From the sequence record OR352941.1: a stretch of 64,000 nucleotides of DNA; one strand, 5' to 3'. A program made the translations under genes and the position numbers. This DNA comes from Escherichia phage AV111. The notes under the pieces were generated by a model. That model was not told the DNA's origin. It ran no database searches and was given only the letters and a program-made list of their open reading frames with translations. This document shows positions 1-64,000 of this stretch, one piece after another. Numbering within the stretch: the first letter of the stretch is position 1; the number at the start of each line of letters is the position of its first letter.

Positions 1-100
1 CAATAAACTCATCACGACGTTGCATGATGTCTTCACAATCCGTTTTAATTAAAATAGAAACAATAGTGGCAATTTCAGAAACGATTTCAATTTTAGTCAT
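1..100 (-). CDS. asiA: anti-sigma70 AsiA, N-terminal part (gene runs off the window edge)
   Basis: ATG at 98-100 (complement); translation MTKIEIVSEIATIVSILIKTDCEDI resembles the T4 AsiA N-terminus as recalled; position next to motA. Confidence 0.55.
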   Translation of the reverse strand, partial: MTKIEIVSEIATIVSILIKTDCEDIMQRRDEFI

Positions 101-148
101 TTTAATTTACTCAAGTATTCAATAGGACGTTCATTATTCAATAAGAAT

Positions 149-177
149 ATTGTAACACTATTCTTCTAGGTTGTACA
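149..177 (-). promoter_or_regulatory. early-type promoter (minus strand: -35 TGTACA, 17 nt, -10 TACAAT) upstream of asiA; -10 flanked by AAGAATA/TATTCTT inverted repeat
   Basis: hexamers read from sequence; same architecture as other early promoters in the window. Confidence 0.45.
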
Positions 178-411
178 TATGATTTTTCATCCGTACAACA
201 TATTCCTGATATATCTCTTCTACTGGTTCCTGGAACTTAAAATCAGCTCCCAGGAATTCCTCAAAGCACTCCTGCTCACGTGTACGCATACCTGATATAG
301 TATTCTCTAAGTTATGACTAATAGCCTTTACCCTTATGTTTCTGTTTACGCTTAGACTCTTTAAAGTTTTTCTTCTTGTCCTTATGGACAGACGCCTTAT
401 TGAAATCGTGC

Positions 412-693
412 TTAGCTACCAGATTGTTCATGCAATCTCCTTAATTGATATTCGAGAGAACTAATAATTTCTTTATTAGTTGCGATATACATATCACGCA
501 GGAAAGGCTTCAATCCTACCATGCTTTCATAAAATGTCTTAGAACTAATATCCTTTATATATTCATGGTCTAAAGCGTCCCATGCCGGTTGGTTAACATA
601 AGTACCCCAGTTATCTTCCATCATAGCATTCAGGCGTTTGATATGATTAATGTGGGCTTCGATTGCGTCAATTTGGAGTTGTTTAAGATTCAT
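412..693 (-). CDS. hypothetical protein (93 aa), asiA-motA interval
   Basis: ORF in track, tight packing with neighbours. Confidence 0.5.
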   Translation of the reverse strand: MNLKQLQIDAIEAHINHIKRLNAMMEDNWGTYVNQPAWDALDHEYIKDISSKTFYESMVGLKPFLRDMYIATNKEIISSLEYQLRRLHEQSGS

Positions 694-1154
694 TAGTAAA
701 GGTCCTCAGAGTAAAGTTCTTTTTCACTACCACCACGTTCAATACGAACTTGATTAGCATATGTTGCAATAATCATTGCTTCTTCACGCGTCCAGTAATT
801 AGAGTATTGGTCAATAAAACCTTGGTCGTCACCACAAACTTGTTGCGAGACTAATTGAGGACCAACTATATCAAGTACTTCAGCCATATCTTTAGAGTAA
901 TGACGAACTCCAGGAATAATCAGAGTTCCGCCGCTCTTCAATTTAAACCTATTAGCTGCACATACTATAACACGTTGAACTTTTTGGTCATTGTTCCAAT
1001 AGCACGTTTGCCAACAGATTTCAGGAACTTCATTCATTATATCATCAGCAGAATAATTATAACCGTAGGACTGGAATTTTTCTGCTAGACTTTCAGGAGT
1101 CTCACGAGACAAGGCCAAATCTAATAGCTCTAAACGTTCTTTAAATGATTTCAT
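693..1154 (-). CDS. hypothetical protein (153 aa)
   Basis: ORF in track; 4-nt overlap with downstream gene. Confidence 0.5.
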
Positions 1155-1480
1155 TTAAACCATTCCTTAATACGTTGCCAAATAGATTTTTGTGCTTGTT
1201 TATTTACACCAATCGAACGAATAACCGGTTGTGACTGCTGATATTCTTTATAATCTTCTTTATAGATTTCGTAAGCCGCATCAACAAATGAACTGATCGC
1301 TGCCATGTAGTTTTTACGAAGGCCAAATGGCGCATCATTATTTTCACGAATAACCATATATTGGCCTGCTTTAATCTTTACAATTGTCCCTAAATAAGCC
1401 CCGTGGTACCAAATATCCCATCCTTCCTGAGTAGGTTCTGCACATTTACGAAGTTCGTTAATAATATTCAGCTTATTCAT
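1151..1480 (-). CDS. hypothetical protein (109 aa)
   Basis: ORF in track; overlaps upstream stop. Confidence 0.5.
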
Positions 1481-1490
1481 TATGTATTCC

Positions 1491-2123
1491 TCACAGTACG
1501 TTAGTTACAAGGGTAATGATTTCTTTGGACACATTAGGGAAGTCAATGTAAGTATATTTACCACCGATCTTAATCTTAACATCATTTTCAAGAGAAGTAA
1601 ACAGCTTTGATTCAGTTTCTGACATGTTGTATGCAAAGATTCTAAGAGCACCATCTCGACGAATTTCGATCTGACGAATACCTAGAACTCGTTTTGCAAA
1701 TCGAACTTCTAAGTTACTACGGTTTTCACCAATTTCTTTAACTTCAACTTTATCTTTAATATTTTCAAAAACAAAGTTTGCTAATTCATGCATTTCAGGA
1801 GTAACTCCACGTGCTTTTCTGGTGTTACGTTTCTGAAGAAGTTCTGGAGCATTTTCTTGGGCAAATAGGTCTGCAGCTTTTTGGATAATATCCATTGCTT
1901 CGCCTGTTGCTATAAGTCCATCACCAGATTTTTCGACTAAACCTTTCTTAATCAATACACCAATGTTAGAGTTAACAACTGATGCATTGTATTCTGCTTC
2001 CAGAGCTTCACGGACATTGGCAGCAGTGGTGAAGTTGTTCTTAATGATATAAACCATTATTGCAGCAGTTTTTTCATTCAGAACGTTTTCAGAAGCTTTG
2101 ATGATGTAAGTAACTTTAGACAT
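1491..2123 (-). CDS. motA: middle-transcription activator MotA
   Basis: 210 aa; MSKVTYIIKAS...NSNIGVLIKKGLVEKSGDGLI closely matches T4 MotA as recalled; GGAG RBS. Confidence 0.9.
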   Translation of the reverse strand: MSKVTYIIKASENVLNEKTAAIMVYIIKNNFTTAANVREALEAEYNASVVNSNIGVLIKKGLVEKSGDGLIATGEAMDIIQKAADLFAQENAPELLQKRNTRKARGVTPEMHELANFVFENIKDKVEVKEIGENRSNLEVRFAKRVLGIRQIEIRRDGALRIFAYNMSETESKLFTSLENDVKIKIGGKYTYIDFPNVSKEIITLVTNVL

Positions 2124-2162
2124 TTTATTTCTCCAATTTGGTTGTTTTGTTTTGATAGGTCT

Positions 2163-2191
2163 ATAATATCATGTTTGAAGCACATGTAAAC
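2163..2191 (-). promoter_or_regulatory. early promoter upstream of motA (-35 GTTTAC, 17 nt, TGnTATTAT)
   Basis: plus-strand gtaaac at 2186-2191 and ataata at 2163-2168. Confidence 0.55.
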
Positions 2192-2219
2192 TGTTTTGTG
2201 AGGAAAAAAATGCACAAAA

Positions 2220-2235
2220 GGGAGCCGAAGCTCCC
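2220..2235 (-). terminator. intrinsic terminator-like hairpin GGGAGC-UUCG-GCUCCC followed by a U-rich tract, downstream of gene 52
   Basis: perfect 6-bp stem with UUCG tetraloop on the minus-strand RNA. Confidence 0.6.
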
Positions 2236-2311
2236 TAATCATGCATGTCCAACCAATACAGCCAAATCACTAGTGCAGCTATTGCACCGAGAAATCCTAA
2301 GGCTAGGGCAC

Positions 2312-3637
2312 TCAAAGTGCCTCCAAGTCTTTAGTGTACTCTGTCACAACATCAGTAGACTTCCAATACTCATTTTCTTCTTTCTTAGCTTTAGCTTCTT
2401 CTGCTAGTTTACGTGCTTCATCGGAAGTGATATGGAAGATGTTAAGACCTACCAGTTTATCGACATGTTCTTTATACATTTCGATTTGTGCTAGCTCTTC
2501 AGTCAAAGCTTTACGAGTCTTGCCCTGAATCACAATTTCGCCGCTGATAACTTTTTTGATGAAGTGTGCCTTAGCAAAAGCAAGTTTAAATGCTTTTTCA
2601 GATTCAATGATTTTGTTATCAATACGTTTCTGAACGTAAGTCTTACGGACTTCAACAAAATCTTTGATTAAGTCCACTACGTTATCATAGACCGCTAATT
2701 TACCCTTTTCATTAATCACTGTGATGTTTTGTGAACGACGTTCTATGAGACTAAAATCTTTCATGATTTTTTCATGACGTAGCTCTTCATCATCAGGAAG
2801 CGAGTACTCTTTACGGAACTTCACCTTAAACCCAAAGCCGTGTTCACCGCAATCATCTTCCCATGAGATTAGACCTTTGTCTTCCAACGGGTCAAGAACC
2901 TTACTCACATACGTTTCACGGTCGAATTTATATGGGATTTCAGTTATCTGCATTTGAGTGCGAGATGTGAACTTATATGTTCCGTGAATCTCATAACGCC
3001 CATCAACTTCATGTACTTCACCACGGAATTCCGGGAATTCAACTTTTGGCTTAGTGACATTTTTACCTTGAAGAGCTTGTAATACAGCCTTTTTTACCGA
3101 TTTAAAACTATGAGGCAGAATATTTGTTGCGTAACCGGTTGCAATACCAGAGACGCCATTCAAAAGAACTGTCGGAATAATAGGAAGATAGAATTTTGGT
3201 GGAATGTGTTCTTTATCTTCATGAGCTGGAGCATATTCAGTATCTTTATATACGTTATAGAAATTTTTACTTACACGAGCAAAAATATAACGAGATGCTG
3301 CAGCTTTTTGGACTGTTCGAGAACCAAAGTTGCCTTGGCCATCTAACAGTGGATAGTTGTTGTTCCATGTGTTAGCCATCAATGCACCTGCATCTTGTGC
3401 AGAAGATTCACCATGGTGATAACCTAAATCTGCAACACCGCCTGCAATTGACGCAAGTTTATGAAATTTTTCTTTATTGCCACGAGCCAAATCTAACGCA
3501 CGATGAACCACAAAACGTTGAACCGGCTTAAATCCATCAATCATGTTTGGGATTGCACGGTTTTCAACGGTGTACATCGCATATGCTAAGGCTTCGTTAT
3601 CAATAATACTTTTTAGATTACGAGAATTCAATTGCAT
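2312..3637 (-). CDS. 52: DNA topoisomerase II medium subunit gp52
   Basis: 441 aa; GyrA-like; matches T4 gp52 length and synteny. Confidence 0.9.
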   Translation of the reverse strand: MQLNSRNLKSIIDNEALAYAMYTVENRAIPNMIDGFKPVQRFVVHRALDLARGNKEKFHKLASIAGGVADLGYHHGESSAQDAGALMANTWNNNYPLLDGQGNFGSRTVQKAAASRYIFARVSKNFYNVYKDTEYAPAHEDKEHIPPKFYLPIIPTVLLNGVSGIATGYATNILPHSFKSVKKAVLQALQGKNVTKPKVEFPEFRGEVHEVDGRYEIHGTYKFTSRTQMQITEIPYKFDRETYVSKVLDPLEDKGLISWEDDCGEHGFGFKVKFRKEYSLPDDEELRHEKIMKDFSLIERRSQNITVINEKGKLAVYDNVVDLIKDFVEVRKTYVQKRIDNKIIESEKAFKLAFAKAHFIKKVISGEIVIQGKTRKALTEELAQIEMYKEHVDKLVGLNIFHITSDEARKLAEEAKAKKEENEYWKSTDVVTEYTKDLEAL

Positions 3638-3641
3638 ATTT

Positions 3642-3782
3642 TCACCATATTAATGAACGAATAACCATTATAACATCCGAAATGAAAAGCACTACTTGGA
3701 TTAGTCCAAACATCACACCGTAGTACAGAACCGTAAGCAACAACAAGAGCCCGAAGGCTCCTGCTAAGATTTTCTTAATCAT
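3642..3782 (-). CDS. small hydrophobic protein (46 aa), ac/52.1-like position
   Basis: ATG at 3780-3782, ends 3 nt before gene 52 ATG; below ORF-track length cutoff. Confidence 0.4.
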   Translation of the reverse strand: MIKKILAGAFGLLLLLTVLYYGVMFGLIQVVLFISDVIMVIRSLIW

Positions 3783-3928
3783 TACTCGCCTTTTAACACG
3801 TTAAAAAGAGCTAAGACCGCTAAGGTGCCTTGTGATACGGCCTGTTGAAATACCGTTGTTTCGCCTGTAACTAAAGTGTTAACGAATAAAAACGACCAAC
3901 ACAACAATGCAATAATCCATGATACCAT
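3782..3928 (-). CDS. small hydrophobic protein (48 aa)
   Basis: GAGGT RBS; stop overlaps the next ATG (TAATG). Confidence 0.4.
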   Translation of the reverse strand: MVSWIIALLCWSFLFVNTLVTGETTVFQQAVSQGTLAVLALFNVLKGE

Positions 3929-3980
3929 TTTAATTACCTCAAAAATAAATTAAAGGCCCAACTTAATAGGCCTGTATAAA

Positions 3981-4427
3981 TTAGTAACTCTGCAGAATGA
4001 ATTTGAAATTATCTGCCAGAAGACGGTTCATTTCAGTGAGTGTTTGATATTCTGATGTATGGTTGCGAGTGAATGCCAGAGCCAATTGACCTTTACCATA
4101 ACCAGTGGTCAGTGGTTTCATGTTCTTAGCTGCAACAAAGATTACATCATATTCAATATTGTTAGTGCCCATGGTACGGGCTAGTTGTGAACGGCCTTGA
4201 CGAATGTGAGAAAGAATTGCATCCAACCCTTGTTTAGAACGTTGACGTCCTACAAAGAATCGTGCTGCTACTTGTCGCCAATCAGATGAACCTTTAACAA
4301 AGAAGTAAAAACCTTCACGAGAACGAAACTCTTTAGAAACTTCAGAACCGTATTCGCCATTACGAACTACTGCAACAACTTCACCACCAACTGCCAGAAG
4401 GTCTTTACGAGTTAAATATTTGGACAT
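3981..4427 (-). CDS. ndd: nucleoid disruption protein Ndd
   Basis: 148 aa; RQRSKQG...[20 protein letters not shown]...[17 protein letters not shown] matches T4 Ndd as recalled. Confidence 0.9.
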
Positions 4428-4471
4428 GCTAATTTCCTCAATTGATTAATGTTTTTGTAATCCATGAGAGC

Positions 4472-4500
4472 ATTATACTCTGCTCTCAAGAGTTTGTACA
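4472..4500 (-). promoter_or_regulatory. early promoter upstream of ndd (-35 TGTACA, 17 nt, -10 TATAAT)
   Basis: hexamers read from sequence. Confidence 0.55.
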
Positions 4501-4503
4501 ATT

Positions 4504-4704
4504 TTATTCGGCTATATCAGAACGTTCAAAAAGCTCTTCAACAGTTAAACATTCAGTGTCATCTTCAATAAAGAATCGAGTCCAACACGTTGGGGCGATA
4601 CAGTTATGAGTTTGTCCGGCTATAGAAGCTACACGAATAAGCTGCTGGCCATTATTCAGGACAAATTTTTCACCAATTTCAACATCTTTAAAAAGCTTAG
4701 CCAT
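4504..4704 (-). CDS. hypothetical protein (66 aa)
   Basis: ORF in track, ATG start, RBS, own promoter. Confidence 0.5.
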   Translation of the reverse strand: MAKLFKDVEIGEKFVLNNGQQLIRVASIAGQTHNCIAPTCWTRFFIEDDTECLTVEELFERSDIAE

Positions 4705-4732
4705 TTTGTTTTCCTCTTGATTTGATGTGATT

Positions 4733-4762
4733 ACTATACCATAATCCTATCGTGATGTAAAC
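4733..4762 (-). promoter_or_regulatory. early promoter (-35 GTTTAC, 18 nt, -10 TATAGT)
   Basis: read from sequence; -10 flanked by GATTA/TAATC repeat. Confidence 0.5.
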
Positions 4763-4764
4763 AA

Positions 4765-4875
4765 TTAAATTACATTAAAATATGTTAAAGCCAACCATGT
4801 TCCAGTGAACGAACATGCAATGTAAAAACCAGTATCACAAATTGTTCTTAGTACAATAAGAAGTGCATTTTTCAT
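4765..4875 (-). CDS. tiny hydrophobic protein (36 aa)
   Basis: ATGA overlap with upstream tiny ORF; GAGGT RBS. Confidence 0.3.
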   Translation of the reverse strand: MKNALLIVLRTICDTGFYIACSFTGTWLALTYFNVI

Positions 4876-4958
4876 AAGTACCTCAATGCAATTGAAAATA
4901 TTATACAAATCATAGGGATACTAAGCAACCATATTCCAATCCACATTTTAGAGCTCAT
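4872..4958 (-). CDS. tiny hydrophobic protein (28 aa)
   Basis: ATG overlaps stop of ORF 4955..5218 (ATGA). Confidence 0.3.
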   Translation of the reverse strand: MSSKMWIGIWLLSIPMICIIFSIALRYL

Positions 4959-5218
4959 ATCTCAACTTCCGCGAGTTCCATATATCCTTTGTTGATAACC
5001 TCTTTAAGGTCTTTAGAAAGAATGACATTAAAATGGTCGTTCATATGTCCATTAACTAAACGAGTTATTTCGGCTTCAGATGACATATAAGGCACGTCCG
5101 AGTCCCAATGAGATAGACCCAAATGGGTATAAATCATCCCTTCGTCGTCTGCAGTGTTGTACATTGAAACAAATTCGCCTGTTACTTTATGTTTTGCGTA
5201 GAAAAATTTAAATTTCAT
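4955..5218 (-). CDS. hypothetical protein (87 aa)
   Basis: ORF in track, ATG start, own promoter. Confidence 0.5.
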   Translation of the reverse strand: MKFKFFYAKHKVTGEFVSMYNTADDEGMIYTHLGLSHWDSDVPYMSSEAEITRLVNGHMNDHFNVILSKDLKEVINKGYMELAEVEI

Positions 5219-5244
5219 GATGTTATCCTCTTTTAGATAGGACT

Positions 5245-5274
5245 ACTATATCATAGTCCTACTTAGTTGTAAAC
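5245..5274 (-). promoter_or_regulatory. early promoter (-35 GTTTAC, 18 nt, -10 TATAGT) with AGGACTA/TAGTCCT repeat around the -10
   Basis: read from sequence. Confidence 0.5.
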
Positions 5275-5286
5275 ACTTTTATGAAA

Positions 5287-5844
5287 TTAAAGATGAAGAT
5301 ACCACCCGTTGTAGTTGCTCTTGCGGACGATTTTCTTTAGGTCTTCATGGTCTCCCACGAACTTTATAGAATAGGAGAAGACGTCAGGTGAGGTTTCTTT
5401 GACATCTAATATAATAATGCAATCTGCGACTCGATGGTTCAAGAAGGGCCCTATATTGATTCCATTACCACCAGGATAATCACCACTGTATCCTGTGGTA
5501 ACCGAAATCCATTTAGAATCTATCTGGTGCGTCTTGACTTCGACACGCAACCCGCAATATTTAGGATGAGCTAACACGTCCCATGCATACGTGTACGGGT
5601 CTTCTACGTCTTCAATACCTTTATTAACATATCCATCTAGCCAATTTGCTACTACATACTCTGCAAAGACCGCAACCTTACAACGTCGAACAACGTCTTC
5701 TTTTATTTGACCTGGATCTTGTTTCAACGAGTACCGAGCAGTATCAGCGATCTTAACCTTCATTTCGCTAGTCAAAAACTCATTCGACAGGATAAATGTC
5801 GGAAGACTCTTCAGCCTCAACAGCCCCAAGTTCGTCTTTACCAT
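5287..5844 (-). CDS. denB: endonuclease IV DenB-like
   Basis: track ORF is 206 aa; internal ATG at 5844 with AGAGG RBS gives 185 aa, the T4 DenB length; synteny between ndd and rIIB. Confidence 0.7.
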   Translation of the reverse strand: MVKTNLGLLRLKSLPTFILSNEFLTSEMKVKIADTARYSLKQDPGQIKEDVVRRCKVAVFAEYVVANWLDGYVNKGIEDVEDPYTYAWDVLAHPKYCGLRVEVKTHQIDSKWISVTTGYSGDYPGGNGINIGPFLNHRVADCIIILDVKETSPDVFSYSIKFVGDHEDLKKIVRKSNYNGWYLHL

Positions 5845-6067
5845 AGATACCTCTGATGTGTAGTTCGCCAAAATAAATGCGGTCACCTTCTTCAAGATAT
5901 TCTGCATCTACAGGCGGAATTTCAATAACAACTTCGTCGCATTCTAACCAGCCGTAGTGTGCATCACCAGGATGTTTTACCAATTTAGCGCAATAAACTG
6001 ATTTACACTTATGATGACCACGAAGATTAGCAATTTTGGATTCTGATACGTCAAATGGATGAATCAT
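5780..6067 (-). CDS. hypothetical protein (95 aa), overlaps denB 5' end
   Basis: ATG at 6067 with RBS; overlap makes it uncertain. Confidence 0.3.
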   Translation of the reverse strand: MIHPFDVSESKIANLRGHHKCKSVYCAKLVKHPGDAHYGWLECDEVVIEIPPVDAEYLEEGDRIYFGELHIRGIYGKDELGAVEAEESSDIYPVE

Positions 6068-6087
6068 AATTACCCCTAAAGAAAAAA

Positions 6088-6103
6088 GGGGACCGAAGTC
6101 CCC
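6088..6103 (-). terminator. intrinsic terminator GGGGAC-UUCG-GUCCCC plus U6 tract, downstream of rIIB
   Basis: perfect 6-bp stem, UUCG loop, UUUUUUCUUU tail on minus RNA. Confidence 0.65.
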
Positions 6104-6108
6104 AATTA

Positions 6109-7044
6109 TTATTCTGCAAATAATTCAGTAACGTCTGAAATTACTTCATAACGACAAGTACGCATCTTAGCATCACCATAGTCAACTGGGATAGATACAA
6201 CATCACGTGGATGAACTTTAACCTTAACAACTTTATCTGAGCTAGAACCAAAGTAACGAATATATGATTTAGCACAAACATGTAGACCACGGGAGCAGGT
6301 TTGAGTATCATCATCGTTAACACGAGTACGAGGCATTGAAACAACTTTACCAGGCGAGTTATCAAATGTGCCGCTATAGCAATCTAAATAGTCTTTACGA
6401 ACTACTTTCCACGCATAGAAATGCCCATCTTCAGTGATTTCAATATCGTTTGCAACCAAGAAGTCGAATAAACGTTGTACAGCTTTTTCGCTTGGGTTTT
6501 CTAACAGGTTTTCAAGGAACGGCAGATAGAATTTAAAGTCTTCGCCTTTTTCCATGGAATCAATAATACGATTAACCAGTCCTGAACGAATCTCTATACC
6601 TTGATAAAATAAACTACCACCTTCAATAGTAACATTACCATCAACAAACTTAGTAATAGCTTTCTTGATGTTAATAAGTTCGACAGCTTTACTAAGGTTT
6701 CCTGCGACCAGATTAGCTTTAATTTCTTCAAAATTTGCATGACTTGATGGGGTCGCATTGTATGCTACGCGTCCTTCAATAATTGAAATAAATTTAGATG
6801 ACGCGTTCCATACGATTTCAGGACGATGTCCGCCGATAATAGGTTCATCATTTTCTGGGACCTGTTCTTCGTCTTCAAATTCAGCTGCTTTCTCTTCAGC
6901 TTTAAAATTCTTAACAATCTTACGAAGAGTATCTGTTGAAATGTCAAAGTAATCGGCAATTTCTTTACGGGTCCATTTGCCTGATTTAACCAGGCCATAA
7001 GCTTCTAACTGTTCTTCTTGGGACAAGCATTTGATATTGTACAT
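6109..7044 (-). CDS. rIIB: rIIB protein
   Basis: 311 aa; MYNIKCL... N-terminus and length match T4 rIIB; coupled to rIIA. Confidence 0.9.
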   Translation of the reverse strand: MYNIKCLSQEEQLEAYGLVKSGKWTRKEIADYFDISTDTLRKIVKNFKAEEKAAEFEDEEQVPENDEPIIGGHRPEIVWNASSKFISIIEGRVAYNATPSSHANFEEIKANLVAGNLSKAVELINIKKAITKFVDGNVTIEGGSLFYQGIEIRSGLVNRIIDSMEKGEDFKFYLPFLENLLENPSEKAVQRLFDFLVANDIEITEDGHFYAWKVVRKDYLDCYSGTFDNSPGKVVSMPRTRVNDDDTQTCSRGLHVCAKSYIRYFGSSSDKVVKVKVHPRDVVSIPVDYGDAKMRTCRYEVISDVTELFAE

Positions 7045-7053
7045 AATGTTTCC

Positions 7054-9267
7054 TTATTTGGCCGCTTCCACGGCCTTCATGAATTTAACGATTTGAGCGA
7101 CCTGTTCTTTGGAAAGAGTACCACGTCGTCCCATGTATTCTGACACAATATGATAATTGGTTTCGAATTCAATAACCATTTTATCATCATTATCGTAAGC
7201 ATTATCTTTAAGCTTATCGAAAATTTTAGCACACAATTCTAACTTCCTGTTCAGGTCTCTGTTATCAGCGCCTGCGAATCGATTCCATCCCCAGCGATTA
7301 TTTACTGTTGAGAGTTTTGCAAAGTCTTTACTGATTTCTTTGTTCTTAGAGCTAAAATACTTACTAAGGAAGTTAAGCTCTTCATTACGAGTAATATGAT
7401 TCAAATAAGGCTGTGCTCTACGACTTGGTGATACATACTCATCATAATCTACTTTATCGATTAGCATAATATAGTCATTAATTGATTTTTCAAACAAGCA
7501 TTCTACTTCACCAAGTTTACGAACTTTCTTAGCAATCTGTGGGCGAACTACAGTGAACTCTTTAATACCTGACAAATCGGCAATACGAGTCAAGAAACTA
7601 GAATCATAGTTCAACCAACCTTTATCTGCGTCAAGACATTCGGCGTTAGAACGATTACGAATTACAACATAACCTTGAATCTCATCAGCTTTACCGGCCG
7701 GAATAAAGAGATCTTCTGATACCCAAACATCGTTTTCATTCTTAAAGAACCGATGAGCACTTGGGGATTTAGGACGAGGTTGCGATGAACGTTCTTTAAC
7801 TTCAATCCACGGTTTAACTAATGCAAGAATTTCAGAGGTCTTATAAAATTTAAGGCTATCACCAGCGAAAATAACCTTTAATCGTTCCAGAAGTTTCATT
7901 GCAACTTCATCTTCCGGGTTAATGAATAATACGCTACTACCCCGTCCGGAAGGAACCTTATCAACGAGTGTTGATGCATCTGTGGAAGTCAAAGCATCGT
8001 TCAGAGCACGCATCATGGGTACGCGGCCTTTCACATCGTCAATAACAATATCAATATGCTTACGACTAATACCTAGCAGGCTATTAATTGAAATAGTTGC
8101 AGACGAGCTTCCGCTTTCACGAATACGACGAAGTCGTGGGTCTGAAACGATATCGTATACAACACCAAGGTTGCACCATTCAGGTCCCATTTTAAAACGT
8201 TTGTACAACTCGGAATAAGTTAGTTGTTCTTTAGAGTATTTCAGTGATTCAATATTAGACCCGGCTTTTTCCATGTATTTACGAGCAGAGTAACCAAGAG
8301 AATCGATTTCACGGAATACATGACGTGGATATTCACAATCAATCCATTTCTTAGAATCTTCAGCAAATAATTTTGCATCGATTTCTGCAACGCGTTTATG
8401 GATATTTGCTACTGTACGTTTATCAAATGACAATGCTTCACGAGACGGGGCTACATCTAGTTCACCCATAGGGAATTTAATATAAGCTGTAGTGCATCGC
8501 GTCATCATCCATGTTTGTTCTTTAATAACACTTCCAATTGGATATACAATACCACCGTAAACAGCCATGATATTACCACGTTCACCCCATGGAGCTTCCT
8601 TGGCCAAATATACATCGTCAAATTCAGGGAAGTATTTAATATCTTTAACACCACGAACTTCTGCAATATCACCTAGAGGACGCATAACATATGCAATTTC
8701 GGATGCGAACTTTTCAAAATCTTCTGGGTTAACAGGCACAACTACTTCAACGCCGGTCCGGTCATCAGGACCCATCTTATCTACAAAGGTCGGCTTAATT
8801 TGTGGACCCGTGTCATCTTGGTAGATTACGTAACCACGAACTTCGCCGTTGTGATAAGACGTAAGGTTAAACGTATCGGTATATGCTAGCGGAGCTTTAG
8901 AGCCGAGTCCGAATCCACCAATGAAATCGTTACTCGATGTTTTAGTTGAAGCAAAATATGAGTTATAGATTCCTGGCTCTTCGTCATTACCTCGAATGGT
9001 GAAATCACTCATACCAGGACCAAAGTCTCGAACTACAAAACGTGGGTCTAAACGACCTGGAGCCTGAACAATAAACTTATCAGTGCAACCATTAAGAATT
9101 TGTCCATCAATACAGTTTGTGATTAATTCACGTACACAAGCCAATTCTTTGTTTGTATAAAGGTCGTTAGACAAAATCTTATAAACTTTGCTATTGCCTT
9201 GAATAGTGAATGCTGTGCTCTTACCGCCTGAACCAATAATCGTTTCTTTAGCCGTTTCAATAATCAT
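7054..9267 (-). CDS. rIIA: rIIA protein (GHKL ATPase-like N-terminus)
   Basis: 737 aa; synteny and N-terminal similarity to T4 rIIA. Confidence 0.92.
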   Translation of the reverse strand: MIIETAKETIIGSGGKSTAFTIQGNSKVYKILSNDLYTNKELACVRELITNCIDGQILNGCTDKFIVQAPGRLDPRFVVRDFGPGMSDFTIRGNDEEPGIYNSYFASTKTSSNDFIGGFGLGSKAPLAYTDTFNLTSYHNGEVRGYVIYQDDTGPQIKPTFVDKMGPDDRTGVEVVVPVNPEDFEKFASEIAYVMRPLGDIAEVRGVKDIKYFPEFDDVYLAKEAPWGERGNIMAVYGGIVYPIGSVIKEQTWMMTRCTTAYIKFPMGELDVAPSREALSFDKRTVANIHKRVAEIDAKLFAEDSKKWIDCEYPRHVFREIDSLGYSARKYMEKAGSNIESLKYSKEQLTYSELYKRFKMGPEWCNLGVVYDIVSDPRLRRIRESGSSSATISINSLLGISRKHIDIVIDDVKGRVPMMRALNDALTSTDASTLVDKVPSGRGSSVLFINPEDEVAMKLLERLKVIFAGDSLKFYKTSEILALVKPWIEVKERSSQPRPKSPSAHRFFKNENDVWVSEDLFIPAGKADEIQGYVVIRNRSNAECLDADKGWLNYDSSFLTRIADLSGIKEFTVVRPQIAKKVRKLGEVECLFEKSINDYIMLIDKVDYDEYVSPSRRAQPYLNHITRNEELNFLSKYFSSKNKEISKDFAKLSTVNNRWGWNRFAGADNRDLNRKLELCAKIFDKLKDNAYDNDDKMVIEFETNYHIVSEYMGRRGTLSKEQVAQIVKFMKAVEAAK

Positions 9268-9279
9268 ATTTTTCTCTCA

Positions 9280-9480
9280 TCACAAGTTACGTTTAAAAAT
9301 TTCTGCTACTTCAAGAAGTTCTTCTTTAGTAGCTGTATCGGTTTGTATTTTATATCGAATTTCCTTAAAGCGTTCTTTAAAGGCTTCAGCTGATTCGATA
9401 TCAAAAAATCTTTGGATAAGCCGGAATTCCCGGAGCACTGCTTTATCAAAAAGTTCCAAGTCCACGTTATACGTTCTCAT
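9280..9480 (-). CDS. hypothetical protein (66 aa), rIIA.1 position
   Basis: ORF in track, GAAGAG RBS. Confidence 0.5.
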   Translation of the reverse strand: MRTYNVDLELFDKAVLREFRLIQRFFDIESAEAFKERFKEIRYKIQTDTATKEELLEVAEIFKRNL

Positions 9481-9505
9481 AATATTCTCTTCAGTAGATT
9501 CCTAG

Positions 9506-9556
9506 GGCACTATTACTAAAGACCATATAATTTATCATCTTATGTGTAATAGTGCC
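9506..9556 (-). promoter_or_regulatory. perfect 11-bp inverted repeat GGCACTATTAC/GTAATAGTGCC with a 29-nt loop containing a TATAAT-like element
   Basis: seen in sequence between glycosyltransferase gene stop and ORF 9280..9480 start. Confidence 0.4.
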
Positions 9557-9572
9557 TCAGGCGATTCAGGAT

Positions 9573-10673
9573 TTACGCTGTGAAGATTTTATCCCACATC
9601 GCAACAACTGCATCTCGATTATACTTCTTCCATACTGCTTCAGCACGTTTAACTCGAGCTTCGTATGTGTCAGTGAATTCTAATACAGCTTTTGTGTAAA
9701 GCGCAACTACTTCTTTCTTAGGAGTAGAGGAATCAATTTCTACACGCACAGTATCTGGGTCGTATTCGAATGTCGCATGAGGATAATCCTTAAAAACTAA
9801 CTGGATTACAGGGACACCTTTAGAAATGGCTTCAATAGAACTATTCTCTACCGTACCTGTGTCAGGACACGTATTAATAAGTGCTTTAGCTGTTTTAAGA
9901 CGTTCCATGATTTCACTGTGTGGAGCATCAATAATAACAGGATATTTAGCTGGTGGTGCCCATTTGCTTGGACAATAACCAATACCATTTTCGCCTAGTG
10001 CTTTAATTGCTTCAAGAGCAACATCAGTGCGACGCATCTTAGTGTCATAACGTTGAGCACTAATAATCAAATCAGTTGCCGGGAGAACTTCTGGCTTTTC
10101 AGACAAACAAATAACCGGGTAGTCATCAGGTTCAAATAATGGATTTTCGCGCCAGTAGTCATAATCAATTTTGTCAGTCAGACCTGAAGTCATATAACAA
10201 TATTTGCGTTCAAATTCACGGAAGGCTTTAGTAGGAGCATAGCTCTTCCCGCCGTTCTTGTGAATCTGGATAGTCTGATCCCAAATTTGAACAATACCAC
10301 GAGACACCGGTTCAAACGGCGTAGCCATAAAATTCTTATGAACTTTAGAGAGTCCAGCATCTTTAATTGCCTGAACGGTTAGTTTAGTCGGTTCCATAGT
10401 AACAACAAAATCGTATTCATGGATGCCGGCTAGTTCAACAATCTTACGAGCCATAGTATAACTCATACCTAGACTGAATTTAGTCAGATGACCAACAGGA
10501 TGATGATTAACCTTCCAATCACCAAACGTGTCATTATCAAAGCCGATATAATCAATATCAGCACCGATGGACACAAGATATTTCAACACATTTAAATGTA
10601 CTGCTTCAAGACCACCTTGTACACGGTCAGGATTAAATGGGACTGCACGAGATGGGATAAACATAACTTTCAT
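9573..10673 (-). CDS. GT-B fold glycosyltransferase-like protein; candidate DNA (hydroxymethylcytosine) glycosyl/arabinosyl-transferase
   Basis: 366 aa; C-terminal motif TGTVENSSIEAISKGVPVI resembles the GT4/GT-B donor-binding motif; lies next to rIIA where the proposed RB69 arabinosyltransferase maps (recollection). Confidence 0.55.
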   Translation of the reverse strand: MKVMFIPSRAVPFNPDRVQGGLEAVHLNVLKYLVSIGADIDYIGFDNDTFGDWKVNHHPVGHLTKFSLGMSYTMARKIVELAGIHEYDFVVTMEPTKLTVQAIKDAGLSKVHKNFMATPFEPVSRGIVQIWDQTIQIHKNGGKSYAPTKAFREFERKYCYMTSGLTDKIDYDYWRENPLFEPDDYPVICLSEKPEVLPATDLIISAQRYDTKMRRTDVALEAIKALGENGIGYCPSKWAPPAKYPVIIDAPHSEIMERLKTAKALINTCPDTGTVENSSIEAISKGVPVIQLVFKDYPHATFEYDPDTVRVEIDSSTPKKEVVALYTKAVLEFTDTYEARVKRAEAVWKKYNRDAVVAMWDKIFTA

Positions 10674-10699
10674 AATTAAGCCTTATTAAAATTAAAATG

Positions 10700-10717
10700 A
10701 AGCTCCCGAAGGAGCTT
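10700..10717 (-). terminator. terminator-like hairpin AAGCUCC-UUCG-GGAGCUU overlapping the HNH gene stop
   Basis: 7-bp stem, UUCG loop, U-rich tail. Confidence 0.55.
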
Positions 10718-11513
10718 AGGACATCCAACACATTTTATAACCTTTGCAGGTTCTGTTAGGATTATTTAATGCTTTCAATATATTAGAAGACCCTATATCT
10801 AAATACTCTCTTAATTCATAAAGATAGTTAAAATCAATAGTTTCACCTGTTTTTACACTTGTGATTCTTATAGGCCTTCTTTCATATTTAGATTTATACA
10901 ACTCTCTAGTCTTAGCTTTAGTTTCTTCTGACCTAGGAGTGTATGGTTTAAATCCTTTTGTTTTAAATGTTTCCATTCTTGATTTAGTTATTTTATCCCG
11001 GTGTTCTTTTGTTTTTACAGGTGCTTTTCGCCCATTCTCCCGAGATAACTTGTTGGCCTGTATTATTTTATCTATTGCTTCTTGCGTATGAGTTTTACCA
11101 TAAAATGGATTTAATTCGCCTATACGTTGTGAAGCAATATGTGACATTAATTCTCTTGTTGCTTTAGTATGTTTTTTACCTTTAAATGGGTTGCCATTTT
11201 TAGCAATCCATTCTTTCATAAATCTAGAGTGCTCTTTAGAGAATTCTTGTTTAAGCCAATCATAATCTCTAGAATTTCTAGCTCCCATGTAAAAAGCTCT
11301 AATAGCCATAAGCATAGAACGGTTCTTATGAATTTTATAAAGCAATAAATGGGCGATAAAATGCTCTCTAGGGGTCATTTTAACTAGATTTGATTTAGCA
11401 TTACTCCCGCCCATAGATTTAGGCAAAATATGGTGAGTTTCAGTATAATTAGGAATAGTGCTGCGGTTTTTAGCCGCAGCGATAAGTTTATCATAAATTT
11501 TACGATAATTCAT
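10716..11513 (-). CDS. HNH homing endonuclease (Mob-like, NUMOD repeats)
   Basis: HHILPKS...NLV..T..EH HNH motif; ATG at 11513 overlaps gene 39 stop (TAATG); track ORF start is an upstream alternative codon. Confidence 0.8.
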   Translation of the reverse strand: MNYRKIYDKLIAAAKNRSTIPNYTETHHILPKSMGGSNAKSNLVKMTPREHFIAHLLLYKIHKNRSMLMAIRAFYMGARNSRDYDWLKQEFSKEHSRFMKEWIAKNGNPFKGKKHTKATRELMSHIASQRIGELNPFYGKTHTQEAIDKIIQANKLSRENGRKAPVKTKEHRDKITKSRMETFKTKGFKPYTPRSEETKAKTRELYKSKYERRPIRITSVKTGETIDFNYLYELREYLDIGSSNILKALNNPNRTCKGYKMCWMS

Positions 11514-13333
11514 TATCCTAGCATCCAATCTTTACGGAGTTCAGGGTCGTTACCCATGAGCATTTCAAATAGTTCTTTCCAATTTTCAGGAAGTTTAACT
11601 ACGTCGTACACAGGGTTTTGAATCATTTCTTTATATTCATCTCGCTGAAGTGAGCCCAATCCCTTGATGTATCGAATACTATGCTTAGGCAGTGTATCTT
11701 TAACTTCTTCATACTCAGCTACAGTATAAAACCATTTTTGAGTTTTGCCAATTTGTGCAATAATTACAGGCGTTTTAACAAAGCGAATACGTCCTTGTTC
11801 AAACAATTCAGGCCAATTACTAAAGAAAGCAAGCAAAGCCGGATAAATGCTTCCAAGACCGTCATGATCGGCATCGGTCATAATTGCAATATTACGATAG
11901 TTCGTATTCTCTGCCTTTTCACCAAGAATAAGACCTGTGATAGCACAGATATCAAAGAGCTCTTTGTTCTTCATCATATCAGCATATGACATACCCCAGC
12001 TATTCATCACCTTACCACGTAATGGGAATCCGCCGTGTAGTTCACGGTCACGAACATCAATGAGATAACCAATTGCCGAATCACCTTCTGTTAAGAACAA
12101 TGTTGTATCTGCATCTTTACCACATTGGTTAGCTTTAATATGCTTATGAACCTTAGCTTTAGTTGCCTTTTTAGCTGCTTTAGTTTCTGCAGCCTTTTCT
12201 GCTGCCAATTTACGAGCTAATGCTGCTTCAACAATAGGCATAATCAAGGCTTCGTTTTTAAGAAGTGCCTGAGCAATTTTCTTAGCATCTAATTGGATAT
12301 GATTACGAATATCACCATACGTTGACGTTAAACGTTCTTTAGTCTGAGAATCAAAACGCATGTTGCTCATGTCTCTAATAAACATCAACATTGTGAGACA
12401 TTCTTTAACACGAGCTTTAGTGACTTCAATACCCTTATATTTCTTTTTAATACCTGGCAAAAGATGTTCGCAGATATCATCCATTACGCATTCAACATGA
12501 TGACCGCCGTTTTTAGTATGGATGTTATTCACATAAGTTAAATGACGGAAGCCATCTGGTGATGTTGTGAATGCTATAGAGACTTTATCATTTTCTTGAA
12601 TGATGTTATCTTCACCAAATTGTTTAGCAAATCGTTTAAAATTACCATCAACCTTTTTACCATTAAATGTGAACTTGATATCAGGATAAACGACTGCCAA
12701 TGTTTGAAGTCGATCTAAAGTAATATCTAAATAAATTTGAGATAAATTATGCTCTTCAAATGAAGAGAAATCAGGAGTGAAGATTACTTTAGTGCCTTTA
12801 CATTTAGATTTCTTAGAAGACCATGATTTGTTTTCCATTCCGTTTGAACAGTTAACAGTGATTTCATTTTCGCCATCTGACGTGATGCCTGTAAACAACG
12901 TAGAGAAGATATTAGTTAAACTACTCCCGACGCCGTTCATACCACCAGTCTTGCGTTCAGAATCATCACCAAAGTTACCACCAGCCTTTGGAATAGTCCA
13001 GGCTGCTACAGGCCCAGGAATTTGTTCACCTGTTTGGTCGGTAACTAAACCTTGAGGAATACCACGTCCGTTATCTTCCACCGAAACTTGATTATTTTTA
13101 ATTTGCACGTCAATTTTATTTGCAAACTTAAATGATGTACGAATAGCTTCATCAACCGAGTTGTCAATAATCTCATCGATTAATTTAACCAGACCAGGAA
13201 CATATTCAACTTGTTGATATTTACCAAACAAAAAACGCTCGTGGGCTTCTTTGGCCGAAGAACCAATATACATGCCACTACGTTTCTTAATATGTTCTAC
13301 ATCTGACAGTACCTTAATTTCATTTTTAATCAT
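11513..13333 (-). CDS. 39: DNA topoisomerase II large subunit gp39 (fused 39+60 ORF)
   Basis: 606 aa GyrB-like; MIKNEIKVLSDVEHIKKRSGMYIGSS matches T4 gp39; single ORF covers the region split into 39 and 60 in T4. Confidence 0.93.
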   Translation of the reverse strand: MIKNEIKVLSDVEHIKKRSGMYIGSSAKEAHERFLFGKYQQVEYVPGLVKLIDEIIDNSVDEAIRTSFKFANKIDVQIKNNQVSVEDNGRGIPQGLVTDQTGEQIPGPVAAWTIPKAGGNFGDDSERKTGGMNGVGSSLTNIFSTLFTGITSDGENEITVNCSNGMENKSWSSKKSKCKGTKVIFTPDFSSFEEHNLSQIYLDITLDRLQTLAVVYPDIKFTFNGKKVDGNFKRFAKQFGEDNIIQENDKVSIAFTTSPDGFRHLTYVNNIHTKNGGHHVECVMDDICEHLLPGIKKKYKGIEVTKARVKECLTMLMFIRDMSNMRFDSQTKERLTSTYGDIRNHIQLDAKKIAQALLKNEALIMPIVEAALARKLAAEKAAETKAAKKATKAKVHKHIKANQCGKDADTTLFLTEGDSAIGYLIDVRDRELHGGFPLRGKVMNSWGMSYADMMKNKELFDICAITGLILGEKAENTNYRNIAIMTDADHDGLGSIYPALLAFFSNWPELFEQGRIRFVKTPVIIAQIGKTQKWFYTVAEYEEVKDTLPKHSIRYIKGLGSLQRDEYKEMIQNPVYDVVKLPENWKELFEMLMGNDPELRKDWMLG

Positions 13334-13355
13334 GTTGTCTCCTCGTTATGAAGGT

Positions 13356-13380
13356 ATTCTATCATCCGAAATCTAAAGCA
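13356..13380 (-). promoter_or_regulatory. MotA-dependent middle promoter for gene 39 (MotA box TGCTTTA, 12 nt, -10 TAGAAT)
   Basis: read from sequence; fits the T4 middle promoter pattern. Confidence 0.55.
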
Positions 13381-13384
13381 AAAA

Positions 13385-13395
13385 GGGCCGAAGCC
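13385..13395 (-). terminator. short GGC-UUCG-GCC hairpin plus U5, downstream of ORF 13397..13822
   Basis: seen in sequence; weak stem. Confidence 0.4.
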
Positions 13396-13396
13396 A

Positions 13397-13822
13397 TTAT
13401 TTAAATTTAATTTTCTGAAGTGCATCAATTGCAGCCAGGCGCCCTTGTTCACTTTTAACTGTAATGACCACATCGCCTGATACGATCACCGAACCATCAA
13501 CAAATTCTATAGAGCCTTTTTTGAAATCGACAGCTGTATCTGGTTCCTGAACTTCTTCAAAGAATTTAAATTCTGCACCATAAAGCATAATATCACCTTG
13601 CATACTATGAATAGTTCGGCCATAATCGCCTACGGCTTCTACAGCAATAACCGAAACACCGTAACCAATCATCTCTTCCACAATAAAATCTTTGGACAAT
13701 AAAGTAGTATGCAGATTAGTATTAAGACGTTTACCAGTTGTATTAAGAATTCTCAAGAAATTATCTTCCTGCCCTTTGATAATACGATATTTCTTACCAA
13801 CTTCAAAACCTTTAAAAGCCAT
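13397..13822 (-). CDS. hypothetical protein (141 aa)
   Basis: ORF in track, ATG start. Confidence 0.5.
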   Translation of the reverse strand: MAFKGFEVGKKYRIIKGQEDNFLRILNTTGKRLNTNLHTTLLSKDFIVEEMIGYGVSVIAVEAVGDYGRTIHSMQGDIMLYGAEFKFFEEVQEPDTAVDFKKGSIEFVDGSVIVSGDVVITVKSEQGRLAAIDALQKIKFK

Positions 13823-13824
13823 AA

Positions 13825-14004
13825 TTAACCCTTCTTAAGTAAGTCGTAAAAACCACCGTTCACATGTTTAGGAGCAGAAACCCGACGAGTAGACAGACGA
13901 TGACATTCAGGGCAAACATCGTTTTCTCGTTCAGAAATCCTTTTAATTTTTTCATATTCATGTCCGCAATCTTCAGATTGGCATTTATAGTCGTATAACG
14001 GCAT
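13825..14004 (-). CDS. FmdB-like zinc-ribbon protein (59 aa)
   Basis: [18 protein letters not shown]...CPEC; ATG overlaps upstream stop (TAATG); below ORF-track cutoff. Confidence 0.55.
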   Translation of the reverse strand: MPLYDYKCQSEDCGHEYEKIKRISERENDVCPECHRLSTRRVSAPKHVNGGFYDLLKKG

Positions 14005-14435
14005 TATTGTTCCTTAAAGTGAGCTTTCAACATTTGATACAAAGACCATGCCTGGTCGCTATTTTCGATAGTAATCGACATCACAGGAAATTCAGACAAT
14101 TCATCAAGTTCTCCAGAGTCTTGCTCTTCAGACGCTTGATATGGATTTCCTACTTCATCGAAGAACTCAGCTTCGCATGTAGAAAGCCAGATAAAGTTTT
14201 CATCAAGGATATCACCACCTGTAGCGTATCCGACCATGCCAGTAGATGTCACAATTTTAGTAGGACGTCCAAGATGGTCAACATCTAATACTTTAAACGG
14301 TTCCATGCCAAGACGTCGTGCATAAATCCCATTATCAGTGTGGTCTTTAATAAACTCTTCTTGGGCACGTTTATCTATAAATTGATACCATGAGTTAACG
14401 CGGAATTTATTAGCCATTAGTAAGTTTCCTTCCAA
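14004..14435 (-). CDS. hypothetical protein (143 aa; start may be internal)
   Basis: ORF in track. Confidence 0.5.
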
Positions 14436-14644
14436 TAAGTTGTACCGTTTTCAGTGATTTCACGGAAGATACCATAGATAGGCATTTCATCGCCGAGTTT
14501 TTCGTAAACGTAAACCACTTCTGTGTAGCATAAAAATTCGGTCCAGTTTTTCTGTACAACAACTAAATCAGGATTAAACAGAACATCTTCAAACTCATCG
14601 ATGTTTGAATCAGTAGTTACGTTTTTAATGATTTGACGTTTCAT
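14417..14644 (-). CDS. hypothetical protein (75 aa)
   Basis: ATG at 14644 with AAGAGGAG RBS; track ORF over-extended into the promoter. Confidence 0.5.
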
Positions 14645-14672
14645 AATATTCTCCTCTTGTTTTGATAGGTCT

Positions 14673-14701
14673 ATAGTATCATAGACCATAGTTGTTGTAC
14701 A
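14673..14701 (-). promoter_or_regulatory. early promoter (-35 TGTACA, 17 nt, -10 TACTAT) inside hairpin GGTCTAT-N6-ATAGACC
   Basis: read from sequence. Confidence 0.5.
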
Positions 14702-15226
14702 TCATTTTAGCAAAATAAAATCAACTTGTTCTGCCAATGAACGTCTAAACATTAATTGACATCTTCCGAGGATGAAATCAGGTGCTTCATAGACCGCTAT
14801 GTAGTATCCTTTGGCTTTCAGGAGTTCAACATCCACCTGGTCATCAAACCATGCATAAACCGCGACAACACTTTCAAATCCAAAATAGAACTCTTGAGCC
14901 CAATCTTCGTTCAATTCAAATGTGTGCTCAACTCTATAGTATCTTAAGATATTTTGTTCAAGGAGTTTGTCTTCATTTACTGTAGGACGATTAGGGACAT
15001 TATAGTTGTCGCCGTGATGGTAGAAGTTACCTGAGAGTATTCCATGCTTATCAAGGAACTCCCATGTTTCTTCAGAGTTGTCGGTGCCTGACCAACCGTA
15101 CGGCGAGCGAGGTTCTTTATTCCAAGAGGTTTCCCAAATTCTGACGGCTTTACCATCTTCGATAGCAATTCCTGGTAATGATTCACGTTGAGTACAAAAA
15201 CTACGTTCTACGCGGTAAACTAACAT
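14702..15226 (-). CDS. hypothetical protein (174 aa)
   Basis: ATG start; promoter and RBS upstream. Confidence 0.55.
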   Translation of the reverse strand: MLVYRVERSFCTQRESLPGIAIEDGKAVRIWETSWNKEPRSPYGWSGTDNSEETWEFLDKHGILSGNFYHHGDNYNVPNRPTVNEDKLLEQNILRYYRVEHTFELNEDWAQEFYFGFESVVAVYAWFDDQVDVELLKAKGYYIAVYEAPDFILGRCQLMFRRSLAEQVDFILLK

Positions 15227-15252
15227 ATTATTCTCCTCTGGTTGATGTGGTT

Positions 15253-15281
15253 ATAATATCAAAACCAGAGGAGAAGTAAAC
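15253..15281 (-). promoter_or_regulatory. early promoter (-35 GTTTAC, 17 nt, -10 TATTAT); spacer arm pairs with the RBS
   Basis: 11-bp perfect inverted repeat TTCTCCTCTGG/CCAGAGGAGAA spanning 15231..15275. Confidence 0.55.
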
Positions 15282-15285
15282 AACT

Positions 15286-15705
15286 TTATGCAAAAGATGC
15301 TGGACAATATTTTTTGATTTGGAACTCAGGAACTACCATGAACTGTCCAGCGAAAACGATGTTATAAAGCTTAACACCATCTTCTACCCATTGGTCCGAA
15401 ATAAAACCAGCAACTTGATTCGTTGTCCACGGTGTTCCATCTGTTGCCGCAGCAATGGTGAACTCGTGGTCTTTTACAACTAAAACCGATCTGCACAGTT
15501 TCCATTTGAACGCGCGTTCTTCTGGCTCGATGAATTGGCTTTTAACGTAACCAATGTTACCATCAGCGTCACGAACTTTAACTTCGTTACGTCCAAAAAC
15601 CGGATCACTCACAGAAAGAACTTCGACCAACTTACCAGCAACTTTAGAGCGAGAAGCATCTGATACGTGTACATAATCACCAATAGAGAGATTTGCAATA
15701 TTCAT
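15286..15705 (-). CDS. hypothetical protein, DQW(V/I)EDG paralog family member A (139 aa)
   Basis: shares N-terminal and C-terminal motifs with the next two genes. Confidence 0.6.
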   Translation of the reverse strand: MNIANLSIGDYVHVSDASRSKVAGKLVEVLSVSDPVFGRNEVKVRDADGNIGYVKSQFIEPEERAFKWKLCRSVLVVKDHEFTIAAATDGTPWTTNQVAGFISDQWVEDGVKLYNIVFAGQFMVVPEFQIKKYCPASFA

Positions 15706-15714
15706 AATAATTCC

Positions 15715-16212
15715 TTAAGCTTTACGAGGAGACACATAGCGAGTGATTTCAGATTCTTCAACAACTCGGAAGTCACCTAAGAATACAATATTGTATAACT
15801 TTTTACCATCTTCAACCCATTGGTCACTAATGAAGCCGCACATAGTATCAGTTTTGCTTGGATAACCGTATTCGTCGATGTAATCAAATTCTTTATCGGT
15901 TATAAATTCAACGCCTTTGCAAAGGGCCCATTTGAACTGTGTAGTAGGCTCAACGATATCGTTTGAAGCAAAGTGTGCAGGTGCAACTTCTTCGCTTGAA
16001 GCAAATTGGACTCGTATATGTTTTTCCAGGAATTTAGGACTTACGTAAGCATACTGGGCATCTTGTCCGCCAAAACTCGGGATGATTCGAACTTTAACTT
16101 CTTTAACACGTCCCATGCCATTAGTACGAAGCCCTGCTACTTCAACCAGACGACCTGCAGCTTTAGAACGAGAAGCAGGAGATACACGAAGGATTTCACC
16201 AATAGTAATCAT
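15715..16212 (-). CDS. hypothetical protein, paralog family member B (165 aa)
   Basis: start moved to ATG at 16212 (MITIGEILRV...) by alignment with paralog A. Confidence 0.6.
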   Translation of the reverse strand: MITIGEILRVSPASRSKAAGRLVEVAGLRTNGMGRVKEVKVRIIPSFGGQDAQYAYVSPKFLEKHIRVQFASSEEVAPAHFASNDIVEPTTQFKWALCKGVEFITDKEFDYIDEYGYPSKTDTMCGFISDQWVEDGKKLYNIVFLGDFRVVEESEITRYVSPRKA

Positions 16213-16242
16213 AATTTCTCTCTCTTTGTTTAAATTGAATTC

Positions 16243-16271
16243 ACTATACTCCATCCATCCTTGGATGTACA
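16243..16271 (-). promoter_or_regulatory. promoter (-35 TGTACA, 17 nt, -10 TATAGT) with spacer palindrome CATCCA-TCCT-TGGATG
   Basis: read from sequence. Confidence 0.5.
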
Positions 16272-16274
16272 ACA

Positions 16275-16769
16275 TTAATTAAGGATATTAACCACAGCAC
16301 TACGTGGAACTACACTAAAATCACCTGCATGAACAACGTTCAGAAGTTCAACGCCGTCTTCAATCCATTGGTCAGTTACCCATCCACTCACTGGTCCTGC
16401 GAACGGACGTCGAATTGAAACAGCTTTACACAACAAATCAGTAGGCTCAATAGGCTTAATCAGAGTACCGTACATACAAGCGATATCCATATCAAAGTGG
16501 AGACCATCTTTAACAGGTGCTTCTTCAATCAACAGTTCAAAGTCTGTGCTTGGAAGGGCGGTAGTAGAAATTGTACCGTATGAATTTTTAATTTCTAAGA
16601 ATAACCAAGGGCCTTCCGTTTGTTTGATGAAGTTAACAATAGTGAAACTATTACCTTGAGTGGCACCTAAAATTTCACAAAACTTTTCATAAGCTCGCAC
16701 TGAAGCACCATACCAGTTAATTTGTTTTTCGTCTTTCAGGATGTAAGTAGCCGTAGTATTGATATTCAT
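16275..16769 (-). CDS. hypothetical protein, paralog family member C (164 aa)
   Basis: C-terminal GWVTDQWIEDG...AGDFSVV motif shared with A and B. Confidence 0.6.
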   Translation of the reverse strand: MNINTTATYILKDEKQINWYGASVRAYEKFCEILGATQGNSFTIVNFIKQTEGPWLFLEIKNSYGTISTTALPSTDFELLIEEAPVKDGLHFDMDIACMYGTLIKPIEPTDLLCKAVSIRRPFAGPVSGWVTDQWIEDGVELLNVVHAGDFSVVPRSAVVNILN

Positions 16770-16800
16770 AATGTTTTTCCTGTTTAGTTAAGATAAAAAG

Positions 16801-16830
16801 ATTATACTACAACCAAGGATGGTTGTAAAC
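16801..16830 (-). promoter_or_regulatory. promoter (-35 GTTTAC, 18 nt, -10 TATAAT) with spacer palindrome CAACCA-AGGA-TGGTTG
   Basis: read from sequence. Confidence 0.55.
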
Positions 16831-16835
16831 TGGTT

Positions 16836-17513
16836 TTATCGCTGTTTTACACTTAACGGGTCAGGATTCTCAGGGACATCTTCAAGGCCAAGCGCATAAC
16901 GCTGAGCATATTTTAACATCAAAATATCTTTAGCACAATCATGAATACTATCATGGGCAACGAATCCTTTTAGCGTACCCATCGGTAATGGACACATACT
17001 TAATCCTCGTGTCAACGAGTAAGCTTCGATTGCCGTACGAATATCACGTTGAGCCCAGAATTTAACCGGTTCTAATTTATCAGTATCAATATCTGGTTCA
17101 AGAACACCTTCATCACGATAGAGGTCACGAATCAAATCGACCAAGATCGGGAAGTCAAAGCTCATACCACGGCACCACATCTGTGATTTCCATTGGTCAA
17201 CTTTATTAGCTCGACAATAATCTAAAAAGATTTTAATGCCTTCAAGCGTAGTGACATCGTCTTCAGACGGGGCCAAGTTTTTACGTGCTTCTGCTGATTG
17301 TTCTTTCCACCATTTCATAGTGGATTTAGCGAAAACTCGCTTCCCTTTCTGAGAAGCTAAATTAAATTTAATTCGCTTACCTCGTTGAACAAGTTCTTCA
17401 AATGATTCAACAACTTCAGGGTCGGAATTATATGCAATAACCGCAAGGTCAATAACAGCCGCTTTTGATGTATTGCCGAATGTTTCAAAATCTATAATAA
17501 CATCAGTGCTCAT
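16836..17513 (-). CDS. dexA: exonuclease A (DEDD 3'-5' exonuclease)
   Basis: 225 aa; IIDFETFG motif; synteny with dda. Confidence 0.85.
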   Translation of the reverse strand: MSTDVIIDFETFGNTSKAAVIDLAVIAYNSDPEVVESFEELVQRGKRIKFNLASQKGKRVFAKSTMKWWKEQSAEARKNLAPSEDDVTTLEGIKIFLDYCRANKVDQWKSQMWCRGMSFDFPILVDLIRDLYRDEGVLEPDIDTDKLEPVKFWAQRDIRTAIEAYSLTRGLSMCPLPMGTLKGFVAHDSIHDCAKDILMLKYAQRYALGLEDVPENPDPLSVKQR

Positions 17514-17522
17514 AATTTTCTC

Positions 17523-18836
17523 TCAAATAAAATGGACGTCAAAACGACCACGAGTCGTGCCGACATATAGTAATTGTTTGGCTAATTCTGAATCGGCATA
17601 ATGGATACACGGTGTATAAACAAAGGCCGTGTCAACAGATATACCCTGGGCCTTATGGAAGGTTGATACAGGTAGTGCCTTCACCTTAGTGAACATGCGT
17701 TTAGCATCCCAGAATTCGCTCCATGGAGCTTTACCGCCTTTATTCCAGAATTTGTATGTTTCTGCGGTCTTAGCCAAAAACAAATTGAATTTATAAAGCT
17801 CTTCTTCAGAAGAAATAACCTTTATATCCTCTCGGACGTATTCCTCATCATCACCATATGTTTCTACTGTAAGATTCCAGTATCGTATCATATATTCGCC
17901 TGAAACACCACGTGCTTTAACGAATGTAGACGTTTCTACAGCATCTCGAATACGAACGAATTGCCCATTATTGAAAAGCATTTCGGTCATATTTTTACCG
18001 TCTAGCTTATATGTCTTAGTAAATGGCTCTTGTAGAACAATGACTTCGTCTTTAATAAATGGTTTTTCTGTTTCAAGAAGTTTTCGGCGAATAATTGAAT
18101 TTAACTTGTCCACCGACTTATTTGTGAATGCCATCATTCGATTTTCGAAAAGGTCTTCAGGAGTTTTAACGACGTTAAAATAGTTCATCATATACGATTT
18201 AAGGTCTGTATATCCATGAACGCCGTGCCCATCAACTACTTTATCGTAAATCCATTTGCCATTACGAATATCAGTCGCAACATCAATAATTGGTGCATTG
18301 CTACGTTTAACTTCTGTAAGGTTGCATTGCACGAAGTCTTTGTGAGTGAAGAAAGGACTTAGATACGCAGTTGATTCGCCTGGGTCTACCGGACGAATCT
18401 GGCATCGGTCGCCGATTCCAATTACTGTACACCATTTAGGGATACTAGCTAACATTATTTTAAACAGAGAACGGTCGCACATTGACGCTTCATCAAATAA
18501 CAGTACACGACACAAGGCTAAGTCGGGAACCTTTTTCTGTTCAAACAATACGTTTTCTTCGTATGTAGTTGGGTTGATTTTAAGAATGCTATGAATAGTC
18601 GATGCTTCTTGACCCGCAAGTTTGCTTAGAACCTTTTTAGCGGCATGTGTAGGGGCTGCTAAAATAATACCTGATTCTCCTGAAGAAATAAGAGCTTCAA
18701 CAATAAATCTAGTAAGGGTTGTTTTACCTGTACCAGCCGGTCCATTAATAGTTACATGATGTTTCTTTTCTTTAATAGCTTCCATAACAACGTTGAAGGC
18801 GTTTTTCTGGCCTTCAGTCAAATCATCAAATGTCAT
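17523..18836 (-). CDS. dda: Dda DNA helicase (SF1)
   Basis: 437 aa; Walker A GPAGTGKTT; length and synteny match T4 Dda. Confidence 0.9.
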   Translation of the reverse strand: MTFDDLTEGQKNAFNVVMEAIKEKKHHVTINGPAGTGKTTLTRFIVEALISSGESGIILAAPTHAAKKVLSKLAGQEASTIHSILKINPTTYEENVLFEQKKVPDLALCRVLLFDEASMCDRSLFKIMLASIPKWCTVIGIGDRCQIRPVDPGESTAYLSPFFTHKDFVQCNLTEVKRSNAPIIDVATDIRNGKWIYDKVVDGHGVHGYTDLKSYMMNYFNVVKTPEDLFENRMMAFTNKSVDKLNSIIRRKLLETEKPFIKDEVIVLQEPFTKTYKLDGKNMTEMLFNNGQFVRIRDAVETSTFVKARGVSGEYMIRYWNLTVETYGDDEEYVREDIKVISSEEELYKFNLFLAKTAETYKFWNKGGKAPWSEFWDAKRMFTKVKALPVSTFHKAQGISVDTAFVYTPCIHYADSELAKQLLYVGTTRGRFDVHFI

Positions 18837-19144
18837 CGTAAAGTCCCTGCAATTGGAATACTAACAATACGGCCAGTGTCCAGGATTCGTTGATACAATC
18901 TTTGCGTCTCCGCATCTAGTTTAATGTGTTTCATTTCAAGCTTATTAAACCAGAACTTACGCGGAGTTTCGACCATTCTTAGAACTCCCATTTTTAAATC
19001 TGTTTTATACTGTGTTTTCAAAGTATCGAAAACTTTATCTGCAATATCCTTTCTAAAAAATACTGCAGGACGATGCTCATCAAGTGGAACCGGGACAGTA
19101 AATCCTTCCATATCTCGATAAACTATTGCATATACATAAACCAT
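18833..19144 (-). CDS. hypothetical protein (103 aa), dda.1 position
   Basis: ORF in track; ATGA overlap with dda. Confidence 0.5.
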   Translation of the reverse strand: MVYVYAIVYRDMEGFTVPVPLDEHRPAVFFRKDIADKVFDTLKTQYKTDLKMGVLRMVETPRKFWFNKLEMKHIKLDAETQRLYQRILDTGRIVSIPIAGTLR

Positions 19145-19146
19145 AA

Positions 19147-19893
19147 TTAACCTTTAATCAGTTGGAATAATGATGCGCTAAGTGGTAAGCCACGTTTCAA
19201 TTTTAATTTACCAATGAAACCAATCTTTTCAAAACGTTGCAGACCTTGGATAACTTTATCATATGTATCGAAAAGCGATTCAGCGTCAGTTAATTTAGTT
19301 TTAGTTTTCCAGTCAGAGCCTTTAAGAAGAACGTTGAGTTTAGTAAGTTCATGGCCTTCTGCTTGATGTGAGCCATTAATGCGTGCTTTCAAAGCAACAA
19401 TTCTAAGTTTAGATTCGTTAGATAAAGGTTGATTTTTCATCATGTTCGCCATATGCTTAACACGATTTTCACGTTTTGCTCGGATTTTTAAAATAGTATC
19501 ATAAACCTTTTTAATTTGGGCCCATTTCTTCTCGTCGAGATTAAGTTTCTCTACTTTACGGGCAGAAGGATTAGCAATACGTCTTGCAACAGCGTCACGT
19601 TTCTCAATAAGTTCTTCTAATGTTAAATCAGAACGAGCCGTGTTATATTTTTTCTTAACTGGGATAACATTACCTTTAATGTAGCCGATATCGTTATTAA
19701 AACGTTCTAAGGATAATTTCTCACCTTCAACAGAGTTATTAAAGGATTCGCCTGAGTAAGCGCAGACCTTTTGATCAAGAATGTTTTTAAGGTAATTAAA
19801 GTCTAAGTTAAAATCCTTAGAGCGTCTCTTCGCAGAAGCTCTGGTGTGGTCAAGACGACGATTGATTTTGTTAATTTTATTATTTGATAACAT
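19147..19893 (-). CDS. srd: Srd-like protein
   Basis: 248 aa; position between dda and modA as in T4; sequence not independently recognised. Confidence 0.5.
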   Translation of the reverse strand: MLSNNKINKINRRLDHTRASAKRRSKDFNLDFNYLKNILDQKVCAYSGESFNNSVEGEKLSLERFNNDIGYIKGNVIPVKKKYNTARSDLTLEELIEKRDAVARRIANPSARKVEKLNLDEKKWAQIKKVYDTILKIRAKRENRVKHMANMMKNQPLSNESKLRIVALKARINGSHQAEGHELTKLNVLLKGSDWKTKTKLTDAESLFDTYDKVIQGLQRFEKIGFIGKLKLKRGLPLSASLFQLIKG

Positions 19894-19944
19894 AATATTT
19901 TCCTCTGTCTTACGGACGTTAAGGTCATTTAGCTGATAAGTCTA

Positions 19945-19970
19945 TAATATCATGCCCTCAGGTAGTGTAC
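19945..19970 (-). promoter_or_regulatory. early promoter (-35 GTGTAC, 17 nt, TGnTATTAT) upstream of srd
   Basis: read from sequence. Confidence 0.5.
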
Positions 19971-20046
19971 ACTCTTTTTTCGTAAAATGCTTTAATTTTT
20001 TATGTGTTATAATGGTTCTGAGTTCCATCCGGTTATTCCAATTCAG

Positions 20047-20655
20047 TCAGTAACTGACAATAGACAGATTCCAGATTGTATAACGTCCATCTTGAATAAT
20101 AGAATCTACACGCAGTGTAGTCCCTATAGGGAGCATAAATTCACATTCGTCAGATATAAGTCTAGCATTAGACCGTCTTGTCGCTTCAGGGAAAGCTCCA
20201 TTGAACTCACAAGATGGCGCAGCCAGAATCATGTTAAGCATATGTTCACGGAAGTTGAAAGCAAATGGTGCATCTTTGATGCAGAACATATTAAATGTTC
20301 CGTAAAAATTATACGAAGCAAAGTTACGTGCTACACCGAACACTGGGCTGAAGCTCATTACTCTGTCAAATTTAATAATACTACCAATGCCTTTATCATC
20401 AAGTGTGGCCATAGTTTTCTTAGAGATTCCACGATACATTGTCTCAGGAACAGAAGACGTCCAATTTCTACGAACGATTGAACTTAACTCCTGTTGAATA
20501 CAGTCTGGCTTGTTTTCCATACACTGCCAAAGGATGCTTTGTTCATTATCGTTGAATTGACTATCAATTTCGTACTGCAATACATCTTGATATTCGGGGG
20601 TTTGAGCACGACGAACCATTTCTTCAATTTCACACTCGTTATACGGCATAAACAT
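20047..20655 (-). CDS. modA: ADP-ribosyltransferase ModA-like
   Basis: 202 aa; YRG motif; paralog of the adjacent gene; synteny. Confidence 0.7.
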   Translation of the reverse strand: MFMPYNECEIEEMVRRAQTPEYQDVLQYEIDSQFNDNEQSILWQCMENKPDCIQQELSSIVRRNWTSSVPETMYRGISKKTMATLDDKGIGSIIKFDRVMSFSPVFGVARNFASYNFYGTFNMFCIKDAPFAFNFREHMLNMILAAPSCEFNGAFPEATRRSNARLISDECEFMLPIGTTLRVDSIIQDGRYTIWNLSIVSY

Positions 20656-20683
20656 TTAGGTTTCTCCTGTGGTTGATAGAGGT

Positions 20684-20712
20684 ATAGTATCATCATCGGA
20701 AGAGTTTGTACA
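20684..20712 (-). promoter_or_regulatory. early promoter (-35 TGTACA, 17 nt, -10 TACTAT) upstream of modA
   Basis: read from sequence. Confidence 0.5.
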
Positions 20713-21294
20713 CTAAAAATTCAACATTTTCAAATGAATGATTTTGTATAATCGAGATAAAGGGTCATATTCTAAGTCTTCAATTTCCACAATCTCAAAT
20801 CTAGAGATACCTGAGACCATGTACTCTTGTTCAGATTCAATCATATCTAGGACGTCAACACGCTTTTCTTCCATAATATGCTTAGGGTTCTTTCCGGCGA
20901 GTACAATGTTAACCATGTTTTGGTAGTAATCAAAAATGAATGGAGCATTCCTGAGACTAAGAATAGTGTACGTCTGATACTCCCAACTCCCAGAGAATTG
21001 ACGAGCTGTACTGAAATCAGTTGTGAACGATGTTACTCGTCCAGGAGACCAATGACATCCAACAGAAAGAAGTGAAAGACGTTCTACTTCTTCTGGAGTT
21101 ACACCACGGTAGAGTTCTACTGGTACTGTAGAAGTCATATGCTTACGAACAAGATGGTCTAATTCATAGTGGAAATCCGGGTCTTCCTTAGAATCGGTGC
21201 AAGCCCAGAGAATGTTTTGTTCTTGTTTAGTGAATTTGCTATCAATCAGATTTGTTAGGTATTCACGTTCTTGAAGTTCAGATTGACATGTCAT
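20713..21294 (-). CDS. modB: ADP-ribosyltransferase ModB-like
   Basis: 193 aa; YRG motif; paralog of modA. Confidence 0.7.
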   Translation of the reverse strand: MTCQSELQEREYLTNLIDSKFTKQEQNILWACTDSKEDPDFHYELDHLVRKHMTSTVPVELYRGVTPEEVERLSLLSVGCHWSPGRVTSFTTDFSTARQFSGSWEYQTYTILSLRNAPFIFDYYQNMVNIVLAGKNPKHIMEEKRVDVLDMIESEQEYMVSGISRFEIVEIEDLEYDPLSRLYKIIHLKMLNF

Positions 21295-21321
21295 GATAGA
21301 CCTCCATTTAAAGATAAGCCT

Positions 21322-21350
21322 ATCATAACACGAGAGGAGGGAATGTAAAC
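21322..21350 (-). promoter_or_regulatory. early promoter (-35 GTTTAC, 17 nt, -10 TATGAT) upstream of modB
   Basis: read from sequence. Confidence 0.5.
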
Positions 21351-21514
21351 TACTTTTTAAGCTTTCCTACTAAAGGTCCATCAGGGCCAGGTTGTTCTAA
21401 CATGAATAACGATGCTTTAAAAAGCAATGTTAACCCTTTCACCATTCGATACCATGTCTCAAAGTCTTTTTCCTTGATTTCTAGTAAAAATTTCTCTTTC
21501 AATTTATCTTTCAT
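21350..21514 (-). CDS. small protein (54 aa)
   Basis: ATG overlaps stop of ORF 21511..21699 (ATGA); below ORF-track cutoff. Confidence 0.3.
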   Translation of the reverse strand: MKDKLKEKFLLEIKEKDFETWYRMVKGLTLLFKASLFMLEQPGPDGPLVGKLKK

Positions 21515-21699
21515 TTCCAAGGACTCCATGGTGGAGGGTCGTCATAATAAGAGGCAAGGTCTTTCAGGGCTTCAACAGGTAAACTAAAGCCGTGTCGTTG
21601 TATAATACTATCTAGTTCATCAACAAGTTCACTACGATGCACTTTAGGAGCCTCAACTTCAGGCTCGTCAAACATACTCATAAGGTCCATATTATTCAC
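21511..21699 (-). CDS. hypothetical protein (62 aa)
   Basis: ORF in track. Confidence 0.45.
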   Translation of the reverse strand: MNNMDLMSMFDEPEVEAPKVHRSELVDELDSIIQRHGFSLPVEALKDLASYYDDPPPWSPWK

Positions 21700-22156
21700 C
21701 TAAATAAAAACTAGGCTGCTCGGAGAATGTTTCTAGCGCTACACCTTTTGTCTTAAAAAATTTCCAAATAGCTCGTTGCAAATGGATTAAATCTGCTAAT
21801 GATGTAATAAAGTATTTTTTGGCAAAATACTTATGGTCTCGATTTTCAAACAAGTCTAAACGCTTTTCAGGATTCACATAAACGGCATTTTCCGTAGATT
21901 CATAACCTAAGTCCTTTATGCCTTCTTCAAGACTAAACGGAGAATTTTTAGAATGAGTAATAGCTCCAACTCGCTCTACACGAATTTTGTAACCTTTAGG
22001 AATCTGCAATTTGCAGAATTCTTCTACGATATATTGCGGATTATTTAGACTTTTGTTAATGAGAATAGCTATTTCTAGTGGAGTCTTATCTTCTACTGGT
22101 ATATGTTTAAATGACTTGGCTTCAAGCAAATACATTTTAAATAACATAGCATCCAT
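21692..22156 (-). CDS. hypothetical protein (154 aa), mrh position
   Basis: ORF in track. Confidence 0.5.
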   Translation of the reverse strand: MDAMLFKMYLLEAKSFKHIPVEDKTPLEIAILINKSLNNPQYIVEEFCKLQIPKGYKIRVERVGAITHSKNSPFSLEEGIKDLGYESTENAVYVNPEKRLDLFENRDHKYFAKKYFITSLADLIHLQRAIWKFFKTKGVALETFSEQPSFYLGE

Positions 22157-22331
22157 TATAATTTCCTCGATGGTTCACCCATATAAAGTTTTACAATACG
22201 TTCGCCTTCATCTTCGACGAGCTTTTCTTCATGTTTCTGGAATTCTTTAGCCATATTCTCTTCAAGAACATCCAGCCAATCTTCTGGTCCGACACCATCA
22301 TTCCAGCTTTTAAACCATTTTACTATTCTGT

Positions 22332-22520
22332 TCATTCGCAGCTCCCTGAGTCCGAACTACAATCGGAATAACTTGAACCAGAATCTCCAGACCAGGATGA
22401 TACGTAAGAATGATTATAACTTGAAGAGTTTGAAGCAGACTTAGGACGAATAACTTCTTCCATCATGCCGTCACCAATGTATTCCCAACTTTTTTCATGT
22501 GTATCAGGAATAGGCATCAT
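22332..22520 (-). CDS. hypothetical Ser-rich protein (about 62 aa)
   Basis: internal ATG at 22520 downstream of the stop of ORF 22534..22761; track ORF over-extended. Confidence 0.35.
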   Translation of the reverse strand: MMPIPDTHEKSWEYIGDGMMEEVIRPKSASNSSSYNHSYVSSWSGDSGSSYSDCSSDSGSCE

Positions 22521-22533
22521 ACCTTCGCCTGGT

Positions 22534-22761
22534 TTAGCAGCAAACAACTTCTTCAGCATCGTAAGCATTAATTGTTCCTCGAACAAAACGAACACCACCA
22601 TCATCCCAACGGATTTCGGCATTAAATTTGACGTCTTCACCATCCATCATGAATGAGTGTACGACTACGTCATCATAATATCCAAGACCGTATTTCAACG
22701 AAACTTCTTGTGCAATCAAAGCGCCTAATGTGTTATTAGGTTTAATCCAACGATTTAACAT
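22534..22761 (-). CDS. hypothetical protein (75 aa)
   Basis: ATG start, AAGAGGAA RBS, promoter upstream. Confidence 0.5.
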   Translation of the reverse strand: MLNRWIKPNNTLGALIAQEVSLKYGLGYYDDVVVHSFMMDGEDVKFNAEIRWDDGGVRFVRGTINAYDAEEVVCC

Positions 22762-22789
22762 ATTGTTTTCCTCTTGAGTAAGTAAGAAT

Positions 22790-22819
22790 ATCTTAACACA
22801 GTTTTTAGTGGATGTAAAC
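22790..22819 (-). promoter_or_regulatory. early promoter (-35 GTTTAC, 18 nt, -10 TAAGAT)
   Basis: read from sequence. Confidence 0.45.
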
Positions 22820-22835
22820 TCTAGAAACGAAAAAA

Positions 22836-22853
22836 GGAATCCCGAAGGATTCC
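22836..22853 (-). terminator. intrinsic terminator GGAAUCC-UUCG-GGAUUCC plus U6, downstream of soc
   Basis: perfect 7-bp stem, UUCG loop, U-run. Confidence 0.65.
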
Positions 22854-22862
22854 TTAAATTAT

Positions 22863-23099
22863 TTAACCACCTACTTCCGTGGGTGTGAACATTGCTTTGT
22901 TCTTAGTACGCCAATCTGCTGCGTCAGTCACCACAGTAGTGTAAGCAGCTTTTTCAGACGGGAAAGTCTGATAATGAGCATCAGCAATTCGGTGCTCATT
23001 TGAGTAAATCTCAAACGGTACAGAAACTTCCATACCTTTAACTTCTTTACCTTCACCAGCAGGATGCGTAAAGGTTTTGATGTTTACATAACCACCCAT
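22863..23099 (-). CDS. soc: small outer capsid protein Soc
   Basis: 78 aa; GYVNIKTF...AHYQTFPSEKAAY matches T4 Soc as recalled. Confidence 0.9.
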   Translation of the reverse strand: MGGYVNIKTFTHPAGEGKEVKGMEVSVPFEIYSNEHRIADAHYQTFPSEKAAYTTVVTDAADWRTKNKAMFTPTEVGG

Positions 23100-23130
23100 A
23101 ATTAACTCCTTTGTTGTTTAATTACAGGTG

Positions 23131-23138
23131 TATTTATA
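23131..23138 (-). promoter_or_regulatory. late promoter TATAAATA (minus strand) about 32 nt upstream of the soc ATG
   Basis: exact T4 late consensus octamer. Confidence 0.6.
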
Positions 23139-23144
23139 ACTTAA

Positions 23145-23666
23145 TTAGTAACCATTATCCTGACGTTCAAAGTTGTGTTGGTTTTTCAAGTAGTAAAGTT
23201 TAAAGATTTCTTCTGCTGTAAGACCAAGACCCTGGAACATATTCAGAACGAAATGAAGAATATCAATCATCTCAAATTTAATTTCAAGCTGGTCTTCAGG
23301 AGACAGTTCATCGATACGACGATTTCGATATTCAGCATGTTGTGCTTTCCATGGCTTCCATACAGAGCTAGCGGCTTTTTCACCATTGCTCATACCGCCA
23401 AGTGAAGTCAGCAGTTCACGGAATTCGTCATCAATATAATCTTTCTGATTACGCAGCCAATCAACAACATCGCCTGCAGTGGCCAATTCATCAGGATGTT
23501 TGTTATGTTCAGGCTTGTCATTTGCCAGACGAACCTGTAAAGATTTCTGCATATCAAGCATTACCTGCAGTGGGTCTTTATCTTCGTGAATCAGAGCATT
23601 AAAATAAGCTTCTTCTGCTTTATCAACGCCTTCGATCAGTTGACTACATTCGTTGAAATGTGGCAT
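23145..23666 (-). CDS. 56: dCTP pyrophosphatase gp56 (MazG-like)
   Basis: internal ATG at 23666 with AAGGAA RBS; MPHFNECSQLIEG...WKPWKA...LEIKFEMIDILHFVLNMF matches T4 gp56 as recalled; about 173 aa. Confidence 0.85.
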   Translation of the reverse strand: MPHFNECSQLIEGVDKAEEAYFNALIHEDKDPLQVMLDMQKSLQVRLANDKPEHNKHPDELATAGDVVDWLRNQKDYIDDEFRELLTSLGGMSNGEKAASSVWKPWKAQHAEYRNRRIDELSPEDQLEIKFEMIDILHFVLNMFQGLGLTAEEIFKLYYLKNQHNFERQDNGY

Positions 23667-24317
23667 GTTATTTTCCTTTCTTATGAAGTTTTCTATCATA
23701 TGTCTATAGCAGATATTAGGATAACCTGCCTTGACAGCTATTTTATTAAATTTTGTGCGCTTAGGTCTATTATTATAAACCCATAATTCATAAAGCGCAT
23801 CATAACTATTCCATATTTCTCCTCGCCTAGGATTTGGTAAACCATATCGAGGCGAATTTTTACCGCTAAATCTTCCTTTTCGGGCTTTACTCATATTAGC
23901 CTTGGCTTCATCGGATATAATTTTACCTTTATGAGCTAGACGCATTTTAGCTTTAGTTTCTTCTGGAGTCTTTTTACCTTTAATCCATGACGGCTTGCCA
24001 TATCTAGGATTATTTTCACCCGAGAAAAGAACAGAGTTTTGGATTTTAAGGGTTTCTATTAATCTACTTGTTAATTTAACACCTTTATTATATCGCATTA
24101 AATTTACAGCATAATGCAATCCTCTCACATCTGGATATATTTTAGTTAATAATCTATGAGCTATAAAATGCTCACGCGCAGTTAACTCAACAAGATTGTT
24201 TTTGCCATCTGCTCCTCCCATACATCTAGGAATTATATGATGGCGTTCTTTATATCCGCAAAGCCGCCGGCATTTAGCTTTTGTAATTAAAGCAGAGTAA
24301 ATTTTTTGGTAATTCAC
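23667..24317 (-). CDS. HNH homing endonuclease, in frame with gene 56 (no stop before 56)
   Basis: N-terminus MNYQKIY...HHIIPRCMGG..NLVELTAREH is paralogous to HNH 10716..11513; initiates at GTG 24317; the adjacent ATG at 24319 is out of frame. Confidence 0.6.
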
Positions 24318-24405
24318 ATATATCCTTTCAATTCAGTATAAAAGAGTTTAATTCTAACATTAATTTTATAAAGCGTAATAAATAATAGGTAACTAAGGAG
24401 ATATT

Positions 24406-24603
24406 ATGTTTAAACTTCCGTCGTTAATCAACGCTATTAAAGGCAATAAAAAGAAAACTGCTATCGCTGCAATAGTTGTAGGTGGCATTATTTCATGGAA
24501 CTTCGGGATTGCACCATTGTTAGTTGCCCATGGTATTATAGTTCCTTCCGTTCCATTGGATACTGTAGTTGATTTGGCCTTTGCTATTATAGGGCTTGTT
24601 TAA
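24406..24603 (+). CDS. small hydrophobic protein (65 aa) on the plus strand
   Basis: AAGGAG RBS 5 nt before the ATG; intergenic between 56 and 61; convergent with gene 61. Confidence 0.45.
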   Translation: MFKLPSLINAIKGNKKKTAIAAIVVGGIISWNFGIAPLLVAHGIIVPSVPLDTVVDLAFAIIGLV

Positions 24604-25622
24604 ATCTTCGAATAACGAGATAATCTCATTTTAGCATGCAACCCACTTGAAATATTCTGTTTCATATATTCTAAAATTTCTTGTGGTGTTGCATTTTCTT
24701 TCATTACCATATCATTCACATCCTTTGATCTCCATGGAGCTAGGTCCCAGAACATGACACGTTCGCCTGCATCAACTAATCGCTTCATGCGAGCTATAGT
24801 ATCCGGATGCCTAGGTTCATTATCCATTACCCATACCCGACGTTCTTTAAATGGTACCACATCTAAATCTATTGAGCCGCCTGTAATAGCGATTGCATTG
24901 GGTATGAATAAACTATCAATAGGGCCTTCCATTACCCAGACGTCTCCTTCCTTAACACGTTCAACACCATAAATTTTTGTTGCAGACTCAAACGCTTTAA
25001 TAGTGATATATTTCTGAGGAGCATCTTTGCGAAGTGCACGTCCTTGAAATGACTCGGCCTTCCCATCTTTATTAAAAATAGGAATCACTAAACGTGGTTC
25101 AGGAATCTCTTTCTTATACGTACCCGGTTGAATCTTGTTGACCAATTTGGGCCATTCTAATGTGAACCATAATCTGTTCCATGATTCTTTAGGAATACAC
25201 CGAGACTTAACATATTTCACAATAGGATGCTCTTCAGGCAACTTGTCTAGACGAGAACAAGACGGCAAAGAATTTATAGTCTTTTTCTCTGGCTCCGGTT
25301 TAGCTTCAGGAACCTTTTCAATCTTTGGTTCCATTCTAGCTTTTTCTTTACGAACTTCCATTAGATATTCGCGATAAAGCTCTTCATCATACTCTTTTAA
25401 GTATCCGGAAATTGTATTGTGGTATTGACAGTTATAGCAATGCACATTACCAGGAGTACCGCCATAATACCATCCGCGAGCTTTCATTGCATCTGTCTGG
25501 GAGTCGCCACAAACTGGACATCGAAATGTTAATTTAAATGTGCTTGAATTATTGATTTGTCTAAAACGAGGTAGGTGAGAAAACGCACGATAAGCAAATT
25601 CATTATCTATCCATTCAGCCAT
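24600..25622 (-). CDS. 61: DNA primase gp61
   Basis: 340 aa; zinc ribbon CPVCGDS...CYNC plus TOPRIM; matches T4 gp61. Confidence 0.9.
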   Translation of the reverse strand: MAEWIDNEFAYRAFSHLPRFRQINNSSTFKLTFRCPVCGDSQTDAMKARGWYYGGTPGNVHCYNCQYHNTISGYLKEYDEELYREYLMEVRKEKARMEPKIEKVPEAKPEPEKKTINSLPSCSRLDKLPEEHPIVKYVKSRCIPKESWNRLWFTLEWPKLVNKIQPGTYKKEIPEPRLVIPIFNKDGKAESFQGRALRKDAPQKYITIKAFESATKIYGVERVKEGDVWVMEGPIDSLFIPNAIAITGGSIDLDVVPFKERRVWVMDNEPRHPDTIARMKRLVDAGERVMFWDLAPWRSKDVNDMVMKENATPQEILEYMKQNISSGLHAKMRLSRYSKI

Positions 25623-25635
25623 AGTATTCTCCAGA

Positions 25636-25655
25636 GGCCTTAAATTAATAAGGCC
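25636..25655 (-). promoter_or_regulatory. hairpin GGCCUUA-N6-UAAGGCC in the gene 61 leader, just upstream of its GGAG RBS
   Basis: 7-bp perfect inverted repeat seen in sequence. Confidence 0.4.
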
Positions 25656-25661
25656 ATCTTA

Positions 25662-26156
25662 TCACAACTTATTAATATTTACTTTAATTCGCTTTCTTTT
25701 CTTGGAAGGAATTTGTTCGGGACCTTTATTTACGACTGCACCTGTAGTTGTTCCTGATGCAATAGCTTGAGGGCTGCCACCTGAATCGCCAGCAACCATA
25801 TCCTCAAATAAAGGGAGCTCTTTAAATATTTCTTTCTGTTGTTCTTCCGTAATGTTATAGCGTGAAGCTACAGCACTCCAGGCAGACATCATTGAGGCCA
25901 TTCCATTAAGACCTGGAACAGTGCTCATCATTCGCTTCATTGAACGAACTGAAGCATGAAAAGGTGTATACGCCGCTTTTTCTTCGGGAGTAGAAGGACG
26001 TTTAAGAACACTTCCACGTTCATCGATGATTTTGGCTTCGTATGCTTTCCATTCGGTAAAAGGTTTTTGCATTAGTCGAATAAACTTATATGCGTAAACA
26101 GAATCTATTGCAGTGTTAATAATACCCATAGGTACCTCCTGAGTATATTTAATCAA
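25662..26156 (-). CDS. hypothetical protein (164 aa)
   Basis: ORF in track. Confidence 0.5.
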   Translation of the reverse strand: MIKYTQEVPMGIINTAIDSVYAYKFIRLMQKPFTEWKAYEAKIIDERGSVLKRPSTPEEKAAYTPFHASVRSMKRMMSTVPGLNGMASMMSAWSAVASRYNITEEQQKEIFKELPLFEDMVAGDSGGSPQAIASGTTTGAVVNKGPEQIPSKKRKRIKVNINKL

Positions 26157-26347
26157 TTACAAAGATTGCTTTGTCACCATTTATATCTGTGACTTCATAT
26201 GTAGTGCCTTCATACTGTGGAATATTCCAAATTACACCGTCATTAGCTTTTACGCTAATATGGCATTAGTGTTTTGAAACAACTTCATAATCTTCAAAAC
26301 TTGTAAAAACACTAATTTTAGAACCAGTGCAAATTGCAGTAGTCATT

Positions 26348-27007
26348 TTAACCTCGATTCATAAATGCATTAAATATTTGGTCATCAACAGAAATTTCTA
26401 ATTCAACTTCAATTGCTTCAGCCTTTTCTTCAGGTGGTAATTCGTATCCACACACTACAATTTTTTCATCGATATCAAAATATACAGAAGCAATACGATT
26501 AATGTTACTTTCAGTTAAGTCTAAATCAACATCAACATCTTTTTGACCTACGCTTAAAGGATAACTAATACGAGTTATTTTATTATCTTTAACAAAGAGT
26601 CCACCAACATACTCTGTGCTACGTTTGAAGTTTACACGTTTCCGAATTGAAAGATATGATACATCTTTACCGTGAGCTCGGCTCATAGGACATAATGAAT
26701 AGCTAGAATAAGAGATGTCAAATCCTACACCTTCAATATGAGCCAACGTGTCATGATTAAACCAATTATAATCATATGCCAAATCCATTATATTGTAATA
26801 TGTGAAAGGCACAGGATTAACATCATATGTTGTACCTTTAAAATCTGCCCAGGCAACGATTTCGTTATCTTTAACAATTACAAAAATTACACCAATATGG
26901 TATCCGTTATTATTTTCATTCGGCGTTATATTATAACATTGTGCATTAGGAAATTTACCATATTTAAATGGCGCGTTTTTGTGCATATAATAAATCATAT
27001 TATTCAC
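26348..27007 (-). CDS. hypothetical protein (219 aa)
   Basis: ORF in track. Confidence 0.5.
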   Translation of the reverse strand: MNNMIYYMHKNAPFKYGKFPNAQCYNITPNENNNGYHIGVIFVIVKDNEIVAWADFKGTTYDVNPVPFTYYNIMDLAYDYNWFNHDTLAHIEGVGFDISYSSYSLCPMSRAHGKDVSYLSIRKRVNFKRSTEYVGGLFVKDNKITRISYPLSVGQKDVDVDLDLTESNINRIASVYFDIDEKIVVCGYELPPEEKAEAIEVELEISVDDQIFNAFMNRG

Positions 27008-27293
27008 CTGTGATTTCGGTTACGATATCTTTGTTATCGAAATTAGGGTCACAATACAAAACATAGTTGTACTGCATGATACCGCCAGACTTAAGTTGTT
27101 CAACAACTTTATTAACCATATTAGGACGGTCTCGTTTAGTGATGTTCATGATATCAGAGAAGATTTGTTGTTCAACATCTTCTTGATTTGCAGTCATTGA
27201 CCACTCACAGAGGTCTTTATCATAACCTGCCGTAACTGGAGCCGGTGCACATGATACTGCAAGTAAGATTGCTGCCAATGATAACTTTTTCAT
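27000..27293 (-). CDS. sp: periplasmic spackle-like protein (signal peptide)
   Basis: 97 aa with N-terminal signal peptide; position between 61 and 41; T4 Sp is 97 aa. Confidence 0.55.
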   Translation of the reverse strand: MKKLSLAAILLAVSCAPAPVTAGYDKDLCEWSMTANQEDVEQQIFSDIMNITKRDRPNMVNKVVEQLKSGGIMQYNYVLYCDPNFDNKDIVTEITGE

Positions 27294-27322
27294 TTTAACT
27301 CCTTAGTTGATTTGATAGGACT

Positions 27323-27352
27323 ACTATACCATAGTCCATCTATAATGTAAAC
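27323..27352 (-). promoter_or_regulatory. early promoter (-35 GTTTAC, 18 nt, -10 TATAGT) with AGGACTA/TAGTCC repeat
   Basis: read from sequence. Confidence 0.5.
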
Positions 27353-27356
27353 AAGT

Positions 27357-27605
27357 TTATTCTTTTTCGCGAATAATAATTACTTGTTGAGGCTGCTGAG
27401 CAGATTTCTTTTCGGCGACGATAGACCAAATTAAAGTTCCAATCCAACCAATCATCGTCCAGTTAAAGAGTAAAGATACAAAGAAGATTGCTGTTGTGCT
27501 TTTTGTGCCACGAATAAGTGCGATTACCCAAGGCAACATGTAAATGATGATTGAACCAATACCTGCGATTAAAACTGCTACTGAACTAGCTACGAATAAT
27601 TCCAT
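27357..27605 (-). CDS. small membrane protein (82 aa)
   Basis: two hydrophobic segments. Confidence 0.5.
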   Translation of the reverse strand: MELFVASSVAVLIAGIGSIIIYMLPWVIALIRGTKSTTAIFFVSLLFNWTMIGWIGTLIWSIVAEKKSAQQPQQVIIIREKE

Positions 27606-27666
27606 GTTAATTTCCTCTTGATTTGTTATGTTTATAGTATCTTGTTTTAACTTTGGTGTAAACCAA

Positions 27667-28035
27667 TTAATTAAATTTGTTTAAACGTTCAATACACTGG
27701 ACGTAGTTATTCGCGATTTGTTTCTGGGTAGGCTCTTTACCAGTTGTTTCAACATAGCGAATGAATGCGATTTCAGTAGCCTGTAGACAATGTTCTTTAA
27801 CGCGTTGTTCTTTTGACAATGCTACGGTATCAGAGTCACGATAACGTTGAGCATGGGCATCAGCTTGAATCATTCGATTACCTACAGTAACCGGGTCTTC
27901 CACTTCAACTTTAGGTTGGTCGTACTGTTTAACATTCGGATTGTAAATCAATTGGCCGACGTTATTAGGGATAAAGCCATGGGCACCACATCCGGTTAAT
28001 CCAAATACCATTGCTAAAGCGATTAATTTTTTCAT
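27667..28035 (-). CDS. putative lipoprotein (122 aa)
   Basis: signal peptide with lipobox LTGC. Confidence 0.55.
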   Translation of the reverse strand: MKKLIALAMVFGLTGCGAHGFIPNNVGQLIYNPNVKQYDQPKVEVEDPVTVGNRMIQADAHAQRYRDSDTVALSKEQRVKEHCLQATEIAFIRYVETTGKEPTQKQIANNYVQCIERLNKFN

Positions 28036-28063
28036 TTCAATTTCCTCTGTAGTTGATAGAAAG

Positions 28064-28093
28064 ATAGTAACACAGTATGTGGTGCTTGTAAAC
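28064..28093 (-). promoter_or_regulatory. early promoter (-35 GTTTAC, 18 nt, -10 TACTAT)
   Basis: read from sequence. Confidence 0.5.
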
Positions 28094-28095
28094 AG

Positions 28096-28308
28096 CTATT
28101 TTAAACTTTTTCGAAATTTGCGTTTTTCTTGACGAATCTGTCGTTTAGTCGGACGTACAGCAAATTTAACGAAGTCTACTTTGCCGTGTGGAAACTTTTC
28201 AGATGCTTCGCAGTCCATCATTAGTTCCCATCCTTCCAGAATAAGAGCTTTCCATTGTGTAGTTGATGCAAATTCGTATGTTGATGGTTTAAACACAGTT
28301 GAATACAT
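28096..28308 (-). CDS. small basic protein, RPTKRQ-tail family (70 aa)
   Basis: ATG at 28308 with GAGGA RBS; C-terminal VRPTKRQIRQEKRKFRK. Confidence 0.5.
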   Translation of the reverse strand: MYSTVFKPSTYEFASTTQWKALILEGWELMMDCEASEKFPHGKVDFVKFAVRPTKRQIRQEKRKFRKSLK

Positions 28309-28309
28309 A

Positions 28310-28501
28310 TTATCCTCTGAAATCAGCTTCAAAAACTTTCTCGTCATTAATAAATGCTTTAACTAATGCATTGTTCACTTCAGCAAGTTGTACCGTAACC
28401 CACTCGATTTCTTCGCGATCACCTGATAACATGATATCTTTAGTGAACATCTCACCGCTTTTAAACCAACCGATAAAAGTAACTTTAGTTAATTTGCTCA
28501 T
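28310..28501 (-). CDS. dmd: Dmd-like protein (63 aa)
   Basis: ATG at 28501; position upstream of 41 region; recollection of T4 Dmd is weak. Confidence 0.45.
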   Translation of the reverse strand: MSKLTKVTFIGWFKSGEMFTKDIMLSGDREEIEWVTVQLAEVNNALVKAFINDEKVFEADFRG

Positions 28502-28815
28502 ATTTCCTCGCAAAAGGCCCATTCAGCGTGATAAACTGTAGCACCTTTAGTATTATTCATTTGAACTACGTCTACCGGAGAAATTACTCGATAGAGACGT
28601 GGTTCACCTCCATAAGAGCGTGCTGCTCGTCCTGCATAAATCTTTGCTAAACCGATATCTTCAGTAAAGAATACACGATCCAAGTTTTTCTTACGTCCAG
28701 TTTCAGACAGAACTCCTGTTTCTTCAGGAGGACAAAGCATGTTTTCGATGTTAGCTGAACTACTTGAACCGTGATAAAAAATCTTAAATTCTGCTTTACA
28801 ATCGATGGTTTTCAT
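28498..28815 (-). CDS. hypothetical protein (105 aa)
   Basis: ATG start, GGAG RBS. Confidence 0.5.
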   Translation of the reverse strand: MKTIDCKAEFKIFYHGSSSSANIENMLCPPEETGVLSETGRKKNLDRVFFTEDIGLAKIYAGRAARSYGGEPRLYRVISPVDVVQMNNTKGATVYHAEWAFCEEI

Positions 28816-28841
28816 TTTGTTCTCCAGTAGTTGATAGGTCT

Positions 28842-28870
28842 ATAATAACACAACTACTGGAGAAGTAAAC
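28842..28870 (-). promoter_or_regulatory. early promoter (-35 GTTTAC, 17 nt, -10 TATTAT) inside a 14-bp inverted repeat that pairs the spacer with the RBS
   Basis: TTCTCCAGTAGTTG/CAACTACTGGAGAA perfect repeat spanning 28820..28864. Confidence 0.55.
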
Positions 28871-29245
28871 TTAAAAACGTAATTTAGATATATCCGCGTT
28901 GATTTCGTTTTGGTTTGCGTCGTATGCAATTAAACGAACCGCTTTAGATGGGTCATTCAATGCATAGAAATGATGGAACATTGCTCGAACGATATCACCA
29001 TTTACGAGTTCTACCTGGATAGGAGAACCTTTTTCGAGTTGGAAATGTTCATAAGCTTTGATGGTTCGTAGATAATCAAGTTTTTGATTTCCAGCTCCAA
29101 CTATTTGTACGATACGTTTGCCTGTGTTTTCCATATGAGATACAATAGTTTTAGGAGCAAGAATAACGTAGGTTGCCAGCGGAGAAACTACTTCAACAGT
29201 TGTGTTTTCGGTGATTGCAGTAAAAATTGCTTGAGACATATTCAT
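28871..29245 (-). CDS. hypothetical protein (124 aa)
   Basis: ORF in track, ATG start. Confidence 0.5.
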   Translation of the reverse strand: MNMSQAIFTAITENTTVEVVSPLATYVILAPKTIVSHMENTGKRIVQIVGAGNQKLDYLRTIKAYEHFQLEKGSPIQVELVNGDIVRAMFHHFYALNDPSKAVRLIAYDANQNEINADISKLRF

Positions 29246-29274
29246 AATGTTTTCCTCTTGGTTTGTGTAAGTAC

Positions 29275-29304
29275 ATCATATCATGCCTAGAGGAAGATGT
29301 AAAC
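29275..29304 (-). promoter_or_regulatory. early promoter (-35 GTTTAC, 18 nt, -10 TATGAT) with imperfect spacer/RBS inverted repeat
   Basis: TTCCTCTAGG vs CCAAGAGGAA, 9 of 10 pairs. Confidence 0.5.
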
Positions 29305-29311
29305 CCCGAAA

Positions 29312-29327
29312 GGAGACCGAAGTCTCC
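29312..29327 (-). terminator. hairpin GGAGAC-UUCG-GUCUCC immediately downstream of gene 41
   Basis: perfect 6-bp stem, UUCG loop; short U tail. Confidence 0.5.
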
Positions 29328-29333
29328 TTTTTA

Positions 29334-30776
29334 TTAAAATTTTAACTCATTGGCTAAGCTATCTAGGTCAGCACGTGTTGCTTTGGCTTTACCTACGCGT
29401 TCCGTACGATTCACCTCTGCCTGACGCATCTGAGCACCTGCGTTTTCATTTACTGTGTTAGGTGTGTTCATGCCTTCTTGCTCAATCTCAACCCATTTCT
29501 GATTGCCTTTACGTACACCCATCAGGAATTTATTCCACTTATTCTTATCGCCGTATCGTGATTTGATTTGTTTGATAAGTTGTTGTTCAGCTTGTGCAAG
29601 TTCTTCGGTTTCAATTACAGCCAACATGAAATCTGCCGTTGCTGGTAAACCTGCTGATTCTGCGATATCACTCATGTTCATGTCTGAAGCATCCCATGCT
29701 GCACGTCCTACTTGAGCTGCAGTCCATAGAACTGTTTCAGATTCTACTGCTAATGCACGAAGTTCTTCTGCGATAGCTTTAACTAATGTGTAGCTATTTT
29801 CAGTGTAAACTCTGATACGACAAGACCCACAAATACCTAAGTAATCAACCATGATTACAGACGGCACAAAGTTCTTCTTAAGTTTTAACTCATTAAGCAA
29901 TGCACGAAATGTATTAGCATTAGCTCCACCAGTAGGATACTGTTTAACTACTAAACGTCCTAATGTGGATTTTGAACGCCATTTTTCCATCTTGGCTTTA
30001 TATTCAGCATAAGATACGTTACCATCATCGATATCATCGAGTGATACGTCAAGCATGTTTGCATCTATACGCTTAGCACAAACTTCTTCAGCCATTTCCA
30101 TGGAAATATAAAGAACATTATGACCTGTTTGAAGATAATCTGCAGCAAGTGAACAAAGGCCTAAAGATTTACCGACGTTAACACCAGCCATTAAAACGTT
30201 TAGTGTACCTGTTTCAGCACCACCTTTGGTGATTTTATTCAAAATGTTTAATTTGAACGGGACCTTACGTGCTTTATTTAGATAAGAAAGCCAGCGTGCT
30301 TCGTAGTCTTCCATCCAGTCGTGTCCAACATAACTATCGAACGAAATTGAAAGTGCTTGACGCATAATATCAGGAATAGCTCCTACGTCAGGCATTTTCT
30401 TGTTACGTTGTTCTGGAGGTAGTTCAGCATTAGACTGAATCTCAATGATTTTGGATGTAGCATTATACATCGCTTTTTGCTGGACATATTTCTCAGTTTC
30501 TTTAACCAACCATTCGTGGTCTTCAGGAGTATCAGCCAATTTTTCAATTAGGTCTGAAGTTCCTTTATATTCGGCTTCAGTTAAAGAACTGTTATCTAAA
30601 GCCACCTTTAACGCATTGATAGATGGCATTGCATTATATTCGTTAACGTGGCTCTTTATAATTTTAAAGACATTTTTTGCCGGTCCACGCTCAAAATACT
30701 CAGAATCCATATAAGGCCAGACCTTAGAAAAATAAGCCTGGTCATATACGAGATGAGACAAAATAATTTCTACCAC
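29334..30776 (-). CDS. 41: replicative DNA helicase gp41 (DnaB-like)
   Basis: 480 aa; strong match to T4 gp41 throughout as recalled. Confidence 0.95.
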   Translation of the reverse strand: MVEIILSHLVYDQAYFSKVWPYMDSEYFERGPAKNVFKIIKSHVNEYNAMPSINALKVALDNSSLTEAEYKGTSDLIEKLADTPEDHEWLVKETEKYVQQKAMYNATSKIIEIQSNAELPPEQRNKKMPDVGAIPDIMRQALSISFDSYVGHDWMEDYEARWLSYLNKARKVPFKLNILNKITKGGAETGTLNVLMAGVNVGKSLGLCSLAADYLQTGHNVLYISMEMAEEVCAKRIDANMLDVSLDDIDDGNVSYAEYKAKMEKWRSKSTLGRLVVKQYPTGGANANTFRALLNELKLKKNFVPSVIMVDYLGICGSCRIRVYTENSYTLVKAIAEELRALAVESETVLWTAAQVGRAAWDASDMNMSDIAESAGLPATADFMLAVIETEELAQAEQQLIKQIKSRYGDKNKWNKFLMGVRKGNQKWVEIEQEGMNTPNTVNENAGAQMRQAEVNRTERVGKAKATRADLDSLANELKF

Positions 30777-30785
30777 GATAACTCC

Positions 30786-31127
30786 TTAAAAGAATTTAAA
30801 TTTTTTCTTGGTTCGTTCATTAAAAGCTTGTTGTACTTGCATTGTAACACATTTTTCAACATGTGGTGCAAGTTCTGCTTTTCTGTCCTGGTCAAGAACT
30901 GCAAAGTCCATTACGATTTTACCACCAACCCAGTCTAGTTTTGTAATATAGACTATATGATGGGAACCGTCTTCAAGTGTAATCAGAATCTCTTGAATGA
31001 CATTTTCCATTGCTGAACGGATAATTTTAAGAGATTCATTAAACACTCGTTCTTTGCGAATGTCCTCCCCTTCCGAAGAAGGGGATTCATCAACGATTTC
31101 TAGATTTAAATCATCGAGATTATTCAT
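30786..31127 (-). CDS. 40: gp40-like protein
   Basis: ATG at 31127 overlaps uvsX stop (ATGAATAA); about 113 aa; synteny. Confidence 0.6.
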   Translation of the reverse strand: MNNLDDLNLEIVDESPSSEGEDIRKERVFNESLKIIRSAMENVIQEILITLEDGSHHIVYITKLDWVGGKIVMDFAVLDQDRKAELAPHVEKCVTMQVQQAFNERTKKKFKFF

Positions 31128-32292
31128 CGAAATCTTCCATTTCGTCAAGGTCGTTTTCAATATCTGCTGCAGACGGAGCATCAGAAGTTTTAACCGGAAC
31201 TTTAGTTGTTGCTTTGCAATTAATAAGGTCATTAACAGCGTCATCAACTTCTTTAATAGAAGAGATAGCACCTAGTTTATATTTAGTTTCAATTGCATCT
31301 CGGAAAGGCTTATGTTTAAACAACGGCCCCCAGAATTCTACACAATCAGTAGCTTTAGCACGCCATGATTTCTCTTCACGAATCATTTCGCCTGTTTCTT
31401 CGTCAAGGAATTCGCGAGCATACCAACCGGCTTTAGGCTTAACCACAAAACCGATTTCAGTTGCCATTTCTAGCAAGCCGCTGAATGGGTCGATACCACC
31501 ATCAAAATTAACCGTGATCGGGAAAGTAGATTTCTCTTTAACTGTACGAGATTTTTCTGCTTTCAACGTGAAGTCATAACCGGTCAATTCTGTACCTTCT
31601 TTAACCTGACGTTTAGAGATAAAAAATACCGTGTTGGCAGAATAAAGAATACCTGTACCACCACCCATAATCTCTTTAGGATATAGTCCGCCGATTTCCA
31701 TTGCTGTATGGTTGATTGCAACACATGGAATATCTTTAATAGTCAGATAAGGAGTCACAATGCGGAACAGAGATTTAAGTGCCTTAGCACGAGACATATC
31801 ACCTACAACTTTCTCGTTCAACGCATCTTCGGTTTCTTTCTTAGATGCAGTATTACCGATTGAATCGATAAAGATAATAACTTTATCACCGCGTTCAATC
31901 GCGTCAAGCTGATTAGTCATATCAACTTTAAGTTGTTCGACAGATTGAATCGGAGTATGAACTACACGGTCTAAATCAACACCCATTGAACGAAAATAAG
32001 ATTCTGAAGCACCAAATTCTGAATCATAGAACAAACAAATTGCATCTTTATATTTCTTCATATATGCTGCAACCATGGTCAGTCCAAACAACGTTTTAAA
32101 GTGTTTAGAAGGAGCAGCAAAAATAGTCAAGCCTGATTGCAATCCTGCATTCAGAGCACCACCTAGTGCAATATTCAACATCGGAATACGAGTAGGGACT
32201 TCATCACGATTATTAAACAGCTTAGACTTAGTCAAGTCTGCAGTCATTTTAGAAGTAGAAGCTTTAATCAGACGAGATTTTAAATCAGACAT
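31120..32292 (-). CDS. uvsX: UvsX recombinase (RecA-like)
   Basis: 390 aa; matches T4 UvsX length and N-terminus. Confidence 0.95.
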   Translation of the reverse strand: MSDLKSRLIKASTSKMTADLTKSKLFNNRDEVPTRIPMLNIALGGALNAGLQSGLTIFAAPSKHFKTLFGLTMVAAYMKKYKDAICLFYDSEFGASESYFRSMGVDLDRVVHTPIQSVEQLKVDMTNQLDAIERGDKVIIFIDSIGNTASKKETEDALNEKVVGDMSRAKALKSLFRIVTPYLTIKDIPCVAINHTAMEIGGLYPKEIMGGGTGILYSANTVFFISKRQVKEGTELTGYDFTLKAEKSRTVKEKSTFPITVNFDGGIDPFSGLLEMATEIGFVVKPKAGWYAREFLDEETGEMIREEKSWRAKATDCVEFWGPLFKHKPFRDAIETKYKLGAISSIKEVDDAVNDLINCKATTKVPVKTSDAPSAADIENDLDEMEDFDE

Positions 32293-32345
32293 TGTATTTT
32301 TCCATAGGCATCATTATATTTTACTCATGTTTAAAAGATAAGATG

Positions 32346-32370
32346 ATTATATACTAAGAGTTATACAGCA
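32346..32370 (-). promoter_or_regulatory. middle-type promoter upstream of uvsX (MotA-like box TGCTGTA, 12 nt, -10 TATAAT)
   Basis: read from sequence; box deviates from TGCTT by one base. Confidence 0.45.
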
Positions 32371-32390
32371 TTTAAAACTTTAAATGGCTC

Positions 32391-32939
32391 TTAACGAGCC
32401 CATTTAATGATTTCTGTAATCAAATTATTACGTTCGCTTGCATTAAATCCTATAACTTTGTTAGAACCATCATGATTAAGTAATTGATACGTTTGGATTT
32501 TGTTATGAATTGCAAACTCTTCAAAATGTGAAATGACTGTATTAAAACCGAATGAAGACAAAGTAATAAGGTCGTCTTCAAAACTTTCAGACATTTCGTT
32601 ACGTGTTAAAATAATTGTGAACACATCATGGTTTTGGCAAAGACGAACATAATCCTGTTCATAAACGTCAAGAACCGAGTCCGCATCTTGTCGAATACGT
32701 CCATAAACCCAGTTACTAATATATCCACGGTCTAACAGATAAATCTTAGTAGGGTCTAAATAATTCAACATCGTTTCGAAACAGCCAACTTCATTTCGAG
32801 ACTTAACATCGAAACGTCCATCAACTGTTCGTTTAGGGAAATCAATCTTTACATATCTTTCACTAATTTCCATTATGTCATTAATGAAAGTTGTTTTACC
32901 AGCATTATCTGGGCCATCTACTAAAATAATTTTAGCCAT
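32391..32939 (-). CDS. P-loop kinase-like protein (182 aa)
   Basis: Walker A DGPDNAGKTT at the N-terminus; sits where T4 has beta-gt. Confidence 0.55.
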   Translation of the reverse strand: MAKIILVDGPDNAGKTTFINDIMEISERYVKIDFPKRTVDGRFDVKSRNEVGCFETMLNYLDPTKIYLLDRGYISNWVYGRIRQDADSVLDVYEQDYVRLCQNHDVFTIILTRNEMSESFEDDLITLSSFGFNTVISHFEEFAIHNKIQTYQLLNHDGSNKVIGFNASERNNLITEIIKWAR

Positions 32940-32940
32940 T

Positions 32941-33840
32941 TTATTCCTCGATTACGACATCTTCATATTTAGGTATATTATACGGCGAAGAAATTAAAGC
33001 GTTAAAGTAGATGAACTCACCAAGACCTGGATGGAATACTTCTTCAGGATTTTCGAAATATTGAATCTTCGGACGTCCTTTAAGAATTTGATAGTACTCA
33101 GTTTTAGTTGGATTAAAAATTCGAATCAGCGCTTCTTCAGGATACTTATTTCTGTCGAAACTATTATTTGGATCAGTTATATAAAGCGGTTGACCTAATT
33201 GAATTGCGCATTCAACCACTTGTTCAAAACGATAGCATGGGTCACTAATTCGAAATGGATGAAAAATACCATCTAGATGAATAGGAGCCAAATCACCTAC
33301 AAGACGCTGCATGACGGAAGGACGTATAACTTTCTGCGTTACGATAATCTTATTACCATCTGCACCTGCGTTAACCAGCACTTCTTTTTGACGTTCATTC
33401 AACACAGTAGTTTGAAGTGAACGATTAACAGACAACATGTCGGTTTTTAAGAATTCATCAATATAAAAACGTGGTTTATTAGGGTCTGCAGTGATATTGA
33501 AATTGAATTCTACATCAAAAGCGCCGTCATATCCAGTGATATCTGTGATTAGAAAATCGCAATCATAATAAGCAATTAATGAATCAACTACAAATTCATT
33601 TTCAGACCAGAAATATTTACGAGTGTTATACGCGTTATCTTTATACCATAATGGAACAAACTTAAATTCTGGAAAAAGACGTTCGCATTCTTTAATATCA
33701 GATGCATTACGTGGATATGTAATCACATCACCCGGATTAGCACGGTGCAAATGAAGTTGGAAGTTGCCATCCTTAAGGATAGCATACTGTCCAGTTTCAT
33801 AAGACCGCATACTCAAGATAGGTACGCGGAAAATAGCCAT
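32941..33840 (-). CDS. hypothetical protein (299 aa)
   Basis: ORF in track; part of the cassette between uvsX and gene 43. Confidence 0.5.
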   Translation of the reverse strand: MAIFRVPILSMRSYETGQYAILKDGNFQLHLHRANPGDVITYPRNASDIKECERLFPEFKFVPLWYKDNAYNTRKYFWSENEFVVDSLIAYYDCDFLITDITGYDGAFDVEFNFNITADPNKPRFYIDEFLKTDMLSVNRSLQTTVLNERQKEVLVNAGADGNKIIVTQKVIRPSVMQRLVGDLAPIHLDGIFHPFRISDPCYRFEQVVECAIQLGQPLYITDPNNSFDRNKYPEEALIRIFNPTKTEYYQILKGRPKIQYFENPEEVFHPGLGEFIYFNALISSPYNIPKYEDVVIEE

Positions 33841-34556
33841 TAGTCAAGGAATCCTTTAACATAATCAAAATCACGTTCAAACACATGGGCACTTACCATG
33901 GTATGAGTATAATCACCAACTTCTACACCACATTCGTTAGCGATATAATGAAGTAATTTTCCTTGGAGATAAAAATCCAACTGCATAACAACAGCACAGT
34001 TCTGAGAACGCATATGACAGTGGGTATAAAGCTTACCATCACGAATATAATAAGTCACTGAGTCAGTACATGGATATTCAAGCGTTTCGTCTGAATCAAG
34101 CAAAGCCTGATCAGAACTTTCTAGAATTTGGAACACAACTCTTCGAGAGTTAGGCTTCTCTTTAAGTTCTTTTAGAAGAGCTGGTAATTGAGCCGCAATG
34201 CGAGGACCATAGAAAGTGTTGAAGTTCGCCGGCAAAACATCTGATTTTGGTTTAGAAATAAATTTAGCGACATTAGGATATGCCTTAAACGCTTCTTCTG
34301 CGTTGGTACCACCAGAAATCATAAACTTCCAGAAGTCTTCGGCATATTCATAAGAGATGCGGTTAATACGTGGGTCGGTCATTTTGAATGATGACGGAGT
34401 GTCAACAACTACTGTCATAGACCCAATTTCATTACAACGTCCAATACGAGAATCAGTTACGAATTCCGGGTTTTCTAAAATTTCACGATTGACTGCTTTA
34501 AATGCGGTTTGAAAATCTGCGGCTTTGATATATTTCATTGTGTTATGTTTTCCCAT
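33840..34556 (-). CDS. thymidylate-synthase-family pyrimidine hydroxymethylase, divergent gp42-like
   Basis: motifs NSRR, EYPCT (catalytic Cys), YYIRDGK, HMRSQN align with T4 gp42 DSRR, FMCT, YLIRDKK, MRSND but overall identity is low. Confidence 0.65.
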   Translation of the reverse strand: MGKHNTMKYIKAADFQTAFKAVNREILENPEFVTDSRIGRCNEIGSMTVVVDTPSSFKMTDPRINRISYEYAEDFWKFMISGGTNAEEAFKAYPNVAKFISKPKSDVLPANFNTFYGPRIAAQLPALLKELKEKPNSRRVVFQILESSDQALLDSDETLEYPCTDSVTYYIRDGKLYTHCHMRSQNCAVVMQLDFYLQGKLLHYIANECGVEVGDYTHTMVSAHVFERDFDYVKGFLD

Positions 34557-34597
34557 GTTTACCTCAATACAATTATTATATACTCAATTCGTAAAGC

Positions 34598-34837
34598 TTA
34601 TTTGAATTTCTTGGCAGTGTTGATATAACGTAAAGCTTCAGCATCGATACTTCCAAGAACACTATGAAGAAATGCATCAGCGTAGTATTCCAATTGAACA
34701 GATTCTTTAATCACTTTAGCCGCTTTAGTTTCAAACAGGCCCATCAGGGCCTTTTTAAGAATTTGTTCATTAGTGTTCAGTTTCATAGTCAAAATCTCTT
34801 CATTAAGTTGGTGGTTAAAAGTTTTTCTAGAAATCAT
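34598..34837 (-). CDS. hypothetical protein (79 aa)
   Basis: ORF in track. Confidence 0.4.
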   Translation of the reverse strand: MISRKTFNHQLNEEILTMKLNTNEQILKKALMGLFETKAAKVIKESVQLEYYADAFLHSVLGSIDAEALRYINTAKKFK

Positions 34838-35994
34838 TCCGGGTACCTCAAAGCGTCATCAGAGTTAGTTATATCAATAATAGATATAGAGTTTTCTGCT
34901 AACCCGTTTTTAGATAATTGACGTTTATAATATCTTTCACAATATGTACACGTCGTCCCGCAGATTTCATTAGCACAATCGAAATCTGGATGTCTGAACC
35001 ACCTTTTTTCTAAAAAGCCATCTAACAAAGAGGTTTCAATATTTACTGTATGTGAAAACTCAGTTTCGTTTTCAAGAGTGAAAATAGTCTCTAAAGGCTT
35101 CCACAGTTCTAACAAATTACCTTCAAACTTTTCAGAAGCGTATGCTTCAAGAACTTTCAAAATGTAGTCTGTGCTACCTGTACGTCCTGAAACTTTGAAT
35201 TGAGTGATACCAATATCATTATAAAGTTTCAAATCTTGAGGACGAACAAAACGAGTTCTCAACCAGTTAAATGGGTCTGTATCACGAGCTTTAATACAGT
35301 GCTGCATAGGATATCCGTTTAAGGATTTAGCATCATCAGCTGTAACATCAGTACTATGGAAAATATAGCAAGAGTCACGATAGCTACAATGTGTTGTATA
35401 CCCTTTACCAGCATTAGAACAGAACTCATTTACAAGAACTTCAAATATTATATTGTTCTTATTGCAAAACTCTGCTGCACGCTTCAGGAAAGAAACTGAA
35501 CGGTTCTTATGAATTCCACAGCAGACCTTTTTGATATTATATTGGTCATGCAAGTATTTGATTTGAGTTACAGCATCGACATGTAGAATTGTTGAAACTT
35601 CAATCTCAATGTCTTTATTGACTTCACGAACAATTTCCATAACAACAGGGTTAGCGATAGTAATACGCCATACGCCTATTGACCAAAGATACTGAACATA
35701 ATCCTGAATAGCTTTCTTCTTCCACTCAACTAGTTCTCTTTTTGAACCAGGATTTATCGTGTTGAGTGTATAGTTAAAGCAAATACCTAATTCGTTACAA
35801 CGTTTAACGTAATCTTCTAACATCTTTTTGTCAACGTCAGGAAGCCTAAAATCAGGTCTGGCTGCTACAAAAGCCATTTCTCTTGTAGAGCCGTATACTT
35901 CGTTTATCAAGCTATTAGGATAGGTTTTATTGAGCTCTACGATTTTATCAAGAAGAGCTAAATCAAAATTCGTTCCGATTTTAAAAGTATTCAT
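34834..35994 (-). CDS. Cys-cluster protein (386 aa), possible Fe-S enzyme
   Basis: C-terminal CX4CX3CX2C cluster and an EFCSNAGKGYTTHCS segment reminiscent of the peptidase U32 signature. Confidence 0.5.
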   Translation of the reverse strand: MNTFKIGTNFDLALLDKIVELNKTYPNSLINEVYGSTREMAFVAARPDFRLPDVDKKMLEDYVKRCNELGICFNYTLNTINPGSKRELVEWKKKAIQDYVQYLWSIGVWRITIANPVVMEIVREVNKDIEIEVSTILHVDAVTQIKYLHDQYNIKKVCCGIHKNRSVSFLKRAAEFCNKNNIIFEVLVNEFCSNAGKGYTTHCSYRDSCYIFHSTDVTADDAKSLNGYPMQHCIKARDTDPFNWLRTRFVRPQDLKLYNDIGITQFKVSGRTGSTDYILKVLEAYASEKFEGNLLELWKPLETIFTLENETEFSHTVNIETSLLDGFLEKRWFRHPDFDCANEICGTTCTYCERYYKRQLSKNGLAENSISIIDITNSDDALRYPE

Positions 35995-36056
35995 TTTTTT
36001 TGCATCTCGCGTTAATTGATGCGATGGTTTTTTTTTTGCAGGTCTTACTTAAATTA

Positions 36057-36458
36057 TTATAGATTCGGTTTATATGATTTAAATGTTTCGAATTCGCCTT
36101 TATTCATAAGAGCTTTGAATTCATCAGGACGCATAGCTTTGTCGTCGATAATCCAATCATATACTGGTTTATGTGTTAGCAAATTATGGTACTTCAAACC
36201 AATGTTTTCCAAGTTCTGAATAAGACTTGGGAGAATGTCAATTGCTATACGACCAGGACCTACTGACTTCATACCACGAGCAGTGTAAAGCGTTATGGTA
36301 TGCCCTGCATCATACAGGGCATTAATGGCAGACACCATTTCGACGTCTGGTTTGAAGTTCACGTAATCACGATTGTTATTCCATTCCGTGATGCAATCAT
36401 CGACATCAAAACAAAGATTAAGCATGTTTTCTACACAGTGCATTAGATTCGTTCCCAT
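36057..36458 (-). CDS. HAD-superfamily phosphatase (133 aa)
   Basis: motif I FDVDDCIT (DxDxT), motif II TARG, motif III WIIDDK. Confidence 0.65.
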   Translation of the reverse strand: MGTNLMHCVENMLNLCFDVDDCITEWNNNRDYVNFKPDVEMVSAINALYDAGHTITLYTARGMKSVGPGRIAIDILPSLIQNLENIGLKYHNLLTHKPVYDWIIDDKAMRPDEFKALMNKGEFETFKSYKPNL

Positions 36459-38128
36459 TGATGAGTGATATCGCCACCGATTGGACGATAAGAAACACCA
36501 GTTTCTTTATCAGTTAGTACCCATTTACCAGGATTTTTTGTAATCAGAGTAGCCGTTACAGGTTCTGCTACGTCATAACTAATAGAGCCGTCTTGAAGTA
36601 CACGGCCCATGTTACGTAATTGCTTAGTCAGAAGTTCCATACCTTTATAATATGCTGCTACCGCTTTAAGTGGATTATTCTTGAAATAACCACCTAATGC
36701 AATCCAGATAATTGCTACAGCCAAATGATGATACTCGTTAAACGAACTCATCTTTCCATATTTGTAAACTAATGGATTGATGTTAATAGTCACATTACAA
36801 GTTGTTTCATCAATAGTAAACTGTCCCCAGGCCGGATTAGCATTGAATTCATCATAACCTGAAACAGCATAAAGCACTTTAGCTTCATCATACAATTTTG
36901 GCCCGTAAATCTTGGTTTCGCCAAAATATCCACGAGGGTCGATAAACTTGACTTCGCCGTTATCAGTAATCATAGTATTACTGAAGTTCGGGTCACCATG
37001 AATAACAGAGTACTGTCCCTGAGAACGGTTATGATAACGAATAAGGTGTTCTAAAGCTTGTTTCAGCATTGGCTTCAGACGTCCAATCTTAGTGTAGTTC
37101 ACATGTGTGATTTTACCAAATGAATCAATCAATGGTTGAATACTTTCACAACGATCAATAACTTTCGTATAGAATTCTTTAGTGAAATCACGACGAACAG
37201 TTTCAGGACTTACAAAATAAGTGTCTGTGCTGAATTTCAGTGCATCTAAAATTGCATCAACAATTTGTGGACGAGCAAGACTTGATTTGGATTTAATATA
37301 TTCAAATGCCGGCTTACCTTTAATGCGTTCCATTTCAAAGTTATTTTCATTAACAGAAACTAACTGAGGAACTGAATCTGATTTCACTTTAAGATACCAC
37401 GAAATCTCATCTTTCTGAAGAGCTCGACCCTGTTCGGTTAATGCGAATTTAGTTACAGTTTCTTCACCAATTTCAACTGCATTAAAACTACGATTAAGTT
37501 CACGAACTTCATGAGCTTTTTCAAGTTTAGGCATATCACCTAAATCAATTAGATTCATAAGCTCTGATTTATTGAATGCGCTGCCGTAAAGGAATTCTAC
37601 GAAATCACGTCCTTTGCAGTATTCATGAATTTCCTCATCGGTAGAACCCATATAGAATTCCCAGTCTTTGAACTGATAAATTCCTACAACATTACCACCT
37701 GTTGAACCTACGTTAGTGATATTTTCACCGTCGAAATTATATCGACATTCATCACCCTTAACATAGATTGCGTTAACATTCCAAGACCATGAACCAAAAT
37801 CAGGAATAATATCACACCAGTTAACAATTACGTTATGGCCGTCTAAATCTTTGTGTAATTTAGCAAGAGCATAAGCAGAACCATACGCTTCATCAACTGT
37901 ACGAATAGTCACATTGAACCCTTCTTGCTCACAATAAGCTCGAACAGTTTCAGCAAATTTTGAATGAACTACTACAATAATTTCATCTGCGCCAAGGTCA
38001 GAATAAATTGTATACAAATTGCTCAGAATAGTGTCTTGTTTATAGTTAACAAGCACCTTAGGAATATGATGCGTTATTGGATACAAACGAGTTGCCAGTC
38101 CAGCACCAAGAATAACAGCTTTTTTCAT
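36443..38128 (-). CDS. bifunctional sugar-1-phosphate nucleotidyltransferase / kinase (561 aa)
   Basis: N-terminus MKKAVILGAGLATRLYPIT (GxGTRLxPxT); C-terminal HGDPNFSN (HxDxxxxN) kinase motif. Confidence 0.7.
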   Translation of the reverse strand: MKKAVILGAGLATRLYPITHHIPKVLVNYKQDTILSNLYTIYSDLGADEIIVVVHSKFAETVRAYCEQEGFNVTIRTVDEAYGSAYALAKLHKDLDGHNVIVNWCDIIPDFGSWSWNVNAIYVKGDECRYNFDGENITNVGSTGGNVVGIYQFKDWEFYMGSTDEEIHEYCKGRDFVEFLYGSAFNKSELMNLIDLGDMPKLEKAHEVRELNRSFNAVEIGEETVTKFALTEQGRALQKDEISWYLKVKSDSVPQLVSVNENNFEMERIKGKPAFEYIKSKSSLARPQIVDAILDALKFSTDTYFVSPETVRRDFTKEFYTKVIDRCESIQPLIDSFGKITHVNYTKIGRLKPMLKQALEHLIRYHNRSQGQYSVIHGDPNFSNTMITDNGEVKFIDPRGYFGETKIYGPKLYDEAKVLYAVSGYDEFNANPAWGQFTIDETTCNVTININPLVYKYGKMSSFNEYHHLAVAIIWIALGGYFKNNPLKAVAAYYKGMELLTKQLRNMGRVLQDGSISYDVAEPVTATLITKNPGKWVLTDKETGVSYRPIGGDITHQWERI

Positions 38129-38156
38129 GTTGAAGTCCTCATTGGTAAGTAGGAGT

Positions 38157-38181
38157 ATTGTACACTATTCTAGTTAAAGCA
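38157..38181 (-). promoter_or_regulatory. MotA-type middle promoter for the nucleotidyltransferase/kinase gene (TGCTTTA, 12 nt, -10 TACAAT)
   Basis: read from sequence. Confidence 0.5.
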
Positions 38182-38313
38182 TTCATACTTTGCTTGTAGT
38201 CCAATCATAATCCATCCAATTACAAGTGTTGGAATCATTACCGGAGCCGTTAAGCTCCAGTAGATAGTCATGACAAGCATCAATAGTAAAAGTCCTATTG
38301 TTATTGCTTTCAT
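38170..38313 (-). CDS. small hydrophobic protein (47 aa)
   Basis: ATG overlaps SIS gene stop (ATGA); below ORF-track cutoff. Confidence 0.35.
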   Translation of the reverse strand: MKAITIGLLLLMLVMTIYWSLTAPVMIPTLVIGWIMIGLQAKYECFN

Positions 38314-38945
38314 TGTTCGCCTCGTAACATGGCACCTAGTGCACCGCCTGGATGGAACTTAAGGAAATCATTAGAGGTAAATCCACGTTCAGACGAAAGG
38401 TTGATAGCAAACGTATCGATAAGCGCTAACAACAATGTAGTGGACATTGTCGGAGCTAAAGAGTTCTCGTCAACTTCTACCGCGATACCGGTACAGAACG
38501 TATAATCAAAAAGAGCTTCGTATTCTTGTGGAATGTCAGGGTTACAATGTAACAGAATCTGTTTAACCTGAGGACGAATCATACGAAGATGTTTAGCAAC
38601 ACCTATCATTTCTTCAGTCTTACCAGAACGACTGATGTGAACTAATACATCATTAGGTGCAATAAATCCTGCGTCACCATGAGAATAATGCCCAGTGTTC
38701 AAGTACATACTCGGGATACCGAGTGAAGCAAATGTCTCAGAAGCTTTAGTTGCGATATTAGCATTCTTACCAACACCTGTAATAATTACCCGGCTTTCAT
38801 AATTGCTAAGTCCGGGGCGTCGAAGAGTTTCTAGAATAGCATTATAACGAGCAGGGTTTTGACTAATTACTTTGGCCATAGCGGCCAAAGAAGAAGCTTG
38901 TTTTATGATTGCGTCAATAGCGATAGTAATAGGAGTAGTTTTCAT
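38310..38945 (-). CDS. SIS-domain sugar-phosphate isomerase, KdsD/GutQ-like (arabinose-5-phosphate isomerase-like)
   Basis: ITGVGKN, HISRSGKTEE, APTMSTT, HPGGALG motifs align with the KdsD SIS domain as recalled. Confidence 0.75.
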   Translation of the reverse strand: MKTTPITIAIDAIIKQASSLAAMAKVISQNPARYNAILETLRRPGLSNYESRVIITGVGKNANIATKASETFASLGIPSMYLNTGHYSHGDAGFIAPNDVLVHISRSGKTEEMIGVAKHLRMIRPQVKQILLHCNPDIPQEYEALFDYTFCTGIAVEVDENSLAPTMSTTLLLALIDTFAINLSSERGFTSNDFLKFHPGGALGAMLRGEQ

Positions 38946-38985
38946 ATTTCTCTCATTTAATTAGTTTACCGTCCATGACATTATA

Positions 38986-41697
38986 TCAAAAATCGAACAT
39001 ATCGAACAGAGATGCTTTCTTCTCATAATCGAGTTTCGCTGCTGATGTGAATCCTTCAAGTGGTTTAATAAATGTCTTCTCAAGGAGAACAGTGTAGTCC
39101 ATCCAATGAAGTACATCGTCTTTAATTAAATCTGTGATTTCAGTACCAGAAGGCCATGCGATACATTTATCACCGAATGGGTTTCCTTCACGTAAAGGCA
39201 GAACATATACTTTTTCACCTTCTACAACTTGCGGCGCATCAATATTACCTTTGATAGCTCGGTTATATGTCAGAATTCCACGAATATGGAACGGGCATTT
39301 GGGGCCAGGGAATCCACCGACATCATATTTAGCAATGTTATTCGCAGAAGATACCGACGCGATGCTAATATAATTCAATTGACGGAATTCTTTTTCAAAC
39401 TCTTTAAAATATTCTTGTAATGATTCTTCACCTTCTTGAAGCATACGACGAATACATTCTTTAAGAGCTTTCTGTACTGCTTTAGGGGTCGAAGATTTCT
39501 GAGTCTCTAGACCCATGATTTTGAGTTTAGGCTCAGCGTAACGAGTGCCTTCCATATCCCACACGTTTAATGCATAACGTTTCTTACCAGTCCAGAATCC
39601 ACCAATACCTTTAGAACCGAGCGGAGGGCCAGCAATAGCTTCTCGGTCCATGAACATCAAATGTTGCTTATTATTCATGTATTCACACATTTCACGGAAA
39701 CCTCTATCAATAGCTGGTTCCATACGTTCACGTGCAAACTTATCTAAGAAGTCTACCCAATGGTTGGTATCACGGAATTTAGATTCACCAACCTTATCAA
39801 TAATTTTATCTGCAGATACGTAAATGGAGTCTGTATCACCATATAGAACGAAAGCTTCGCCTTCTGTACCACAAACTTCATTCAGATATTCATTAACTTT
39901 ACGTTCAATCCACTGTAAAGCCATTTGCCCAAATGTTGTGATTGCAGTTGCATTACGCAAATCGTAATAACGGAACCAAACGTTTCCAAGTGCACCATAA
40001 AGTGAGTTGATAAGCAATTTACGGTTAATCTGTGCAGTCATACCTGCAACTTCAGTACGTTGAGCTCTAAACAACATTTCATTAAGAGATTTAGCAGACA
40101 ACTTTTTAATCTTTTCTTTAATCTCATCACTGAAGTCGAAACGATAATCAACATCTAATGGTTCGTCAACAGAAAGATTAGGATTATGCAATGCCTCTTT
40201 AATTATTTCGCCATTACGTTGAGCTGCAAGCATGTAACCTTTATGTTCTTTACGTTGATTAAAGACCTTAGTGATTTCAGTTGGAACTACACCATCACGG
40301 TCTTTATAATACATCATGCCGTTAGGAGAGCAACTGTACACATCTGAAGGACGTTCAGCGATTGCGTTAATATAATCATGCAGTGGAGCTACTTTAAACG
40401 TTCCTGCTATTGTTTCAGGGCTAATATTCACTTGGCGAATAATACTTGGATACAGAGATGTAAGGTCGAAACTCATTACATATTTGTATCGATTTGGAAT
40501 AGGTTCCTTAACAAAAGCGCCAGGATAAGGTTGAACCGGGTGAGAACGACCTTGTGGAATCACCTTGTTCTGCTCTTTAAGGCTATTAAAAATAATAGCA
40601 TCCCATGTTTTAATTGGACTGAACACAGATTGAATCTGAATTTTAGCATAATAACCCATGTCCAAGCTCAAGTTAATGAACTGGCGTTTAGCATCAATTT
40701 GCAATACACGATATACGTCGATAATGTTATAAGAAATATATCGTTGGTGATTGCTTTCACGAAGCTTAGAAATAGGGCCGTCATATTTCAGTTTACCAAC
40801 GTTCAATTCAAATTCTGAAATGTAATCCAGAGAATACGACGGTTGGTTCGTGAAAGAGAACTTTTTGTAAAGGTCAATGTAATCAAGAACAGAGATACCG
40901 AACAATGTAATGATTTCACGAGAACCATACATGTTTTCGATAACTTTAACACGAGTTTTACGATGTGGTGATAAACGTTTCGCAGTAGATTCGCCAAAAA
41001 TATTCTTGATTCGGTTATACACATATGGAATATCAAATGACTCAACGTTCCATCCAGTCAAAATGACAGGAGTTTTCTGTTGCCAGAAGTTGAGATATTC
41101 CATCAACAATTCTTTTTCGTTATCGAACGGCATATAAATGATTTTATCGATAATTTCGGATGGAACTTCATCACCGCCTTGTTCTTGAAGCTTAGCAGCG
41201 ATTTCAATAGACCATTCTTCTACATTACCATATGGAGAATTCAATAGATCAAATACGTAGAACCTGTCGTCAATTGAGTCATAATGGGTGATAGCATCAA
41301 TCGGATGTTTTGCTTGTGACGGCTCAGGGAACCCATCCGGAGATGTTACTTCGATGTCGAAGTTAGCCACACGAATTTTTGTATGGTCGTATTTGATTTC
41401 ATAGTTATAAGTGTCAGACAAATACGCCAATTTGAAATCGTCCATGCCAAGTGCTTCAAGTCCGATATCTTCCATGCGTTTAATCCATTGAGACGCATCG
41501 CGCATATTAGCGAACAACTTACGAGTACACGGCTTACCGTAGATATCGAAATATTTCGTAGCCTGACTTTCTGGACAATGAGCAAACAGTGATGGTTTAT
41601 ATTCTACTTCACGAGTACGTTCACGGCCATTAGAATCGATGTAACGTTCAAAAATTGAATCACCAATCTGTTCAACCGTTAAGTAAAATTCTTTCAT
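38986..41697 (-). CDS. 43: DNA polymerase gp43 (family B), RB69-type
   Basis: 903 aa; N-terminus MKEFYLTVEQIGDSIFERYID and C-terminus LFDMFDF match the RB69 polymerase as recalled. Confidence 0.97.
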   Translation of the reverse strand: MKEFYLTVEQIGDSIFERYIDSNGRERTREVEYKPSLFAHCPESQATKYFDIYGKPCTRKLFANMRDASQWIKRMEDIGLEALGMDDFKLAYLSDTYNYEIKYDHTKIRVANFDIEVTSPDGFPEPSQAKHPIDAITHYDSIDDRFYVFDLLNSPYGNVEEWSIEIAAKLQEQGGDEVPSEIIDKIIYMPFDNEKELLMEYLNFWQQKTPVILTGWNVESFDIPYVYNRIKNIFGESTAKRLSPHRKTRVKVIENMYGSREIITLFGISVLDYIDLYKKFSFTNQPSYSLDYISEFELNVGKLKYDGPISKLRESNHQRYISYNIIDVYRVLQIDAKRQFINLSLDMGYYAKIQIQSVFSPIKTWDAIIFNSLKEQNKVIPQGRSHPVQPYPGAFVKEPIPNRYKYVMSFDLTSLYPSIIRQVNISPETIAGTFKVAPLHDYINAIAERPSDVYSCSPNGMMYYKDRDGVVPTEITKVFNQRKEHKGYMLAAQRNGEIIKEALHNPNLSVDEPLDVDYRFDFSDEIKEKIKKLSAKSLNEMLFRAQRTEVAGMTAQINRKLLINSLYGALGNVWFRYYDLRNATAITTFGQMALQWIERKVNEYLNEVCGTEGEAFVLYGDTDSIYVSADKIIDKVGESKFRDTNHWVDFLDKFARERMEPAIDRGFREMCEYMNNKQHLMFMDREAIAGPPLGSKGIGGFWTGKKRYALNVWDMEGTRYAEPKLKIMGLETQKSSTPKAVQKALKECIRRMLQEGEESLQEYFKEFEKEFRQLNYISIASVSSANNIAKYDVGGFPGPKCPFHIRGILTYNRAIKGNIDAPQVVEGEKVYVLPLREGNPFGDKCIAWPSGTEITDLIKDDVLHWMDYTVLLEKTFIKPLEGFTSAAKLDYEKKASLFDMFDF

Positions 41698-41701
41698 TTA
41701 A

Positions 41702-41725
41702 TTTCCTTTAGACGAGTTATTGTCT
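41702..41725 (-). promoter_or_regulatory. gene 43 translational operator candidate: hairpin AGAC-AAUAACUC-GUCU next to the AGGAAA RBS
   Basis: 4-bp stem with 8-nt loop directly upstream of the RBS, as described for T4 gp43 autoregulation. Confidence 0.5.
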
Positions 41726-41755
41726 TTTGTTTGTTGATGAACTTATTATACTCCA

Positions 41756-41775
41756 AATGGGACCGAAGTCCCATT
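41756..41775 (-). terminator. hairpin AAUGGGAC-UUCG-GUCCCAUU between regA and gene 43
   Basis: perfect 8-bp stem, UUCG loop; no strong U-run. Confidence 0.5.
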
Positions 41776-41778
41776 GCT

Positions 41779-42156
41779 TTAATTACCAATTGTATATTTT
41801 GCTTTCAAAGTCCAGTCATCTTTCTGTTTAAAAGAGATAACACGGAAGTTATTAGTCAGGCCAAACAGATCTTCACGAGCAGAGTCTTCAATAACAATCA
41901 ATCCCCAGTCTTCAAGCAACTGGGCAATCGAATCACGTCGCTGATAGTCTTCACCGTCAATATCAACCTGACGTCCATCCATACGCAACATTTCTTTAAA
42001 GTGGACGATGTAGTATTTACCTTGCTTTTGGAGGATATGACAGGACTGATAAAGAACTTTATCCTTGTTATTAGCGATGCCCATACGGGTCAAAGTCTCT
42101 TTGACTTTCAGAAAATCTTCGGGGTTCTTCAATTTAATTTCAATCATTTTTACCAT
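41779..42156 (-). CDS. regA: translational repressor RegA
   Basis: [25 protein letters not shown]...[11 protein letters not shown] matches T4 RegA as recalled; true start may be the ATG at 42147. Confidence 0.88.
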
Positions 42157-42713
42157 TCCAATGCTAATTTTTTAAATTGTTTTTGTTCTTTCACATTTTT
42201 TGTAACTTCTTTGAGAAACTCATCAGTGACCATGGCCTTCAGTTCTTTAAGGACTATTGGCAACTTGTTATTTTTTTCAAGGAGCCGCTTATACTCGGTA
42301 GCATCATTCATGTTGATTGTGTAACGTTTCATCAACAGTTTGATAACTAGTAACTCTGAAGTGTCTTCGACTAGTTTAGCCCATTTAGAGAATCGACGAC
42401 CACGTGGAATTGCCGCCATCATATAGTTGAAGTGCGCTTCATCACTTAATTCAGAACCGACTAAGTTCATCATGTAAACGGCTGGCATACATTCCGGGAA
42501 CTGGGATAATGAGTTCTCAACCATAAATTTTGAGTAGTCGACCTGAGCAATTGACATAGATTTCTTTTCATTAATAGCATTAATGATTTTAAAGAATTCA
42601 TTCTCAGGTTTTTCTTTAAACATGTCAGCACATTTTTGAATCGCATCAGCGTCATTAGACTTCCATGCAATTTGGTGCTCGTTAAGTTGGACGTCATCAT
42701 CAAATAAGTTCAT
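42150..42713 (-). CDS. 62: clamp loader small subunit gp62
   Basis: 187 aa; matches T4 gp62 length and sequence. Confidence 0.92.
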
Positions 42714-42714
42714 A

Positions 42715-43677
42715 TTATTTCCAAGTCAGTTCGCAGGTCAGTTGAAGAAGCATATACATAACATGTAATTCAATATTACTTGCTAATCCATGAAATTTAT
42801 TATTTTCGCCTGCGATTTCATAAAGCGAAATAATACTTTTACCAGGTGCAACTTGGTCATAACATTCTGAAACTAATTTATCGATGAACCATGAATAATC
42901 TGCGGCATATTTTGGAGCTAATGCACGAAGCTGTTTGATATCTTTGTTCTTCATTGCTTCGATAACATCATCTACCGTGCCACGATCATTGGTTACAATC
43001 GACAAAATACCTGCATCAAGAACACCTTTAGACGAGTACCTGTCTAATTGACCAATTGTACGTCGAAAGTCCGGGAAGTTCTTTTTAACCAGAGCTGCAA
43101 CAACTTTCATATCAGCGATTTCGATATTTTCGTTCTTACAGATTTCAACCATGCGATGAATCATTTTCTTCATCATTGAGATTTTATCTTCTTCGGTTGG
43201 ACGTCCGAATTCGATAACTCGACAACGACTACGTAATGGTTCAATAATTCCATCGATGTTGTTGGCAGTAATAATAATAGAACAGTTACTAGAGAATTCT
43301 TCCATGAATGTACGAAGGTGACGTTGTGATTCAGCGAGGCCACTACGGTCAAATTCATCGATAACAATAACTTTAGGCTTGCCTTCCATTGAGACTGAAC
43401 GAGCAAATGCAGTTAACGGACCGCGTACAAAATCAATTTTACAATCAGAACCGTTGACGAACATCATTTCAGCGTTGATATCGTTACATAGTGCTTTTGC
43501 CACGGTTGTTTTACCGGTACCAGGAGATGGAGAGTGTAAAATAATATGAGGAAGTTTTCCTTTAGATACTAAAGACTTGAATGTTTCATGGTCATACGCA
43601 GGCAGAATACATTCGTCAATGGAAGAAGGACGATATTTCTGTTCTAGAATGTGCTCTTTGGAATTGATAGTAATCAT
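42715..43677 (-). CDS. 44: clamp loader large subunit gp44 (AAA+)
   Basis: 320 aa; Walker [11 protein letters not shown]; matches T4 gp44. Confidence 0.95.
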
Positions 43678-43702
43678 GTAATTTTCCTCATTATCATTAA
43701 AC

Positions 43703-43720
43703 TGGAGGATTTCTCCTCCA
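43703..43720 (-). promoter_or_regulatory. gene 44 leader hairpin GGAGGA-GAAA-UCCUCC (GNRA loop) upstream of the AAUGAGGAAA RBS region
   Basis: 6-7 bp perfect stem seen in sequence. Confidence 0.4.
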
Positions 43721-43752
43721 TAATCGTACTACATTAAACGTAAAGCTTTGAC

Positions 43753-44439
43753 TTAGAAGTCGTGAGTAGAATCGGCTTCCATTGCAATAACATAACTTAC
43801 TTGAGAGCTTTCAAACTTGGCTGCAACTTTATCACCAGCTCCCCACAACATTACTTTATAGTTACCTGGCTGGATTTTCATATTAGCCATATTGATTACG
43901 AAGTTAAAGTTGTTAGAACCATCATAATCGGTAAGAGTCAAAGAATACTTAGGACGAGTTAGTCCGGAATCTTCAACTTTATTATAGCCATTGATAACAA
44001 TTTTACCATCTTTATTTGTAATAGCAATTATATCAATCTGAAGACCACGTGAAACTCGAAGCAATTGTTGAAGGTCTTCAGCTTTAATTTCAGTAATCAC
44101 AGAAGCCACTGGGAATTGAATTGGCTTATTAGGAAAAACAATGGTGCTCTTGTCAGCGGCAGGCCAATAAACTGTGGAACGTGTATCTGCAATTTTAATA
44201 TTGCCATCGGTGTGCATTGAAATTTCAGCATCATCGGACACTAGACTCAAAATGCTTAAGAAGCTATTCAAATCATAAAGTGCTACGTCAAAATCAATTT
44301 CATCAGAGATATTTGCTTCCGCATAAGTGGTGCCATTAACTGCACGAGTCATAATAAATTTACCTTGACTAAGCAGAATGCCAGAGTTAATAGAAGCGAA
44401 GTTTTTCAGAATATTTACGGTTTCACGGCTAAGTTTCAT
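43753..44439 (-). CDS. 45: sliding clamp gp45
   Basis: 228 aa; near-identical to T4 gp45 as recalled. Confidence 0.95.
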   Translation of the reverse strand: MKLSRETVNILKNFASINSGILLSQGKFIMTRAVNGTTYAEANISDEIDFDVALYDLNSFLSILSLVSDDAEISMHTDGNIKIADTRSTVYWPAADKSTIVFPNKPIQFPVASVITEIKAEDLQQLLRVSRGLQIDIIAITNKDGKIVINGYNKVEDSGLTRPKYSLTLTDYDGSNNFNFVINMANMKIQPGNYKVMLWGAGDKVAAKFESSQVSYVIAMEADSTHDF

Positions 44440-44711
44440 TTAGGTTTCCTATTAGCATAATAATTTGTCCAAGACCGGATAGCACCTTGGTATGATTCAT
44501 CATTAAAACCATGCTGAATTGCATGTTTTCTAAATGTAATATAACTTGGTTTTCCTAAAGCAATCCACAATTCCTTTAATTTTTGTTCATGAAATATCCA
44601 TGTACCTCTAGCTTTAGATTTTCTGAATTTATCCTTAAATTCTTTGGTTGCATTTCTTTTCGAAGCTGCGATAGAGGCCTTTGCTCTATTTTCAGGTTTA
44701 GACCAATACAA
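44436..44711 (-). pseudogene. ORF without any ATG; resembles a Seg endonuclease C-terminal module; possible frameshifted remnant (or rpbA-region gene)
   Basis: track start is TTG and there is no internal Met; by-eye similarity to the C-terminal part of the Seg protein at 56441..57262. Confidence 0.3.
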
Positions 44712-45325
44712 TGTTTTAGATATTTTATTTTATCTTTAACATTAGGAGAATTCATTATATCTTTAAATTTTAAAGCAAAATCTCTATCGCTAAACATTTT
44801 TTTAGAACGAATAGAAACTTTCTCTCTTCGTTCTTTGGTCCAATATGTTTTTTGAAATTCTCTAATTGCGTTTAAATGATTCTCCGACAATTTGCAATTT
44901 TTTCTAACACCGACGTAATCTTCATTTATTTCGTTTTTAGAAAGTTTTACTATTTTGCCTGTTTTTAAATTTTTATACGGTGCATATCCTTTAGCTGATA
45001 TTCTAGACTTCTCGTTAGCATAAGCCTTATTAAAATATTTTTCATTTGAAACGGCTTTAACATTGAGTTGGAATAGTCTTTCTATTCTTCTAGGGTCTAA
45101 TGTGGTTTCGCCTAAAATTTTTACAGAATATTCGCCTTGGTCTATTAATCTGTTATATAAAGGAGAATACGAGGAATTAACACTACCGGTATATATTTTA
45201 CCGGTAGAATCTTCAATAATATCCTTTCCATTAAAATGACACGAAACTTTAGAACCTATATAATAACACGGGTATTCATTTTTAATCTCACGATTATAAA
45301 AGGTTATAAGATATATTAAATTCAT
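44576..45325 (-). CDS. Seg-like GIY-YIG homing endonuclease
   Basis: N-terminal YYIGSK...NGKDII...YTGS motif; ATG at 45325; inserted between 45 and 46 regions. Confidence 0.6.
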   Translation of the reverse strand: MNLIYLITFYNREIKNEYPCYYIGSKVSCHFNGKDIIEDSTGKIYTGSVNSSYSPLYNRLIDQGEYSVKILGETTLDPRRIERLFQLNVKAVSNEKYFNKAYANEKSRISAKGYAPYKNLKTGKIVKLSKNEINEDYVGVRKNCKLSENHLNAIREFQKTYWTKERREKVSIRSKKMFSDRDFALKFKDIMNSPNVKDKIKYLKHCIGLNLKIEQRPLSQLRKEMQPKNLRINSENLKLEVHGYFMNKN

Positions 45326-45330
45326 AATTA

Positions 45331-45747
45331 TCAAGCAGCAACCATCTGCTTTTTAATAGCTTCAGGCAGTGATTCAATATATTCTGGAATTTTAGAAGCA
45401 ACAATTTCGCCAGCTGCAATTAGTTGTTCGTCGGCATCAACACAGTAAAAATCTTCAAGGCGTTCAGAACCGTCTTTATCAAGAACGATTTTAGCACCTG
45501 CTTCGATAGAATCTTTATAGTGCTTACGCATCAAATGAATCCACATATCAGACACATCGTTATCAATAAAACCATAAATCATAAAACGAGTTTCTTGTGG
45601 CAAAGATTGGAGTTTTTTAGCACTTGCGTCATCACAATGCAGGACCCATGCTTTACGAACACGATTATGGTTATGCGGGTTAGCGTCAGTACGGATAGAA
45701 GTAACTTTCAGATCAGCAGCGGTAAAACCTTTAGCAGTAGTAAACAT
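45331..45747 (-). CDS. hypothetical protein (138 aa)
   Basis: ORF in track. Confidence 0.5.
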   Translation of the reverse strand: MFTTAKGFTAADLKVTSIRTDANPHNHNRVRKAWVLHCDDASAKKLQSLPQETRFMIYGFIDNDVSDMWIHLMRKHYKDSIEAGAKIVLDKDGSERLEDFYCVDADEQLIAAGEIVASKIPEYIESLPEAIKKQMVAA

Positions 45748-45759
45748 ATTATTTCTCTC

Positions 45760-45960
45760 TTATTCGTAGAAGTCGGTAACTGTCCATGCGGAATTGCGAT
45801 TAGACATTATTTTATTATACTCATCTTTAAAAGCAGATTTGAGCATTTGTTCAGTGACAATATGTTCTTCACCTGAAAACGTATTGGTCAAAACATATTT
45901 TTTAATTTCAGGGACAACGAGAAGATGTTGTCCAGTTGAATACTCCATGTTGTTCTCCAT
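45760..45960 (-). CDS. hypothetical protein (66 aa)
   Basis: ORF in track. Confidence 0.4.
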   Translation of the reverse strand: MENNMEYSTGQHLLVVPEIKKYVLTNTFSGEEHIVTEQMLKSAFKDEYNKIMSNRNSAWTVTDFYE

Positions 45961-46002
45961 TTAATTTGATGTGGTCATTATAACCACATCGTGTTAAAGC
46001 GT

Positions 46003-47691
46003 TTATGAAACAGTCATTACAGTAAATCGTCCAACTTTGCTCATTTGCAAATGTTGTCCATAACGTTGAGGGTCATGGTCCCTATGAGAAATAATGAACA
46101 CGTTAGTATTTTGTAAACTTCCAAGAATGGTATCTATAGCCTTAACAGCTTCAGAATCAACTGCCCCATCAAAAACCTCATCAAGAATCAGAGTGTTGAT
46201 TTTAACACCAGAGACCTTTTCAGCAATATCTCGCCATGTAAACAACAACGCGATATCAATGCGTGCTTTTTCACCTTGACTAAATGAAGCATAACTAAAA
46301 TCTTCACGACCACGTGATTTTATAGATTCATTGAATTCTTCATCAATAGAAAACACGTAATCAGCTTCCATAATTTTAAGATAATGGTTAATCTGCTTGT
46401 TGAACAGAGGCACATATTTTTTAATGATAGCACCTTTAATACCAGAATCTTTTAACATATCTGTGATAATACCACGATGGTATTTTTCAAGAACGATATC
46501 CGATTTTGTTTTAATGATTTTATCAAGTTCTTTTTGAAGCAAAGCTATCTCATCGGCATGGTCGATAAATTCTGCTGAGGCTTGCTCTATTGCAGCTTTA
46601 ACTTTCTTAGCTTTATCAATAGTGGCAATCATTGCTTGTTTCTTGGTACGAATATCGGATGCAAGGTCCTGCTTAGTCTTAACATTAGCTCTATATTCGT
46701 CCACTAGGACACTCAGATTATCTCTGTGACAGGTAAGTTGCTCGAATGAGTGATTACATTCATGAAGCTTATCGGTAATCTTAGAGACAATAGGGTCACC
46801 CTGGTGCAATTGTGATGCACAAGTAGGACATGTGCCACCGTCATGATACATCTTAATAACTTTGTTATATGAGTCGATTTTAGATTTAATCAAGAATGCT
46901 TCTTGTCCTATCTTGTTGAATGCCTCAGTAGGGTCTTCATCAAGAACGATATTAAGTAGTCGCTCATTAGCTTCTTCGATTTCTGCTTTTAATGAACGAG
47001 CTTCTTTGGCTAGGTCGTCATACATATTCTGTAGACGCGCTACATTATCACCAGATAATTTCTTTTGACGTTCGATATTCTCGTTATAAATCTTAATTTG
47101 TTGGATAACACCATCTTTCTTGGCATCAAGAACTTGTCCCTGAGAATTAAGTTCGCGAACTTGAGACTTATTGATTTTATCCATTTCAGCGAGTGTGCCG
47201 ACTTCTAAAAGGTCTTCGACAAGTTTTCTACGAGCAGGGGTGCTAAGAGCCATGAAAGGGGTATACCCTGCCGTCCCAAGCACAACGATCTGTTTAAAAG
47301 ACGCGTATGACATTCCGATGCTACGTTCAAATTCTTCTTGGAAGTCACGACTGCTGGCAGATTCATCAAGACGAACACCGTCAACGGAGATTTCGAAAAT
47401 ATTGGGCTTTTGGCCTCGTTTAATGAAGTATTTTTTATCATCGAATTCCATCCAAAGCTCAACTAAGAGCTCTTTCTTGTTCGTGCTATTAATGATTTGT
47501 CCTTTCTTAACATCACGAAATGGTTTACCGAAAAGTCCGAAAGTAATGGCTTCTAACATCGTAGATTTACCACCGCCATTTTTACCGGTGATTAAGGTCT
47601 TTTGGACTTTATCTAATTGGATATCGATAGGATTCCCACCTACCGACATGATGTTTTGATAACGAACACGATTTAATTTAAATGATTTCAT
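46003..47691 (-). CDS. 46: recombination endonuclease subunit gp46 (Rad50/SbcC-like)
   Basis: 562 aa; Walker A GKNGGGKST; matches T4 gp46. Confidence 0.95.
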   Translation of the reverse strand: MKSFKLNRVRYQNIMSVGGNPIDIQLDKVQKTLITGKNGGGKSTMLEAITFGLFGKPFRDVKKGQIINSTNKKELLVELWMEFDDKKYFIKRGQKPNIFEISVDGVRLDESASSRDFQEEFERSIGMSYASFKQIVVLGTAGYTPFMALSTPARRKLVEDLLEVGTLAEMDKINKSQVRELNSQGQVLDAKKDGVIQQIKIYNENIERQKKLSGDNVARLQNMYDDLAKEARSLKAEIEEANERLLNIVLDEDPTEAFNKIGQEAFLIKSKIDSYNKVIKMYHDGGTCPTCASQLHQGDPIVSKITDKLHECNHSFEQLTCHRDNLSVLVDEYRANVKTKQDLASDIRTKKQAMIATIDKAKKVKAAIEQASAEFIDHADEIALLQKELDKIIKTKSDIVLEKYHRGIITDMLKDSGIKGAIIKKYVPLFNKQINHYLKIMEADYVFSIDEEFNESIKSRGREDFSYASFSQGEKARIDIALLFTWRDIAEKVSGVKINTLILDEVFDGAVDSEAVKAIDTILGSLQNTNVFIISHRDHDPQRYGQHLQMSKVGRFTVMTVS

Positions 47692-47942
47692 ATGTATTCT
47701 CTTCGAATGAAGTCCTCTACATATTTTAACATGTCATCTCTATCAGCAAAATATTCATCTAGTTCTGCATACATAACAACACCTGGTGCATACTCACAGG
47801 TAACATACATTGTTCCAAAGAAACGAGGAGTTGATTCCTCGTAATTCTCAGTCCATTCAACGATACCAATATAACCGTCACCAATACTAAATTCATGACG
47901 ATGGATTTCATAATCAGTCTTCGTCATTATACGCATCCTCAA
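47688..47942 (-). CDS. hypothetical protein (84 aa), 46.1 position
   Basis: ORF in track, coupled. Confidence 0.5.
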   Translation of the reverse strand: MRMRIMTKTDYEIHRHEFSIGDGYIGIVEWTENYEESTPRFFGTMYVTCEYAPGVVMYAELDEYFADRDDMLKYVEDFIRREYI

Positions 47943-48171
47943 TACACGCTTCAGCCATTTTAAGAATAGAGCCGGGAGTATCGTTGTCCATTATATTAAA
48001 GCTAAATTCAATAGCCCAGTCGGTGCAGACATGAACTGCTTTAACTTCATTGCCTTCAACGCGTAATGGCTCAATCCAATACTTGATAGTGTTCTCGAAT
48101 CCATCATCGTCTTTAACGTCCATTTCAACTTCAAGTCCAAGCCCAGCATTATTAAATTCATCTAAAGTCAT
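47914..48171 (-). CDS. hypothetical protein (85 aa), 46.2 position
   Basis: ORF in track, coupled. Confidence 0.5.
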   Translation of the reverse strand: MTLDEFNNAGLGLEVEMDVKDDDGFENTIKYWIEPLRVEGNEVKAVHVCTDWAIEFSFNIMDNDTPGSILKMAEACIEDAYNDED

Positions 48172-49187
48172 TGTGTTGCCTCAATATAAAGTTCGTTGGA
48201 ATATTTGACCAGCGCTTCTCTGTCTTCGTCTGAGATATCTGGAATCGCGTCAATATATTCTTTAATGATATCTTGAAGTGATTTAATCTCGATTTCCTGG
48301 TCGTCATCAGATTCAACACTGTTATCAACTTTAGAAACCATGCGAAGAGAGTGAACTACTTTTTCAAGTTCAGATTCAAACTTAGTCAACTCTGAATCAA
48401 TTTCTGATACTATAACACGTAAGGCTAGATTAGTATAATCAGAATAATTGATTTTGCCTTTAAACGGATAAGTGATTCGTCGATGCCATGTTGTTTCATT
48501 AGGAATAAATTCCATACGTTCAACATCAGTGTCAAATACCCAGAATCCGCGCGGGTCATTCTCATCACCTGCAGTAAGGGTCCATGGTGTCCCAATATAT
48601 TTGACGTTAGCAGCTTCAGAGATTGTGTGGAAGTGGCCGGACCAGACTTGTTTATAGGTCTTTAAGAAATCAGGTTCAAGCCCATGAGACTTCATTCCTT
48701 TATAGAAATAAAAGCCGTTAAGTTCCCAGTGACCAACACAATACGCAGCAGAAGAAGTCTTGATGTGCTCTAAGATTTCACCTGTATTTTCTTCACACAT
48801 CCATGGAACGATATCAATCAGACATCCGTCAAAATCTACAGTAGTCGGATGCTCGTAAATAGTAAAGTTTTCAAATTGAGTTAACAATTCAGAAACAGTG
48901 TTAGGTGTTATTGTATTCTTAAACGCCATGTCATGGTTTCCTATCGTGACATGAACGTGAATGCCTGCTTTAGAAATCATATCAACGATTTCACGATTGA
49001 ATTCCATTGTACGATGTGTTATTGCTTTACGGACGTCAAACCAATCACCGTACTGAATCCAAGTTTTAATCCCGTGTTTCTTAGAGTATTCAATTGCTTG
49101 TTGAATACCATCACGTTGAATATCTTGAACCCATGGGTCGTCTTGTTTGACTCCGATATGGAAGTCGCCTAAGTGCAAAATTTTCAT
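48168..49187 (-). CDS. 47: recombination nuclease subunit gp47 (Mre11/SbcD-like)
   Basis: 339 aa; phosphoesterase motifs GDFH, GNHD; matches T4 gp47. Confidence 0.95.
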   Translation of the reverse strand: MKILHLGDFHIGVKQDDPWVQDIQRDGIQQAIEYSKKHGIKTWIQYGDWFDVRKAITHRTMEFNREIVDMISKAGIHVHVTIGNHDMAFKNTITPNTVSELLTQFENFTIYEHPTTVDFDGCLIDIVPWMCEENTGEILEHIKTSSAAYCVGHWELNGFYFYKGMKSHGLEPDFLKTYKQVWSGHFHTISEAANVKYIGTPWTLTAGDENDPRGFWVFDTDVERMEFIPNETTWHRRITYPFKGKINYSDYTNLALRVIVSEIDSELTKFESELEKVVHSLRMVSKVDNSVESDDDQEIEIKSLQDIIKEYIDAIPDISDEDREALVKYSNELYIEATQ

Positions 49188-49210
49188 ATTATTTCCTCAT
49201 TAGTTAATTC

Positions 49211-49234
49211 ATTCTATCATCCGTTTATAAAGCA
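49211..49234 (-). promoter_or_regulatory. MotA-dependent middle promoter for gene 47 (TGCTTTA, 11 nt, -10 TAGAAT)
   Basis: read from sequence. Confidence 0.55.
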
Positions 49235-49239
49235 AAAAA

Positions 49240-49257
49240 GGAACTCCGAAGAGTTCC
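49240..49257 (-). terminator. intrinsic terminator GGAACUC-UUCG-GAGUUCC plus U6
   Basis: perfect 7-bp stem, UUCG loop, U-run; abuts the stop of the small ORF upstream. Confidence 0.65.
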
Positions 49258-49430
49258 TATCCACATAGTACACCGTACAGAGGCTCATTTGAACTTTTAA
49301 ATCGAATGGGCTTGTACGTAATAGTTCCTTCGGCTTTAGCTTTATCATAAGACTCTTTAAAACGTCTCATTCTTTCTGCTTTGCCTTTACGGATTTTATC
49401 GAAATTTTCAGAAGTCGGGATGTTCGTCAT
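49257..49430 (-). CDS. small protein (57 aa)
   Basis: ATG with GAGAGG RBS; below ORF-track cutoff. Confidence 0.35.
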   Translation of the reverse strand: MTNIPTSENFDKIRKGKAERMRRFKESYDKAKAEGTITYKPIRFKSSNEPLYGVLCG

Positions 49431-49469
49431 GCATAAGCACCTCTCAGAAAATGCCTAAATCGATTTCTC

Positions 49470-49676
49470 TCATCGTTTCCACCATTTCTTAACTTGAAAT
49501 GAATCAACCCACACGAGTTGTTTTGGGTCTGCCTTTACAATAGGCGGACAAATTTCTGTAATAGAACCGTCGTGATATTCCTTTTCAGAAATTTTAACAC
49601 AAAGAGGACCACCCAATTTAACGGTGAACCCTGCGTTCAGCTTCAGACGTTTAAACTTTGTTTGAACTAGCGCCAT
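49470..49676 (-). CDS. hypothetical protein (about 68 aa)
   Basis: track ORF starts at TTG; first ATG at 49676. Confidence 0.4.
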   Translation of the reverse strand: MALVQTKFKRLKLNAGFTVKLGGPLCVKISEKEYHDGSITEICPPIVKADPKQLVWVDSFQVKKWWKR

Positions 49677-49974
49677 TAATGATGTCCTCAATAGCCTGTC
49701 GAGTAGTAACCCATTGGATTTTAATTAACTTGTCATTGTATGGTTGTCGTAGAATATCCCGAGATTTCTTAATAGCATATTCGTAAGCTTCGAAGTTGTT
49801 TTTAATTGCTGCTTCTTGAGCATGGGCATAAAGACGGTTTAGTTCAAAACGATTCTTTTTAAGAATCTTTTCGGATTTTTTACGTGCTTCAGCTTCATTT
49901 TTCTTTTGGATTTCTTGTAGCATTTTAGCTACTGCATCTTCTGCTTCTTTATTTTCAATAATCTCGGTAGTCAT
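49651..49974 (-). CDS. hypothetical protein (107 aa)
   Basis: ORF in track. Confidence 0.5.
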   Translation of the reverse strand: MTTEIIENKEAEDAVAKMLQEIQKKNEAEARKKSEKILKKNRFELNRLYAHAQEAAIKNNFEAYEYAIKKSRDILRQPYNDKLIKIQWVTTRQAIEDIINGASSNKV

Positions 49975-49975
49975 A

Positions 49976-50191
49976 TTATCTCATTAAATTAAAATAAAAA
50001 CGTCCATCCTCTTCAATACAGAACTCATATTCAACTGGAGTCCCGTTTATCGAAAATGACACGTCATGTGGGTTCAAAGGGTCGATGTCAAAATTAATTT
50101 TAAATTCACGACCCAACAGTTTTACCAAATAAGGGATTGCTTCGTCAAAAGGTTCTTCTAAGTAGTTAGAGATGTCAATTGTCATCCTCAT
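49976..50191 (-). CDS. hypothetical protein (start uncertain)
   Basis: track ORF 49976..50269 overlaps gene 55 3' end; internal ATG at 50191. Confidence 0.4.
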
Positions 50192-50732
50192 ATAAAAAAT
50201 CCAAACTAGGCGAATCGCTAACAACTTCCTTCTTTTCAGCCCCAGGAGCTTTATAAGCGGATTCTTCATAATGCGTCATTTTATCGTAGATGTCTTGAAT
50301 AAATGTTTCATCTACCAACGCTACCATATCATCGTCATGACTGTCGTAGACATTATGAACGAAGTAACTATATTTCTTTGCAACTTCCTTACGTTCTTTT
50401 TTGATACGTTGGACAAAAGCATTAAAACAAGCTCGAGTTATGTATGCATGTGGGTTATTGTACTTAGTTTCGTCGAAATTATGAAGTCCCTTAATAGAGG
50501 CTTCAATCCCATCTGCAATCATCTCCTGCTTCCAAGACTGGGTATATCCTGAAAAGTTGAAACGTTTGGACAGGCCTTCGGCGATAAGCATAATTGCTAA
50601 ACCGATGGTATCATTCTGACGAATAATTTTGTTTGGGTCTTTATTATTTAAGAGCTCCTTTTTCCACTCGATTATAGCGGCGAGAAGCTCTTTATTATTC
50701 ACATAGTTATTTTTAGGTTTTTGTTCAGTCAT
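50175..50732 (-). CDS. 55: late sigma factor gp55
   Basis: ATG at 50732 with AAGAGG RBS (track start is TTG); near-identical to T4 gp55 as recalled. Confidence 0.92.
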
Positions 50733-50760
50733 AAGTACCTCTTGGCTCAATTCATAGGTC

Positions 50761-50800
50761 TATTATATCATAATATTTAGAGACCTATCTTAAAGCACGA
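50761..50800 (-). promoter_or_regulatory. promoter region upstream of gene 55 with TATAAT, MotA-like box GTGCTTTAA and inverted ATAGGTCT/AGACCTAT elements
   Basis: read from sequence; exact promoter type unresolved. Confidence 0.4.
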
Positions 50801-50804
50801 GATA

Positions 50805-51074
50805 CTATCGGAGCAAACAATAAGCCTGAAACACTTTTTCCATTAAACGTTTGAACTCATGGATATCGATATAAAGCTCAGTAAGACCGGCATTATAAAG
50901 AAAATCTAAAAAGTTCTCATGTGTTTCGTTATAGACGCCTTCGTTTAATTGAGATACATGAGTTTCCCAAAAACCAACACCTTTAACGAATGGAAAATAC
51001 GTGACTTTCATGTATTCGTCAACATAAAATTCGCCCAGCTTTTCTTCAGTTATACTGATTCGAGTTAATTTCAT
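50805..51074 (-). CDS. hypothetical protein (89 aa)
   Basis: ORF in track. Confidence 0.5.
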   Translation of the reverse strand: MKLTRISITEEKLGEFYVDEYMKVTYFPFVKGVGFWETHVSQLNEGVYNETHENFLDFLYNAGLTELYIDIHEFKRLMEKVFQAYCLLR

Positions 51075-51298
51075 TCTAGTTCCTTTGCTGCTTCAAGAGC
51101 AACATCCAGCGAATCAAATTGGTCAACGAAATCAATATTCAACGCATCGTCAACCGTAGCATATAACCACCATTGTTTGAATTCGTATTCTAGAATAAAT
51201 CCAGGACCTTCAATCTGAGGAAGACCTAGACTATTTGTACCAACTTCGTAACCAGCTAGACGCAGGTCATTAATCAAAGTTTCTGTTAATACGCTCAT
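51071..51298 (-). CDS. hypothetical protein (75 aa)
   Basis: ORF in track. Confidence 0.5.
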   Translation of the reverse strand: MSVLTETLINDLRLAGYEVGTNSLGLPQIEGPGFILEYEFKQWWLYATVDDALNIDFVDQFDSLDVALEAAKELE

Positions 51299-51627
51299 TT
51301 TACCGCCTTAACAATTTTAAGGTCAACGAATTTTTTCTTACGTTGATTTTTCATACGACGGATAGTCTTTTCAGAGATTTCATGTTTCTGATAAGCTTTA
51401 GATTCAACACCAAATGCAGCAACGTCAAATTCAGAAAGAATATATTGTACTAGAATTTCACGAATAGAATTACGTCCAATTTTCTGGTCGTGTTTTTGCA
51501 TGATTTCATAAAGACGGAATTCCCACGCATCAAGAACTTGAGGAGTAACAATATTGCCAGATTCCAGAAGAGCAACAACTTTATCGAAAGCGAAAGAATT
51601 AACTACGTTTTTGATTTTAGTAGACAT
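51295..51627 (-). CDS. hypothetical protein (110 aa)
   Basis: ATG at 51627 with GAGGAAAA RBS; track ORF extends into the promoter. Confidence 0.5.
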   Translation of the reverse strand: MSTKIKNVVNSFAFDKVVALLESGNIVTPQVLDAWEFRLYEIMQKHDQKIGRNSIREILVQYILSEFDVAAFGVESKAYQKHEISEKTIRRMKNQRKKKFVDLKIVKAVK

Positions 51628-51664
51628 ATTATTTTCCTCGGTTATTTTATTATCCAACGAGAGA

Positions 51665-51693
51665 ATTATACTCATCTCTCAAGAGTTTGTATA
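51665..51693 (-). promoter_or_regulatory. early promoter (-35 TATACA, 17 nt, -10 TATAAT)
   Basis: same CTCTCAAGAGTTTGTA element as the ndd promoter. Confidence 0.5.
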
Positions 51694-51933
51694 CTATTTT
51701 TTAAGCATGAAAAGTAAGTAATTTGTATCACGTGGAGTAATATCAACACCCATATCAAAGATGCCTTTATAGATTGGGTATTTGTTTTCGGTTGTATCGA
51801 AGCTGAAACTATTTCCATCACAACTAACAGTAATAGCATCTGTTAAAATGTCATACTCAATCCTAACAATTGAATCCCCAATTTTAACGTCGAGGTGTTT
51901 TTTGAATTTGATAAAATCTAATTCTTGGGCCAT
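51694..51933 (-). CDS. hypothetical protein (79 aa)
   Basis: ORF in track. Confidence 0.45.
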   Translation of the reverse strand: MAQELDFIKFKKHLDVKIGDSIVRIEYDILTDAITVSCDGNSFSFDTTENKYPIYKGIFDMGVDITPRDTNYLLFMLKK

Positions 51934-51996
51934 GATATTTTCCTCATTTTAAGACGATAGGAAGATAATAACATGTCTTCCTATCATTGTACATTA

Positions 51997-52197
51997 TTAA
52001 CCGAACTTTTTAGCGCCTTTCCAGCCTTCGTACATAACTGCACAAGTCAGTAGTACAGCTTGCTGGCATTCTTTGTATTTGTAAATCCAGAACCAGCGTA
52101 AGAAGTCTTCATCCTCAACGCCGTTGAGTTTCATATTGGCAAAGAATTCGGCACGTTCTTCACGAAGCTTTTGCGATAACATAGATTCAGGATTCAT
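51997..52197 (-). CDS. hypothetical protein (66 aa)
   Basis: ORF in track. Confidence 0.45.
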   Translation of the reverse strand: MNPESMLSQKLREERAEFFANMKLNGVEDEDFLRWFWIYKYKECQQAVLLTCAVMYEGWKGAKKFG

Positions 52198-52328
52198 TTT
52201 GTGTTCCAGGCCCCATTTTCATCGATGAACTTAATCCAGTCATTTACAGACCATTTAGTTGTATCACCCTTTGGATTAACATTTAAAGTATATAATCCCT
52301 GCTTAAAAAGCATTCGTTTGATATTCAT
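52194..52328 (-). CDS. small protein (44 aa)
   Basis: ATG at 52328 with GAGGAAATT RBS; track ORF over-extended. Confidence 0.4.
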   Translation of the reverse strand: MNIKRMLFKQGLYTLNVNPKGDTTKWSVNDWIKFIDENGAWNTK

Positions 52329-52335
52329 AATTTCC

Positions 52336-52656
52336 TCAACTGTAACGATAACATTCGTTAGCTTTACGTTTGGCTTCAGTATGAGAAGTATTATAATCAT
52401 ACTCTTCTTTACTGTAAACATCTTTTTTCAACTTATGAACTTCTTTGCGGAGTTGTCGATTCATTTCATTCTTGACTTCAGAATCAACGCCTTTCATACG
52501 TTTCCATTTATCTGAGCGGAAAATGTTTTCAACCATGTCTTTGTGGCTAACACCGTCAGGAGCTTTACGCTTACCAAAATAGTCATAATCGCGAACTTTC
52601 AAATCTTTACGACGATACGTTTTACCCATAAGTACCTCAGAGGTTGATTGATACAA
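52336..52656 (-). CDS. hypothetical basic protein (106 aa)
   Basis: ORF in track. Confidence 0.45.
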   Translation of the reverse strand: MYQSTSEVLMGKTYRRKDLKVRDYDYFGKRKAPDGVSHKDMVENIFRSDKWKRMKGVDSEVKNEMNRQLRKEVHKLKKDVYSKEEYDYNTSHTEAKRKANECYRYS

Positions 52657-52885
52657 CGCGTTTGATAAAATTCACTTCACTTACTGAAAGGTCTTTAAGA
52701 CCGATTGATTCTAAACGCTGAGTAAGCGTCAACATCGGGATATAATCCCAATGAGTTTTAGTTGCTTGATAAGTACGAACTCCATTAGCAATTTCAACGT
52801 TCAAATCGGAAATGGTAATGAATATCGGACGTTCGTTATTTACATTAAGAGATAGAACAACTTTCTTTGAATCTAAACTAATCAT
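52637..52885 (-). CDS. hypothetical protein (82 aa)
   Basis: ORF in track. Confidence 0.45.
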   Translation of the reverse strand: MISLDSKKVVLSLNVNNERPIFITISDLNVEIANGVRTYQATKTHWDYIPMLTLTQRLESIGLKDLSVSEVNFIKRVVSINL

Positions 52886-53064
52886 GGCTTAATTTCCTTC
52901 GCAATTGAACAGAAGATACCACGGTCACAAAGCATTTCACCAATTTCTGGATATTTGATTGAACGGTACCAAACATCCAGGCTTGAAACTCTGGTTATCT
53001 GTACGGCATTACCATTGACAGAATAGTACTGGTCAACCTTAATTTCTTTATCTTCAATTGTCAT
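52882..53064 (-). CDS. small protein (60 aa)
   Basis: ATG at 53064 with GAGGAAAA RBS; track ORF over-extended. Confidence 0.45.
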   Translation of the reverse strand: MTIEDKEIKVDQYYSVNGNAVQITRVSSLDVWYRSIKYPEIGEMLCDRGIFCSIAKEIKP

Positions 53065-53092
53065 TTTATTTTCCTCTATAGCAGATGGTTTA

Positions 53093-53121
53093 ATCTTAAC
53101 ACATCTATTGAGGATGTAAAC
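53093..53121 (-). promoter_or_regulatory. early promoter (-35 GTTTAC, 17 nt, -10 TAAGAT)
   Basis: read from sequence. Confidence 0.45.
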
Positions 53122-53213
53122 TGTTTTATGAAAATATTTTTTGATTTGAGAGGGGCACAAGGAGATAGTGAAGTGAAGATTCCAATGGATTATATTAGAA
53201 ATGAGATAAAGAA

Positions 53214-53232
53214 GACCAGGCGGCACCTGGTC
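53214..53232 (-). terminator. GC-rich hairpin GACCAGG-N5-CCUGGUC overlapping the nrdH stop codon
   Basis: 7-bp perfect stem; stands out in AT-rich context. Confidence 0.45.
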
Positions 53233-53554
53233 AATCTTCTATGATATCAGAGTCATATCCTAATGAAATCAAGGACTTTTTAAACTCTGCAATATTCTTT
53301 TGTTTCTTATCATTTAAAAATATGACAGGATAACGAATATTAAGTGAAGTGAATCCTGCACGTTTAGCAAGAGATACGATTAAAGGACGGTCATATTCAA
53401 TCTTACCATTATTAGTGAGGACTTTATAAAATGTATAAGGAGCATTGAGCTCCTTTAAAAGTTTTGTAACAGTATAACATCCTGGACAACGTCCAACTTC
53501 TTCAGGGATGCCATAAATTTCAATCTTGTTCTTTAAGTTCGAGTTTTGTTCCAC
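53231..53554 (-). CDS. nrdH: glutaredoxin-like protein NrdH-like
   Basis: CPGC active site preceded by KIEIYG; probable GTG start at 53554 with AAGGA RBS. Confidence 0.6.
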   Translation of the reverse strand: MEQNSNLKNKIEIYGIPEEVGRCPGCYTVTKLLKELNAPYTFYKVLTNNGKIEYDRPLIVSLAKRAGFTSLNIRYPVIFLNDKKQKNIAEFKKSLISLGYDSDIIED

Positions 53555-53837
53555 GAGAAATAATTCCTTGGTAAGCCCAATAAGGAGGATTAACAGAATC
53601 CTCACCAGAGTTTTCTTCAGGAAAATAAACCTGGATAACGAAGCCGGATTCATCAAAGGTAAAATAAACCGTAGGCAGTTCACCTAACAAATCGGCACGA
53701 GCGTTGATTTCTTCGAGGTCTTGTTCACGTCCAGCCCAGAAGCTTGGGTTCAGACTACATTCATAGAAATAATAGTCATTACCGAACATATCAAAACCAT
53801 TCCAACTCTCTACTACATACCGCTCAAAACTAATCAT
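53520..53837 (-). CDS. hypothetical protein (105 aa)
   Basis: ORF in track. Confidence 0.45.
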   Translation of the reverse strand: MISFERYVVESWNGFDMFGNDYYFYECSLNPSFWAGREQDLEEINARADLLGELPTVYFTFDESGFVIQVYFPEENSGEDSVNPPYWAYQGIISRGTKLELKEQD

Positions 53838-53839
53838 AA

Positions 53840-54055
53840 TTAAGCCTTTTTATCAAGAACAGAATTCAGTTTATTAGTAATTTTGTCCAAACGTTCATTG
53901 AATTCGCTGGAGGATAAACCCTTTTCTGGAGAAATTAAACTAATCACGAAAAATACACCAGTAAAAGGAATAAGAAAAATAGCTCCAACTGCCATAAACA
54001 AAAAGAACGTTACAGTTGTAAGAAAATCAGCTAAACCTTTACGAAATTTGTACAT
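53840..54055 (-). CDS. small membrane protein (71 aa)
   Basis: single hydrophobic span. Confidence 0.5.
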   Translation of the reverse strand: MYKFRKGLADFLTTVTFFLFMAVGAIFLIPFTGVFFVISLISPEKGLSSSEFNERLDKITNKLNSVLDKKA

Positions 54056-54165
54056 ATTTACCCTTAATTAACTAAGCATTGATAATCATTAAACTATATT
54101 GCGAATAAAATTCTGGACCAAAACGAAAAATCATATCATTTATAGTATCCATAATGTAATTCAAT

Positions 54166-54636
54166 TTAATCATGTTTCCACACCCCATCGGTATTTGACC
54201 AAAGTCGCTGATTATCTGATCCTCGCCACAGCTTTTTAGTCGGAAGATTTTTCTCATACTTCCCATCAATAATAACATCAACATATTTAAGCATTTCTAG
54301 TTGTTTAATATCTTCAAACTTATATCCTGTCCACAACCAAATGCTTTTATTGGGATAAAGATTTTTTACTGTTTGAACAATGCAATGAATAACATCTCGA
54401 TTATCAGGATAGAGAGGGTCTCCTCCGGTTATAGTCAATCCTTCTATATAATCGTTATTCAAACATTCAATTAATTGTTCTAGTGTTTCACCAGTGAATG
54501 GAATACCATTTCTAGCATTCCATGTTGATTTATTATAGCACCCTTCACATTTATGCAAACAACCTGTAACGAAAAGAACGACCCTGCATCCAGGGCCATT
54601 CACAAAATCGCAAGGATAAAATCTATCATAATTCAT
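54166..54636 (-). CDS. nrdG: anaerobic ribonucleotide reductase activating protein NrdG (radical SAM)
   Basis: 156 aa; CX3CX2C motif CLHKCEGC near the N-terminus; synteny with nrdD. Confidence 0.9.
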   Translation of the reverse strand: MNYDRFYPCDFVNGPGCRVVLFVTGCLHKCEGCYNKSTWNARNGIPFTGETLEQLIECLNNDYIEGLTITGGDPLYPDNRDVIHCIVQTVKNLYPNKSIWLWTGYKFEDIKQLEMLKYVDVIIDGKYEKNLPTKKLWRGSDNQRLWSNTDGVWKHD

Positions 54637-56450
54637 TGGTGTTTAACCCTATGCATGATTTCTTTATTTTTGCCGAGATTAAATCCGCGTTCGTTCGGGT
54701 TTCCCAAATAACCGCATGTTCTTCTTATGGTGTTCATCTTTTTAGGATCAGTTTCTCCGCAAACTGAACAAACAAATCCGTTTTCAGTAGGAGTCATTTC
54801 ATGGGTACTTCCACATGTAAAACATTTATCTACTGGCATATTAACACCAAAATAATCTAAATGTTGTGCAGCATAATCCCACACGGCCTCAAGTCCTTTT
54901 AAGTTATTTTTCATATCAGGAAGTTCAACATAAGAAATGTGACCACCTGTCGCAATGAAATGATATGGCGCTTCACGAGAAATCTTTTCAAACGGAGTAA
55001 TATTTTCTTCTACTGAAACGTGGAAACTGTTAGTGTACCAGCCTTTATCGGTAACATCTTTTACACTTCCATATTTTTCTGTATCGAGTTTACAGAAGCG
55101 ATAACAAAGGTTTTCAGCAGGAGTAGAATACAAACTAAAAGCAAAACCAGTTCTTTCAGTCCACTGCTTAAGATGAGCATTCATTTTAGTTAAAATTTCT
55201 TGCCCAATATCACGGCCGACAAGAATATTCAATTCGTGAATACCAATGTATCCTAAAGACACTGAACTTCTACCGTTTTTAAATAACTCAATTATGTCGT
55301 CATCAGGTTTAAGACGAACCCCGAATGCACCTTCTTGGTAAAGAATAGGAGCTACAGTTGCTTTAACTCCTTTTAAGGAACTAATTCTACACATCAAAGC
55401 TTCAAAACACAGGTCCATTCGTTCGTTAAATAGCTCAACAAATTTCTGTTCATTGAACTGTGTTCCAATATAAGAATCTAACGCAATACGAGGAAGATTC
55501 AGTGTTACAACACCAAGATTATTACGTCCATCAAGAATTTCATTACCAGTCGAATCTTTCCATACGCTCAAGAAACTACGGCAACCCATTGGAGAAACTG
55601 GAACTGAAGAACCGGTAATAGCTTTATTATTCTTAACCGAAATAATGTCAGGATACATTCTTTTGCTTGCACATTCTAACGCAAGTTGTTTAATATCATA
55701 GTTTGGATCATCTTTATAAAGATTAACACCTTCTTCAACAAACATAACAAGTTTAGGAAAAATAGGAGTTATTCCATCACGACCAAGACCTTTAATGCGG
55801 TTTTTAAGAATTGCCTTCTGAATCATTCGTTCAGTCCAATCGGTTCCCGTACCAAATGTAATTGTTACAAAAGGAGTTTGTCCGTTTGAACTAAAGAGAG
55901 TGTTTACTTCATATTCATAAGCTTGGAATGCATCGTATACGTCTTTTTCTGTTTTAGATTGAGCATAATTCAACGCGTCAGCGATTTGCCATTTTTCTGC
56001 ATCTTCAACATGTTTAGCGTATGTACGTTTAACATAAGGAGAAAGAACTTTATCGACATTCGCAAAAGTCGTTCCGCCGTATTGGTGTGAAGCAACTTGT
56101 GCAGTAATTTGTGCCATAATTGCAGTAGCAACACCAATCGATTTAGGCGTTTCAATTTGAGCATTGCCTAATTTAAATCCGTTCTCAAGCATCCCTTTTA
56201 AATCTACTAAACAACAATTAGTAAAAGGCAATGATATACTGTAATCTAAATCATGAAAATGAATTAACCCGGCATTATGAGCATTTACAATATGGCTTGG
56301 AAGAATACTGCAAGCGATATGTTTAGAAACAATACCGGCCATTAAATCTCTTTTTGTTGGAAAGACACGAGAATCTTTGTTGGCGTTTTCGGTATTTAAT
56401 TCTTTATCTTTATTTGAAATAAAATTTAAAACATCTTTCTCTAAAGACAT
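54633..56450 (-). CDS. nrdD: anaerobic ribonucleoside-triphosphate reductase NrdD
   Basis: 605 aa; C-terminal glycyl-radical motif RTCGYLG; uninterrupted ORF. Confidence 0.95.
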   Translation of the reverse strand: MSLEKDVLNFISNKDKELNTENANKDSRVFPTKRDLMAGIVSKHIACSILPSHIVNAHNAGLIHFHDLDYSISLPFTNCCLVDLKGMLENGFKLGNAQIETPKSIGVATAIMAQITAQVASHQYGGTTFANVDKVLSPYVKRTYAKHVEDAEKWQIADALNYAQSKTEKDVYDAFQAYEYEVNTLFSSNGQTPFVTITFGTGTDWTERMIQKAILKNRIKGLGRDGITPIFPKLVMFVEEGVNLYKDDPNYDIKQLALECASKRMYPDIISVKNNKAITGSSVPVSPMGCRSFLSVWKDSTGNEILDGRNNLGVVTLNLPRIALDSYIGTQFNEQKFVELFNERMDLCFEALMCRISSLKGVKATVAPILYQEGAFGVRLKPDDDIIELFKNGRSSVSLGYIGIHELNILVGRDIGQEILTKMNAHLKQWTERTGFAFSLYSTPAENLCYRFCKLDTEKYGSVKDVTDKGWYTNSFHVSVEENITPFEKISREAPYHFIATGGHISYVELPDMKNNLKGLEAVWDYAAQHLDYFGVNMPVDKCFTCGSTHEMTPTENGFVCSVCGETDPKKMNTIRRTCGYLGNPNERGFNLGKNKEIMHRVKHQ

Positions 56451-57262
56451 AATTCTAATTTATCCTTTTGAAATTCTTCGTCTAAATATGGGTTCCAACC
56501 CATTTTAAACCTTTTGATGAAATTATCAATTCTAAATTTCGGTAAGTTTAAATCCGCAAAAATAGATGATTTACTTTTAAAATCTGGACCTAAATAATCA
56601 TATAAAATTTCTGCGTATTTTAACCATAATATATAAGTACCAGATTTAATTGCTCTCGGAGTTTTCCAAGGTTTTACACCATACATCGGATTTCCACTTC
56701 CTTTATGCCTGATAGAAGATGAAATTCCAATTTTAATTTTAGCTTCCTCTGTATGCGAAAATCCATGATGTGGATTTTCTTTCCAGTATTTTTTAGAAGC
56801 TTCTGATATTTTCTTTCTGGCTAAATTAGTATGATGCTTTCCATAAAATCCATGATTTTTACCTTTATTACGATTTCTTTTAATCATGGTTATTGATTGC
56901 TTTTTTCTAGTTTCTTTAGAAGGAGAAACACCATACGTTGTAAATTGACCATTAGCATATGCTAAATTAAAATACTCTTTATTCCATATATCTTTTTCTA
57001 TATTCTTTTGAAATTCAGCTTCAATGCTAGTTATTTGCTCATCTCCGACTAATTGAAAATATAATATTTCAACTTTCGGCGTTTCTTTCAACAGGGCTTT
57101 TTGAAATTCGGAAGATGACGAAGACGAATAATAAAATTTACCATTTTTATCAATAATATTCGTTCCGTCAAAAGTGCAATTAGTTTTACTTCCAATGTAA
57201 TAATATGGCGGGGTTTTAGCATTAATTCTATTAATAAATGATAGTTTATATACTACATTCAT
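56441..57262 (-). CDS. Seg-like GIY-YIG homing endonuclease
   Basis: YYYIGSK...NGKFYY N-terminal motif, NUMOD-like repeats; ATGA overlap with gene 49 stop and overlap with nrdD start. Confidence 0.7.
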   Translation of the reverse strand: MNVVYKLSFINRINAKTPPYYYIGSKTNCTFDGTNIIDKNGKFYYSSSSSSEFQKALLKETPKVEILYFQLVGDEQITSIEAEFQKNIEKDIWNKEYFNLAYANGQFTTYGVSPSKETRKKQSITMIKRNRNKGKNHGFYGKHHTNLARKKISEASKKYWKENPHHGFSHTEEAKIKIGISSSIRHKGSGNPMYGVKPWKTPRAIKSGTYILWLKYAEILYDYLGPDFKSKSSIFADLNLPKFRIDNFIKRFKMGWNPYLDEEFQKDKLELCL

Positions 57263-57732
57263 TTTAAACTCTTTCTAAGCTGCTTTTTGAATGAAGCTAT
57301 TAATTGTGTTTTAGTATCAGATTCATTATATTCAAATCCTCTTTGAAGCATCTCAGCCATCATTTCCTCTTTGCCTAGTCTTGAGAACTCTTTAGTTTTG
57401 TCTGGAACAAAATTAGGATGGATATTATTATCAGAATAATCTTGTTTCAAATAAGCAAGAAGAGCTTCAAGCCATTCGAGGTAGTCAACATCACGTCCTT
57501 TAAGACCGGAACGATTGAACTTATGCTTCATTTGGCCTTCTGCTGCGTTGCACAGAGAACAGAGTAACCCACGAACTCTACCGGCTTTTGGCCCGTTTAA
57601 TTCGTGGTCGTGGTCAAGATGGTTACCTTGAACATCAGGGTCTAATTCACGGTGGCAAATAGGACACTTACCATTCTGTGCATCATAAAATTTTTGTTTT
57701 TCTTCTTTGTATAATTTGCCAGATAATAACAT
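57259..57732 (-). CDS. 49: endonuclease VII gp49 (Holliday junction resolvase)
   Basis: 157 aa; near-identical to T4 gp49 as recalled. Confidence 0.95.
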   Translation of the reverse strand: MLLSGKLYKEEKQKFYDAQNGKCPICHRELDPDVQGNHLDHDHELNGPKAGRVRGLLCSLCNAAEGQMKHKFNRSGLKGRDVDYLEWLEALLAYLKQDYSDNNIHPNFVPDKTKEFSRLGKEEMMAEMLQRGFEYNESDTKTQLIASFKKQLRKSLK

Positions 57733-57762
57733 AATAAACCCTTACCATATATAAGATAAGGG

Positions 57763-57770
57763 TATTTATA
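57763..57770 (-). promoter_or_regulatory. late promoter TATAAATA (minus strand) about 31 nt upstream of the gene 49 ATG
   Basis: exact late consensus octamer. Confidence 0.55.
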
Positions 57771-57772
57771 AT

Positions 57773-57952
57773 TTAGTAAACGTTATAAAAGTCTCGATGA
57801 AAACGTTTATACTGTCGAATCATTCTTTTAGTAGGACGTGTTACCGAAATGATTGAAGTCCTCATGTTCGGATTGTTTGGAGCCCCAATCATAATAAATT
57901 TCCAGGATTTTTGGCCGTTTGTTCTTTCGCCATAAAATAGTTCAGTTTTCAT
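57773..57952 (-). CDS. small basic protein, RPTKRQ-tail family (59 aa)
   Basis: C-terminal VTRPTKRMIRQYKRFHRDFY; below ORF-track cutoff. Confidence 0.4.
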   Translation of the reverse strand: MKTELFYGERTNGQKSWKFIMIGAPNNPNMRTSIISVTRPTKRMIRQYKRFHRDFYNVY

Positions 57953-57961
57953 AATAAACCT

Positions 57962-58375
57962 TTAACTTAAACGTCTTTCTAAATATTCAATGTATTCCGC
58001 TGCGGCTTGCATCAGATTACCTTCATAACCGTCATTATTTTCTTGGGCGGCTAATTTAGCTAAAGCATAAGAAATACGTTCACCTTCGAATTCGCCAAGT
58101 CCACCATCACAAACTACTTGGTCAATTTCTTCGAGTTCATCTATTGAATGGGATTCCCAGAAGCACCAAAGAGAAGTATCACGGTCATAGATGCAAAGTT
58201 TCTCACCTGTGTTCAACATCACTTCAATAATGCCATGGTCGCCATAACCATCTTCGGTAGTAGTGCCAATTACCTTGATGATTGTTCCTTTCTTTAATTC
58301 AGGAAACTTATCTTGGAGTTCTTCGTCATCTTTAACAATCTTGAACCACTTACCACGTGTGTCAGAAATATTCAT
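57962..58375 (-). CDS. hypothetical protein (137 aa)
   Basis: ATG at 58375 with GAGGA RBS; track ORF over-extended. Confidence 0.5.
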   Translation of the reverse strand: MNISDTRGKWFKIVKDDEELQDKFPELKKGTIIKVIGTTTEDGYGDHGIIEVMLNTGEKLCIYDRDTSLWCFWESHSIDELEEIDQVVCDGGLGEFEGERISYALAKLAAQENNDGYEGNLMQAAAEYIEYLERRLS

Positions 58376-58376
58376 A

Positions 58377-58547
58377 TCAATATCCTCTATAAAAGTTGCG
58401 ATGCGTGCGTTTCGCTTTGCGAAGCTGACGTTTAGTTGGTCGAACCGTAAATGGTCGTCCGGAGAAAAAATTCGGATCGGTTTTAATAAGCAAATACCAA
58501 TCATGCTTGCCATTTTTTAATAAACGGTACAATAATTTAACTTGCAT
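58377..58547 (-). CDS. small basic protein, RPTKRQ-tail family (56 aa)
   Basis: ATG at 58547; C-terminal TVRPTKRQLRKAKRTHRNFY. Confidence 0.4.
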   Translation of the reverse strand: MQVKLLYRLLKNGKHDWYLLIKTDPNFFSGRPFTVRPTKRQLRKAKRTHRNFYRGY

Positions 58548-58675
58548 AATAATCTCTTCCCATCTCCATATCAATTAATTCATTTATTGAAGGTTCATCA
58601 TAACACGTTTCTTCGTCGTTGTAAACTGTTTCGACGTCTGGCTCGACTGTCTCCCATCGAGCCGAATACCATGGC

Positions 58676-59032
58676 TTAACCCCGGAGTTTATTGAGCTCT
58701 TCATAATCAATCCAGGATTCTAGCCCTGACGGCAGGTCACATTCAATGTTCCACAGAAGCTCTTCAATGGCTTGCAGGCGATTATATTCTTCAACGGTAA
58801 TGGTAACCATTGGTGCAACCGGTTCTGCCTTTTTAACCATCATGTCGTTCATCAGGACGTAAAGGTCATCACGAACGACAGTGTCGTTCCATCCCCATGA
58901 TTTGGCTTCGTAAGCTAATGATGAAGGGAGCACATTTAAAACTTCAATAATAGTTGGAGCATCAGGACCAAGTTCATTGGCACAAACTTCGTATACATCT
59001 TGGAAATCTTTAAGATTTAATGAATATGTCAT
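58676..59032 (-). CDS. hypothetical protein (118 aa)
   Basis: ORF in track. Confidence 0.5.
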   Translation of the reverse strand: MTYSLNLKDFQDVYEVCANELGPDAPTIIEVLNVLPSSLAYEAKSWGWNDTVVRDDLYVLMNDMMVKKAEPVAPMVTITVEEYNRLQAIEELLWNIECDLPSGLESWIDYEELNKLRG

Positions 59033-59050
59033 TTAAAATTTTCTCGCAGG

Positions 59051-59347
59051 TTATTGTTCTACCCATGAACAAGAGACTTCAAAATCAGGACCACCGTATT
59101 CCCAGTGATATTCACCAACAGGAATCCAGTCACCGTGCTCGTTTTCTTCATAGTCCTCAGGCTCAAGGCCAACGAATCGCCATTGGACACCGATGATTCG
59201 ATTACCCATCATTACTCGAAATTCGCCCCATGGATTATCGATAGCATACTGAATATCGTTCTTGGCACGAGAGCACATTTCTTGATATAATAAAGCTTCT
59301 AATTCACCCTGGTCATAAGGGCCAGGGAAAGTTAAATCAATACTCAT
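59051..59347 (-). CDS. hypothetical protein (98 aa)
   Basis: ORF in track. Confidence 0.5.
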   Translation of the reverse strand: MSIDLTFPGPYDQGELEALLYQEMCSRAKNDIQYAIDNPWGEFRVMMGNRIIGVQWRFVGLEPEDYEENEHGDWIPVGEYHWEYGGPDFEVSCSWVEQ

Positions 59348-59607
59348 TTAAAATATTCTCGCAGTTGATCAAATCCGCCAATGTGACTTCCGTCAGGAGC
59401 AAACACTTGAGGCATAGTCAATCCAACTTGTGATTCACGTCCAAGCTTAACCAGAAGCTCAGTAATTTTCTCATCATCGAACACACCTTTTTCTGGCATA
59501 ACATTAATGAATTCGAATGGCTGTTTCTTAACAGTCAGCAATCGTTTCGCATTATCACAATAAATGCATTTATGAATAGTAGAGTCATAACCGTACACTT
59601 TAAACAT
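59344..59607 (-). CDS. nrdC: thioredoxin/glutaredoxin NrdC
   Basis: ATG at 59607 with AAAGGA RBS; MFKVYGYDSTIHKCIYCDNAKRLL matches T4 NrdC as recalled. Confidence 0.9.
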   Translation of the reverse strand: MFKVYGYDSTIHKCIYCDNAKRLLTVKKQPFEFINVMPEKGVFDDEKITELLVKLGRESQVGLTMPQVFAPDGSHIGGFDQLREYFK

Positions 59608-60013
59608 TATTTTTCCTTTCATCGATTAAATATGCAACACCAAATACAATACATGTAATAAAACCTGTGATACCGATAGAGAACATCAACACTGTACCAA
59701 AGAACCAAATCAAGTTATCTTTGGTAGTTTGTTTGATATCCATCTCACGAATTTCTATAGCTATCGTATCACCTTTATTCAGAAGCGTATAAAACGATGG
59801 CGATACACGCCTGTCAAAAACTCGTCCTTGTTCATCTTTATAAACTGCAATAAATTCCAGTTTAGAATATTTTCCTGTAGATTGGCCTGAGATTAATTCT
59901 ACTACCTCCACAGGAATTACTTTAGTTTCCATGTAAGTATTCTGGCTGTTCCAAATGAATGGAATGATGGCAAAAACTAAAGCTGCAATAAAACAACGAA
60001 GGCTATATCTCAT
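59600..60013 (-). CDS. membrane protein (137 aa)
   Basis: two hydrophobic segments. Confidence 0.5.
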   Translation of the reverse strand: MRYSLRCFIAALVFAIIPFIWNSQNTYMETKVIPVEVVELISGQSTGKYSKLEFIAVYKDEQGRVFDRRVSPSFYTLLNKGDTIAIEIREMDIKQTTKDNLIWFFGTVLMFSIGITGFITCIVFGVAYLIDERKNNV

Positions 60014-60318
60014 TATAATGTTCTCTCAAATTTGTGGAAGCATTTACGGCATTTCAATTTCAAGTTATCAGTGGTCCAGTTAACCAGTTGGACTTGGATA
60101 GTTCCACATTCCGGGCATGGATGTTTTGCTGCCGATTTGGCAGCATTTTCACGTCGTTCAACCATTTTCATTATTTCGTTCCATGCCGGAGGAACGAACT
60201 CTTCTTCACCGTGGATTTTATCTCGCTGAACAAATTCAATCTTTGAACTATCGTCAATAAACTTAACCAAGCCATGATTAGTGCTCATATCAATATCCTC
60301 TAAAAGACGTAGTTTCAT
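60013..60318 (-). CDS. zinc-ribbon protein (101 aa)
   Basis: CPECG...CRKC cysteine pairs. Confidence 0.5.
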   Translation of the reverse strand: MKLRLLEDIDMSTNHGLVKFIDDSSKIEFVQRDKIHGEEEFVPPAWNEIMKMVERRENAAKSAAKHPCPECGTIQVQLVNWTTDNLKLKCRKCFHKFERTL

Positions 60319-61268
60319 TATAACACCTCAATGGCATTTCGTAAACCGTCCGCTTTCGCATTCAGAGCTTTTAACGATTTAGTTTGTTCTGCAATCTGGG
60401 CTTCGACTTCTTTCAGACGAGATTTGAGGTACTCACGTTCTTCGCTCAAGTTGTCAACTTTTTCTACTTTAGGTTCTTTAATAGTCTTAAGTTTATACTC
60501 GTTAGGGTTCTTCAACTTAATTCGGGTACGAGAACTATATAACATTGAACCGTTATCTTCGGATTCGTCGAACGTTTCAACAACATCCATAGTCTCTAAC
60601 AATGTAATAAGTTTATAAGACAACGAACGAATAGTTTTGTTGTGCTTATTAATTTCTTCGGCTTTCATAGTACCGAGATTACGTGAGTAGTAATAAGGAA
60701 CCTGGATATCAATTGACAATGATGCGTTACCATTACCAGTTGGTTTGAATACTGCAGTAACCCAATCTTTAACATGAACTTTATTTGTACGGCCATCACC
60801 GCCAGTGAATAATTTACGAGAATGTTTAAAAAGCATATTCACTTGTTTATTGAATTCACAAGCAAATTTATCAGCAAATTTAGTTTCAGGAATGGTAGAT
60901 AACCAATCAGCCAAATGAGTCTTTTTAACATCATTAACAATAGTGAATTCAACCAAATCGGTTTTAGATGTCACAGATTTAATAAAGCTCGGTTTCATAA
61001 AGTTTTTAATGTTATCGCGAGCTACAGTAGAAGATAATAAACGAGAACGTTTGAACCATTGAAGCAGCGTCCCTAGTGAATGAGAATATGCATTTTGAGT
61101 ATCTTTACAGATATGATTTTCTTGGCCTGTGTATGTACCAAAATCGCGAAGAATACCACTTACTACATCTCGGTGTGGAACATCAAATCCTAGTGCACCA
61201 ACAGCGCGCTGGGCACGAACGTTAGCGATAAGACCGGCAAAGTATTCAATGTAATGTGAACGTGTCAT
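60318..61268 (-). CDS. hypothetical protein with C-terminal coiled coil (316 aa)
   Basis: ORF in track; own promoter carrying the shared palindrome. Confidence 0.5.
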   Translation of the reverse strand: MTRSHYIEYFAGLIANVRAQRAVGALGFDVPHRDVVSGILRDFGTYTGQENHICKDTQNAYSHSLGTLLQWFKRSRLLSSTVARDNIKNFMKPSFIKSVTSKTDLVEFTIVNDVKKTHLADWLSTIPETKFADKFACEFNKQVNMLFKHSRKLFTGGDGRTNKVHVKDWVTAVFKPTGNGNASLSIDIQVPYYYSRNLGTMKAEEINKHNKTIRSLSYKLITLLETMDVVETFDESEDNGSMLYSSRTRIKLKNPNEYKLKTIKEPKVEKVDNLSEEREYLKSRLKEVEAQIAEQTKSLKALNAKADGLRNAIEVL

Positions 61269-61296
61269 AATATTTTCCTCTCGTTAAGATAGATTC

Positions 61297-61326
61297 ATTA
61301 TACTCCAACCATCCTTGGTTGTAAAC
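61297..61326 (-). promoter_or_regulatory. promoter (-35 GTTTAC, 18 nt, -10 TATAAT) with spacer palindrome CAACCA-TCCT-TGGTTG
   Basis: read from sequence. Confidence 0.55.
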
Positions 61327-61330
61327 CGTT

Positions 61331-62287
61331 TTATGATTTTAATGCATTCATTGCGTTAAAAAGTTTAGAATACTGCAACTGGAGATTCGTTACAACACTT
61401 TGAGCATCACGAAGCTTAGCTTGTGCTTTGTCAAGTTCAACGGACAGTTGGTCTACAGTAGCCTTGATTTGGTTGTAATAATAATCTTCGGCCGGAAGAA
61501 GGTCATTAGAAACATTTAGTTTTACTGCCGACAGTTTGCACACATTTGGCAAACCTTTAAACATATCGGGTTGTGCCGGAGAATATGCGCTTAGAACCTC
61601 TGCATTACCGACTGGTGTTGCTGTGATATTGCCTTCGAACGTTGCATTTTCCTTTTTAAGATTTTGATAGTATTCAGAGTCTTTGTGCCACCATGGCGCA
61701 GGAACCTTTTTACCAATAGATACACGAGCCTGGATAGCGATATGGCCCTTATTCTTGATAATGTCGATAATATTAAGCTCACGAGAATAAATCGCTTTAA
61801 TCTGGTGGATATTATCACCTAAAACTTCCAACGCTTGGTGGAATACACGAGCAACGTTATCATTCTTAGGTTTATACGTAAGAGTGAACTCATTCTCACT
61901 GATAACCATGATTTCCAACTTATCGTAAGTATATTTCAAATGTTTCATGTTAATTGCTTGAGGACGAATACGAGAAGCAATGGCCATCAAATTGTTAAGG
62001 TTATTTCTGAACTGTTTAGCAAAATATTGTCCGGTGCCGCCGATACAAAAATTACGAAGTTTCTGTTTGGCTAATAAACGGCTGAACTCACCATTTTTAA
62101 TGAACTCTTTAACGGGTGTGTTGGTAACGCATTCAAATTGAGTAAACTTACGAGAAGTAATCCCATAATATGAACAGATTTCCTCAATCTCTTCAGGAGT
62201 CTTTACAGGCATACGGATAGGATTAGGTCCTGGAGTATATGCGTTCGAGGTAAATTCTTTAATAAGTTCTCTACGTGTAATAGCCAT
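61331..62287 (-). CDS. hypothetical protein with C-terminal coiled coil (318 aa)
   Basis: ORF in track; own promoter carrying the shared palindrome. Confidence 0.5.
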   Translation of the reverse strand: MAITRRELIKEFTSNAYTPGPNPIRMPVKTPEEIEEICSYYGITSRKFTQFECVTNTPVKEFIKNGEFSRLLAKQKLRNFCIGGTGQYFAKQFRNNLNNLMAIASRIRPQAINMKHLKYTYDKLEIMVISENEFTLTYKPKNDNVARVFHQALEVLGDNIHQIKAIYSRELNIIDIIKNKGHIAIQARVSIGKKVPAPWWHKDSEYYQNLKKENATFEGNITATPVGNAEVLSAYSPAQPDMFKGLPNVCKLSAVKLNVSNDLLPAEDYYYNQIKATVDQLSVELDKAQAKLRDAQSVVTNLQLQYSKLFNAMNALKS

Positions 62288-62313
62288 TTTATATTCCTCA
62301 TGTTGAAAAATTT

Positions 62314-62342
62314 ATTATACTCCAACCATCCTTGGTTGTACA
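62314..62342 (-). promoter_or_regulatory. promoter (-35 TGTACA, 17 nt, -10 TATAAT) with the same spacer palindrome CAACCATCCTTGGTTG
   Basis: read from sequence. Confidence 0.55.
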
Positions 62343-63338
62343 TCATTCCTTAAGAAGTTTTACTACCTGAATAAGATTAGCTCGTTCTGTTTTATTTTTA
62401 CCGTTTAAGCCTGCTAATCGTGAGATTTCATCGTCAGTCTGCTGAATAGTTACATTAAGTTCGTTAATCAAAGCTTCAAAGTATTTGATTTGCTCAGCAT
62501 GTTTTGATTCAAATTTCTGAACCGGAATAACGTCTTGGTTTAGTTCATCAATAAGGTCTTTAAGAGCATCTTCTTGGTTGATATCATATTCAACTTCTTT
62601 TATTTCTTCAACGAGCTCGTCTTTATATCTAACGTCTTTTAGTCCTGGTGCGGGTCCCGAAATCTCTTCTTTAAGAGTACAAACATATCCAATACGATAT
62701 CCAATGCCATCTCGCTTGATATCAACTTCGTCGATAAATCCACAATGTTTAAGTCCAGAGCCGATTATGTCAAAATATCCTTGACGTCGCCCTTCAAACG
62801 TTACACGAACTACTAAGACGGTTTTACCTGCAACCTTTTGAAGCTCACATTTATAAAAGTCAGTTGAACCTGAATAACGTGGATGAGTTTTAAAGTTCAT
62901 CTGACGATCTAGGCCCATTTGTAAACGTGCTGATACAGCCAGAAAACGTGTTTGGTTCTCGTTAAGATGAGCAACAATCTGTTTCAAAGGCATTTTACCC
63001 TGTTCACGACCGAACAAATCGGTACGTCCTAAATTACGCAGGATATTGTTAGAGTTAATCATCGACAGAACGTTAAGTTTATTCAGCGCGCTGAAGATTC
63101 CATCAGCCATTGATTTTCCATAACCTTTACACGCTTTAATAAGTGCTCGCGGCAGATTAGTATAAATTTCAGACGGCATATGAAAATCAAATTTTCTAAC
63201 CAATAATTGATGAACTTGGATAGCAATTTGCTCATAATTAAGTGCTCTGCGATCGTTATGGTCTTTAAACCACACTTTAATCTGTGAAGCACATAAACCG
63301 TTAATTTCATGTTTTACCGCATCAGATGTAATGCTCAT
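62343..63338 (-). CDS. hypothetical protein with C-terminal coiled coil (331 aa)
   Basis: ORF in track. Confidence 0.5.
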   Translation of the reverse strand: MSITSDAVKHEINGLCASQIKVWFKDHNDRRALNYEQIAIQVHQLLVRKFDFHMPSEIYTNLPRALIKACKGYGKSMADGIFSALNKLNVLSMINSNNILRNLGRTDLFGREQGKMPLKQIVAHLNENQTRFLAVSARLQMGLDRQMNFKTHPRYSGSTDFYKCELQKVAGKTVLVVRVTFEGRRQGYFDIIGSGLKHCGFIDEVDIKRDGIGYRIGYVCTLKEEISGPAPGLKDVRYKDELVEEIKEVEYDINQEDALKDLIDELNQDVIPVQKFESKHAEQIKYFEALINELNVTIQQTDDEISRLAGLNGKNKTERANLIQVVKLLKE

Positions 63339-63373
63339 AACTATTTCCTCAGATTGAATTGGAACTCAAAACC

Positions 63374-63397
63374 ATTATAACCCGTCCTTGGGTAAAG
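63374..63397 (-). promoter_or_regulatory. TATAAT -10 preceded by degenerate palindrome ACCC-AAGGAC-GGGT; no clear -35
   Basis: read from sequence. Confidence 0.35.
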
Positions 63398-63400
63398 CGT

Positions 63401-63928
63401 TTATGCGTGAACCGTCTTTAAACGTTCTTCAAATTTCCGAAGAGTACTAATACGTTCTGCTTTCTGTTTTGTATAGTTTGCAATACGTTCTGAAGTGAGA
63501 GCGTATCGTTCGTTTACTGTTTCTTTCATGAAGTCAGGGATTTCACGAGAAGCTTTAATTTCATCAAACTTATCGAGTACCGCCTGGTCTTCAGCGATTA
63601 AATTTTCGTACATCTCGATATCTTTCTTGATAAACTCGATATCTTCCTGGGTTACTTTGGATAAACGAGATGCTTTATCCTTTTTGTACTGATCGTTAGT
63701 TTCACGAGACCAGAATAATGTACGTTTTTTGTTAGTGTTTTTGTAGACTTCCACAATTCCAACTGAATCGATGATAGCAATCCAATTCCAGCGAGATTTG
63801 AAAATCTGACCTCCGTCCACGGTAATCTCGTTACCATAAGCAATGTCATTAAAGAACTTACTTTGTGCTTCAGATTTAAATTTACCGTCGTTATAATTTA
63901 CCAGGTTGAAAATATCTTTAGCGTTCAT
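63401..63928 (-). CDS. hypothetical protein (175 aa)
   Basis: ATG start, GGAGG RBS. Confidence 0.5.
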   Translation of the reverse strand: MNAKDIFNLVNYNDGKFKSEAQSKFFNDIAYGNEITVDGGQIFKSRWNWIAIIDSVGIVEVYKNTNKKRTLFWSRETNDQYKKDKASRLSKVTQEDIEFIKKDIEMYENLIAEDQAVLDKFDEIKASREIPDFMKETVNERYALTSERIANYTKQKAERISTLRKFEERLKTVHA

Positions 63929-63955
63929 GTTTTACCTCCAGTAGTTGATAGGTCT

Positions 63956-63984
63956 ATAATAACATAACCATAGACCTTGTAAAC
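63956..63984 (-). promoter_or_regulatory. early promoter (-35 GTTTAC, 17 nt, TGnTATTAT) with AGGTCTAT/ATAGACCT repeat
   Basis: read from sequence. Confidence 0.5.
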
Positions 63985-64000
63985 AACTAAAAGAAACTTT

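Follow-up and report, generated by a model that had tools for sequence, protein, structure and literature searches.

The DNA analysed here is a 64,000-nucleotide stretch of Escherichia phage AV111 (OR352941.1), referred to below in its entirety as the window. It matches T4-type phages of the genus Mosigvirus (RB69-like) at 96–98% identity and covers the early/middle arm of the genome, which runs from asiA, arn and motA through 52, rIIB, rIIA, 39, dda, modA, 56, 61, 41 and uvsX, and continues past uvsX into a sugar-nucleotide/DNA-modification cassette and genes 43, 45, 46, 47, 55 and nrdD. Gene names were transferred from the annotation of phiC120, RB69 and T4, and the minus strand carries all named genes of the arm. 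No Rfam family matched the window at gathering thresholds. The left end and the region upstream of gene 39 contain the following features:

2..100, minus strand: first 33 codons of asiA, the gene extending beyond the left window edge
1491..2123, minus strand: motA, the activator reading the MotA box (Pfam MotA_activ 1.8e-40, MotCF 2.2e-8)
2163..2191: T4-type early promoter of motA
13356..13380, minus strand: P39-type middle promoter, consisting of a MotA box, a 12-nt spacer and a -10 element (20.9 bits)
13386..13395, minus strand: hairpin GGCTTCGGCC of the CUUCGG tetraloop type, then a T-run, abutting the MotA box

The original prediction that the window encodes MotA and, on the partial ORF at its left edge, AsiA holds on both counts. 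The motA product contains both Pfam domains and is 52% identical to T4 MotA, and the partial ORF, which represents the N-terminal 33 residues of AsiA, is 52% identical to residues 4–34 of T4 AsiA. This fragment scores 23.8 bits on Pfam AsiA, slightly below the 25-bit cut-off because the ORF is truncated. A cognate motA and a (partial) asiA are present in the same genome as the promoter-like sites described below. Within MotA, the activation half is close to that of T4 and the DNA-binding C-terminal half is weakly similar (Pfam 137 vs 34.5 bits), and the MotA-box consensus is seemingly unaltered despite this divergence. As the C-terminal half has diverged from T4, identical box specificity is an assumption made here.

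Upstream of gene 39, where a middle promoter had been placed, the minus strand reads TGCTTTA-N12-TAGAAT (13380..13356). The MotA box TGCTTTA occupies 13380..13374, the 12-nt spacer GATTTCGGATGA lies at 13373..13362, and the -10 hexamer TAGAAT (13361..13356) is preceded by TGn. With its flanking bases the box reads ttttTGCTTTA (13384..13374), in agreement with the form (a/t)(a/t)(a/t)TGCTTtA, and is centred near -30; the hexamer is a TAnnnT sequence at 12 bp from the box, where 12 ± 1 bp is expected of middle promoters. Transcription is predicted to start at about 13349, and the ATG of gene 39 (13333) follows 22 nt downstream of the element with a Shine-Dalgarno sequence in between. A sigma-70 scan of 13356..13395 detected no canonical -35 element, and the hexamer found at 17-bp spacing from the -10 is TTTTTG, with two of six matches to TTGACA. 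Sites were scored with log-odds matrices trained on the 52 promoters with a recognisable box among the 58 experimentally mapped T4 middle promoters (Hinton 2010, PMC2988021), which were taken from the T4 genome and aligned on the -10. The score of the gene 39 site compares with a median of 16.9 bits for the mapped T4 promoters.

The T4 start sites of P39, P47 and PuvsX have been mapped to 5349, 36576 and 23752, respectively (Hinton 2010, PMC2988021), and the P39 and P47 elements of the window align with mapped T4 P39 and P47. T4 P39 serves the same gene from the same position, and the two share the order of stop codon, CUUCGG hairpin, T-run, box, 12-nt spacer, -10, Shine-Dalgarno sequence and ATG. 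They differ in the box (TGCTTTA in the window, AGCTTTA in T4), in the -10 (TAGAAT with TGn, against TATAAT in T4) and in the leader, which is about 5 nt shorter in the window; moreover, T4 has a mapped start site and the window a predicted one.

In the window the upstream ORF ends with a stop codon at 13397..13399, directly followed by the hairpin, and here, in RB69 and in T4 the hairpin and then the Ts lie directly upstream of the box. At genes 39 and 47 the conserved feature could accordingly be read as an intercistronic CUUCGG hairpin with a T-run, acting as a terminator or stabilising the RNA, with the box as its T-rich tail. We consider this very improbable, given that in Karamvirus and Moonvirus gene 39 has the box, the 12-nt spacer and the -10 but not the hairpin, and that the uvsX and cassette sites described below are likewise without one. 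A terminator would also leave a conserved -10 at fixed spacing unexplained, and the two functions are in any case compatible.

A middle promoter at gene 39 is further favoured by its distribution. The site is found in at least seven genera (Mosigvirus, Tequatrovirus, Dhakavirus, Marfavirus, Karamvirus, Kanagawavirus and Moonvirus), where it scores 18.7–22.1 bits, keeps a 12-nt spacer and has its predicted start 16–21 nt before the ATG, while flanks and spacer sequences vary among the genera. The Jiaodavirus site has a 14-nt spacer. No middle-promoter site was detected upstream of gene 39 in RB49, a phage that lacks motA (Nolan et al. 2006).

Middle promoters had likewise been placed upstream of gene 47, uvsX and the nucleotidyltransferase/kinase gene of the cassette, and a site was recovered at each of these positions:

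49211..49234, minus strand: P47-type middle promoter, TGCTTTA-N11-TAGAAT (19.1 bits), aligning with mapped T4 P47
32346..32370, minus strand: uvsX middle promoter, TGCTGTA-N12-TATAAT (18.9 bits)
38157..38181, minus strand: cassette middle promoter upstream of the nucleotidyltransferase/kinase gene, TGCTTTA-N12-TACAAT (17.0 bits)

Predicted starts and start codons lie at about 49204 and 49187 for gene 47, about 32339 and 32292 for uvsX, and about 38150 and 38128 for the nucleotidyltransferase/kinase gene. The spacing between box and -10, claimed to be 11–12 nt, is 12, 11, 12 and 12 nt at genes 39, 47, uvsX and the nucleotidyltransferase/kinase gene. The consensus given for the box requires correction, since TGCTT(T/G)TA contains one T in excess and fits no site of the four; with that T removed, TGCT(T/G)TA fits each of them. 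At P47, too, the window and T4 agree in layout, from the stop codon and the CUUCGG hairpin through the T-run and the box to the spacer and the -10. T4 PuvsX lies inside segA, and the uvsX site of the window is its functional, not positional, counterpart.

In the window as a whole, a search for the simple pattern TGCTTNA-N11-13-TANNNT gave 15 matches, where dinucleotide shuffles lead one to expect 3.65 ± 1.87 (a 4-fold enrichment reached in none of 100 shuffles), and 12 of the 15 matches are on the coding strand. With the matrices and a threshold of at least 14 bits, which 41 of the 58 mapped T4 promoters clear, 29 sites were found on the minus strand and two on the plus strand, compared to 1.4 ± 1.2 in shuffles. 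By this count the minus strand exceeds the shuffles about 20-fold and the opposite strand 14-fold; many of the matrix matches fall inside genes, and some good matches in T4 are inactive as middle promoters (Hinton 2010, PMC2988021). Among the 35 sites of at least 12 bits, 11 are intergenic, with non-coding DNA making up 8% of the window (P = 6.5e-5). Around gene 39 and the cassette, neither canonical TTGACA-type (-35/-10) sigma-70 promoters nor intrinsic terminators were enriched. In sum, the window has about 30 coding-strand sites of the type predicted to be MotA-dependent.

The elements of genes 39 and 47 both read TGATAGAAT, in which TGn precedes a good -10, and TGn is found in about half of the T4 middle promoters (Hinton 2010, PMC2988021). 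It is conceivable from this that the sites are extended -10 promoters used by unmodified sigma-70 from the start of infection, independently of MotA, and that TGCTTTA is incidental to them. We regard this as improbable, though somewhat less so than the hairpin reading above. A canonical TGn is missing at the uvsX and cassette sites, and from genus to genus the box is kept at a constant 12 nt from the -10, although the spacers differ in sequence. A word count that makes no use of the T4 model points in the same direction, as GCTTT and TGCTT, together with CTTTA and CGCTT, are the top 5-mers at -35..-22 of good coding-strand -10 hexamers; TTTAC and TTACA, words of the T4 early-promoter -35, are also enriched in this zone. 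Moreover, the T4 homologues are MotA-dependent (Hinton 2010, PMC2988021). The TGn at the -10 of P39 and P47 makes some MotA-independent activity of these two possible.

T4-type early promoters use the same host polymerase and -10, with a GTTTAC -35 (plus TGn and an UP element) in place of the MotA box. We found 16 of them (GTTTAC-N17-TGnTAnnnT) on the coding strand of the window and none on the coding strand of 29304..51297, a 22-kb block that reaches from gene 47 to gene 41 and includes the cassette. The MotA-type sites would thus be the sole local promoters of this block.

We consider it very probable, on the sequence evidence above, that the element at 13356..13380 (minus strand) serves gene 39 as its middle promoter in this RB69-like phage and works by sigma appropriation as in T4. 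AsiA and MotA would be made early in infection, motA having its own early promoter here. AsiA would then remodel region 4 of the host sigma-70, so that the -35 element is not read, and MotA would contact both sigma-70 and the MotA box centred at -30, as described for T4 (Hinton 2010, PMC2988021). Region 2 of sigma would take the -10 hexamer 12 bp downstream of the MotA box, and transcription would start about 7 nt past the -10 (around 13349), giving a short leader with the Shine-Dalgarno sequence ahead of the ATG of gene 39. In middle promoters of the T4 type, the start falls 6–7 nt past the -10, requires both MotA and AsiA, and comes into use at about 1–2 min after infection. The architecture seen at gene 39 recurs at about 30 coding-strand sites, including those of gene 47, uvsX and three cassette genes. 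The sequence evidence agrees with the T4 mechanism wherever the two can be compared, and start sites, dependence on MotA and AsiA, and timing are inferred; no transcriptome, start-site or time-course data for RB69 or Mosigvirus were found in the searchable literature.

Beyond the nucleotidyltransferase/kinase promoter, the cassette and its surroundings contain these features:

36443..38128, minus strand: bifunctional sugar-1-phosphate nucleotidyltransferase/kinase of 561 aa, homologue of RB69 gp52:53, AfhE-like
38170..38313, minus strand: 47-aa membrane ORF (MKAITIGLLLL...LQAKYECFN), RB69 ORF054c
33840..34556: gene 42 homologue, 5-hydroxy-dCMP synthase (Pfam Thymidylat_synt)
34575..34598, minus strand: middle-promoter-type site of the gene 42 homologue, AGCTTTA-N11-TATAAT (16.9 bits; RB69 Pm:26264)
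32391..32939: nucleotide-kinase gene
32977..33001, minus strand: middle-promoter-type site of the nucleotide kinase, CGCTTTA-N12-TATAAT (8.7 bits; RB69 Pm:24665)
36851..36880: intragenic MotA-type site (20.0 bits)
36268..36296: intragenic MotA-type site
41745..41774, minus strand: P43-type element upstream of gene 43, with a CUUCGG hairpin then TTTGGAGTATAAT, laid out as mapped T4 P43

The cassette makes DNA with arabinosylated 5-hydroxycytosine (Lee et al. 2026, NAR, PMC13326640), and RB69 gp52:53 is a bifunctional kinase and UDP-arabinose pyrophosphorylase in the synthesis of UDP-arabinose (PMC13326640). The homologous 561-aa ORF of the window matches Pfam NTP_transferase in its N-terminal part (8.5e-10) and, weakly, kinase families in its C-terminal half. 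Neither PMC13326640 nor Thomas et al. 2018 mentions a promoter or the transcription of the arabinosylation pathway.

The box of the cassette promoter coincides with the last codons of the 47-aa membrane ORF, TGC-TTT-A(AC), which encode Cys-Phe-A(sn), and coding constraint may explain part of its conservation because of this overlap. It could even be that there is no promoter at 38157..38181, the TGCTTTA being kept for a Cys-Phe-Asn C-terminus (...YECFN) and the downstream genes being reached by read-through from gene 43, and in line with this a similar C-terminus is maintained in JS98 (NCFN) and T4 (ECIN), where a promoter is impossible. Set against this is the fact that in both T4 and JS98 the small ORF is immediately followed by the next gene, with loss of the C of the box and no -10, whereas TACAAT is invariant across four lineages in a non-coding gap at 12 nt from the box, where other non-coding bases differ. 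Outside the window, the site is kept in Serratia phage CHI14 (18.3 bits) and in Yersinia phages fHe-Yen9-01 (20.3 bits) and phiR1-RT (17.2 bits), each with TACAAT in non-coding DNA exactly 12 nt from the box and a predicted leader of 19–22 nt, so that its conservation extends to Winklervirus and Tegunavirus with the -10 in non-coding DNA. The score of the site in the window is also far above the shuffle background. A purely coding origin of the motif is therefore unlikely in our view, although it has more in its favour than the two alternatives weighed for the other sites.

Besides the nucleotidyltransferase/kinase site, the cassette contains two further gene-proximal MotA-type sites. That of the gene 42 homologue has 12 nt from its predicted start to the ATG, and that of the nucleotide kinase has its low score because of G+C at -16..-13. 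No T4-type early promoter was found within 13 kb upstream of the cassette site, which supports middle-mode expression of the cassette. The proposal that the sugar-nucleotide cassette is wired into the middle-gene programme is a reasonable inference from the conserved site, the two additional sites and the lack of early promoters between 29.3 and 51.3 kb. The first gene of the pathway, encoding Ara5P isomerase (38310..38945), begins 40 nt after gene 43 and upstream of the nucleotidyltransferase/kinase promoter; on account of this position it would be co-transcribed with gene 43 from the P43-type element.

The cassette site has no T4 counterpart. T4 P42 (start 26320) serves the T4 modification genes 42 and beta-gt from the same slot, between gene 43/imm and uvsX. 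It lies in the 5' part of the small membrane ORF, unlike the window promoter, which overlaps the last codons about 100 nt downstream. Homology between the two promoters was considered and rejected on the basis of this distance within the same small ORF, and the position in the window equivalent to T4 P42 contains no site (1.9 bits). The small ORF itself has an unannotated 49-aa homologue in T4 (NC_000866, ~26225..26375, minus strand), in the imm-42 region described as intercistronic.

CUUCGG-type hairpins lie on the minus strand just upstream of the P39 (13386..13395), P47 (~49243..49260) and P43 (41756..41775) elements, as in T4. Another is located at 10700..10717 (minus strand), after a homing-endonuclease ORF and just before the second arabinosyltransferase gene (9573..10673); the latter gene lacks a promoter-like site of its own.

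Middle promoters of RB69 were predicted by Nolan et al. 2006 (Additional file 4) with a T4-derived profile. All 13 of those in the first 50 kb map to the window at 96–100% identity and coincide with sites found here, the equivalents of the four named sites being Pm:5538 (gene 39), Pm:24034 (uvsX), Pm:29842 (nucleotidyltransferase/kinase) and Pm:40046 (gene 47). The window represents a different isolate with few substitutions; the -10 of P47, for instance, is TAAAAT in RB69 and TAGAAT here. The four placements are correct and were already known as predictions for RB69 in 2006, and our finding of them is a rediscovery.

Sigma appropriation at MotA-box promoters is among the best-understood phage regulatory mechanisms. 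With the mechanism known and the exact sites predicted for RB69 in 2006, the gain for transcription biology is small. What is added, to a modest extent, is context. When Pm:29842 was predicted (Nolan et al. 2006), the genes downstream of it had no known function; they have since been assigned to the synthesis of UDP-arabinose (PMC13326640). The sites described here suggest that this hypermodification pathway relies on MotA-type promoters, and synthesis of the sugar donor would then be timed with the replication genes. The promoter positions can be used in the annotation and engineering of RB69-like phages.

One further MotA-type site does not belong to the sense-strand set:

19984..20013, plus strand: antisense MotA-type site in the srd-modA gap (24.1 bits, the top score of the window)

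The site is directed into the 3' end of modA and stands back-to-back with the early srd promoter, whose upstream element could account for part of its conservation. An equally strong site with a different spacer is found at the corresponding place in T4 (NC_000866, 11862..11890, plus strand), where it is the top one of the early arm, and counterparts with diverged spacers occur in RB69, Dhakavirus and phage 212. The RB69 counterpart was predicted at low score as Pm:12081 on the plus strand (Nolan et al. 2006). The site does not appear in the table of mapped T4 middle promoters (Hinton 2010, PMC2988021). About 27 nt of the T4 copy, including the first transcribed bases, are common to PuvsY, the promoter of oriF. 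Identity of the site with T4 oriA was considered and rejected, since the latter maps close to soc/56, at a distance of several kb. We suggest only tentatively that, besides the known sense-strand promoters, a conserved antisense promoter in the srd-modA gap may belong to the MotA regulon of T4-type phages. Such a promoter would fire against early transcription and could silence early modA/modB/srd at the early-to-middle switch; alternatively, in view of the ~27 nt in common with T4 PuvsY, it could be an origin-type R-loop promoter. This site is possibly the only novelty of the present analysis.

Two homing-endonuclease ORFs of the window, both on the minus strand, are not found in RB69. The first (44576..45334) is placed between rpbA and gene 45. 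The second (23667..24317) lies upstream of gene 56 and has no stop codon, continuing in frame into an intact gene 56 with its own ATG (23666) to give an ORF of 390 aa. These ORFs are accompanied by the following sites:

44754..44781: MotA-type site (20.5 bits)
44538..44566: MotA-type site (17.4 bits)
23772..23801: MotA-type site (18.0 bits)

Both homing-endonuclease ORFs thus have MotA-type sites, as do the seg and mob genes of T4.

Follow-up and report, generated by a model that had tools for sequence, protein, structure and literature searches.

Three tandem MotB/MotB.1-family genes between dexA and cef in an RB69-like phage

Gene content and order at the locus

The window analysed here, a stretch of 64,000 nucleotides from Escherichia phage AV111 (OR352941.1), is from a Mosigvirus, i.e. 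an RB69-like T4-type phage, as judged by its sequence; its identity to Mosigvirus genomes is 95-97%, and in these the equivalents of the genes considered below are labelled MotB, modifier of transcription or transcription regulator. Three tandem ORFs that an earlier note on this DNA had picked out are confirmed on the minus strand, at 15286-15705 (139 amino acids), 15715-16212 (165 amino acids) and 16275-16769 (164 amino acids). They represent, respectively, a second and shorter copy of motB that is orthologous to RB69p010, motB itself and motB.1. The gene order in the window is dda, dexA, the trio, a motB.2 homologue and cef, which is the dexA-cef location of the MotB family, and transcription after dexA runs through motB.1, motB and then the second motB copy. 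The same note had placed the genes in a plastic accessory region of the phage, which is indeed where they lie.

The set and order of the genes are identical to those of RB69p010-p013 (MotB-like, motB, a 29-aa peptide and motB.1), the RB69 order being dexA, motB.1, motB, MotB-like, motB.2, cef, and RB69 has been reported to carry two motB genes and one motB.1 (PMC7827196). In T4 the order is dexA, motB.2, motB.1, motB, cef, with motB.2 flanking the motB genes on the opposite side from that found in the window. The motB.2 homologue of the window (174 aa, 14702-15226, minus strand) matches PHROG 1106 (E=6.5e-45) and aligns with T4 MotB.2. It was considered as a fourth paralog and rejected, for although a MAFFT alignment hinted at a common C-terminal motif, hhalign against the MotB and MotB.1 profiles returned a probability of only 0.1-0.2%. 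An Rfam scan of positions 13000-19000 gave only a sub-threshold Y_RNA match within coding sequence, at 24.8 bits where the cut-off is 38, and this was taken as chance.

Mechanical calling of the middle gene produces an ORF of 186 aa, with an ATG at 16275 that overlaps the upstream stop codon as TAATG. This start was rejected, there being no ribosome-binding site at that ATG. The 165-aa start is preferred because it aligns with the N-terminus of T4 MotB, because a GAGAG-type ribosome-binding site precedes this start alone, and because a promoter-like site falls inside the longer extension. The 139-aa gene starts 9 nt after motB and has an AAGGA ribosome-binding site.

Relationship among the three proteins

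The tandem paralogy proposed for the three genes is borne out far above chance, in that all three proteins exceed the gathering cut-off of 25 bits for PF17613 (MotB), with 127.1 bits for the 165-aa protein (E=7.7e-37), 86.4 bits for the 139-aa protein (E=2.6e-24) and 36.8 bits for the 164-aa protein (E=4.4e-09). The HMM-HMM comparison that the earlier note had recommended was run with hhalign, and the MotB and MotB.1 profiles matched with a probability of 99.8%. For that note, an alignment below significance would have overturned the relationship. With Pfam E-values of 4e-09 to 8e-37, this profile-profile match and conserved homologues that number in the hundreds, the similarity is clearly significant, and it is vanishingly unlikely that it arises by chance or low complexity among unrelated ORFs.

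The three proteins are not equally close. In BLASTP comparisons the 139-aa and 165-aa proteins align over their full length (99 bits, 41% identity), and each of them matches the 164-aa protein at 42-45 bits over the last 29-36 residues only. The first two match PHROG 1671 (MotB-like; E=9.7e-53 and E=8.7e-63, respectively) and the third PHROG 2333 (E=1.7e-81). The C-terminal DQW(V/I)EDG block described earlier is present in all three proteins, with the consensus G(F/W)(I/V)(S/T)DQW(V/I)EDGxxLxN(I/V)VxxGxFxVV. The N-terminal RSKxAGxLVEV segment, which had likewise been ascribed to the whole trio, is found in the 139-aa and 165-aa proteins and is absent from the 164-aa protein, whose N-terminal domain is unrelated. 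The full-length two-domain architecture of MotB is thus present in the 165-aa protein (positions 2-157 of the 162 in the PF17613 profile) and in the 139-aa protein. The 164-aa protein matches profile positions 82-153 only, through its residues 88-159, and is for this reason filed under MotB.1 rather than MotB. Its homology to T4 MotB.1 extends over the N-terminal domain, as seen from PHROG 2333, from the alignment and from the 143-aa T4-type MotB.1 (P0111), with which it shares 47% identity across 99% of its length. A common C-terminal domain joined to unlike N-terminal domains has been described for MotB and MotB.1 (PMC7827196).

How far does the family extend? A search for relatives beyond the T4-type phages, with a profile of the C-terminal domain against 1.84 billion representatives, returned only 28 matches, two of which (repeat proteins of 842 and 934 aa) were discarded as spurious matches to repeats. 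A sequence search of the PDB gave no match. Among the relatives, chimeric MotB proteins and swaps of N-terminal and C-terminal domains occur. The family, its domain logic and the RB69-type pattern of copy number are already published, and the trio is real but ordinary. The earlier view that no function could be assigned from the sequence does not stand, given PF17613, PHROG 1671/2333, relatives annotated as MotB and the characterised MotB of T4.

Domain architecture and fold

Each product, of approximately 15-19 kDa, would consist of two beta-barrel domains, and the AF2 models contain two barrels with a low-confidence linker between them. The common C-terminal domain spans some 55-75 residues around the core DQW(V/I)EDG...LxN(I/V)V...G.F.VV; in the two MotB copies it is predicted to be coupled to a KOW/SH3-like N-terminal domain bearing RSKxAGxLVEV, and in MotB.1 to a different, LSm-like barrel.

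The 165-aa MotB orthologue has a KOW-like basic N-terminal domain, a disordered acidic linker and a C-terminal domain. The N-terminal domain, residues 1-64 (IGEILRVSPASRSKAAGRLVEV...; 16021-16212, minus strand), carries a net charge of +6 and is modelled as five strands with a short helix ahead of the last strand; in T4 MotB, KOW has been assigned to residues 6-45 (PMC7827196). Residues 66-90 are disordered in the AF2 model. The C-terminal domain, residues 91-165 (15718-15942, minus strand), has a net charge of -4 and is modelled at a pLDDT of 88-95 as strands 100-112, 118-134, 137-144, 147-152 and 156-159, with a helical turn ahead of the last strand. The protein is 79% identical to RB69 MotB (P0024) and 45% identical to the 162-aa T4-type MotB cluster (P0090).

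Both the 165-aa and the 139-aa proteins resemble T4 MotB in having a KOW-like N-terminal domain (RSKAAGxLVEV) followed by the C-terminal domain (DQWVEDGxKLYN(I/V)VF), and their genes share with it the dexA-cef position and an early-type promoter context. They differ from it in sequence (approximately 45-48% identity), in the presence of two copies here against one in T4, in the length of the linker and in charge. T4 MotB is basic, with a pI of 9.2, whereas the 165-aa protein, with a pI of 6.2, is close to neutral and the 139-aa protein near neutral to mildly acidic, the net positive charge having gone from its N-terminal domain.

Could the 139-aa gene be a motB duplicate in decay, redundant and without a separate function? 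The copy is shorter, it is without the long linker and the N-terminal net positive charge, and no promoter of its own was found. However, the ORF is intact and of equal length among Mosigviruses, RB69 and NBG1 included, the protein keeps all the invariant residues of the family, the dN/dS ratio is 0.02-0.16, and further phages combine a C-terminal domain of this type with different MotB N-terminal domains (P0036, P0098), all of which makes decay highly improbable. Purifying selection acts on all three paralogs (dN/dS of 0.02-0.25), with values of 0.09-0.25 for motB and of 0.12 for motB.1 against NBG1.

The 164-aa MotB.1 orthologue is predicted to be composed of an LSm-like/SH3-like N-terminal domain, a low-confidence linker and a MotB-type C-terminal domain, and is modelled by AF2 at a pLDDT of 78.5, with segment 86-107 below 50. 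The N-terminal domain, residues 1-85 (16515-16769, minus strand), is unrelated to that of MotB and does not align with the other two paralogs; its model contains strands 8-11, 42-49, 55-61, 67-73 and 80-82 and a helix at 26-37. The N-terminal domain of T4 MotB.1 has been modelled as a five-stranded barrel of LSm-like type, with GoF and Frd.2 as relatives (Kim et al. 2025, PMC12152347), and the strand pattern seen in the AF2 model here is compatible with such a fold. The C-terminal domain, residues 108-164 (EPTDLLCKAV...GWVTDQWIEDGVELLNVVHAGDFSVVPRSAV; 16278-16448, minus strand), is recognised as MotB-type from the alignments and the hhalign match, and is modelled at a pLDDT of 85-89. The protein is like T4 MotB.1 in the modelled N-terminal strand pattern and in its MotB.1-type C-terminal domain (GWVTDQWIEDGVELLNVVHAG), and is unlike the 143-aa T4-type MotB.1 in having approximately 20 extra residues in the linker (HFDMDIACMYGTLIKP). 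It is strongly acidic, with a net charge of -8. A protein of this kind could act on RNA through its LSm-like domain, in an Hfq-like manner, rather than on DNA or the nucleoid. The modelling of the T4 domain, the compatible strand pattern and an acidity that argues against bulk coating of DNA all speak in favour of such a role, which is nevertheless considered unlikely.

What type of fold does the shared C-terminal domain adopt? The published assignment for MotB is an OB-fold (PMC7827196), but the models suggest an SH3/Tudor-like barrel instead. For T4 specialists the useful point is that the models are indicative of two SH3/Tudor-like barrels and not of a KOW plus an OB domain. Comparable tandem SH3-like barrel proteins include the tandem Tudor of 53BP1, KOW6-KOW7 of SPT5 and Agenet/SAWADEE, although identity to these is only 10-18% and the Foldseek matches are marginal, with a best E-value of 8e-04; the likeness is one of fold only and implies neither a methyl-lysine cage nor a chromatin context. 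Most members have an acidic or neutral C-terminal domain, which is found fused to several N-terminal barrels, including the MotB-type KOW-like and MotB.1-type domains and those of longer forms of 180 and 250 aa. It is conceivable, albeit rather unlikely, that the domain, instead of being a DNA-binding OB-fold, is a module of Tudor/SH3-like type through which the proteins bind a partner in common or form hetero-oligomers, and that the three paralogs co-assemble to tune remodelling of the nucleoid and of H-NS.

Promoters and stem-loops

Promoter-early stem-loop (PeSL) cassettes consist of an intergenic sigma-70-like early promoter, with the T4-group sequence TTTACW-N17-TAYWAT, and a stem-loop in or around it, and are found in the hyperplastic region (Arbiol 2010, Comeau 2014). 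Palindrome-bearing promoters had been attributed to two of the three genes, which holds for motB.1 and fails for motB. The early-type motB.1 promoter, TTTACA-17-TATAAT (16801-16829, minus strand), matches the consensus at 11 of 12 positions and has a hairpin of 8-9 bp in its spacer (16807-16828, fold z = -2.48), and a promoter is annotated at the equivalent position in NBG1. It is a putative PeSL-type cassette, fitting the published description in both promoter and stem-loop. The site ahead of motB, TGTACA-17-TATAGT (16243-16271, minus strand), overlaps the end of motB.1 and is weaker and promoter-like, its 9 of 12 matches being at the background level of shuffled sequence. It differs from PeSL cassettes in having no significant stem-loop, since its palindrome of 5-6 bp is within chance (z = -0.16).

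The strongest palindrome nearby, with arms of 13 nt at 15231-15243 and 15263-15275, belongs not to the trio but to the motB.2 homologue downstream of it, the promoter of which is TTTACT-16-TATTAT with the 13-bp inverted repeat (15231-15280, minus strand; z = -4.70). In this hairpin the Shine-Dalgarno sequence GAGGAG is paired and the -10 box lies in the loop. Equivalent motB.2 hairpins are present in RB69 (z = -6.31) and, despite the different position of the gene, in T4 (z = -5.05). PeSL cassettes are also characterised by terminator or attenuator activity and by recombination between cassettes (mini-circles), for which a motB.2 gene lying on opposite sides in T4 and in the window, with an equivalent hairpin-promoter in each, is indirect evidence at most. 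This promoter likewise matches PeSL cassettes in both respects, and by their sequence the elements of the locus that combine promoter and stem-loop are recognisable as known PeSL cassettes. No MotA-box middle promoters or TATAAATA late promoters were found in the intergenic regions.

Function

With family membership, domain architecture, synteny, purifying selection and promoter-like sites observed directly at the locus, what might the trio do? T4 MotB, the only characterised member, binds DNA tightly and non-specifically, whether modified or unmodified, and is toxic when expressed; it copurifies with H-NS and StpA, and burst size is doubled (PMC6070864). It alters H-NS footprints (PMC7827196), and nucleoid compaction is credited to it in a paper citing Son et al. 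2021. Two findings in T4 count against the explanation given below: knockdown of T4 motB barely alters the phage transcriptome (PMC7827196, PMC6070864), and deletion of T4 motB.1 has no phenotype under laboratory conditions (PMC12152347).

By homology with T4 MotB, DNA binding, interplay with H-NS and a division of labour among the paralogs may be attributed to the trio. The sigma-70-type early promoters would lead to transcription of the three genes right after infection. The 165-aa MotB would then coat DNA without sequence specificity, chiefly via its basic N-terminal domain, compacting the nucleoid and remodelling complexes of H-NS and StpA with DNA so as to give a modest rise in phage yield. 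Tight non-specific binding may not carry over quantitatively, since the 165-aa orthologue has an identity of only approximately 45% with T4 MotB and a charge close to neutral. Its diverged partners, with the same C-terminal module, would be the 139-aa copy, which is near neutral as well, and MotB.1, which is strongly acidic; the roles of these two are probably other than bulk coating of DNA. The sharp differences in charge argue that coating is a property of the N-terminal domain and not of the conserved C-terminal domain, and they speak against redundancy among the copies. The tandem array would have arisen through duplication and domain shuffling in the hyperplastic region, with the genes bracketed by PeSL cassettes. 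Taken as a whole, this explanation, combining MotB-family identity, a two-barrel architecture, a T4 MotB-like mechanism and an origin by duplication and shuffling, is considered very probable.

The suggestion of a host-interaction or anti-defence function holds in its first part, in the broad sense, and finds no support here in its second. A trio expanded for anti-defence or counter-immunity would be in keeping with genes that are early, non-essential and located in a hyperplastic region, with variation in copy number and domain combinations among relatives, and with a synonymous divergence that is locally high (dS of 0.25-0.37 against 0.04-0.07 in dexA). Relief of H-NS silencing can, moreover, be viewed as countering a xenogeneic-silencing barrier of the host (PMC7827196). 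Yet no such activity of MotB or MotB.1 was found in the literature searched, nothing matched in PADLOC, which covers defence systems, or in NCBIfam, and the characterised member acts on DNA and H-NS rather than on an immune system, so that an anti-defence expansion is very unlikely.

Comparison with the T4 and RB69 records

The motB.1 gene is a single intact ORF in the window, whereas two single-base insertions break it into pieces of 132 aa and 29 aa in the RB69 reference; RB69 MotB has 151 aa against 165 aa in the window. The T4 reference genome (NC_000866.4) encodes a MotB.1 of 119 aa owing to a one-base insertion unique to this record, and this form lacks the final 30 residues of the C-terminal domain. 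Both this 119-aa form and the 29-aa peptide of RB69 look, from the sequences, like single-base insertion artefacts or strain-specific lesions. The published plasmid expression and structure modelling of MotB.1 used the 119-aa reference form and therefore a protein in which these 30 residues of the conserved domain are missing. Were the paralogs to hetero-oligomerise through this domain, the null phenotype of plasmid-expressed T4 MotB.1 might be due in part to a truncated artefact that is missing half of the module.

The MotB family members and their relationship

The three minus-strand ORFs that the earlier note had placed at 15286-15705, 15715-16212 and 16275-16769 are present at those coordinates, and encode proteins of 139, 165 and 164 amino acids, respectively. 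All three products pass the curated Pfam cut-off for PF17613 (MotB), with E-values of 2.6e-24, 7.7e-37 and 4.4e-09 in the same order, and the similarity among them is genuine. In pairwise BLASTP the 139-aa and 165-aa proteins are 41% identical across their full length (99 bits), and the 164-aa protein matches each of these over its final 29-36 residues only, at 44-62% identity. It is by virtue of these last residues that the C-terminal block proves, on alignment, to be common to all three proteins. The N-terminal segment RSKxAGxLVEV, which had likewise been attributed to the whole trio, is found in the 139-aa and 165-aa proteins and is missing from the 164-aa protein. The latter matches PHROG 2333 (E=1.7e-81), is 47% identical over 99% of its length to P0111, a 143-aa T4-type MotB.1, and is, as judged from its sequence, the orthologue of T4 MotB.1. 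The HMM-HMM comparison that had been suggested as a check also joins the two types, with an hhalign profile-profile probability of 99.8% for MotB against MotB.1, a score that is inflated by the two hybrid sequences that the alignments have in common. The 174-aa motB.2 homologue (14702-15226, minus strand) was ruled out as a family member by an hhalign probability of 0.1-0.2%.

Both the family and its arrangement are already known from 2021, when Patterson-West et al. reported that MotB and MotB.1 have a conserved C-terminal domain in common and different N-terminal domains, that both genes are present in many Tevenvirinae, and that RB69 possesses two motB and one motB.1 (PMC7827196). The tandem similarity seen earlier in the sequence is therefore real yet partly mis-described, and is accounted for by this known family and arrangement. 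In several GenBank relatives the trio genes are already labelled as MotB or transcription regulators.

Gene order, promoters and hairpins

The phage is T4-type and belongs to the genus Mosigvirus (RB69-like), with 95-97% identity across 14600-17600 to Escherichia phages ECO26.1, ECCR664, vB_EcoM_NBG1, ST0 and HX01. In transcription order along the minus strand, dda (17523-18836) is followed by dexA (16836-17513), the trio, the 174-aa gene and then homologues of cef and goF, an order identical to that of the RB69 reference. The T4 order is dexA, motB.2, motB.1, motB (locus L003, 1654-3162), whereas in the window (at 14702-16769) and in RB69 it is dexA, motB.1, motB, motB', motB.2, where motB' is the 139-aa copy. 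Thus motB.2 and its hairpin-promoter lie on opposite sides of the motB genes in T4 and in the window and RB69. Promoter-early stem-loop (PeSL) elements are promoter and stem-loop cassettes found in hyperplastic regions of T4-type genomes, for which promoter and terminator activity and a role as mediators of gene shuffling have been demonstrated (PMC2839356, PMC4122927); the change of side is as expected from such cassette shuffling.

Two of the three genes had been credited with palindrome-bearing promoters, of which only that of motB.1 stands. This early promoter, TTTACA-17-TATAAT (16829-16801, minus strand), matches 11 of 12 consensus positions, carries an 8-9 bp hairpin in its spacer (z = -2.5) and corresponds in position to a promoter annotated in the NBG1 record. 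The site upstream of motB, TGTACA-17-TATAGT, matches the consensus no better than background, and its small palindrome is not above chance (z = -0.16). The 139-aa gene begins 9 nt after motB, behind an AAGGA ribosome-binding site of its own, so that the two are presumably co-transcribed. No MotA-box or late-promoter motifs were found in the intergenic regions. A stronger hairpin, a 13-bp perfect inverted repeat (within 15231-15280, minus strand; z = -4.7), precedes the 174-aa gene, with the bases that directly follow the -35 box pairing with the Shine-Dalgarno sequence GAGGAG and the -10 box in the loop, such that the ribosome-binding site would be hidden in read-through transcripts, though not in those started at the promoter. 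Equivalent motB.2 hairpins with a different inner stem are present in T4 (z = -5.05) and RB69 (z = -6.31).

For motB itself, mechanical extension of the frame reaches an ATG at 16275, which overlaps the motB.1 stop codon as TAATG (extension 16213-16275) and would give 186 amino acids. The 165-aa start is preferred, since the protein then lines up with T4 MotB from its N-terminus and the gene is preceded by a ribosome-binding site; the longer form was rejected as a true N-terminal extension because the upstream ATG lacks such a site and the extension contains a promoter-like site. Database lengths for this gene vary from 151 to 197 aa with the start chosen, a spread that looks like inconsistent annotation rather than genuine N-terminal extension.

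Domain architecture and proposed function

AlphaFold2 models, built from 26-28 homologues with a mean pLDDT of ~78, predict for the 165-aa MotB a five-stranded barrel at the N-terminus (residues 1-64), then a linker that is disordered (66-90, pLDDT <50) and a C-terminal barrel with strands at 100-112, 118-134, 137-144, 147-152 and 156-159 (pLDDT 88-95). In this model DQWVEDG forms the hairpin joining strands 2 and 3 of the C-terminal barrel, and strands 3 and 4 are made up of LYNIVFxGxFxVV. In the model of the 164-aa protein, the N-terminal barrel includes a helix, residues 86-107 are a linker of low confidence, and the C-terminal barrel is as in the 165-aa protein. The C-terminal domain of MotB has been labelled an OB-fold on the basis of HHpred (PMC7827196). 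In the Foldseek structure lists, no match is named as an OB-fold domain, whether of the cold-shock or another type; the list for the 164-aa protein does include, lower down, chains of full-length EF-P, a protein with OB domains. The model also places a short helical turn between strands 4 and 5 of the C-terminal barrel, in the fashion of SH3-like barrels. Together, the absence of OB-described matches and this turn suggest that MotB consists of two SH3/Tudor-like barrels, a reading that rests on predicted structures and on matches that come without residue ranges, and the models lend no support to the OB-fold label.

Residues 91-106 of the 164-aa protein (16452-16499) carry the linker motif HFDMDIACMYGTLIKP, modelled at low confidence except for one helical turn. 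The motif turns up again in the two hybrids P0160 and P0161, N-terminally in the 180-aa class, and in a subset of MotB.1-type proteins, whereas the T4-type MotB.1 of 143 aa lacks it. It may represent a portable linear motif.

Expression of T4 MotB is toxic; the protein is a tight, sequence-independent DNA binder that is copurified with H-NS and StpA, changes H-NS footprints and causes burst size to double (PMC7827196, PMC6070864); a citing paper also credits Son et al. 2021 with compaction of host and phage DNA by MotB. By homology, the 165-aa protein would be an early nucleoid-associated protein that, like T4 MotB, coats DNA and remodels H-NS-DNA complexes. MotB.1 gave no phenotype in the only published tests (PMC12152347). 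The computed net charge is +6 for T4 MotB (pI 9.2), ~0 for the 165-aa protein (N-terminal domain +6, C-terminal domain -4), -2 for the 139-aa copy and -8 for the 164-aa MotB.1 (pI 4.65), marked differences which suggest that the paralogs are not interchangeable. Most members have an acidic or neutral version of the conserved C-terminal domain, which makes the KOW-like N-terminal domain, being basic, the likelier part to coat DNA.

Family size, hybrids and selection

A search of 1.84 billion representative proteins with a profile built from the trio's C-terminal domains recovered only 28 clusters, two of them spurious repeat proteins. The remainder span 43-251 aa, with the domain at the C-terminus or within ~15 residues of it, joined to a KOW-like N-terminal domain, to an LSm-like one or within longer 180- and 250-aa forms. 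Two hybrids (P0160 and P0161) combine a MotB-type N-terminal domain with a MotB.1-type C-terminal domain. In two others, P0036 (L005 1373-1894) and P0098 (L006 3001-3492, and also L007 and L008), the C-terminal domain of the 139-aa copy follows an N-terminal domain and linker of 165-aa or T4 type. Their loci have a single motB in a T4-like order of dexA, motB.2, a 181-aa family member, motB and cef. The chimeras P0036 and P0098 fit a history in which motB paralogs or alleles have recombined.

With dN/dS values of 0.02-0.25 against RB69 or NBG1, all three trio genes are under purifying selection, and none is thus a decaying copy. The dS of the 139-aa copy is 0.26-0.32 and that of the 165-aa copy 0.37 against RB69, several-fold above the 0.04-0.07 of adjacent dexA; the exception is the 165-aa copy against NBG1 (0.06). 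This pattern fits a locally mosaic history.

Frameshifted motB.1 reference sequences

In the T4 reference, motB.1 (L003 2292-2651 = NC_000866.4 7291-7650) is a 119-aa ORF that a single additional G, directly behind DQWI, brings to an early end (caatggattGGaagatggcgtTGA); the remainder of the conserved C-terminal domain is encoded in the next frame, as IEDGVELLNVVHAGEYSVVPRSAVVAILN. Allele-specific searches confined the extra G to AF158101.6 and NC_000866.4, and found the in-frame allele in 119 records, 11 of them from other T4 isolates; T4T and MT984581 annotate motB.1 as 432 nt, 143 aa. A 2025 study, which makes no mention of a frameshift, used commercially synthesised motB.1, cited NC_000866.4 for its T4 constructs and gave a MotB.1 monomer of 13.8 kDa (PMC12152347), matching the 119-aa reference form. 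Similarly, RB69 motB.1 (L004 2877-3373 = NC_004928.1 8376-8872) is annotated as a 132-aa ORF and a 29-aa 'peptide' because, compared with the window and NBG1, single bases have been inserted at two points (TT to TTT and GGT to GGTT). On this comparison the two are parts of one gene, which explains the 29-aa peptide that the 2021 paper (PMC7827196) places in 'Category 3'.

Follow-up and report, generated by a model that had tools for sequence, protein, structure and literature searches.

We analyzed a 64,000-nt window of the Escherichia phage AV111 genome (OR352941.1), in which a single reading frame of 390 aa joins an HNH homing endonuclease to gp56, the phage dCTPase/dUTPase (Table 1). The ORF listing and the sequence both bear out the structure that had been described from the letters alone: The two parts lie in one frame, the junction between them (AGA AAG GAA AAT AAC ATG CCA) holds no stop codon, and gene 56 has a ribosome-binding site and an ATG of its own within the longer frame.

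Table 1. Features of the endonuclease–gene 56 locus in AV111
Feature	Position	Strand	Basis or remark
HNH–gp56 fused ORF	23145..24317	-	Single 390-aa frame, GTG start (ORF listing)
Mob-type HNH homing endonuclease moiety, codons 1–217 of the fused ORF	23667..24317	-	PHROG 655, Pfam NUMOD3
Gene 56, dCTPase/dUTPase, 173 aa, own ATG at 23666, nested in the 390-aa ORF	23145..23666	-	Homology
GAAAGGA, original gene-56 Shine–Dalgarno sequence now serving the endonuclease; left copy of the 7-nt direct repeat flanking the insertion	24323..24329	-	Empty versus occupied sites
GAAAGGA, gene-56 Shine–Dalgarno sequence brought by the cassette's 3' end; right-hand copy of the 7-nt direct repeat	23674..23680	-	Sequence
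ATGTGA, overlapping the real GTG start	24314..24319	-	ATG followed directly by a stop
A4 homopolymer (lesion)	23671..23674	-	Canonical A5, GAA AAA TAA; A4, GAA AAT AAC ATG
Co-conversion tract, donor-type (Tequatrovirus Sf23/fPS-2) first ~40 nt of gene 56	23626..23666	-	Six-way alignment
Middle-promoter-like site of gene 56 (MotA-box-like GCTTTA, 12 nt, TAGAAT)	24351..24374	-	Pattern; now predicted to drive both the endonuclease gene and gene 56
Second middle-promoter-like site, within the endonuclease coding sequence (GCTTTA, 13 nt, TATAAT)	23772..23796	-	Pattern

The 5' end of the frame reads GGATAT ATG TGA ATT ACC. Here an ATG (24319–24317) is followed at once by TGA (24316–24314), and the overlapping GTG (24317–24315) is the sole codon that opens the 390-aa frame. 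The 11 other copies that we read at the gene-56 site are all annotated as starting at this GTG, which is invariant, whereas the ATG beside it is not conserved (CTGTGA in Klebsiella-phage copies, GTGTGA in phage Killian). Read from the GTG, the N-terminus (MNYQKIY...) shows homology to T4 MobE, MobD, and MobB beginning with its first residue. Conservation of the GTG, together with Mob homology from the first residue, indicates that it is the normal start of this lineage and not damage, so that the frameshifted ATG of the original prediction falls away, while the GTG-initiated fusion it proposed stands as the sequence-predicted product. T4 mobA also starts at GUG (PMC2988022).

Residues 1–217 match PHROG 655 (homing endonuclease; E = 5e-58) and Pfam NUMOD3 (26.3 bits, cutoff 20.4). 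The layout comprises a catalytic domain at about residues 1–60, NUMOD3 motifs at about residues 100–165, and then a C-terminal DNA-binding region. An alignment of 77 homologs revealed four invariant residues (H26, N41, H50, and H54), corresponding to the catalytic HNH set of general-base His, structural Asn, and metal-binding His, all of which are present in the AV111 protein. BLASTP against T4 recovered MobD (E = 1e-33; 34% identity over 247 aa, residues 1–211 vs. 1–246), MobE (E = 2e-32; 63% identity over 82 aa), MobB (E = 4e-20), and MobC (E = 3e-17); sequence searches of PDB and NCBIfam returned no match. The paralog noted earlier in the same window (10716..11513, minus strand) is indeed related, being 56% identical over the first 64 residues, and starts ATGAATTAT. 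Judged by its sequence, the AV111 element is a free-standing T4 Mob-family HNH (beta-beta-alpha-Me) homing-endonuclease gene, and its product a predicted nuclease.

Residues 218–390 share 72% identity with T4 gp56 over 173 aa and match PHROG 173 (E = 4e-44) and Pfam dUTPase_2 (26.9, cutoff 22.9), which places them with the all-alpha NTP pyrophosphohydrolases. AV111, a vigorous phage, infects 46 of the strains it was tried on; the function of gene 56 has therefore evidently been kept.

The two genes are joined by the loss of a single base. In the canonical form of the locus, the endonuclease is a separate gene of 216 aa that ends GAA AAA TAA C ATG, with its TAA sitting between the Shine–Dalgarno sequence and the ATG of gene 56; gene 56 is a separately annotated gene in all records with this five-base run (A5). 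One A lost before the stop (A5 to A4) is the only structural lesion in the AV111 endonuclease. Because TAA, C, and ATG follow directly on one another, deleting any one base from the final codons shifts the endonuclease into the frame of gene 56, and since gene 56 is a real gene, the frame read through into it is open as a matter of course and is no statistical surprise. This polymorphism, as the cause of the fusion, had gone unnoticed in the original prediction, which was right on the fused structure and wrong on the start codon.

We searched for other copies of the junction. BLAST identified 56 phage records with the element at the gene-56 site, spanning three genera (Tequatrovirus, Jiaodavirus, and Mosigvirus): 50 have A5, five have A6 (the PYPS2T group), and Shigella phage SSE1 is the sole A4 match (70 of 70 nt). 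Among phages that have the two parts, the fusion is therefore not a conserved feature, with one of the 56 junction-spanning phage records fused. The 390-aa A4 fusion is found in three genomes, namely AV111, SSE1, and a phage-sized contig with EPO1808421.1 (P0008, compared as protein sequence). AV111 is a Mosigvirus, and the three Mosigvirus copies found are all A4, none A5. Exact junction patterns had no match in IMG/VR viral contigs (A4–A7) or in JGI metagenome contigs (A4–A6), and scanning viral contigs for peptides of the protein yielded just divergent copies of the VR5 type and one unrelated paralog. One IMG/VR contig (L006) carries a truncated copy of the endonuclease. There were no fusion-length cluster representatives among 475 homologs, and the literature searches found no description of an HNH–gp56 fusion.

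A homopolymer error in sequencing or assembly, with a true run of A5 and two ordinary genes, would be an easy explanation: The alleles differ by one base within a homopolymer, A5 is the form in 50 of the 56 records, and the A6 copies of the PYPS2T group all come from one laboratory. However, A4 recurs in SSE1 and in the third contig, which argues that it is not a sequencing error; the three genomes are distinct and come from independent sources, and their fusion proteins differ at several residues. AV111 was sequenced by Illumina MiSeq (2x250), which rarely miscounts a run of four or five bases. We therefore regard such an error as very improbable.

We give even less credence to programmed recoding, in which a -1 frameshift or transcriptional slippage at the A-run would restore the TAA and yield the 216-aa endonuclease from A4. 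The -1 frame does read GGA AAA TAA, but the zero frame (AAG GAA AAT AAC) lacks an X XXY YYZ slippery heptamer, and no downstream stimulatory structure is seen, the fold of the gene-56 start region being no better than that of shuffled sequence (z = +0.40). Appreciable slippage by RNA polymerase needs roughly 8–9 A, and a four-A run is far under this.

Comparison with insertion-free relatives (the Mosigvirus G2469, T4, and Sf23) defined the insertion point. Their empty sites read GAATTGAAAGGA and then AAAA(A)TAA..ATG; occupied sites read GAATTGAAAGGA and then TATATGTG. It follows from the empty sites that the TAA and the A-run are gene-56 leader sequence. The leader in AV111 consists of GAAAGGA, AAATAAC, and the ATG, and that of the endonuclease-free Sf23 is the same but with A5, one base longer. 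The empty-site DNA of Sf23 and of an endonuclease-free Mosigvirus reads GAATTGAAAGGAAAAATAACATGCCACATTTC.

Occupied and empty sites coexist among close relatives in several genera. The flanks in AV111 are Mosigvirus, and its endonuclease gene has 99% DNA identity to Tequatrovirus copies; across genera, the element is 99% identical versus ∼89% for the flanks. The donor-type sequence at the 5' end of gene 56 recurs in the endonuclease-free Sf23, and the rest of AV111 gene 56 is Mosigvirus.

Two putative middle promoters accompany the locus. The window has 24 occurrences of the pattern GCTTTA-N11-13-TANNNT versus 3.05 expected, an eight-fold enrichment, and a site homologous to the upstream one is annotated as "predicted middle promoter" in Yersinia phages fPS-2 and fPS-90; at this place, T4 has TGCTTAC...GATATAAT. 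The second, embedded site lies 106 nt before the ATG of gene 56; its GCTTTA and TATAAT are retained in every copy, while nearby synonymous positions vary. From its position, it would yield a transcript with gene 56 alone; its conservation could reflect nothing more than protein constraint, the coding segment being conserved. A sigma-70 consensus scan stayed at background (nine matches vs. 7.3 expected). At the endonuclease start, a 7-bp hairpin pairs the Shine–Dalgarno sequence; it scores no better than shuffles (z = -1.05), and Tequatrovirus flanks do not retain it.

We consider it probable that a homing endonuclease gene came to lie between the Shine–Dalgarno sequence and the ATG of gene 56, that loss of an A fused the two, and that free gp56 is the main product, with the fusion a minor and near-neutral one. 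The cassette would have no promoter of its own and would borrow the resident middle promoter and Shine–Dalgarno sequence of gene 56, translation beginning at a weak GTG just 5 nt past GGA, while its 3' end would bring a replacement Shine–Dalgarno sequence for gene 56. Its stop would also be borrowed, the canonical ORF entering the gene-56 leader and ending at the TAA there (GGA AAA ATA ACA TG, read GAA AAA TAA). A Mosigvirus would have gained the element by homing from a Tequatrovirus-type donor, with co-conversion of ∼40 nt of gene 56, and one A would then have been lost from the A5 run in that lineage, which, given the spacing of TAA and ATG, would have brought the endonuclease into frame. 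Most gp56 would still be produced in the free 173-aa form, translated from the intact Shine–Dalgarno sequence and ATG of gene 56, in part probably from a transcript starting at the embedded promoter, and weak initiation at the GTG would add a small amount of the 390-aa protein; these relative amounts are predicted from the sequence. We infer that the cassette's architecture produced the fusion by accident and that it is tolerated and near-neutral, not an adaptation. The A4 form of this ordinary mobile element is real but rare, and probably harmless.

The original prediction had also raised the possibility of a decaying insertion whose frame is kept only by read-through. This was not supported: The endonuclease ORF is full length, has 215 of the 216 canonical residues save for a few point changes, and retains its catalytic residues. 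It is also unlikely, in our estimate, that loss of the stop itself inactivated the endonuclease (for example, by gp56 blocking the C-terminal DNA-binding domain) and left a young pseudogene. Homing endonuclease genes are expected to degenerate after fixation (the Goddard–Burt cycle), as this explanation would have it, and decayed relatives are known, among them the 37-aa remnant of mobA in T4 and the truncated L006 copy. Canonical copies are under purifying selection (pN/pS 0.08–0.13), and in the A4 and A6 lineages, private changes are non-synonymous in excess. Those of the A4 lineage, mostly non-synonymous, include H18R and G20C in AV111, A9D in SSE1, and an I-to-N change in P0008; they number only about seven, the excess is not significant, and although pN/pS was computed, the changes are too few for a test of relaxed selection. 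Against decay, the 651 nt hold no internal stop, frameshift, or deletion, and a C-terminal extension alone does not predict a loss of activity.

Selection for the fusion is a further explanation to be weighed. A bifunctional HNH–gp56 protein might cut or target differently through the oligomeric enzyme or the dNTP-synthesis and replication machinery, or the element might become harder to lose. All three Mosigvirus copies are A4, the catalytic residues are all intact, and A4 has persisted while the flanks diverged by 1%–4%; this persistence of A4 in Mosigvirus through some divergence, which would also result if the fusion were selected, counts against our preferred account. On the other hand, 55 of the 56 copies, in three genera, are unfused, and it is the free 216-aa protein that is under purifying selection. 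The opposite frameshift, A6, is tolerated, which suggests that the C-terminal tail (formerly leader) is unconstrained, and the few private changes of the A4 lineage look more like relaxed than new constraint, though not significantly so at this number. Longer relatives in the protein database are without a host-gene domain and are not host-gene fusions. We accordingly hold a selected bifunctional protein to be rather improbable, and more improbable again the specific proposal that A4 was kept in Mosigviruses because a nickase joined to oligomeric gp56 gained a changed action. If that proposal were true, the nuclease could be carried to DNA undergoing replication, gp56 being a component of the dNTP-synthesis machinery at the fork, or two paired nicking domains could give double-strand breaks. 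Either outcome would be an initial move toward domesticating a homing endonuclease by joining it to an essential enzyme of its host.

The near-neutral cassette that we favor has close parallels. Mob and Seg genes are promoter-less, weakly translated cassettes that may embed promoters for downstream genes (PMC2988022). The AV111 element resembles T4 MobD and MobE in being homologous from residue 1, with the MobD match including the C-terminal region, and in being a promoter-less, weakly translated cassette on a host middle transcript that adjoins a nucleotide-metabolism gene (PMC2988022). It differs in its position, T4 mobE lying between nrdA and nrdB and mobD between nrdC.11 and mobD.1, whereas the AV111 insertion separates the Shine–Dalgarno sequence of gene 56 from its ATG; it differs also in its GTG start, its lost stop, and its continuity with the host gene, and its activity and target are predicted. 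Canonical copies of the same element (Yersinia phage fPS-2 g030c, E. coli phage G50, and Klebsiella phage Mexia gp026) occupy the same site with 91%–99% DNA identity and share the GTG start and the replacement Shine–Dalgarno sequence; they have A5, a TAA one base before the gene-56 ATG, and 216 aa, whereas AV111 has A4, no stop, and 390 aa.

Another free-standing homing endonuclease, T4 SegF, also exploits gene 56, which it targets, making gene 56 a recurrent homing target. SegF, unlike the AV111 element, is of the GIY-YIG type and sits on the opposite side of gene 56, with soc as its other neighbor, as a separate ORF that overlaps gene 56 by 11 nt out of frame. Altered architecture of an essential gene with retained function is likewise seen for T4 mobA, between genes 39 and 60, and for the "genes in pieces" of Aeromonas phage Aeh1, where the accounts cited place mobE within nrdA (PMC2988022; Friedrich et al. 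2007 as cited in PMC8351571). In these cases, however, the host gene is split into two polypeptides, while in AV111 it is joined to the element. Endonuclease ORFs of organellar group I introns fused in frame to the upstream exon, and inteins, do form one polypeptide with a host protein, and there the fusion is a normal, conserved expression strategy that is resolved by proteolysis or protein splicing. The AV111 fusion, unlike these, is a rare allele that lies upstream of the host protein and bears no sign of a processing mechanism.

The fusion has a practical consequence for annotation. In the public records of AV111 and SSE1, the only annotation is a 390-aa "homing endonuclease," and the essential dCTPase gp56 is consequently missing from both gene lists; in addition, gp56 and the endonuclease fall into one 90% protein cluster because the fusion links them. 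Gene 56 should be annotated as a nested gene. More broadly, the locus is a clean natural case of a promoter-less cassette that borrows the promoter, the Shine–Dalgarno sequence, and even the stop codon of its host gene, an arrangement that makes the C-terminus of the endonuclease depend on a short homopolymer within the leader of that gene. Each of the three frame outcomes occurs naturally, with fusion at A4, a stop at A5, and overlap at A6. If the fused protein is not active, A4 is an ordinary near-neutral variant; if it is active, the A4, A5, and A6 alleles would form a ready-made series on the tolerance of a Mob endonuclease to C-terminal cargo.

The minus-strand reading and the ORF listing give a single 390-aa ORF with a GTG start at 23145..24317(-), and an exact look-up identifies its product as WPK34241.1 of AV111. 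Residues 1–217 match PHROG 655 (homing endonuclease, E=5e-58) and Pfam NUMOD3, and residues 218–390 match PHROG 173 and Pfam dUTPase_2, with 72% identity to T4 gp56. The 5′ end reads GAAAGGA TAT ATG TGA ATT ACC; the ATG (24319–24317) runs straight into TGA, and the long frame is opened by the overlapping GTG (24317–24315) alone. The junction between the endonuclease and gene 56, AGA AAG GAA AAT AAC ATG CCA, has no stop codon, and GAAAGGA precedes the gene-56 ATG at 23666. Sequence reading, ORF listing, and domain matches thus bear out every factual element of the original prediction: one uninterrupted frame opened only by the GTG, a gp56 with its own ribosome-binding site and ATG, and an HNH part paralogous to 10716..11513 (56% identity across the first 64 residues).

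We found a 651-nt endonuclease gene at the identical position, with gene 56 on one side and the small reverse-strand ORF located after primase gene 61 on the other, in ∼56 records of a phage collection that was searched without AV111 itself. The carriers were Tequatrovirus phages of E. coli and Yersinia (gene 96%–99% identical), Jiaodavirus phages of Klebsiella (∼91% identical), and one Mosigvirus, Shigella phage SSE1. Dozens of genomes already have the canonical form annotated. All 10 non-Mosigvirus loci inspected list the endonuclease as a separate gene, nine with the same GTG, 651 nt, 216 aa, and gene 56 one base past the stop, and the tenth (Yersinia phage PYPS2T) with a gene of 684 nt. 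Direct reading of the junctions revealed a length polymorphism in one A-run between the gene-56 Shine-Dalgarno and ATG. The canonical five-A allele (A5; GAA AAA TAA C ATG) has a stop and two genes. With six (A6; GAA AAA ATA ACA TGC ... TGA), the endonuclease would enter gene 56 out of frame, gaining 11 residues (...KEKITCHISTNVVN) and a 31-nt overlap in PYPS2T (L002 2188–2240). With four (A4; GAA AAT AAC ATG), AV111 and SSE1 have the in-frame fusion. Alleles were counted by BLAST with 70 nt across the AV111 junction: among 56 junction-spanning records, SSE1 alone matched at 70/70 nt, 50 needed one extra base (A5), and five closely related records of one group (PYPS2T/PYps10T/PYps11T) needed two (A6).

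The protein collection holds three distinct 390-aa fusions, from SSE1 (QBZ71023.1), AV111 (WPK34241.1), and a 170,875-bp contig within an E. coli assembly (EPO1808421.1). The gp56 half is Mosigvirus-type in all three, and they differ pairwise at several residues, in the endonuclease and gp56 halves alike. AV111 (OR352941), a Mosigvirus from wastewater sequenced by Illumina MiSeq 2x250, has 46 of the tested ESBL/AmpC E. coli strains in its host range (PMC10844046). With fusions coming from three independent sources, and from Illumina chemistry in the case of AV111, a homopolymer miscall is a very unlikely explanation of A4; both the observation and the allele are real.

The empty site in the endonuclease-free Tequatrovirus Sf23 reads ...ATGAATTGAAAGGA|AAAATAACATGCCACATTTC..., and occupied genomes read ...GAATTGAAAGGA|TATATGTG...(endonuclease)...CATAAGAAAGGA|AAAATAACATGCC.... 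This comparison places the element between the gene-56 Shine-Dalgarno and ATG, with a 7-nt GAAAGGA repeat on both sides, and assigns the endonuclease TAA and last codons to the gene-56 leader, not to the element. Given the TAA-C-ATG geometry, removing any one base from the last codons brings the endonuclease into the gene-56 frame, and adding one shifts it to the third frame. The step from A5 to A4 is therefore enough, mechanically, to produce the fusion: the host-derived leader that supplies the endonuclease stop codon has lost one base from a homopolymer. The leader run also varies among endonuclease-free phages (GGAAAAC in T4, GGAAAAAA in Mosigvirus, GGAAAAA in Sf23), so its length is not tightly constrained by gene-56 initiation. 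The gene-56 leader of the endonuclease-free Jiaodavirus vB_KpnM_GF (a Klebsiella phage; L020 ∼395–435), AGCAAACTTAATAGAAAGGAAAAATAACATG, looks like the 3′-terminal stretch of the endonuclease ORF, AGAAAACTTCATAAGAAAGGAAAAATAACATG. Two origins would fit: the last ∼8 endonuclease codons may have been captured from a gene-56 leader in a previous host, or the GF sequence may be a remnant left after loss of the element.

The element belongs to the Mob family of free-standing HNH homing endonucleases, with 34% identity to T4 MobD end to end (247 aa) and 63% to T4 MobE across the catalytic 82 aa; H26, N41, H50, and H54, invariant in an alignment of 77 database homologs, are all present in the AV111 protein. 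Canonical copies are under purifying selection (pN/pS 0.08–0.13 between copies with ≤32% synonymous-site difference), indicating that the element usually specifies a functional protein. Private changes are few in the lineages with A4 or A6, and most of them are non-synonymous (in AV111, H18R and G20C, alongside two synonymous changes; in SSE1, A9D; in the third genome, I-to-N); these ∼7 changes, too few for a test, hint at relaxed constraint.

The suggestion that the endonuclease ATG had been frameshifted was not supported. GTG is invariant in every copy read at the gene-56 site, and only the divergent VR5-type relatives differ, starting at ATG; the ATG adjacent to the GTG is variable (GGATATCTGTGAATTACC in Klebsiella-phage copies, GGATATGTGTGAATTACC in phage Killian). 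Moreover, the GTG-encoded protein aligns with T4 MobE, MobD, MobB, and MobC from residue 1 (MNYxKIY...), and the next in-frame Met is residue 33, past the catalytic His26. Taken together, these observations establish GTG as the normal start of this lineage. Initiation is weak at a GUG placed 5 nt past GGA, which fits the generally poor translation of T4 homing endonucleases, of which mobA is likewise predicted to initiate at GUG (PMC2988022). We speculate that the ATG-TGA start-stop over the GTG may lower initiation further in AV111.

The closest relatives of AV111 in the searched collection (WFL6982, WFK, and G2469; ∼98.5% in the adjacent 10 kb) all have an empty site. In a six-way alignment, the AV111 flanks are Mosigvirus, near-identical to G2469 as far as CTGAATTGAAAGGA, the endonuclease gene is 99% identical to Tequatrovirus copies, and the first ∼40 nt of gene 56 (23666 to ∼23626) are donor-type, ATGCCACATTTCAACGAATGTAGTCAACTGATCGAAGGCG, before the sequence becomes Mosigvirus again. 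Judged from this alignment, the pattern is that of classical homing with short co-conversion. SSE1 has the same left junction, and its right crossover lies one position apart. The simplest reading would be one acquisition by Mosigviruses, with one A lost afterwards or at the same time. A divergent endonuclease copy in IMGVR_UViG_2974741249_000001 (L006 1440–2260) lacks the first ∼16 codons and abuts the primase 3′ end; a partial duplicate of the gene-56 5′ end follows, and then a second promoter, Shine-Dalgarno, and gene-56 start. This copy looks rearranged and decaying.

Features near the fused ORF in AV111
Feature	Position	Strand	Context
65-aa hydrophobic ORF	24406-24603	+	between primase and gene-56 promoter
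Middle-promoter-like site, T4 type	24351-24374		upstream of element; GCTTTA, 12 nt, TAGAAT
Second promoter-like match	23772-23796		inside endonuclease gene, 106 nt upstream of gene-56 ATG
Late-promoter-like TATAAATA	~23128-23135	-	just past gene-56 stop, ahead of soc
Strong bidirectional terminator-like hairpin	22834-22855	-	after soc; AAGGAATCC-TTCG-GGATTCCTT, then T-run

The fPS-2 and fPS-90 records label the homolog of the upstream middle-promoter-like site as a predicted middle promoter. The window contains 24 matches to GCTTTA-N11-13-TANNNT versus 3.05 expected, so the pattern detects real signals. Both hexamers of the second site are kept in all copies, divergent ones included, and nearby synonymous positions vary. 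We infer a long transcript carrying the endonuclease gene and gene 56, on which the weak GTG would produce small amounts of the 390-aa fusion and gp56 would come from the strong internal site, and a short transcript carrying gene 56 only. These two putative transcripts and the vigor of AV111 suggest that free gp56 is the main product, and the most likely outcome is a low-abundance, tolerated fusion protein beside normal gp56. A functional, selected HNH-gp56 fusion appears unlikely, even with A4 in all three known Mosigvirus copies. Inteins and many organellar intron ORFs are routinely fused in frame to a host protein, and those fusions are conserved and resolved by processing; the AV111 fusion shows no such conservation or processing. 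In the T4 record (NC_000866, position 16763), oriA lies 22 nt into gene 56, and its primer RNA is the gene-56 middle transcript. The resident middle promoter of endonuclease carriers is 651 nt farther from the equivalent point (window 23640–23670), and the predicted internal site would put a promoter near it again.

Gene 56 is a known homing target, with T4 SegF adjoining its opposite end. Several phages with the element upstream of gene 56 have a second homing-endonuclease gene between gene 56 and soc (L002 2718–3554, L008 2379 onward, and L014 2377–3066), overlapping the gene-56 3′ end at the T4 segF position; gene 56 can thus lie between two selfish nuclease genes. The paralog (10716..11513(-)) begins with ATGAATTAT, its ATG sharing bases with the gene-39 stop in TAATGA, an arrangement described for T4 nrdA/mobE. 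It directly follows an unsplit gene 39 (11513–13333, 606 aa), where T4 has a 37-aa mobA remnant, and among T4 proteins it is most closely related to MobB and MobE. The 65-aa ORF is conserved in Mosigvirus and many Tequatrovirus, where it is annotated as hypothetical (predicted membrane protein in Sf23); T4 has dam at this place.

Mob insertions in Aeh1 nrdA and T4 genes 39/60 remodel essential genes by splitting them, whereas the AV111 allele fuses. A literature search found no description of an HNH-gp56 fusion. The fusion bridges gp56 and endonuclease sequences in one 90%-identity protein cluster of 162 members. The main practical point concerns annotation: since OR352941 (AV111) and MK639187 (SSE1) list only one 390-aa "homing endonuclease" CDS in this region, both records lack an entry for the gp56 dCTPase.

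Follow-up and report, generated by a model that had tools for sequence, protein, structure and literature searches.

Early-promoter cassettes of a T4-type phage encode RNA hairpins predicted to hide the ribosome-binding site in read-through transcripts

RNA hairpins are probably encoded by sigma-70-type early-promoter/ribosome-site cassettes of Escherichia phage AV111, such that RNA reading through from an upstream promoter would hide the Shine-Dalgarno sequence (SD) of the next gene while RNA started at the local promoter would leave it open, with a consequent effect on translation. The window analysed is a stretch of 64,000 nucleotides (OR352941.1), to which all positions refer unless a T4 accession or locus is given. 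It is an early region of a Mosigvirus (RB69-like, T4-type), with its genes on the minus strand; the 4-kb stretch around the first cassette described below is 99% identical to Mosigvirus genomes.

Promoter sequences complementary to the translation initiation region

The minus strand carries every gene of the region, and all features below are given on that strand. Along the direction of transcription, uvsX, gene 40 and the gene 41 helicase (29334-30776) are followed by a UUCG-loop hairpin (29309-29330), an early promoter with its -35 at 29304 (P29304), ORF124 (28871-29245), a second early promoter with its -35 at 28870 (P28870), ORF105 (28498-28815, ATG at 28815), and then dmd and the following genes. 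Transcripts from P29304 would cross P28870. The hairpin, AAAGGAGAC-UUCG-GUCUCCUUU, lies 3' of gene 41 just before P29304; read by eye, it is a terminator-like, PeSL-type (promoter-early stem-loop) structure upstream of the -35, and it is missing from the sites listed by a consensus terminator scan. ORF105 has relatives in 50 T4-like viral contigs (55-99% identity), always near gene 41 or dmd; it matched no Pfam family and has no T4 counterpart.

The cassette preceding ORF105 (site 1, 28820-28870) reads, on the coding strand, GTTTAC, TTCTCCAGTAGTTG, tgt, TATTAT, agacctat, CAACTACTGGAGAA, caaa, ATG. Its -35 hexamer GTTTAC (28865-28870) directly abuts the TAA stop codon of ORF124 (28871-28873). 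The 5' arm of the inverted repeat, TTCTCCAGTAGTTG (28851-28864), is the promoter spacer itself and is present in read-through RNA only; the -10 hexamer TATTAT (28842-28847), preceded by TG, falls in the hairpin loop; and the 3' arm, CAACTACTGGAGAA (28820-28833), lies over the SD, GGAG (28825-28822). The first-pass annotation had described precisely this arrangement, a 14-bp perfect repeat with one arm after GTTTAC, the other on GGAG and the -10 in the loop, and the sequence bears it out exactly; the stem moreover extends to 19 nt at 89% complementarity. Promoters and transcription start sites were assigned by consensus rules, which place the predicted start of site 1 at the A at 28835. Since the 5' arm coincides with the promoter spacer, a transcript begun about 7 nt past the -10 cannot contain it; wherever the local promoter could plausibly start, the arm is upstream of that point.

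Site 2 (15231-15281) follows the same plan with an unrelated inner sequence. It precedes ORF174 (14702-15226, ATG at 15226), an orthologue of T4/RB32 motB.2 with about 33% identity. Here the -35 GTTTAC (P15281) occupies 15276-15281, the 5' arm TTCTCCTCTGGTT (15263-15275) again constitutes the promoter spacer, the -10 TATTAT (15253-15258) is in the loop, the start site is predicted at 15246 by the same consensus rules, and the 3' arm AACCAGAGGAGAA (15231-15243) covers the SD, GGAG (15236-15233). A repeat with this layout had been noted at 15231-15275 as 11 bp long; the layout is as described, and the perfect repeat measures 13 bp. Upstream of the orthologue, between it and dexA, lie three tandem paralogues (ORF164, ORF186 and ORF139, within 15286-16769) that share a C-terminal motB-like domain, with a match to Pfam PF17613 on ORF139; in T4, dexA abuts the motB.2 promoter.

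Folding separates the two kinds of transcript. The read-through RNA of site 1 folds at -21.9 kcal/mol (z = -4.4) and that of site 2 at -21.1 kcal/mol (z = -4.3), with 0 of 200 shuffled sequences doing as well in either case, whereas the promoter-proximal RNAs of both sites, started about 7 nt past the -10, are unstructured at 0 kcal/mol. The proposed comparison of read-through with promoter-proximal RNA thus came out as anticipated at these two sites, at about -22 against 0 kcal/mol. The cost of opening the segment from SD to AUG, computed with 150 nt of upstream context, is 15.8 kcal/mol in the read-through RNA of site 1 versus 3.6 in the promoter-proximal RNA, and 13.5 versus 3.0 kcal/mol at site 2.

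A third repeat had been placed in the same class, at P29304 before ORF124 (29252-29295; arms 29286-29295 and 29252-29261). The repeat is there, with 9 of 10 bp, but its read-through RNA folds at -10.2 kcal/mol, no better than shuffled sequence (z = +0.35; 124 of 200 shuffles at least as good). The spacer-leader duplex, at -13.0, is roughly at the 5% tail of what non-cognate pairs of spacer and leader give, the opening cost is 5.5 kcal/mol in read-through versus 2.6 in promoter-proximal RNA, and the ddG (defined in the next section), 4.3 kcal/mol, places it among the top 15% of the chimeras used as controls. The claim that read-through RNA hides the ribosome-binding site accordingly holds in the folds of sites 1 and 2, where the opening cost rises from 3.0-3.6 to 13.5-15.8 kcal/mol, and is at chance level at site 3, which was set aside as evidence. 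A further weak cassette of the same layout occurs at 53064-53121 (TCCTC...GAGGA plus AGATG/CATCT; -11.8 kcal/mol, z = -1.4).

A better third case than site 3, absent from the first-pass annotation, is the cassette at 21287-21350, which precedes a modB-like gene (ORF193, 20713-21294, 37.5% identical to T4 modB by tblastn). Its read-through hairpin (21287-21332) is shifted with respect to those of sites 1 and 2: the 5' arm comprises the end of the spacer, the -10 hexamer TATGAT (21327-21322) and AGGCU, and the 3' arm, GGUCUAUCAUGACAUG (21287-21305), runs from the last part of the SD through the AUG (21294) into the first codons. With 16+3 bp, four of them G.U, the stem folds at -22.5 kcal/mol (z = -4.35), and opening SD to AUG costs 16.5 kcal/mol in read-through versus 2.4 in proximal RNA. 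Because the -10 hexamer is itself part of the arm, a local transcript cannot contain that arm.

Whether read-through RNA would arise can be judged from the absence of terminators: the consensus scan calls nothing terminator-like on the way from the upstream promoters to sites 1 and 2. The hairpins themselves were rejected as Rho-independent terminators, for their loops are 17-19 nt long, their tails (CAAAAUG and UAAUAUG) contain no U-tract, and they are not among the scan's calls. With no terminator before the cassettes and no T-run after the hairpins, read-through RNA, in whatever amount, is to be expected.

The upstream reading frames end close to the promoters, TAA abutting GTTTAC at site 1 and a TAG overlapping the -35 at 21350 in the modB-like cassette. 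Such proximity would suit translational coupling, in which ribosomes finishing the upstream frame melt the hairpin, so that on read-through RNA the downstream gene would need upstream translation. From stop codon to main stem, however, the distances are 6, 10 and 17 nt. If a ribosome that terminates covers, as estimated, some 7 nt past the stop, 13 of the 14 bp at site 1, and the whole stems of site 2 and of the cassette at 21350, would stay paired. Judged by this spacing, a terminating ribosome should not melt the stem, and coupling is hardly credible as the role of these structures.

Enrichment over chimeric cassettes and changes among relatives

The window contains 18 cassettes consisting of an early promoter, an SD and an ATG. 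Across these 18, complementarity between a spacer and its own leader exceeds that of non-cognate pairs (permutation p = 5e-5), and sites 1 and 2 are the only outliers. To express the asymmetry between transcripts, ddG was taken as the opening cost of the SD-to-AUG segment in the read-through RNA minus that in the primary RNA, and non-cognate chimeras, made by exchanging upstream halves between cassettes, served as controls. In 64 cassette clusters, drawn from the window and 50 T4-like loci, ddG reaches at least 10 kcal/mol in 8, versus 0.67% of chimeras, and 0 of 20,000 permutations attained the observed mean ddG. In T4, ddG is at least 8 kcal/mol in 10 of 31 early cassettes (modB, regB, ndd.4, motB.2, 30.8, nrdC.8, e.8, denV, alc and alt.-3) versus 3.7% of chimeras, again with 0 of 20,000 permutations at the observed mean. 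In the majority of cassettes the effect is small or absent: 14 of the 18 in the window stay below 10 kcal/mol and 21 of the 31 in T4 below 8. At the early promoter of T4 regB (AF158101, 62740-62797), the spacer and SD form a hairpin, UUCCUCUUGACUG / CAGUUAAGAGGAG, with one G.U pair and a ddG of 13.9 kcal/mol; if it acts, synthesis of RegB would be tied to its own promoter, beside the known self-cleavage at the SD.

Inverted repeats may act as DNA or as RNA. A strand-neutral search for stems returned G.U over A.C mismatches by 7 to 0 among ungapped stems with a score of at least 8 (p = 0.024), an excess suggesting that it is the sense RNA, and not the DNA, that pairs. A palindrome or operator acting at the DNA level was rejected on this ground and because the arms differ at each site. 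The gap between sense and antisense folding energies in T4 is biased, the cases having been picked on sense folding, and was not relied on.

Comparison of orthologous cassettes gives evidence of a different kind. For modB, the cassettes of the window, T4 and nine other phages were aligned, and RNAalifold recovers the hairpin unaided. Compensatory double changes occur at 4 of 13 pairs, 94.3% of alignment cells are paired versus 34-50% when the partner columns are slid, and the covariation score is 0.354 versus 0.251 +/- 0.025 in shuffles, 0 of 500 of which score as high; one gap is misplaced in the window row of this MAFFT alignment, which renders the pair and covariation counts slightly conservative. 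The motB.2 cassettes of T4 and four other Tequatroviruses form a hairpin of -24 kcal/mol with the layout of site 2 from arms, UCCUCGGUUAGUUGUGGU and ACCAUAGCUACUGAGGA, that are unrelated in sequence to those of site 2, so that in this family the structure is conserved and the sequence is not. The denV cassette of T4, which uses the promoter-leader module of site 1, carries TCTCCTGTAG/CTACAGGAGA, against TCTCCAGTAG/CTACTGGAGA at site 1 of the window, a compensatory A/T swap. As comparisons of sequence, the motB.2 layout, the denV swap and the modB covariation support the notion that RNA pairing has been under selection.

The cassettes of ORF105 orthologues in the 50 viral contigs are heterogeneous; those of GTTTAC type keep an anti-SD right after the -35. 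Within them the anti-SD:SD pairing TCTCC:GGAGA becomes TCCTC:GAGGA in contig L019, and contigs L012 and L014 have A-T in place of T-A as the basal anti-SD:SD pair. As for the inner helix, the window's AGTAGTTG:CAACTACT gives way entirely to CA(A/G)GGC:GCCUUG in L017 and L020, with alternation between A-U and G.U. The complete stem of 14 bp at site 1 is confined to its lineage: what RB69-like relatives (89% protein identity) retain is a weaker stem in two parts, TCTCC/GGAGA and a short additional helix, and the SD is not sequestered in every one of their minimum-free-energy folds. RB69-like phages also carry the promoter-leader module of site 1 before a different gene (...ATCTCCAGTAG...CTACTGGAGG). 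In L017-L020, ORF124 and P28870 (28871-29304) are absent, and the ORF105 orthologue directly follows the gene-41 hairpin/terminator and promoter; by this comparison the ORF124/P28870 segment is an indel with homologous promoter cassettes at its borders.

Such shuffling raises the question of whether the stems have any function at all. They could be by-products of cassette recombination, or of quasipalindrome (template-switch) mutation acting on a chance complementarity between a pyrimidine-rich spacer and GGAG. The recurrence of one module before different genes, the indel and the lineage-specificity of the long perfect stems are in keeping with such an origin, and T4 is a classical system for quasipalindrome mutagenesis. 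A functionless by-product is nevertheless very improbable given the enrichment over chimeras in two independent sets, the retention of structure with different sequences in motB.2 orthologues, the modB covariation and the preponderance of G.U over A.C.

Promoter choice, translation and RegB

The favoured explanation would operate as follows. The 5' arm is provided by promoter DNA, either the spacer after the -35 (sites 1 and 2) or the -10 and discriminator (modB type), and the 3' arm by the translation initiation region of the next gene. Polymerase coming from an upstream promoter would transcribe both arms, and the resulting hairpin would bury the SD, together with the AUG in the modB type. 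The read-through mRNA would then be a poor template for translation of that gene, with its GGAG shielded from the RegB endonuclease. RNA started locally would begin 1-2 nt before the 3' arm, could not fold, and would be open both to ribosomes and to RegB. Protein output would thereby be set by the gene's own early promoter rather than by cumulative upstream transcription, the net outcome being translational insulation and restriction to the immediate-early period.

There is a precedent for such an arrangement in T4, where genes e, soc, 49 and I-TevI have RBS-sequestering hairpins with an embedded proximal promoter, and where translation of gene e is reduced 100-fold (PMC3014915). In both systems the SD and/or AUG is paired in transcripts initiated upstream (here, in the folds of -21.9, -21.1 and -22.5 kcal/mol), and the promoter lies in the DNA of the 5' strand, so that its own transcripts, which here start at predicted positions, lack that strand. 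By analogy with gene e, the hairpins described here would block binding of the 30S subunit. In the T4 genes the transcripts from the proximal promoter are translated, and promoter choice thus sets translation; the same would hold here. The two systems differ in the embedded promoter, which in T4 is a late one (gp55, TATAAATA) and here a sigma-70 early promoter with the spacer or the -10 as arm: sites 1 and 2 have a GTTTAC -35 and a TG-extended -10, the strong cases of the window follow GTTTAC-N17-TATTAT/TATGAT, and no late-promoter motif TATAAATA is present at the cassettes. They differ also in timing. In the T4 late cases early read-through RNA is silent and late RNA is translated, whereas here the order would be reversed, translation being confined to immediate-early RNA, or the effect would be one of insulation. 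Finally, in contrast to the late e/soc/49/I-TevI set, the heuristic used here marks roughly a third of the early cassettes of T4 as affected. The most fitting reading is of an early-promoter form of the switch known from T4, in which promoter choice governs translation, carried by promoter cassettes that shuffle.

RNA hairpins likewise sequester a phage ribosome-binding site and limit translation in Aeh1 mobE and T4 segB (Gibb and Edgell 2009, as summarized in PMC3014915); in contrast to the present cases, that summary does not report that the effect depends on an early promoter lying within the hairpin. Pairing between early-promoter spacer and SD is not described in the literature searched, a search with older T4 work outside its scope, so that novelty is uncertain; the published analysis of RB69 early promoters does not mention hairpins, and Rfam covariance models had no match at gathering score over the whole window. 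As to the gene products, the proteins downstream of the cassettes had no Pfam match, except for motB on a neighbouring ORF, and so give little functional rationale beyond the homology to modB and motB.2.

The SDs involved resemble the sites at which RegB cuts. The segment GGAGAACAAAA of site 1 (28825-28815) fits the RegB/S1 consensus GGAGRAYARAA exactly, and GGAGAATAATA of site 2 (15236-15226) fits it at 10 of 11 positions. Secondary structure inhibits RegB, and most middle transcripts resist it (PMC3014915). Since RegB is blocked by structure and these SDs fit its site, the hairpin should shield read-through RNA while primary transcripts are cut. In T4, motB.2 is cut in vivo, and modB RNA is resistant to RegB in vitro, which was put down to its structure, yet is cut in vivo (Durand 2006, PMC1702504). 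That T4 study has structured SDs that escape RegB, as those described here would, and modB RNA that is structured in vitro; it set the structured sites aside and ascribed in vivo cleavage of modB to nascent RNA, with no link drawn to a promoter inside the hairpin, as is drawn here. On my own reinterpretation, cleavage of modB in vivo would follow if the substrate were the primary transcript, which would lack the 5' arm.

These observations could be taken to mean that the hairpin serves mainly to hide GGAG from RegB, and from RNase E/G, in long read-through transcripts, whose downstream polycistronic parts would survive while short primary transcripts were inactivated. As the main role this is rather improbable, for RegB is dispensable in T4 and diverged in RB69, and the modB-type hairpin is centred on the AUG and not on GGAG. 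Shielding is moreover compatible with a translational switch and is not an alternative to it; RegB protection, like attenuation, may be another consequence of the same hairpin.

A broader proposal, which I put forward tentatively and consider rather less probable than its opposite, is that T-even early genes possess a general translational insulator, in which a cassette's promoter DNA also supplies the strand opposing the ribosome site in any RNA that arrives from upstream, and the same structures determine which copies of GGAG are cut by RegB. If so, a mobile promoter-gene cassette would be translated only from its own promoter in any genomic neighbourhood, and cassettes could be shuffled between phages with their expression unchanged. 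The insulator could also explain the differing RegB sensitivity of overlapping early and middle transcripts and the resistance of T4 modB RNA in vitro but not in vivo, and the design offers a concrete, testable account of the selectivity of RegB for early rather than longer transcripts. In the early regions of T4-type phages, very strong promoters, each with a small gene behind it, are arrayed one after another, and long transcripts cross them all; were promoter DNA to silence the ribosome site that follows it on read-through RNA, the dosage and timing of many early genes would be set locally. The genes affected include toxic ones, such as those for the ModB ADP-ribosyltransferase and the RegB nuclease, and the clear T4 examples (motB.2, modB, regB and denV) make the proposal testable in the best-developed phage system.

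Stem-loops elsewhere in the early promoters

The cassettes also resemble the PeSL cassettes of T4-type phages (Arbiol 2010, PMC2839356; Comeau 2014, PMC4122927). Both consist of an AT-rich intergenic region with a strong early promoter, a stem-loop, an SD and an ATG, and both lie in plastic regions marked by indels and cassette exchange, as with ORF124/P28870 here. The five described positions of PeSL stems, none of which includes the SD, were read as terminators or attenuators and as recombination sites. Here, by contrast, the SD or AUG lies within the 3' arm (28820-28833, 15231-15243 and 21287-21305), no T-run follows, and the action would be translational. Simple membership in the PeSL class was rejected because the published stem positions leave the SD out.

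Even so, the stem-loop could act as a PeSL-type transcriptional attenuator that cuts incoming transcription or stabilises the 3' end of the upstream mRNA, its overlap with the SD being incidental. In RB49 and phi1, early-promoter stem-loop cassettes have stems between or overlapping the -35 and -10, and one such stem lowered expression of a downstream lacZ as strongly as rrnB T1 (Arbiol 2010, PMC2839356); in the window, many cassettes have the -10 flanked by inverted repeats from which the SD is left out, and the spacer hairpin of P16830 is followed by a T-run. Against this, the three strong hairpins have loops of 17-19 nt or lack a T-run, 0 of 3 were called by the terminator scan, and their 3' arms sit on the SD or AUG, where attenuation would not require them, while the covariation follows the SD and the start region. 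Attenuation is therefore unlikely to be the primary function of the three, and a promoter-dependent effect on translation remains the preferred explanation for them.

Promoter-embedded stem-loops are broader than the SD-hiding subset. At P63984, P27352, P5274 and P4762, inverted repeats lie around the -10 and end near +1, leaving the SD untouched. These repeats, of which GGACUAU...AUAGUCC is an example, can be formed only by read-through RNA, and they resemble published PeSL classes; a 15-bp counterpart that includes a G.U pair is found at T4 dmd (L106, about 20560-20612). As many cassettes carry repeats that bracket the -10 and miss the SD, sequestration of the SD is not the sole reason for palindromic promoter cassettes.

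Two elements have the appearance of terminators. The spacer of P16830 (16807-16828) contains a 9-bp hairpin of its own, TTACAACCA/TGGTTGTAG, followed by TATAATCTTTTT, a terminator-like structure nested within a promoter; AACCATCCTTGGTT, the core of this spacer, reappears in reverse complement as the spacer core AACCAAGGATGGTT of the promoter at 61326 (61303-61320). At 57742-57763, after ORF59, a 9-bp hairpin, ACCCUUAUC/GGUAAGGGU, has a U-rich tail, and its 3' arm overlaps the SD (AAGGG) of ORF157 (ATG at 57732). P57781 had a high score in the chimera test and was discarded, since it looks like a terminator overlapping an SD and not like a promoter cassette.

At the predicted +1 of most early cassettes of the window, about 7 nt past the -10, there is a motif A-T-C-A-A/T-C (for example ATCAAC and ATCTTA), which suggests a conserved initial transcribed sequence of the promoter cassettes.
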